Below, piece after piece: positions 1 to 20,000 of a DNA stretch of 20,000 bases (position 1 is the first letter of the stretch; the number at the start of each line of letters is the position of its first letter). A program made the translations under genes and the position numbers. Origin of the DNA: Candidatus Aminicenantales bacterium (lineage in GTDB: Bacteria; Acidobacteriota; Aminicenantia; Aminicenantales; Saccharicenantaceae); assembly GCA_049512315.1 (NCBI GenBank), contig JBEKXF010000015.1:57401-77400 (forward strand), written 5' to 3'. The notes beneath the pieces were generated by a model. It was not told the DNA's origin. It saw only the letters and a list, made by a program, of their open reading frames with translations, and did not search any database.

Positions 1-1003
1 GGGGGTTCACTACAAGGGACCCACCTCCTGATATTTCTGGGACAGCTGTCCGATCCGATACGATCACAGGGACTCCACACGCCATGGCTTCCAAGGGCGG
101 AATTCCAAACGTTTCTAGTTCAGATGGGTAGACGGCCAAGTCAGCGGCAGCATAAAACAATCTCAAATCCCAATGGTGAACGTAATCAAAGAAATGAATA
201 TAACGAGTTAATTGCATTTCAATTGCTTTATTTTCAATCTGCCTCCGATATCCTTTGATATCGTTCCCAATCAGGACCAAATGATAAGGAAGACCTCTCT
301 CCCTTAATTTACTAAATGCGTTCAATAATAGGCTATGATTTTTGTATGGGCGGAAACTGGAGACATAGATTATGAACGGATAATCAATAGAGAAACGACT
401 TTTAAACCCCTTAATTACCTGCGGGTCTAGCCAATTCATGTTGAAGAAATCATTATCAAGTGCTTCATAAATAACATGTACGCGTTCGGCGTTAATCCCG
501 AAGCACTCAACGATTTTTGCTTTCGTATATAAACTATTGGCTATTATTAGTTCTGCCCTACGAGCTTTCCTTCGGCCCATCCATTTACGATAACTCGCTT
601 TCCAAAATCCGATTTCCTCAGGTACGTCAATATATTGGAGGTCGACGATTTTAAAAACTTCCTTAATGTTCGGAATGCCAAATATCGGTTCAGGATTCAT
701 AGAAAAGTGGACGTCTAGTCTCATTTTGTGACAGAGGTAGGGAAGTATTATGTTTTGGACGGGTATTCGAAACAATCTCATTGTAGCAGGAACTCTGATC
801 TGCTTTAGAATAATCCGAGGTGCTGTCTCAGGCGTAACGAATTTCGTATAATATTCGTGTTGTAGAGGAGAAACAAAAACTATAATATTGAGCGAATTAT
901 CGATGCGAGGTACGATTTGAATCATTTTTCGAATTGCCCCGACGGCTCCGCTTTTCCCAGGGTTGGCGGGAAATGCGTCGATGCCAATCTTTAGTTCGCT
1001 CAT
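1..1003 (-). CDS. Glycosyltransferase family 4 (GT-B), 3'-truncated by the window edge
   Basis: Not in the ORF track. Hand translation from ATG at 1003 reads MSELKIGIDAF...RPYKNH...YPSELETFGIPPLEAMACGVPVIVSD and stays open to the edge. It has the ExFG-x4-EAMAxG motif of GT4. Confidence 0.9.
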   Translation of the reverse strand, partial: MSELKIGIDAFPANPGKSGAVGAIRKMIQIVPRIDNSLNIIVFVSPLQHEYYTKFVTPETAPRIILKQIRVPATMRLFRIPVQNIILPYLCHKMRLDVHFSMNPEPIFGIPNIKEVFKIVDLQYIDVPEEIGFWKASYRKWMGRRKARRAELIIANSLYTKAKIVECFGINAERVHVIYEALDNDFFNMNWLDPQVIKGFKSRFSIDYPFIIYVSSFRPYKNHSLLLNAFSKLRERGLPYHLVLIGNDIKGYRRQIENKAIEMQLTRYIHFFDYVHHWDLRLFYAAADLAVYPSELETFGIPPLEAMACGVPVIVSDRTAVPEISGGGSLVVNP

Positions 1004-1004
1004 A

Positions 1005-1784
1005 TTATAAAAATGAGCGGACCACCCTTCTCAAGGCAATTAAAATATAATACTCAATTTGGCTTAACCCACTTTTTATTGAGTGACCGAATTTTTTAGG
1101 AAAGTGCTTTTTTTGAAGGATATAGGACTCGGATCTAAATCCAGATTTTTGCGTGATCCCTTTGCTTGATTCATGGTAACGGAACTTGCAAATAAGAAAA
1201 GGAACACTCTTAATATTAAAGCCGCTGTTCAGTGCCTTGCTGAAAAAGTCAAAATCCATGCAATAATGCAACTGCATATCCAAAGGACCGCATTGATTCC
1301 AAACACGTCTTCTCCAAAAAGCCGTGGGTTGGCAAATATTAATTCCCACCTTAAAGAATTCTTTTATGAACGGATAATAGAATCCCTTTCTGATCACCCT
1401 TCCCTTTTGGTTAATATCATAATGAAACCCATAAATAACATCGGCAAAAGGCATAGCCATAAAATATCTAGCAACTGCAAACAAAGCGCCGGCATTATAA
1501 ACGTCATCTGAATTTAGCCACGCCAATATTTCTCCGGATGACTTCGCGAATCCCTTATTGATAGCTTCGCTTTGTCCCCGGTCCTTTTCAGATACCCAAT
1601 AGGAGATGCTCTTTTCGTATTTTTTTATAACATCTATGGAACTATCCGTAGATTGGCCATCGATAATAATGTATTCCAAATTAGGGTAATCCTGATTGAT
1701 GACGCTTCTAATGGTCTCTTCAAGAAATAACCCCTGGTTATAACTTGGAGTCACGACAGAAATCTTGGGCCATTGAGGGATCAT
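1005..1784 (-). CDS. Glycosyltransferase family 2 (WfgS/PGL-like GT-A)
   Basis: ISVVTPSYNQ, IIIDGQSTD, NSDD (DxD-like) and the DFDF motif; stop is 1 nt from the next start. Confidence 0.92.
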   Translation of the reverse strand: MIPQWPKISVVTPSYNQGLFLEETIRSVINQDYPNLEYIIIDGQSTDSSIDVIKKYEKSISYWVSEKDRGQSEAINKGFAKSSGEILAWLNSDDVYNAGALFAVARYFMAMPFADVIYGFHYDINQKGRVIRKGFYYPFIKEFFKVGINICQPTAFWRRRVWNQCGPLDMQLHYCMDFDFFSKALNSGFNIKSVPFLICKFRYHESSKGITQKSGFRSESYILQKKHFPKKFGHSIKSGLSQIEYYILIALRRVVRSFL

Positions 1785-1791
1785 TAATGCC

Positions 1792-2526
1792 TTAATTTAT
1801 CTTTTTAACAAAGATACATTCGATTTGATACATTCGGCCCCTTTTAACGTCAGTAAAACCGGGAAAAATCCCAAATAGATCATACCCAAGATTTTTAACA
1901 AAGGGCAGCATCTGGCCAAAATCTCTTTGGCCATCGTACATAGGTATTATGGACATCTCGATTTGCATTACGAAGATCTTATCCAAGATATCCGCAGCCC
2001 CTTCTAATACCTTATCTTCATATCCCTGGCTATCGATCTTTAAGAACGCAGGACGACCCTCTTCTTTGATAATTTTTCTGCCAACCTCATCTAACCTGTA
2101 CATCTGGACTTCTTCAGAGCCTATATATATCGAGTTCGGCTCTGCATTTATGTGCTCCTGGAGGATAGGAAGGATTGAACTACTTACGCTATTTTTAGAA
2201 ATGTTAATCGTTGTAATCTTATTAGCCTCGCCGATAGCACAGCGTTCCGCCAAGCTCCATTTTTTTACTCCACGAGTTTTTTCTCTTAATAATCTATAAG
2301 GACCAGATAAAGGTTCAAAAGAAACTATTTTCCCTTTGTAGCCATGTTCAATCAACCCGATCGCATACTGCCCAACGTTGGCCCCTACATCGAATACGAG
2401 GCCGATTCCATATTCATCCAATAAGAGCTTCACCATTTGAAACGGTGAACTTCCCGGAGTGAATTGAACGACATCGTAGCCGAATCTTCGAAGAAGAGAT
2501 TTAATGGTTTTCTTGAATGGATTCAA
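1792..2526 (-). CDS. FkbM-family SAM-dependent methyltransferase
   Basis: VFDVGANVGQY, SFEP and LKIDSQGYE motifs; TTG start preceded by AGGA. Confidence 0.9.
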   Translation of the reverse strand: MNPFKKTIKSLLRRFGYDVVQFTPGSSPFQMVKLLLDEYGIGLVFDVGANVGQYAIGLIEHGYKGKIVSFEPLSGPYRLLREKTRGVKKWSLAERCAIGEANKITTINISKNSVSSSILPILQEHINAEPNSIYIGSEEVQMYRLDEVGRKIIKEEGRPAFLKIDSQGYEDKVLEGAADILDKIFVMQIEMSIIPMYDGQRDFGQMLPFVKNLGYDLFGIFPGFTDVKRGRMYQIECIFVKKIN

Positions 2527-2550
2527 CGTTTTCCTAGAGAAGGTCTCAAT

Positions 2551-3729
2551 TCAATTCATGCTAGAACAAATGGACTGATAGAGCCTTAAGTGTTGCGCGG
2601 CCACGACATCTGGATGAAATGCTCTTTTTGCGTATTCCGCTGCCTTTATTCCGATTTTCTTTCTCAGGCCATCTTCCTTTAAAAGCCATATCGCTTTTTC
2701 TGCTAAGTCTTTTGAATTCCCGACTTCAAACAACACTCCAGTTTCCCCATCCACGATGTTCTCTTTAATTCCACCCGTTCGTGATCCAAGGACGGGCAAG
2801 CCCATGGCCATTCCTTCAACTACGGTACAGCCAAATGGCTCATAAATAGACGGGGTCACGACTAGGTCGGTATTCCGAAGCTCTTGAATGATCTGGTCCC
2901 ACTCCATCCATCCTAGGAAAGCGACATTATTTGCAACGCCCAAATACCTTGATCTATTTACAATCTTAGACATTGATAATTCTGTAGTATTTCCAATAAC
3001 CTTCAATACGACTTCATGGATTTTTTCCCTGATCAAGGGGAGAGCATCCATTAGGATTTCAAGGCCCTTTTCTCTTCTTAATTGGCCGAAGAATGCTATC
3101 GTTAATCGCCCATCCGTTTTCGAATCGTAATCAACTTTGCTATGGTTAAAAAAGTCGCTATGAACGCAATTGGGAATGCGGTGAATCTTTGCTGTTGTTA
3201 GGGGGCTAATGATTTCCCCGATATAGCGGCTATCCACCGTAATATGGGAAGCATTCTTAATAGTATACTTTTCAAAATGCCTAAAAATAGCCATCGTCGA
3301 CAAACTAGGCTGTCCAGTAATTTTCATTAACATCGGCAAATAATTATGAATTCCAGCAATAGATCGGTAATTCGAAGTTATTGCATAATATGGATCTCCA
3401 GTCTCAGCGTGATGACCGTGGACTATGTCGGGCTTTATTTTTTTTAATTCTCTATGGACGAGCATTTTTGGATATTGAAGGAATGTAAAGCTGGTAAGTT
3501 TCGGAGGAATCCCGACAAAATGAATATTGATATTTCCATCGCGGACTAGCTTCGTCCCCCGGATATGCCGTGTCATGGATATCTGGTGAACATCTACTCC
3601 AGGGATCTTCGATAACCCAAGGCTCAGATTTATCGTGCCGGTCGCACGCGTATAATCCTCAACACGGATTCCGAGTTTTTCTTGTATTTGAGGAGTTAAG
3701 ATATATGGGCAAATAACAGCGATTATCAT
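2551..3729 (-). CDS. Glycosyltransferase family 4
   Basis: FGQLRREKG and PSIYEPFGCTVVEGMAMGLPV...GGIKENIVDGETG motifs. Confidence 0.92.
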   Translation of the reverse strand: MIIAVICPYILTPQIQEKLGIRVEDYTRATGTINLSLGLSKIPGVDVHQISMTRHIRGTKLVRDGNINIHFVGIPPKLTSFTFLQYPKMLVHRELKKIKPDIVHGHHAETGDPYYAITSNYRSIAGIHNYLPMLMKITGQPSLSTMAIFRHFEKYTIKNASHITVDSRYIGEIISPLTTAKIHRIPNCVHSDFFNHSKVDYDSKTDGRLTIAFFGQLRREKGLEILMDALPLIREKIHEVVLKVIGNTTELSMSKIVNRSRYLGVANNVAFLGWMEWDQIIQELRNTDLVVTPSIYEPFGCTVVEGMAMGLPVLGSRTGGIKENIVDGETGVLFEVGNSKDLAEKAIWLLKEDGLRKKIGIKAAEYAKRAFHPDVVAAQHLRLYQSICSSMN

Positions 3730-3736
3730 AGCGATG

Positions 3737-5089
3737 CTATACTGACAAAGACATTGTTATTCGTGGTCGCTCGGCAATTAAGTTTATCGCTAAAAACATA
3801 AATATTTGAAGATAGAAGAGTGTGAAGTTTATAGTGCTTGTCAACCCTGAGAAAAGCAAAACAATCAAGGGAACGACATTAAGCAGTAGCCTAGCATTAT
3901 TTCTATATTTTTTTATCATTTTAAATAGAATTTGCATATTCGCAAGAACAAAAAGGATTACTGCGAATATCCCGTTTTCTACTAATATGTTTAGATAAAT
4001 ATTGTGGGCAGCTGTAAAATACCACCCGGAAATCTTATAGAGGTATTCTCCGAAACCACGAGCGCCTACGCCAAAAATAATATTTGATATATCAGATTTT
4101 AAAATTGGAGCCCAAATACCTTCCACACGACTTAGAATTGTAGAATTGCCATAGGGATAAAATATATCAATCACCATATTTTTCCATGGAGTTAATAAGA
4201 TAAGAGCACCGAACGAAACCGCAAGTATGCTTGCAAGAACATACTTTCTTCTAGCAACCTGATAGATTAATAATGCTATAGCAAGGCTAAATACTGATGC
4301 CCTTGCAGAAAAGCGGGTCATCATATATCCGCTGATAACCACCGCTATGCTCCATAGCACGATTCGTATAATACGGTTTTCCTGCATTATCTTAGTAATG
4401 AGAATAGGGAATAGGACAGCAATCCATACAGATAAATCGACGGCTGATAGAATCCCGGGGCTTAGTCGACTTATCCCTATGCCTCCTACATCGATTATTG
4501 CGCTGGGCTGCGTCACATATATCATGATCGAATAAGCTACCAGTGCGGCCAATACAAGCAAGAGTGAATTTTGAATTATATAAATATCTTCCCGTCTAAA
4601 ATAAAGAACTGCGACTGCATAGAATAAAATAATTGCCGCGATTTTTATTAATTCTTTAAATGATGCTATCTTTTCTGAATGAAAAACAACCGTTTCCAAT
4701 AAACATACAAAAATAAAAGCCAGAAAGACCAACAATCCGGGTGTCTTCACGATAGTTTTAATAAAAGAAATCTTCTTTATATTATAGAAAATTAAAAAAA
4801 TGCTTCCTGCCACGAAAGCGAAACTGATCATGCCCTCATATGTCACTGACCATGTTCCCGGATCCAATATGCTTGTTTCCGTCTTCTCGACGAGTATTGT
4901 TCCCGCCGATATCAATAAATAAAATATTATCAATCCCAGTGGTGGGCGCCATAGGAGGATCAAAAGAAAGGTTGCCGAAAACCCAGCCAACATAAGAATG
5001 CCGTAATCGCCGAAGTACGGCAAAATAAACAGAAAAACTACTAATATTAAAACAAACTGGCGAACAAAATTATTGTTATGTACTTGCAC
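3737..5089 (-). CDS. O-antigen polymerase/ligase family membrane protein (Wzy/WaaL-like)
   Basis: Many hydrophobic segments, SARAS, GVGARGF and AAHNIYLNILVENGIF (Wzy_C-like). The ORF-track start at 5248 overlaps wzx by 134 nt; the in-frame GTG at 5089 is the likelier start, but this is uncertain. Confidence 0.8.
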   Translation of the reverse strand: MQVHNNNFVRQFVLILVVFLFILPYFGDYGILMLAGFSATFLLILLWRPPLGLIIFYLLISAGTILVEKTETSILDPGTWSVTYEGMISFAFVAGSIFLIFYNIKKISFIKTIVKTPGLLVFLAFIFVCLLETVVFHSEKIASFKELIKIAAIILFYAVAVLYFRREDIYIIQNSLLLVLAALVAYSIMIYVTQPSAIIDVGGIGISRLSPGILSAVDLSVWIAVLFPILITKIMQENRIIRIVLWSIAVVISGYMMTRFSARASVFSLAIALLIYQVARRKYVLASILAVSFGALILLTPWKNMVIDIFYPYGNSTILSRVEGIWAPILKSDISNIIFGVGARGFGEYLYKISGWYFTAAHNIYLNILVENGIFAVILFVLANMQILFKMIKKYRNNARLLLNVVPLIVLLFSGLTSTINFTLFYLQIFMFLAINLIAERPRITMSLSV

Positions 5090-5114
5090 AGGAATAATTG
5101 TCCGTTGCCTAGAG

Positions 5115-6701
5115 CTATTCAAGGGCCTTCTGAAGCTTTCCGAATAATCTACTTTTTGTATTCGCCGCGATATTCGCAAGTAATGTTTTTTCTTCCTGTG
5201 TCCATTTTTCGAGTAGAAAAGTCGCGATGAAATAGACAACGATGCCAAGTAGGATACTCAAACCGAGTTTAATCAGTAACAGGGCATGCCTTAACACTAA
5301 AGATAAAAACATGATTGTTGCCCCTGTAATGAACATTATTAATAATCTTTTAGCATAGTCCCTTATCGAACCTGGCTTAACCTTTAATAGCCAAACTACT
5401 TCGCCGAGAACAATTGATTGAATAATCACGTATGTAACGGCGACAGATATTGCAGCTCCAATCATCCCCCATAGCGATGTCATATATATGGACAAACCAA
5501 GATTTAGGGTCAACATTAGAATTCCGTTTATAATCAATAATTTTCTTTTGTCGTACATAAGAAGTATAGTTCCTGAAGCTCCAAAGATAGTTTGATATAA
5601 CTGAGCAAATGCGAATATTTTTAGCGCATAACTTCCAATAGCAAAATCTGGTCCGAATATCCTTAGCATATCTTCACTCAGGCAAAATATGATAACAAAC
5701 CCGATTCCGCTTATTAGCCCTATCCATTTTGCAGATATCGAAAATACTTTATCAACACCATCCTTGTTTTTTTGTCGAATGAATTTCGCAATTGATACTG
5801 CAAATAATTCTCCAAACACAATCAATGGGATGAGTATCACAGAGCCAAGGATTCGCACGATTGCATAAACGCCTGCTTCACGTGAAGAAGACATATATCC
5901 GACCACCCACAGGTCGAGCTCTCTTGATGCCGTTGTCAGAAACGGGACAATGGTTAGCGGAGCTGAATAGCGTAATAAATCTCCCATTTCGATGCCGTGC
6001 TCTTCCTCAACAGGCACTGGCAATCTTTCATTTAACTTCTTAAGTTCTTTAGTTAGAATTATGGCTAAGGCACATGAAGAAAGGATAAGTCCTGCGATTG
6101 TCCCAAGGAGCAACGCAATTATATGATTAAAAAAGAAAAGAAAGACGATAGTGATGACTAGACGAGATATGTTCCTTATTATTTGGTCAAATATTGTGAT
6201 TTTATAATTTTTCTGAATTACGGTGAAACTCGACTGGAGGATCGGAATTAGACTTATCAAAGGAAAAACCAATATGAGGTCATCAAAAACATTGATGCTT
6301 CCTACGCTTCTAACTAAAAGGGGATAAGCAATTTTCCTCAAGATAATAAAATAGGAAAATACTATCGAGGTTGATATAACCAGGACCGAAATACAGCTGA
6401 GCTTTATCAAGCGCGAGACATTATTCGCATCGTTGGCGCCAAGATAATATCCTCCTTTTCGAAGGACGGTCAGATTCAATCCAAGCCCGGGAAGAATCTG
6501 GCTTATCATCATAATACTTAGGCCTACTCCTATTGCGCCAATTGCACTCGCCCCCACTGTACGCGCAAGAACAATGCTTGTTAAGAACGAAATGGCGTAG
6601 GCAATAGGGCGCAATAATCCATCATAAATCCCAGATTTAGATATAATCGTTAGTTCAGAGAGGATGTGTTTCTGATTCTCGGAGATCACATGGATTTCCA
6701 T
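5115..6701 (-). CDS. wzx: Polysaccharide flippase (Wzx/MATE-like)
   Basis: About 12-14 hydrophobic segments; LARTVGASAIG, D-x5-Y...EAGVYA and WGMIGAAIS motifs; first gene of the low-GC block. Confidence 0.85.
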   Translation of the reverse strand: MEIHVISENQKHILSELTIISKSGIYDGLLRPIAYAISFLTSIVLARTVGASAIGAIGVGLSIMMISQILPGLGLNLTVLRKGGYYLGANDANNVSRLIKLSCISVLVISTSIVFSYFIILRKIAYPLLVRSVGSINVFDDLILVFPLISLIPILQSSFTVIQKNYKITIFDQIIRNISRLVITIVFLFFFNHIIALLLGTIAGLILSSCALAIILTKELKKLNERLPVPVEEEHGIEMGDLLRYSAPLTIVPFLTTASRELDLWVVGYMSSSREAGVYAIVRILGSVILIPLIVFGELFAVSIAKFIRQKNKDGVDKVFSISAKWIGLISGIGFVIIFCLSEDMLRIFGPDFAIGSYALKIFAFAQLYQTIFGASGTILLMYDKRKLLIINGILMLTLNLGLSIYMTSLWGMIGAAISVAVTYVIIQSIVLGEVVWLLKVKPGSIRDYAKRLLIMFITGATIMFLSLVLRHALLLIKLGLSILLGIVVYFIATFLLEKWTQEEKTLLANIAANTKSRLFGKLQKALE

Positions 6702-6794
6702 ACCGATAATTAGTCTATATGGTCCCCAAGTCCTTCTTGAGTACCTATTTTCGTCAGGGACAAGGATTCTAACCCTACCCTCATTGCCTCACAA

Positions 6795-6823
6795 AGCCTA
6801 CTGAACAATCTAGCCTTGTGCAA
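6795..6823 (-). promoter_or_regulatory. Candidate sigma70 promoter for the wzx block
   Basis: TTGCAC-17 nt-TAGGCT on the minus strand, about 95 nt upstream of the wzx ATG. Confidence 0.35.
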
Positions 6824-7234
6824 TTCAGCGCGCCCGATCATCTTTGTTCTATTGCGGTCAATAGGTGCCTATAGCGCTTGCGGGAAAAACAAAGCCCTCA
6901 ACCCCGGCTACCAACTAACGAACAGGGGCTTAAAAAAGCGGATTTTTGAGCAGGAGTACGTATTCCACGTTAAGAACCTCTATGAATGGCCGGCGTGTCC
7001 ACAAACTCATTGCGATACCCAATCCGAATAAAGTTCGATAGACTGCTATTTTACTAACCGTCGGCAAATAGACACAAGTCTTCGAGACAATCGCTTTCAA
7101 TTTAGGGCCAAAAAGCTTAATCATTTAATTACAATAAAGCGAGATGTCTTTTTCTGGAAAAACCGTTTCTCAGCTTTCTCTGTTTCAAAAAGAACCCGAG
7201 AGCATTTTCATGTAAAAAGAAACGGTTTCAACGA

Positions 7235-7568
7235 TTACCTTCTTATCGCCATCCTGACCTGCTCGGCTACCCAATGTTAAATGAGGTTGATACCTCTTTT
7301 AAAGAGCACCCTGACTTCAAGCCGATTGGATAAATCTTAGCGTTGCTATAATTGCATGAGTGAACGCCTACAGGGTCCATAACCTATTTAACACGGGTAT
7401 TCTTATGGCAACCCTAGACATTGTTTTGTCAAGCTTCCTAACTGAAACATACTCCGGGCACCCGAAATTAATGAGAACATCGATGTCGGAGTATATTAGG
7501 AGATATATTCTCTCCAACATGTCATTTATGTATGTGTAAGAACGAATTGCTATCCCGTCTCCTCATGC
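7235..7568 (-). pseudogene. Degenerate 3' third of a GDP-mannose 3,5-epimerase-like gene (paralogue of 9921-10874)
   Basis: Translates [42 protein letters not shown] versus [43 protein letters not shown] (31/41 identical from GDG). It continues PVGVHSCNYSNAKIY and WVAEQ with frameshifts and stops, ending in TAA at the equivalent position. Confidence 0.93.
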
Positions 7569-7833
7569 CCCTGACGATCCTCTCAAGCACGCGCATGATC
7601 TTTCATCCCTGGCTGGCCTTTTTCTGGGCTTTACCACGTTTGCCTCTAAACAGGTTCGTCCCCGCTTCCGGCAGGATATTCCCTCCAATCGCCGACTACG
7701 CTCCTCAGAAAGCAGCCTTCTCGCACTCAAGGTCGAGGTCGGGCAGGGCAAAGTGAACGGCGCTTGTCCTGAGACAATCCTCGGCCTCTTCGATAATGTC
7801 AATCCGGAAAGGGTTGCACTTAATGAAATAGAT
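7569..7833 (-). pseudogene. Degenerate C-terminal half of a RAYT-like transposase (paralogue of 10930-11610)
   Basis: FIKCNPFRIDIIEEAEDCLRTSAVHFAL versus FIENDPVREGVVEKAEDYPWSSARHHVL (12/28). After a frameshift, GCFLRSVVGDWREYPAGSGDEPV*RQTW*SPEKGQP versus GCFLNGEVKDWRAYLTARGDEPVLVRTWQSLKTGRP (19/36). Confidence 0.88.
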
Positions 7834-7881
7834 ATAATCTTGGCATTGTGGACCAATGTGTTTATTAGCTGAATATTAGCG

Positions 7882-8853
7882 TTATGACCCATCCCCTGAT
7901 TTTTGCCGCCAGAAGGCTAGCGTATCACGGAGAGTTTGATCAATCGGGATCCGAGGCAACCAGCCTATTCCTTCTGAGATCTTTCGGTTACTGCCGATGA
8001 GGGAATTCACATCGGCCTTCCTGAATTTAGCCGCGTCAACTTCGACTAAGATAGGTGTTTTCCCACGAGTTTCTCTGACCAGAAAGTCTAGAACCTCACG
8101 AAGCGCAGTCGCCTTCCCTGAGCAAACATTATAGGGCTCGCCCCAGCGCCCTTTTCTAAGCAGGAGGATATATGCCTTAACGACATCGCGAACGTCGCAA
8201 AAATCCCGCTGTACATCAAGATTCCCGACCTTAAGGGTGGGGGCGATATCTCCTCGCTCGATTTGGGCAACCTGGCGGGCCCAGTCGGAGCAGACGAAGT
8301 CCTCCGCCTGACCCGGGCCCGTATGGGGGAATGGCCGGGCGATGACGATGTCGATGTTCTCGATCTTTTCATAAAATCCACAGAGCATTTCGCCGGCAAC
8401 TTTGGAATAAGCATACGGGTCAACGATCTGGATCGGCGCATCTTCGTTTATGGCCTCGGCCGGCGCAGGCCCGAAGCCGTAGACATCTGAAGAGCTGATG
8501 AAGAGCACTTTGGCCGCAGGCGCGCTCAGCCTGACGGCTTCAAGAAGATTATGAGTGCCAAGGACGTTTGTTTCGATCGTCTCGCTCCTCTTCTCCCAGG
8601 ACCTGCGTACGTTCGAAATGGCCGCAAGATGGAAGATCCAATCGGGCCGAATCTCGCTTACGAGTTTTATCGCGTCTTTTTCCGAACGCAGGTCCAGGAA
8701 AAAGAACTTATTTCGGGAGGGCGGCGGGACATCCGGATAGGCGGTGCCGAATATCTCGAATGCGGACGGTCCTTCTGCCTCAAGGGCCCGGATAAGATGC
8801 CCTCCGGCAAATCCGGTCGCGCCGGTGATGAGAACCCGGGTCTTTTCGCTCAT
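7882..8853 (-). CDS. rmd: GDP-4-keto-6-deoxy-D-mannose reductase (Rmd-like) extended SDR
   Basis: LITGATGFAG, HLAAIS, SSSDVYG, YAYSK (YxxxK), RPFPHTGPGQ and VGNLDVQRDF; directly after gmd. Start reassigned to ATG 8853, just after the gmd stop. Product stereochemistry (rhamnose vs 6-deoxytalose) cannot be resolved. Confidence 0.72.
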   Translation of the reverse strand: MSEKTRVLITGATGFAGGHLIRALEAEGPSAFEIFGTAYPDVPPPSRNKFFFLDLRSEKDAIKLVSEIRPDWIFHLAAISNVRRSWEKRSETIETNVLGTHNLLEAVRLSAPAAKVLFISSSDVYGFGPAPAEAINEDAPIQIVDPYAYSKVAGEMLCGFYEKIENIDIVIARPFPHTGPGQAEDFVCSDWARQVAQIERGDIAPTLKVGNLDVQRDFCDVRDVVKAYILLLRKGRWGEPYNVCSGKATALREVLDFLVRETRGKTPILVEVDAAKFRKADVNSLIGSNRKISEGIGWLPRIPIDQTLRDTLAFWRQKSGDGS

Positions 8854-8857
8854 CTTA

Positions 8858-9916
8858 TCAGAAACCGGGCCCTTTCGGCAGCCACTGTAATCCTTTTTCG
8901 AGAACGATTTTTTTCCCTTGCCCTGGTGGCTCAACCCCCAGCATCTCGAGATCGGCGTCGACCATGATTTTAACAAGGTCTTTGAATGTGATTTTAGGAA
9001 CCCAGTTTAACTTCTCTCTGGCCTTTCCGGCGTCGGCCCTAAGTTCCGGGACTTCCGTGGGCCGGAAATGTGCTGCCTCGACGACGATATGTTTATGCCG
9101 GTCGAGATTGACATATTTGAAGGCCTCGTCTACGAATTCCTCGACGGAATGAGCCTCTCCCGTTCCGATGACATAGTCGTCAGGCGATTCCTGTTGGAGC
9201 ATTTGCCACATGACCTCGATATACTCCGGGGCGTATCCCCAATCTCTCTTGGCACTCAGGTTGCCCAAATAGATGTTCTTTTCTTTATTGGCCAGGATTT
9301 TGGCTATCCCCCGGGTGATTTTTCTGGTGACAAAGGTCTCCCCTCTTCTCGGAGACTCATGGTTAAAGAGAATTCCGTTGCAGGCAAACAGGTTGTAACC
9401 CTCGCGGTAGTTCCTGACCATCCAATAGGCGTAAACCTTTGCCGCAGCGTAGGGGCTTCGGGGCTGGAAGGGTGTATCTTCATTTTGTGGGGCCGGGGCG
9501 CTGCCGAACATTTCACTACTCGAAGCCTGATAGAACTTGGTCTGGATCCCACTCCTCCGCACGGCTTCCAAAAGGCGGGTGGTTCCCAGGCCGGTGATAT
9601 CGCCGGTGTATTCGGCGAGGTCGAAGCTGACCCGGACATGGCTCTGGGAGGCCAGATGATATATTTCATCAGGCTTAATGTTATAGATAATCTCCGTAAG
9701 CTGCTCGGAGTCGGCGAGATCTCCATAATGGAGAAAAAACCGGGCACCGGGAAGATGGGGATCTACGTAGAGATGGTCGATCCTGCTCCGGTTGAATGAG
9801 CTGGACCTCCGGACGATTCCATGGACCTCGTAGCCTTTTGAGAGCAGGAACTCAGCGAGATAAGAACCGTCCTGGCCTGTGATGCCAGTTATCAGGGCTT
9901 TTTTTCTGTCGGCCAT
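8858..9916 (-). CDS. gmd: GDP-mannose 4,6-dehydratase
   Basis: [56 protein letters not shown] and RDWG; AAGGAG RBS before ATG 9916. Confidence 0.97.
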
Positions 9917-9920
9917 ATTC

Positions 9921-10874
9921 TTACTCCTTTCTCGCTTTGTTGGCTTGTTCCGCAACCCAAGGATAGGTCAGCGCGATGCCGTCTTTCAGGAAATACTTGG
10001 GTTTCCAGCCGAGCGAGTAGATCTTGGCATTGCTGAAGTTGCGGGATTGGACACCGACAGGCCCCTTGATCCATTTTATGAGCACATTTTTACCGGCCAC
10101 CTTGGCAACTGTGTCGATCAATTCTTTGACCGAAACGTATTCGGGACATCCTATATTTGTAGGAACATTGAGGTCCGAGTGCATGAGGAGATAGATACCT
10201 TCCAGCATATCGTCGATATAAGTGTAAGAACGGATCGCCGATCCGTCTCCCCAGGCTTCGATAGTCCCACCGTCTTTCGCTTCAGCGACCTTTCGGGAGA
10301 TCGCGGCTGGCGCCTTTTCGCGCCCGCCTCTCCAGGTGCCTTCCGGGCCGTAGCAATTCTGGAAGCGGGCGATTCTGACCTGCATGCCGTAGCGGCGCCC
10401 ATAGGCAAGGGCCATCCTCTCGGAATAGAGCTTTTCCCAACCGTATTCGTTGTCGGGGAGGGCGGGATAGGCTTCTTCCTCGGTCATCTCCGGTTCGCCG
10501 GGCTTCATATCGCGGTAAATGCAAACGGAAGAGGAAAAGAAATACCGGGGGATTTTTGCCTCAGCGGCCGCATGGGTCATATTGATATTGATGAGGACGC
10601 TGTTGCGCATGATCTCGGTCTCCGCCGAATGGATGAAGCCCATCCCCCCCATATCGGCGGCCAGCTGGTAAACTTCATCAAGAGGACCGGACACAGCTTT
10701 CTCCGCGTTGGGCCTCTCGCGGAGGTCCAGGAGCATGAATTCATCCGCGGCTGTGGCCGAGAATTCCGGGTTTTTTATATCAACGCCTCGAACCCAATAG
10801 CCTTCCTTTTTCAATTTCTTGACGAGATGGCTGCCAATGAAACCGCCGGCCCCGCAAACCAAAGCTCTTTTCAT
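9921..10874 (-). CDS. GDP-mannose 3',5'-epimerase-like SDR
   Basis: [25 protein letters not shown] (catalytic-type Cys), YGWEK and [13 protein letters not shown] (catalytic-type Lys) match the GME family; AAGGAG RBS before ATG 10874. Confidence 0.85.
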
Positions 10875-10929
10875 CGAACGCTCCTTCTTATGTGTTTCCA
10901 TAAGCTATGATTTCTGGTCGTTAGCACGG

Positions 10930-11610
10930 TCATCTAATCAATGCGGACACGGTTTTCCTCGGTCTGCCCCGAGGCAAGGCCGCCAAACGCCGCCCTACGA
11001 TCCCCTCGAGCCCGCGGACGAAGCTCTCCTCCCCGGCCGGCCGGCCCGTCTTCAGGCTCTGCCAGGTGCGAACCAAGACGGGCTCGTCTCCCCTTGCCGT
11101 GAGGTAGGCCCGCCAATCCTTGACCTCGCCGTTCAGGAAACAGCCATCCATGATAACCGGATCTGACTCGCCCAGGACATGGTGCCTGGCGCTCGACCAG
11201 GGATAATCCTCGGCTTTCTCGACGACTCCCTCCCGGACAGGATCGTTCTCGATGAAGCGAACCTCCTCGAAGACGCTCCGGTCGTCCAGCATGCAGGAGA
11301 GGAACCTCCCCTTCCAGAGGTGGCCGGTCACTCCTTTTTTGGCGTGGAAGTACTGGGCATATCTCATGTGGAGGGAATTGAATGTGCGGGCGAGGGCCCC
11401 GTCGGCCTTGGGAACACAGATGAAATGGACATGGTTCCGCATCAGGCAGTAGGCCCAAACCTCGACGTGATAGCGGTTCGCGCATTCCCGGAGCCAGGCG
11501 AGGTAGCGGCGGAAGTCGGCCTCTTCCTCGAACACCGTCTGCTCGTAGTTCCCCCGCTGGGTAACCTGGTGCGGGTAACCGATAATGGTGGAGCGGGCTA
11601 AACGAGCCAT
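10930..11610 (-). CDS. REP-associated tyrosine transposase (RAYT, Y1_Tnp) homologue lacking the catalytic Tyr
   Basis: VTQRGN, AYCLMRNHVH (HUH, H60/H62), GHLWKGRF, YPWSSA and C-terminal PRGRPRK. The YIxxNP motif reads F119-IENDP. Confidence 0.9.
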   Translation of the reverse strand: MARLARSTIIGYPHQVTQRGNYEQTVFEEEADFRRYLAWLRECANRYHVEVWAYCLMRNHVHFICVPKADGALARTFNSLHMRYAQYFHAKKGVTGHLWKGRFLSCMLDDRSVFEEVRFIENDPVREGVVEKAEDYPWSSARHHVLGESDPVIMDGCFLNGEVKDWRAYLTARGDEPVLVRTWQSLKTGRPAGEESFVRGLEGIVGRRLAALPRGRPRKTVSALIR

Positions 11611-11619
11611 ATTAATTCA

Positions 11620-11674
11620 CGAAATCTGGTGACACGCACCGGTTCAAGAGAAACGGAGCATGTCACCGATTTCG
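11620..11674. repeat. Long imperfect palindrome (REP-like) immediately upstream of the RAYT start
   Basis: Left arm CGAAATCtGGTGACAcGCaCCGgTTC pairs with right arm GAAaCGGaGCaTGTCACCGATTTCG around a 4-nt loop. Confidence 0.75.
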
Positions 11675-11694
11675 AGGCGGGCCATTTTTTTTAG

Positions 11695-11703
11695 GCTACC
11701 GCC
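11695..11703 (-). promoter_or_regulatory. ops-like element GGCGGTAGC
   Basis: Minus strand reads GGCGGTAGCCTA versus the ops consensus GGCGGTAGnnTG. It is in the sense orientation in the leader of a polysaccharide operon, at the 3' foot of a hairpin. Confidence 0.4.
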
Positions 11704-11857
11704 GTTGGCGCCGGACGGGGCGCCAAGGCGGCGAGGCAAGGCCGGCAAACATACTTTTTTTCGGGCGCGGCTGCGTTAGAGCCGCCGCCCACCGGCACCG
11801 AAGCTCAAATGGGGCGAGGCCGGGGATTCGTCCTTTCCCGTGGGAAAGGTGCTACGA

Positions 11858-11887
11858 ATTCTATTTAAAATGGGAAGGAAATGTCAA
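11858..11887 (-). promoter_or_regulatory. sigma70-like promoter for the RAYT-gme-gmd-rmd operon
   Basis: TTGACA-18 nt-TAGAAT in an AT-rich patch. Confidence 0.7.
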
Positions 11888-11937
11888 GGAAAAAATAGGG
11901 ACAGCGGGCATTTATCGAAGGGATAACATCGCCCTCC

Positions 11938-11966
11938 TTGACTTGCCGGAGACCCTCTGCTAAAGT
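11938..11966 (+). promoter_or_regulatory. sigma70-like promoter for fkp (divergent)
   Basis: TTGACT-17 nt-TAAAGT with an extended -10 TG, about 40 nt before the GTG start. Confidence 0.65.
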
Positions 11967-12004
11967 CGGGCTCTCCCGGCAGAAGAAAAGAACAAGCGAA
12001 AACC

Positions 12005-15000
12005 GTGTCGGCGCCCAAGAAGAGCCCTCTTTTCCCTGAATGGGATTATCTGATCATCACCGCCTCTAATGATAAGCAGGCCGGGGTCTACCGGAGCCTG
12101 ATCGATCTCAGGCAATCCCTTGGCCTGATCAGCGGCGTCAAGAAGGTTCTCGTCGTGGCCGATCCGGGCGGCCGCCGTGTCGGTTCCGGAGGCAGCACGG
12201 TCCATTGCCTGCTCCAGATCCTCAACCTCGAGCTGAGAAGCCGGCGGGAGCTCAGGACACACCTCGACCCTAAGACCTGGGCGGAGACCCTCAACCGCCT
12301 CCGGGTCCTTATCGTCCACGCCGGAGGCGACTCCAGACGTTTGCCACCTTATGCTCCGTGCGGCAAGATCTTCATCCCGGTCCCGGGCGAATCGGGCGGC
12401 GCGCCCGGCACAACGCTTTTCGACCGCCTGATCCCGACCTATCTCGAATTGCCCAAGCCCGCTTCAGGCGGCGGGCAGGTCGTGGTCACCTCCGGAGATG
12501 TGCTCCTGGACTTCGACGCCGAGGATGTCGTGTTCGCGCAAAATGGGGTTACCGGCGTCGGAGCTCTTGTCAGCCCGGACGTTGCCAAAAACCATGGCGT
12601 TTATTGCCGGCACGAGGACGGCAGCGTTCGCCTGTTCCTTCAGAAACCTCCGGTCGCGAAGCAGGTGGAGATGGGCGCGGTCGATTCGCACGGCCAGGCG
12701 GTTCTCGACATCGGGATCCTGAATCTTGCCCCATCGGCGGCCGTTCGGCTCCTCAAGCTCTGCGGTGTCGGCGGGGGCAAGAAAAGCAGGCGCAAGCTTA
12801 TCTGGGGAGGGCCGCTAACTGAGTCGATCGAGGCAGCGGGCCTGGATATCTACCGTGAGATCTGCTGTGCTTTGGGCAAGGACACATCCTATGCCGGCTA
12901 TATAGACGAAGTCAGAGGGGCCGGATCGGGAGTCGATGGCGCGGCGCTCCGATCCCTCTATCGCGGATTGAGGTCCATCCCGTTTCACGTCCACGTTGTG
13001 CCGCGTTTCCGCTTTCTCCATTTCGGCACGCTTCAGGACCTGATCGAGAGCGGCAGGAGCCTCATGAGCTCCGACATGGGCGACTCGGAAAAGGGAACGA
13101 GCGTTGTCGTCAATTCCCGGGTCAGCGGCCAGGGAATCATCCTTGGGAAGAATGCCTGGGTCGAGGGCTGCCGGGTCAACGCGCCCTTGACGCTCGCCGG
13201 AGATAACGTCGTCGCGGGCGCCGATGTCGCGGCCCCTCTCACCCTCCCGCGAGGGGGATGCCTGGACATCATCGAGGGACGGGGCAGAGACGGGCGCAGG
13301 GGCTGGTTCGTCCGCGCCTACGCGAGCGATGACGCGTTCCATCTGGCCGCCGATAAAGGGGCGCGCCTGTGCGGAATGCCCGTCCGGTCCTGGCTCGGAG
13401 CGATGGGCGCGAGTCCGGCCGACGTCTGGGACGAGAAGCGGACGGCTGCGGAGAGAACGGTCTGGAACGGCCGATTTTTCCCGTTTGCCGCGAAGATGGA
13501 CGAATGCCGAGACTGGCTTTGGCTGCTTGAGCCCGGGAATGCGGCGGCACGCCAAAAAGAGGATTGGCTCGCCGCCGAAAGGTACAGCCTCGAGGAAATG
13601 GCCCTCCGCGCCGACCTGGACTCTTTCCACTCCAGGAGGCTGAAGATCCGCGGCGAGCTGATACGGGAAACGCTGTCCCGAGTTTTTGGCCCGGAGGGCG
13701 TGCTGTCCGCCGCCGAGATCTCCTTCCTGGCCCAAAATCCGGAAAAGGGCGAGCGGGGCCAGTGGGTCATCGCGATCGTCCGGGAAGCGGTCAGGAGCTA
13801 TGAAGCGGCGCAGAGGCATCAGGGGCTGGATTCCCTCGAGCTCTCGCGGATCCTGCATACGCTTGGCTCGCTTCTACTGCAGATCGCGAACGGCGGCGAT
13901 AGGGGTAAGTATAAAAATGGCCGGGACATCATCGGAGCGCTGAGAGCGGGCCTGACGACCGCGGAAAAAAGATGCCTCGGCTCGCTGGGCTTGTCCGTCG
14001 AAGGGGCCGTAAAGCTCAAATCCTGGGCGGGAGAGATGAAAGAGGCGGCGTTCCGGCATCTGAGCCGGACCATTGTCTATCGAAGCGGCGGGATCCCCGC
14101 GTCTCCGAAGAACGTCCTGCGGAGCGATGAGATCGTCTGGGGCAGGTCCCCGGCAAGACTCGACCTCGGCGGGGGCTGGACCGATACTCCCCCCTATTCC
14201 CTCGAGCGGGGCGGGTGTGTCATCAACGCGGCCGTGGACCTCAACGGCCAGGCTCCCATCCAGGCCTATGCCCGGGTCATCGAAAAGCGCGAGATCCGGA
14301 TCAACTCCATCGATCACAGCACGCGGGTGGTCATCAAGACCCTAGAGGAACTCCTGGATTACCGGAAGCCGGGGAGCCAGTTTGCCCTGGCCAAGGCCGC
14401 GCTGGCGCTGGCCGGATTCGCGCCGGAAGCGGCGGCGTGGCCGGCCGGGGTACGGACGCTCGACGGCATGCTCCGCTATTTCGGGGGCGGGATCGAGCTC
14501 ACGACGCTGGCGGCGATCCCGAGCGGAAGCGGGCTCGGGACATCGAGCATCATGGGGGCCGTCCTCGTGTCCATCATCGGCAGGGTCATCGGGCGCCCGC
14601 TGGCGGCGCGCGAGCTTTTCCATGCCGTTTTGAAGCTCGAACAGGAGCTGACGACCGGCGGCGGCTGGCAGGACCAGATCGGCGGGGTGATCGAGGGCGT
14701 GAAGGTGATCACCGCGGATAAGGGCCTTGTGCCGGACCCGCGGATCCACTTTGTCCCAGCGGACCTGCTCGACCCGGCGGCGAACGGCGGCCGGACTCTC
14801 TTGTACTATACGGGGCTGCGGCGGCTGGCCAAGGATATCCTGCACGAGGTCGTCGGGCGGTACCTGGACAGGGACAGGGCCGCGATGGAGACCTTGCGAA
14901 AGCTCCATGCGTTTCCGCCGCTGATGGCGGAGGCCATGGGGACGAGGGACTTGGAGAGGTTCGGCGAGCTCATCGATTTCGCCTGGAAGCTGAACGTGGA

Positions 15001-15238
15001 CCTCGACCCGGACCATACGACCCCGGTTATCGAGGAGCTTCGGGCCCGGATCAGGCCGCATGTCATCGGCGCCAAGCTCTTGGGCGCAGGCGGCGGCGGT
15101 TTCCTGCTCATGGTGTGCAAGTCTCCCGAGGACGCCGCCGCGGTGAAGCGGATGCTGGAGAAAAAGCCGCCCAACGACAAGGCGCGTTTCTTCGATTACT
15201 CCATCAGCCGTGTCGGCCTCATCGTCACGGTTTGTTAA
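12005..15238 (+). CDS. fkp: Bifunctional L-fucokinase / L-fucose-1-phosphate guanylyltransferase
   Basis: N-terminal DPGGRRVGSGGST, HAGGDSRRLP..APCGK, FLQKP and FLHFGT; C-terminal GHMP kinase motifs PARLDLGGGWTDTPPY, IPSGSGLGTSS, TTGGGWQDQ and KLLGAGGGG. Confidence 0.9.
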   Translation: MSAPKKSPLFPEWDYLIITASNDKQAGVYRSLIDLRQSLGLISGVKKVLVVADPGGRRVGSGGSTVHCLLQILNLELRSRRELRTHLDPKTWAETLNRLRVLIVHAGGDSRRLPPYAPCGKIFIPVPGESGGAPGTTLFDRLIPTYLELPKPASGGGQVVVTSGDVLLDFDAEDVVFAQNGVTGVGALVSPDVAKNHGVYCRHEDGSVRLFLQKPPVAKQVEMGAVDSHGQAVLDIGILNLAPSAAVRLLKLCGVGGGKKSRRKLIWGGPLTESIEAAGLDIYREICCALGKDTSYAGYIDEVRGAGSGVDGAALRSLYRGLRSIPFHVHVVPRFRFLHFGTLQDLIESGRSLMSSDMGDSEKGTSVVVNSRVSGQGIILGKNAWVEGCRVNAPLTLAGDNVVAGADVAAPLTLPRGGCLDIIEGRGRDGRRGWFVRAYASDDAFHLAADKGARLCGMPVRSWLGAMGASPADVWDEKRTAAERTVWNGRFFPFAAKMDECRDWLWLLEPGNAAARQKEDWLAAERYSLEEMALRADLDSFHSRRLKIRGELIRETLSRVFGPEGVLSAAEISFLAQNPEKGERGQWVIAIVREAVRSYEAAQRHQGLDSLELSRILHTLGSLLLQIANGGDRGKYKNGRDIIGALRAGLTTAEKRCLGSLGLSVEGAVKLKSWAGEMKEAAFRHLSRTIVYRSGGIPASPKNVLRSDEIVWGRSPARLDLGGGWTDTPPYSLERGGCVINAAVDLNGQAPIQAYARVIEKREIRINSIDHSTRVVIKTLEELLDYRKPGSQFALAKAALALAGFAPEAAAWPAGVRTLDGMLRYFGGGIELTTLAAIPSGSGLGTSSIMGAVLVSIIGRVIGRPLAARELFHAVLKLEQELTTGGGWQDQIGGVIEGVKVITADKGLVPDPRIHFVPADLLDPAANGGRTLLYYTGLRRLAKDILHEVVGRYLDRDRAAMETLRKLHAFPPLMAEAMGTRDLERFGELIDFAWKLNVDLDPDHTTPVIEELRARIRPHVIGAKLLGAGGGGFLLMVCKSPEDAAAVKRMLEKKPPNDKARFFDYSISRVGLIVTVC

Positions 15239-15271
15239 TAAAGGATTCCGCCAGGAAGGCCATCCCCTTAA

Positions 15272-15520
15272 TCATACCTTTTTGTAAACGTCTCCGCGTG
15301 TGTCAATGATAAGGATCCGGATGACGTCAGCTTCCACTCGATAAACTGCCCTGAATTTGCCGATCCGAAGCCGATAGAGATCCCGGGTCTTTTCTCCTTT
15401 GAGCTTCTTGACGTCACCCTCTGCCGGGAGCTTTTCTATCTGTTGGACGATCTTGCGGGCCGCTTCCCGGTCGAGCTTCTGGAGGTATTTAAGACATTTG
15501 CGGCCATAGAGGAAATTCAT
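15272..15520 (-). CDS. Type II toxin, RelE/ParE family
   Basis: 82 aa and basic, with DVKKLKG, YRLRIGKFRAVY and TRGDVYK; its start overlaps the upstream gene's stop by 4 nt. Confidence 0.9.
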   Translation of the reverse strand: MNFLYGRKCLKYLQKLDREAARKIVQQIEKLPAEGDVKKLKGEKTRDLYRLRIGKFRAVYRVEADVIRILIIDTRGDVYKKV

Positions 15521-15759
15521 AAGCCCAGGGACTTCTTCAGTTCTTCAGAGGTCAGGAATTCGTCGGAGGCGAGGATGTCGAGGATCTCTTTTTCGTCTTT
15601 GGCTGAGAGGATCAGCTCCTCACGTTTGCCCATCCTCTTTTTGATCCACTCGTCGAGAGAGTTTCGGATGATCTCCGAAAGGCTCGCGTTCCGCAGAAAG
15701 GCCACGGCTTTTGCTTTCCTGTATAAGTCCTCATTAATAATGACGTTGATCCTTCTCAT
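15517..15759 (-). CDS. Antitoxin with a ribbon-helix-helix (CopG-like) N-terminus
   Basis: MRRINVII beta-ribbon, SLSEIIRNSLDEW helix and an acidic C-terminus; coupled to the toxin; GAGGT RBS. Confidence 0.8.
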   Translation of the reverse strand: MRRINVIINEDLYRKAKAVAFLRNASLSEIIRNSLDEWIKKRMGKREELILSAKDEKEILDILASDEFLTSEELKKSLGL

Positions 15760-15777
15760 GGTATGGATACCTCATTG

Positions 15778-15808
15778 TGTATATACATCATTATGTATCA
15801 ATTGTCAA
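15778..15808 (-). promoter_or_regulatory. TA promoter with overlapping operator palindromes
   Basis: TTGACA-17 nt-TATATA; palindrome TGTATATACA (15778-15787) and inverted repeat ATACAT-catt-ATGTAT (15783-15798). Confidence 0.65.
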
Positions 15809-15908
15809 GGTTCTTATCACATATTCTTTTCATAATCTTTGCACTTTCTTGACAACTTATGCCTGCGGCCCGGTTATATTATCGCTGGTTGATGAGAGGA
15901 GGCCGCCG

Positions 15909-16490
15909 ATGCCAATCCAGGCCATGAAAGGTGGGGCGAGGATATCGTGGACTCGGGCCGCTCGGATCCTCAGGGCAACCCTGGCTACAGGGCTCGTCAT
16001 TCTGATGGCCGGCGCGCCCGGGCTCCTCCGGGGGGCCGATCGATGGAGAGGGGCGGATGTCACCGTCAGAACGATTTCCGGGGAAATCACCAAAGGGGAA
16101 TTGATCGGCGTCAGGGAGGACGCCGTCGTCGTTCTAGCCGGCCTCTCCGAGAAGACGCTGATGGTGGCCGAGATCGAAAGCGTCCGGATCGCCAGGAAAT
16201 CGCCGACCTTCGTGTGCGTCGTCCTCGGGGGCTTTGTGGGAGGCATAGCCGCCGGCCTCATTGCGCGTCGTCCGTCGACAACGGACGACCTTGGCACTGG
16301 CCTTAAGAGGTTCTTCGGGTACCCTCTCTGGCTCAGCGTGGGATTGGTTGCCGGGGCGTTGTCGGGCATCGGCATCGCCCAGGCCATCGGGAAGGACAAA
16401 GTGATCGTGTTCAAGGACAGGCCGGCGGCCGAGGTCGAAGCCGGCCTTAAGGCGCTCCGGAATGAGGCCCGCATCCCGAAGTACAAATAG
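15909..16490 (+). CDS. Hypothetical exported/membrane protein (signal-like N-terminus, small beta-rich domain, two Gly-rich TM helices)
   Basis: Strong RBS GAGAGGAGG before ATG 15909, in frame with the 15777 ORF; GC-rich third positions; hydrophobic segments VVLGGFVGGIAAGLIA and VGLVAGALSGIGIA. Confidence 0.7.
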   Translation: MPIQAMKGGARISWTRAARILRATLATGLVILMAGAPGLLRGADRWRGADVTVRTISGEITKGELIGVREDAVVVLAGLSEKTLMVAEIESVRIARKSPTFVCVVLGGFVGGIAAGLIARRPSTTDDLGTGLKRFFGYPLWLSVGLVAGALSGIGIAQAIGKDKVIVFKDRPAAEVEAGLKALRNEARIPKYK

Positions 16491-16580
16491 GCGGCGGGCC
16501 GCGCGCCGGGCAGTCATCCCATTGACTGGGACCTGGACCGGCGCTATCTTTGGGCCGGCCAGCGGCAAGAGGGAGAGGGG

Positions 16581-17888
16581 ATGACTTCTTTCACGCTGGA
16601 ACTGATCCTTCCCACCTGGAAAGGGAACAAATGGCAGAAGGGCCTCAGAATGCCCCAGCTGACCCTGCCCGTCCTGGCGGCTCTCACGCCCCCCGACGTC
16701 GAGGTCATCGTCACCGAGGAGGAAATCGAGGAGGTCGTCTATAAAAGCCGCGTCGGACTGGTGGGGATCAGCTATGTGACCCCCCTTGCGGCGAGGGCCT
16801 ACGAGATCGCGGACGAATACAGAAGGCGTGGGGCCAAGGTCGTTTTGGGAGGCATTCACGCCACGGCCCTGCCGGAAGAAGCCATCCAACACGCCGACGC
16901 GGTCGTCATCGGCGAGGCGGAAAATGTGTGGGCCTCCCTGATCGAGGATTTCCGGGCCCACCGCCTGAAGGAGTTTTACCGGTCCGAGAGCTACCCCGAT
17001 TTACGCGGCCTGCCGGTCCCGAGACGGGACCTCCTGAAGCAGGGCATGACCTTTTCCCCGTATTCCATCCAGACGACACGGGGCTGCCCGTTCGGGTGTC
17101 AGTTCTGTTCGGTTTCCAGGTTCTTCGGCGGGACTTTCCGCTGCCGGCCGGTCGAGGACGTCGTCCGCGAGATCGAAGGCGCGGACAAAAAGATTTGGCT
17201 CTTCATCGACGATAACATCATCGGCAACCAGCCGTACGCCAGGAAACTGTTTCAAGAACTCATCCCGCTGGGGATCAAGTGGGCGGGCCAGAGCACGGTG
17301 CTCATGGCGAAAAACGACGAGCTCCTGAAACTGGCGGCCAAGAGCGGCTGCCTGGGACTGTTCATCGGCTTTGAGTCGCTCAACGAGTCGAACTTGCGCG
17401 AGGCGGGCAAAGGGATCAACAAGGTCAAGGAGTACGGGGAATGCATCAAGAAACTCCACGACTACGGCATCCTTATCCTCGCTTCCTTCATCTTCGGCTT
17501 CGATCATGACGACAAAAGCGTTTTCGAAAGAACGGTGGACTTCCTGATCAGAAGCAAGGTTGTCGCGGCCAGCCTGCCTGTGCTTGTTCCCTATCCGGGG
17601 ACCAAGGTCTATCAGCAGATGGAGGAGGAGGGGAGGATCCTGACCAGGGACTGGTCCAGATACGATTATGGCAACGCGGTGTTCAGGCCGAAACTGATGG
17701 AGCCCGGGGAGCTTGAGGAGGGGGCCAGGTGGGCGGCCTGCCGATTCTATTCACGCTCGTCCATCATCTCCCGTGCGGCTTACAATTGGCGCCATCCGCT
17801 CGTCTTCTCGGTGATGAACGCGAGCTACCGGGCCAAGAACCAGGATGCCTTGAAGATGAGAAAGATTGGTAGCGCGCCGCTGATTTAG
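16581..17888 (+). CDS. Cobalamin-binding-domain radical SAM protein
   Basis: VVLGGIHAT and VVIGEAE (B12-binding domain); TRGCPFGCQFC (CxxxCxxC); FIDDN, IGFES and PYPGT motifs. Confidence 0.92.
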   Translation: MTSFTLELILPTWKGNKWQKGLRMPQLTLPVLAALTPPDVEVIVTEEEIEEVVYKSRVGLVGISYVTPLAARAYEIADEYRRRGAKVVLGGIHATALPEEAIQHADAVVIGEAENVWASLIEDFRAHRLKEFYRSESYPDLRGLPVPRRDLLKQGMTFSPYSIQTTRGCPFGCQFCSVSRFFGGTFRCRPVEDVVREIEGADKKIWLFIDDNIIGNQPYARKLFQELIPLGIKWAGQSTVLMAKNDELLKLAAKSGCLGLFIGFESLNESNLREAGKGINKVKEYGECIKKLHDYGILILASFIFGFDHDDKSVFERTVDFLIRSKVVAASLPVLVPYPGTKVYQQMEEEGRILTRDWSRYDYGNAVFRPKLMEPGELEEGARWAACRFYSRSSIISRAAYNWRHPLVFSVMNASYRAKNQDALKMRKIGSAPLI

Positions 17889-17906
17889 TAGCGTAGCACC
17901 GAATTT

Positions 17907-20000
17907 CTAGTCGAGCTTGAGCTTCTTGAGGAGCGCGGCATAGCGCGGTTCCTGCCGGATGACGTCAAATCCGGGATAAACTTTGATGTATTCCAACCAG
18001 TGGTCTCCGTCCTCATAAGCCTTGTCGAGATAGGCAAAACCGCGGTCGGTCTCCCCCAGTTTGAAATGGAGGAGCCCCATGAACAAGGGAGACACGTAGA
18101 CCCTTTTCTCCGCGTCGTTCAGGCCCGCGAGGACAGTTCGGGCCATCTCCGTTTGGCCGGAGGCGGCATACGCGTAGCCGAGCGCTTGAAGGAAAAACGG
18201 CGCCTGGCCGGCGAGATCCGCGGCCTGACGCAGTTTGACGAGGCCTTCCTCGTACTCTCCCTTTTCCACATGGGACAAGCCGAGGTAAAGGTAGGCGAGG
18301 ACGTATGTGGGATCCAGGCTGATGACCTTTTCCAGCACCTCGGCCGCCCGGTCAAACGATCGGGCCATATGGAACAGCATGCCGTAGATCATGTTCAGGG
18401 GGGCCGATGTGGGGTCGATCGCGAGGCCGCGCCTGATCTCGGCGAGCGACTCCTCGTGCCGCCCCCTCGTCCCGAGGTAGAGGGAATACCAATGGTGGGC
18501 CCACGTATAATCCGGGTCGATCTCAATGGAACGCTTGTACTCCTCCTCCGCCCCCTTCCAGTCGCGTTCCAATTTTTCTTTGATAAACGCAAGGGAGTTA
18601 TGGACCTCAGCCCGGTCCGGGTCAATCTCCATGGCTTTGAGCGCGGCGTCGCGAGCCCTCGTGAAGGCCACCCGCGGAGGCATGAAATAGGTGCCGATGA
18701 TCATGTAACAATCCGATATCCCCGTATAGGCCAGGGCGTAATCGGGGTCGATCCCGATGGCTTGATGGAAGGACTCGAGCGCCTTTTGCATGCTCTCCGC
18801 CGTCCTCTTATTCCAGAGGTACCGGCCCTTCAGATAGAGGTTATAAGCCTCCGGGTTGTCCGTATGGCGGCGCAAGAGGCGCGCCTTTTCGTCGCCGAAA
18901 AGCTTCACCCTCAGCCGTTCCACGATGGCCAACGTGATCTCGTCCTGGATCATGAAGATGTCTTCAAAATTCCGTTCGTACTTCTCAGACCAAAAATGAT
19001 ATCCGGTCGCTACGTTGATGAGCTGGGCCGTGACGCGGAGCTTGGTATCCCCTTTTCGGACGCTCCCCTCCAGCACGGCGGAGACGCCGAGCTGGCGGCC
19101 GATCTCGCGGACATCCAGATTCCTGATCTTGCTGGAGAAGGCGGAGCTCTTGGCCGCGACTTCCAGGTCTTTGATTTTCGTGAGCGCCGTGATGATCTCT
19201 TCAGCCAGGCCTTCGCAAAAATACTCCTGATCTTTCTGGGGGCTGAGGTCCGCGAACGGCAGGACGGCGATGGAGTTCATGACCCGTATCCCCCCCGGGG
19301 TGAGACTGTCGCTTTTCCCGGGATGGAGGCCTTTCGCGGTCTCGGACAGCCCCTCGGCGATGCCGTGAAGGTCGGAGGCGAGCAGCTCGACCCCCTGATA
19401 TCGTCCGGCCCGGTCCTTTTCCAGGCATTTCGCGATCACCGCGCTCAGGGCCTCGGGCGTCTGGGCGTTGAGGTCCCGGGGGTCCGGGGGACGGGCGGTC
19501 TTCTGCATCAGGGCAGTGCTCAGAGGCGTGTTGCCTTCGAACGGGACGCGACCGGTGATCATTTCAAAAAGTACGATACCCAGCGAGTAGATGTCGGCCC
19601 GGTGGTCGACCCCTTCCCCCTCGATCTGCTCGGGGGCCATGTATTCGGGCGTTCCGATCAGCGTGCCCCGGTCCGTGAGGCCCTTGGCCGCAACGGTCCT
19701 GGCGATGCCGAAGTCCGTGATGTGGGCGTTCCCCTCGCGGTCGATCATGATGTTGGACGTCTTGAGGTCCCGGTGGACGACGCCGAGGCGGTGGGCCTCC
19801 GCCATCCCGTCGCAGACCTGCCCGGAGATCGCGAGGGTGCGGGCCGGGGAGAGCGGCCCCATCATCTGAATGATACTTTTGAGGTTGTCGCCCGGGATGT
19901 ATTCCATGGAGATGAAATAGGTCCCCTCGCAGTTCCCGAGGTCGTAGATGCGGCAAACGTTCTTGTGGGAGATGCGGCGGGCCAGTTTGAGCTCGTTCCG
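17907..20000 (-). CDS. Hanks-type Ser/Thr protein kinase with a TolB_N-like domain and TPR repeats, 5'-truncated by the window edge
   Basis: The frame stays open to 20000 (RNELKLARRISHKNVCRIYD). Motifs HRDLK, DFG and GTPEYMAPE, then SIAVLPF...YFCEGLAEEII and multiple TPRs. Confidence 0.93.
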   Translation of the reverse strand, partial: RNELKLARRISHKNVCRIYDLGNCEGTYFISMEYIPGDNLKSIIQMMGPLSPARTLAISGQVCDGMAEAHRLGVVHRDLKTSNIMIDREGNAHITDFGIARTVAAKGLTDRGTLIGTPEYMAPEQIEGEGVDHRADIYSLGIVLFEMITGRVPFEGNTPLSTALMQKTARPPDPRDLNAQTPEALSAVIAKCLEKDRAGRYQGVELLASDLHGIAEGLSETAKGLHPGKSDSLTPGGIRVMNSIAVLPFADLSPQKDQEYFCEGLAEEIITALTKIKDLEVAAKSSAFSSKIRNLDVREIGRQLGVSAVLEGSVRKGDTKLRVTAQLINVATGYHFWSEKYERNFEDIFMIQDEITLAIVERLRVKLFGDEKARLLRRHTDNPEAYNLYLKGRYLWNKRTAESMQKALESFHQAIGIDPDYALAYTGISDCYMIIGTYFMPPRVAFTRARDAALKAMEIDPDRAEVHNSLAFIKEKLERDWKGAEEEYKRSIEIDPDYTWAHHWYSLYLGTRGRHEESLAEIRRGLAIDPTSAPLNMIYGMLFHMARSFDRAAEVLEKVISLDPTYVLAYLYLGLSHVEKGEYEEGLVKLRQAADLAGQAPFFLQALGYAYAASGQTEMARTVLAGLNDAEKRVYVSPLFMGLLHFKLGETDRGFAYLDKAYEDGDHWLEYIKVYPGFDVIRQEPRYAALLKKLKLD

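Follow-up and report, generated by a model that had tools for sequence, protein, structure and literature searches.

A conserved clade of Y1 transposase relatives without the catalytic tyrosine, found behind ops-like leaders at the head of polysaccharide loci in Aminicenantales

Proteins of the RAYT type are called domesticated transposases, although to our knowledge no host function has been established for them; for the large subclass 2.1 of the TnpA-Y1 proteins we know of neither a substrate nor a role. What such a protein may do for its host is the question raised by a locus of a Candidatus Aminicenantales bacterium (contig JBEKXF010000015.1, positions 57,401 to 77,400; this whole stretch of 20,000 nucleotides is termed the window), where a gene on the minus strand (10930–11610) codes for a transposase relative with phenylalanine in place of the nucleophilic tyrosine and precedes a cluster of sugar-nucleotide genes. 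The initial annotation had regarded the protein as a candidate domesticated transposase, retained as a regulator, e.g., by antitermination, or as a partner of the glycan operon.

By sequence and fold the protein is a full-length member of the HUH/Y1 transposase family. The reading frame yields 226 amino acids with zero internal stops, and the Pfam profile Y1_Tnp (PF01797) was matched with an E value of 4.5e-10 (40.1 bits, cut-off 23), residues 19–122 being aligned to profile positions 12–120 of 121. The motifs read earlier from the sequence were all recovered, i.e., HQVTQRG at residues 14–20, an intact HUH motif (H60-V-H62) and FIENDP with Phe119; further marks are D123, WSS at 138–140 and a basic C-terminal tail, RGRPRK, which we take to resemble an AT-hook. 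With an AlphaFold2 model (pLDDT 93), the best Foldseek match was 4er8_A, the E. coli TnpA-REP (E 8.8e-9, TM(target) 0.70), followed by the transposases of IS608 and ISDra2; 4er8, 2vjv and 2xo6 all had a probability of 1.00, and 4ER8 was the best sequence-profile match as well (E 1.6e-7). According to a profile of 148 family members, the counterpart of the tyrosine column in 4ER8 is the first Y of DYIYINP, an alignment which fits the class-2 signature Y---NP (Table 1 of Quentin et al. 2018, PMC6006769). The C-terminal helix lacks the hallmark of the superfamily, a nucleophilic tyrosine (Y---NP or Y---Q), its position being occupied by Phe119. TnpA-REP is a single-copy domesticated HUH/Y1 protein which binds a DNA hairpin; the protein of the window differs from it in the missing tyrosine, in about 100 extra C-terminal residues and in its score with the RAYT/TnpA-REP equivalog model REP_Tyr_transpos of NCBIfam (NF047646), which at 60.3 bits is below the cut-off of 80.

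Several properties are shared with subclass 2.1 as described by Quentin et al. (PMC6006769): the sequence NHVH, a motif of the type [Y]IExNP (here FIENDP), the "SS" tail, a length of about 230 residues (226 here versus about 238), low copy number and the absence of canonical GTAG REPs. This subclass equals group 1 of the RAYTs of Bertels and probably also the group termed TIRYTs by Di Nocera et al. 2013 (PMC3733652). The differences are the change of Tyr to F or H, W-K/R instead of W-Q/E, and H15Q, A116E and H112S, which are fixed in the clade treated below; moreover, a flanking TIR pair is missing, and the gene has a fixed place as the first of glycan operons. Sequences without the HuH or Y motifs were left out by Quentin et al. 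as probably non-functional. The word "polysaccharide" is absent from the main texts of Quentin 2018 (PMC6006769) and Bertels 2017, and in a literature search of limited coverage neither a Tyr-less clade nor an association with polysaccharide genes was found described.

The loss of the tyrosine is shared by many relatives. Among 119 close homologues (the Aminicenantes clade), position 119 was F in 94, Y in 18 and H in 7; in distant relatives the same column held Y in 122 of 130 representatives. H60 was retained in all 119 close homologues and H62 in 117, and N or D at position 123, part of the metal site, was kept too. As regards the suggested monophyly of the Phe-bearing homologues, the Tyr-less sequences in a tree of 243 sequences belonged to a clade of 136 members with support 99 and to a second Aminicenantes clade of 4; at least 16 changes between Y and non-Y are required by the whole tree. 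Since the Y- and H-bearing members carry the same derived residues (Q15, K/R100, S112, E116), the hydroxyl group appears to be dispensable on one common background, and since only F, Y and H occur in the column, aromatic or planar residues alone seem to be tolerated. The Tyr-less clade, which has additional fixed changes close to the active site, is under purifying selection: dN/dS values (NG86) of 11 pairs were 0.088–0.260 over the whole protein, far from 1, and 73 columns were invariant across 22 sequences of 65–87% identity. The comparisons of sequences support a domesticated Tyr-less clade and not a one-off substitution. Within the order, where the state of column 119 was read out by tblastn for 29 loci, Tyr-less copies are patchy (at least 17 of 151 genomes), while a family match of any kind was obtained in 113 of the 151 genomes; the genome of the window itself possesses a Tyr-bearing paralogue of 42% identity (C18).

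The genes following on the minus strand code for an NAD-dependent sugar-nucleotide epimerase (9921–10901; the gme of the initial annotation), a GDP-mannose 4,6-dehydratase (8858–9955; TIGR01472, 507.8 bits versus a cut-off of 415), a third NDP-sugar epimerase/reductase (7882–8976) and a Wzx-type flippase (5115–6701), with which the low-GC part of the cluster begins; the base composition is mosaic, with about 40%, 53% and 63% GC. The gap to the epimerase, given before as 55 nt, is 28 nt from the first ATG (10901) or 52 nt from the second (10877). Upstream, a divergent gene resembling bifunctional fucokinase/fucose-1-phosphate guanylyltransferase is located on the plus strand (12005–15238), as is also the case in L007, L008, L011 and L055. 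Two remnants are present within the cluster. A second, diverged Tyr-less copy (7607–7833, minus strand) is 5'-truncated and frame-broken, residues 117–150 corresponding to 7833–7732 and residues 151–192 to 7732–7607 (joint E 1.3e-11), where the reading frame changes and is interrupted by stops; it has Phe in the aligned tyrosine column (TTC at 7827–7825, in IYFIKCNP), as had been noticed earlier. A degraded second epimerase copy (7247–7625, minus strand; residues 195–323, E 1e-25) is fused to this transposase-like remnant, a point absent from the initial annotation. Four loci have such 5'-truncated older copies 2–3 kb downstream of intact ones, namely the window, L013, L016, which equals G082, and G134.

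The position at the head of the cluster recurs in other loci. In 18 of 19 Tyr-less loci the gene was the first of a same-strand polysaccharide cluster, versus none of 12 Pfam-annotated Tyr-bearing loci of other phyla, and the arrangement is retained by both Tyr-less clades of the Aminicenantes. The partner genes vary and include gme/gmd, DegT, UDP-GlcNAc 2-epimerase, UDP-glucose dehydrogenase and flippases. Thus, the predicted synteny with glycan genes was borne out, whereas the specific link to GDP-sugar genes was not; the association is with polysaccharide loci generally. Three of the findings that, by the initial annotation, would have refuted it were looked for, and none of them was obtained. 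A Tyr-bearing relative of 49% identity (G114) heads a Wzm/Wzt-type glycan cluster with an ops-like motif upstream, and looks like an intermediate. A second polysaccharide locus of the same genome as the window (C29) has an ops-like motif without a Tyr-less gene; this type of operon can therefore do without the gene.

The leader is preceded by a predicted sigma-70-like promoter, TTGACA-18 nt-TAGAAT (11858–11887, minus strand), which was already in the initial annotation and which in our consensus scan had 11 of 12 matches; two promoter-like sites were found in 10800–12100, compared with 0.3 ± 0.6 in shuffled sequences. The lack of an evident terminator was likewise confirmed, as a search for minus-strand terminator-like sites in 10800–12100 found none. 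The predicted promoter is followed, after about 150 nt, by an ops-like element, GGCGGTAGCCTA (11692–11703, minus strand), with 10 of 12 bases equal to the E. coli ops12, GGCGGTAGCGTG, including bases 1–9. The portion GCGGTAGC was invariant in 16 of 16 aligned leaders. In the order-level sample, an ops-like motif was present at most 260 nt upstream of 14 of 15 full-length Tyr-less copies, versus 1 of 13 Tyr-bearing copies, namely G114; this conserved leader element before almost every Tyr-less copy is new here. The distance from motif to gene is 8–20 nt in L007, L008, L013, L014, L017 and L055, and no Shine-Dalgarno-like sequence precedes the ATG of the gene in the window, a lack usual in RfaH-type leaders according to Zuber et al. 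2018 (PMC5995543). The 12-mer can fold into a mini-hairpin of the ops type (GGC/GCC). A GC-rich bipartite hairpin (11698–11732, minus strand), whose 3' arm overlaps the first ops-like bases, was predicted by single-sequence folds, and most orthologous leaders have a hairpin of differing sequence at the equivalent place; RNAalifold on 16 leaders recovered the 3-bp mini-hairpin and missed the longer one, which depends on single-sequence folds because variable stems are put out of register in the MAFFT alignment. None of the leader elements corresponds to a curated RNA family, Rfam leader-motif models included: no Rfam family reached its gathering score in the whole window, and in 11560–12050 only chance-level matches (E of at least 2) were seen.

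A third hairpin, with the core GGTGACATG...CGTGTCACC and the loop TCTCTTGA, follows the ops-like element ahead of the start codon (11620–11674, minus strand) and is a copy of a dispersed REP/TIR-type repeat. It was considered as a private cognate repeat of the protein and rejected, being a genome-wide repeat whose presence is unrelated to the gene. A covariance model built from 5 copies, with 33 candidates scored per genome (the counts are lower bounds), found 8 copies in the same genome and matches in at least 80 of 150 genomes of the order; many copies occur without a Tyr-less gene (e.g., in G003, G018 and G019), and G104 and G148, which have the gene, gave no match. GTAG was absent from the foot of all eight copies, the dispersed hairpin lies upstream of the gene only, and flanking GTAG-tagged REPs in a REPtron arrangement were not found around 10930–11610. 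A regex search of 300 nt on each side gave the downstream repeat GGGGACA[CG] in 0 of 16 Tyr-less copies; inverted repeats GGGG[AT][CG]A[CG] on both sides were present in 2 of 13 Tyr-bearing copies (L110, L119).

In E. coli an ops-type leader signal is used to keep surface-sugar operons transcribed. Our genome encodes a NusG paralogue of 157 amino acids as a stand-alone gene (C1:240453–240923, L092), whose best NCBIfam match is RfaH (TIGR01955; positions 1–157 of 159) with 78.1 bits, the cut-off being 144.5. Across the order this gene is single-copy, and 140 of the 151 genomes have it. The RfaH-like paralogue is thus a core gene of the order and the Tyr-less gene a patchy, locus-borne accessory. 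With an ops-like leader and a core factor of this kind, antitermination is more economically seen as the task of that factor; judging from the sequences, it more likely belongs to the RfaH-like protein than to the transposase relative, for which the initial annotation had proposed it. The likeness to ops/JUMPStart and RfaH, as presented by Zuber et al. 2018 (PMC5995543), comprises bases 1–9, the mini-hairpin, the position in 5' leaders of polysaccharide operons, the RfaH-like paralogue and a first gene without Shine-Dalgarno sequence. Different are the phylum (Aminicenantes/Acidobacteriota), the score of the paralogue and the first reading frame behind the element, a transposase relative, an arrangement which we did not find described in the literature consulted.

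Tentatively, and with slightly less than even confidence, we favour an exapted TnpA-Y1 member which is a non-cleaving, structure-specific nucleic-acid binder and a locus-borne modulator of glycan operons; loss of cleavage, nucleic-acid binding and a regulatory role are all three inferred by us. A subclass 2.1 or TIRYT-like relative of the RAYTs would have given up transposition, its clade having dropped the requirement for the nucleophilic tyrosine and retained the fold, the HUH metal site and the basic tail. It would have been kept as first reading frame of polysaccharide operons, immediately downstream of an ops-like element probably read by the RfaH-like paralogue of the order. Y1 transposases with a Y-to-F change still bind DNA, and by analogy single-stranded DNA or RNA hairpins could be the target. 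An entry of this type is PDB 2xo6, by its title an ISDra2 Y132F complex. The protein may act on the GC hairpin, the ops-like element and the TIR-type hairpin of its own leader, or else on the leaders of sister loci, and would modulate expression without being the antiterminator itself. UpxY/UpxZ of Bacteroides capsule loci, locus-borne regulators encoded by the first genes of each operon and acting with a NusG paralogue (PMC11685472), would be similar in working only, sequence and fold being unrelated; here the NusG paralogue is stand-alone and single-copy across the order, with no sign of cross-locus inhibition. In TldR, nuclease-dead TnpB-derived transcription factors, an IS200/IS605-type component was also exapted beside surface-structure genes (bioRxiv 10.1101/2023.11.30.569447), but TldR is RNA-guided and from TnpB, whereas here TnpA (HUH/Y1) would be exapted and a guide RNA is not evident.

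Some observations count against this reading. A mere binder would not need the strict retention of HUH and N/D123, and 18 of 119 close homologues keep Tyr. The gene is patchy versus the near-universal RfaH-like gene, the C29 locus has the ops-like motif but not the gene, and the dispersed hairpin is independent of the gene.

The conserved metal site (119/119 and 117/119 for the histidines, and N/D123) would suit a protein which is still an enzyme, cutting or rearranging DNA at the head of the locus by another route, and which could serve for exchange or stacking of glycan gene modules. We consider this unlikely, though it is the best of the alternatives. The nucleophile could be Tyr22 or Tyr12, both conserved near strand beta-1 in the conservation comparison, or water activated by Glu116, one helix turn before F119; E116, Y12 and Y22 figure as clade-specific gains. 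A tyrosine could also be supplied in trans by the Tyr-bearing paralogue, present in this (C18) and most genomes of the order, on the model of IS608 TnpA dimers, which have trans active sites. The truncated older copies in four loci (window, L013, L016, G134) and the mosaic GC content would agree with such rearrangements. However, cleavage is abolished by Y-to-F in the Y1 enzymes studied, and TnpA-REP, the relative with a solved structure, is active as a monomer. Tyr22 occurs also in Tyr119-bearing sister groups (e.g., L020–L029, "RGNY") and is therefore no compensating gain, and the Tyr-less genes are without flanking inverted repeats (GGGGACA[CG] downstream in none of 16).

Somewhat less probable again is that the Tyr-less HUH protein, as a locus-encoded co- or anti-factor of the RfaH-like paralogue, reads the single-stranded hairpin of the ops-like element or the adjacent GC or TIR hairpins; recognition would take place on the nascent leader RNA or, while transcription is paused, on the non-template strand of the bubble.

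The short distance of 8–20 nt from the ops-like motif to the gene in several loci, the ATG without Shine-Dalgarno-like sequence, as usual in RfaH-type leaders, and the patchy distribution would also be expected of a frozen hitch-hiker, the protein itself being useless: an ancestral TIRYT element would have entered the leader of a glycan operon at its ops region, while this was single-stranded or paused, and lost its tyrosine and its ends; it would persist only by holding the operon's first translation start and by spreading with the cassette. Tyr-bearing paralogues flanked by GGGGACA[CG] inverted repeats do occur in the order (L110, L119). The low dN/dS across the whole protein, the 73 invariant columns, the restriction of column 119 to F, Y or H and the arrangement kept by two separate clades make this improbable. 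A non-regulatory partner in glycan synthesis or export, e.g., a scaffold or a (sugar-)nucleotide-binding factor re-using the metal site, would explain the retention of that site and the conserved neighbourhood of chemically varied glycan genes, but is most improbable of all, as signatures of a membrane protein or of an enzyme partner were not found, both the fold and the RGRPRK tail suggest nucleic acids, and the downstream genes differ between loci, so that there is no constant partner.

A selected clade without nucleophile, in a fixed place behind an ops-like signal of glycan operons, offers a concrete, testable function, and the Tyr-bearing to Tyr-less forms constitute a natural series. Should the protein be only a passenger, the case would still show how genes of mobile elements become fixed at operon heads. 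If it were a co- or anti-factor of the RfaH-like protein, we would know of no earlier transposase derivative (TnpA) that regulates transcription elongation, and the toggling between Tyr and Phe or His would mark a lineage between mobile enzyme and host regulator. With the ops-like element and the core RfaH-like factor, this kind of operon control would extend to the mostly uncultured Aminicenantes.

The gene at 10930-11610 (minus strand) encodes 226 residues in an uninterrupted reading frame. The product matched the Pfam family Y1_Tnp with an E value of 4.5e-10 (40.1 bits; cut-off 23), residues 19-122 aligning with profile positions 12-120 of 121, and scored 60.3 bits with the NCBI model for REP-associated tyrosine transposases, which is under the cut-off of 80. 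The HUH motif (H60-V-H62) and the N-terminal motif (H14-Q-V-T-Q-R-G) are present, and the helix motif reads R-F119-I-E-N-D-P, with phenylalanine in the column of the catalytic tyrosine; the initial annotation, which described a full-length ORF with these three motifs, was confirmed in this respect. Motifs, length and the 'WSS' tail fit TnpA-Y1 subclass 2.1 in the classification by Quentin et al. 2018 (PMC6006769). For a profile of 148 family members the best solved relative was E. coli TnpA-REP (4ER8; E 1.6e-7), the family Tyr column corresponding to the first Tyr of DYIYINP. An AlphaFold2 model of the product (mean pLDDT 93, pTM 0.87) gave 4er8_A as the top Foldseek match (E 8.8e-9, TM 0.70 for the target), followed by the IS608 and ISDra2 transposases. 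The protein is thus a member of this family and has its fold. The motif P-R-G-R-P-R-K is near-invariant at the C-terminus (residues 207-226, window positions 10930-10990), and T-G-R-P is found at residues 188-191; both are common to Tyr-bearing relatives and presumably resemble AT-hook motifs.

A word-indexed search yielded 2997 relatives at E ≤1e-3, the best 120 of which were 66-100% identical to the query; an exhaustive search of 50%-identity representatives yielded 25,047 proteins at E ≤0.001, including 340 at E ≤1e-30. Proteins of 190-300 residues were kept for alignment, i.e., 119 of the 120 close proteins (close set) and 130 of 150 representatives (distant set). Column 119 contained F in 94, Y in 18 and H in 7 proteins of the close set, versus Y in 122, F in 2 and four other residues once each in the distant set. 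The sets differed also at positions 15 (Q in 96/119 versus H in 120/130), 100 (K or R in 114/119 versus Q in 102/130), 112 (S in 115/119 versus H or Y) and 116 (E in 118/119 versus A). H60 was retained in 119/119 and H62 in 117/119 close members, and those bearing Tyr (18) or His (7) had derived residues identical to those of the Phe-bearing members. In a FastTree tree of 243 sequences, restricted to rows of 205-262 residues, the close set formed a single clade of 136 (support 99) with Y and H interspersed between the F rows. Another small clade from Aminicenantes (loci L030, L032, L034, L035) had F or L in the Tyr column, the other approximately 100 sequences had Y except for singletons, and at least 16 changes between Y and non-Y were counted on the whole tree. 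Since F, Y and H occur on a shared derived background and are scattered on the tree, the Tyr hydroxyl is dispensable in the close clade, the column remaining aromatic or planar. The alignments define a Tyr-less clade with co-varying changes at other positions, and the substitution is old and shared, as had been supposed initially.

Codon alignments of the gene with orthologues from public MAGs (NG86 method) gave dN/dS values of 0.088-0.260 in the 11 pairs whose amino-acid identity was ≥68%; these ratios are rough, because dS was 0.6-1.7 and near saturation. In a set of 22 clade members that are 65-87% identical, 73 columns are invariant. The codon data, with ratios not near 1, indicate purifying selection on the gene, in line with earlier expectation.

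The genome holding the window comprises 3.55 Mb. The leader contains, on the minus strand, a promoter-like TTGACA-18-TAGAAT site (11887-11858; consensus scan), a GC-rich hairpin (11732-11698) whose 3' arm runs into the ops-like 12-mer GGCGGTAGCCTA (11703-11692), and a long imperfect hairpin (11674-11620) between this 12-mer and the ATG at 11610, before which no Shine-Dalgarno-like sequence was found. Genes for a sugar-nucleotide epimerase, a GDP-mannose 4,6-dehydratase and a third epimerase/reductase follow on the same strand; a fucokinase/guanylyltransferase-like gene is located divergently upstream. The promoter of the initial annotation was recovered, its two boxes 18 nt apart, and no terminator-like site was found on the minus strand in 10800-12100, also as described; the gap to the epimerase, however, is not exactly 55 nt but measures 28 nt if the first ATG of that gene is taken as its start and 52 nt if the second is. 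GC content steps down from 62-66% (11000-15000) to about 53% (8000-11000) and about 40% (1-7500), which suggests that the polysaccharide cluster is a mosaic of modules of differing origin. Fused remnants (7247-7833) lie where the low-GC part, which is led by a flippase gene, meets the rest of the cluster: a second, diverged Tyr-less copy (residues 117-192 at 7833-7607; 38-48% identity, frame change, stops), which has the previously reported Phe at the aligned column, and, fused directly to it, a degraded second epimerase copy (residues 195-323 at 7625-7247). Truncated copies lacking the 5' part were found 2-3 kb downstream of intact ones at loci L013 (8806-9054) and L016 (genome G082; 7906-8316) and in genome G134 (G134:C57:141792-142220). 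Such arrangements suggest that modules headed by the Tyr-less gene were stacked or exchanged. Another Y1-family gene of the window's genome (G000:C6:22233-22687) has a classic YIHLNP motif but is interrupted by a frameshift, so that it is a pseudogene unless the assembly is wrong at this place.

The Tyr-less gene has a fixed place, heading glycan operons behind an ops-like element, and its Tyr-bearing relatives are located elsewhere. Scanning species-representative genomes yielded 79 loci, of which 19 either have a residue other than Tyr at column 119 or are partial members of the clade (L007-L019, L030, L032, L034, L035, L048, L055). Same-strand sugar-nucleotide, glycosyltransferase or flippase genes were present downstream in 18 of these 19 (exception, L018), the nearest recognisable glycan gene being 3-5 kb downstream in L008, L012 and L055. 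Among 12 Tyr-bearing loci of other phyla, picked from about 60 for long flanks, none had polysaccharide genes nearby by Pfam annotation, and tblastn of the window's glycan proteins against Tyr-bearing loci gave 0 matches. The proposed synteny with a GDP-sugar operon therefore stood with respect to glycan genes, but the content is varied beyond gme/gmd: besides gme/gmd/epimerase, it includes DegT aminotransferase, UDP-GlcNAc 2-epimerase, UDP-glucose dehydrogenase, RmlA/B, GT1/GT2 and Wzx. Within the order, 113 of 151 genomes had a family match and at least 17 a Tyr-less copy. In an order-level sample (29 loci listed), which is not independent of the first since some loci are from the same genomes, a GGCGGTAG-type motif was present ≤260 nt upstream of 14 of 15 full-length Tyr-less copies (exception, L103; a partial 16th copy, L112, was left out), versus only 1 of 13 Tyr-bearing copies. 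The latter, L122 (G114:C1:191500-204500; gene at 4414-5073), has 49% identity, the ancestral 'PHH' and the ops-like motif 210 nt upstream; it is the head gene of a glycan cluster that includes ABC transporter genes of the Wzm/Wzt type, and a Wza-like exporter gene is divergent upstream. This copy may be an intermediate between mobile and exapted forms, and because it bears Tyr in such a position, capture at the operon head may have preceded the loss of Tyr.

That the hairpin at 11620-11674 is private to the Tyr-less gene was considered and rejected. It belongs to a dispersed repeat of about 55 nt with conserved loop TCTCTTGA and covarying stems, which no Rfam family matches. A covariance model from five copies (compensatory changes in 8/24 pairs) detected eight strong copies in the window's genome, mostly directly 3' of genes (besides the window's own copy, at C8:3670, C15:43794, C51:634, C51:1839, C4:17608, C19:39721 and C2:155413). 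Of 150 genomes from the order, at least 80 gave matches, which bore no relation to whether a Tyr-less copy was present. Between ops-like motif and start codon it was found at E <1e-4 in 5 of 19 orthologous loci (L010, L011, L016, L019, L030), with weaker matches in the leaders of L012 and L018, and by regular expression in 7/16 Tyr-less versus 0/13 Tyr-bearing order-level loci; this recurrence in Tyr-less leaders is far above expectation from genomic density. The core of the arms, GGGGACA[CT], resembles the TIRYT inverted-repeat consensus quoted in a section of Quentin et al. 2018 (PMC6006769). Tyr-bearing paralogues carry GGGGACA[CG], inverted on both sides and TIRtron-like in L110 and L119, and on a single side in L115, L120 and L121. 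Since the arm core resembles the TIRYT repeat flanking L110 and L119, the dispersed hairpins may be gene-less derivatives of the ends of an ancestral element.

The sequence GCGGTAGC was invariant in 16/16 aligned leaders, the consensus fold of which is a small GGC/GCC hairpin. The window's 12-mer equals the E. coli ops12 oligonucleotide GGCGGTAGCGTG at bases 1-9, and the small GGC/GCC hairpin recalls the ops non-template-strand hairpin, both as given in passages of Zuber et al. 2018 (PMC5995543). In the window's genome, GGCGGTAGC occurs 15 times versus about 65 expected from base composition; one further occurrence is at a second polysaccharide locus (G000:C29:12099), 20 nt ahead of its flippase gene, and a transposase-like gene is absent there. 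Two NusG-family genes were found in this genome; the stand-alone paralogue (G000:C1:240453-240923; 157 residues) has RfaH as its best NCBIfam match, full length, with 78.1 bits under a cut-off of 144.5. An RfaH-like gene, nearly always single, is present in 140/151 genomes of the order and in 101/106 of good quality. The simplest reading, from sequence comparisons, is that element and paralogue would constitute an antitermination system of the ops/RfaH kind. At a subset of loci, the transposase relative would be the first ORF to be translated after this signal.

We infer that the protein would no longer cleave, and that it would be a putative binder of structured nucleic acid which modulates its own operon; the modulator reading is tentatively favoured, at somewhat less than an even chance. 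Against a simple "dead binder" are the strictly retained metal site, a new Glu one helix turn ahead of Phe119, conserved Tyr22 and Tyr12 nearby, and Tyr in 15% of the clade. Residual or altered catalysis, a reading with the same residues on its side, appears unlikely. Against an essential regulator are the patchy occurrence of Tyr-less copies, for which at least 17 of the 151 genomes were counted, and the existence of glycan loci with an ops-like leader without the gene. That the gene is a passenger is improbable, given purifying selection, and a non-regulatory partner is more improbable still. The points against a dead binder and an essential regulator determined these estimates, including that for the modulator reading. 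RfaH-type operon control has been described mainly for Proteobacteria. The ops-like leaders and RfaH-like genes point to a putative control of this type in Aminicenantes.
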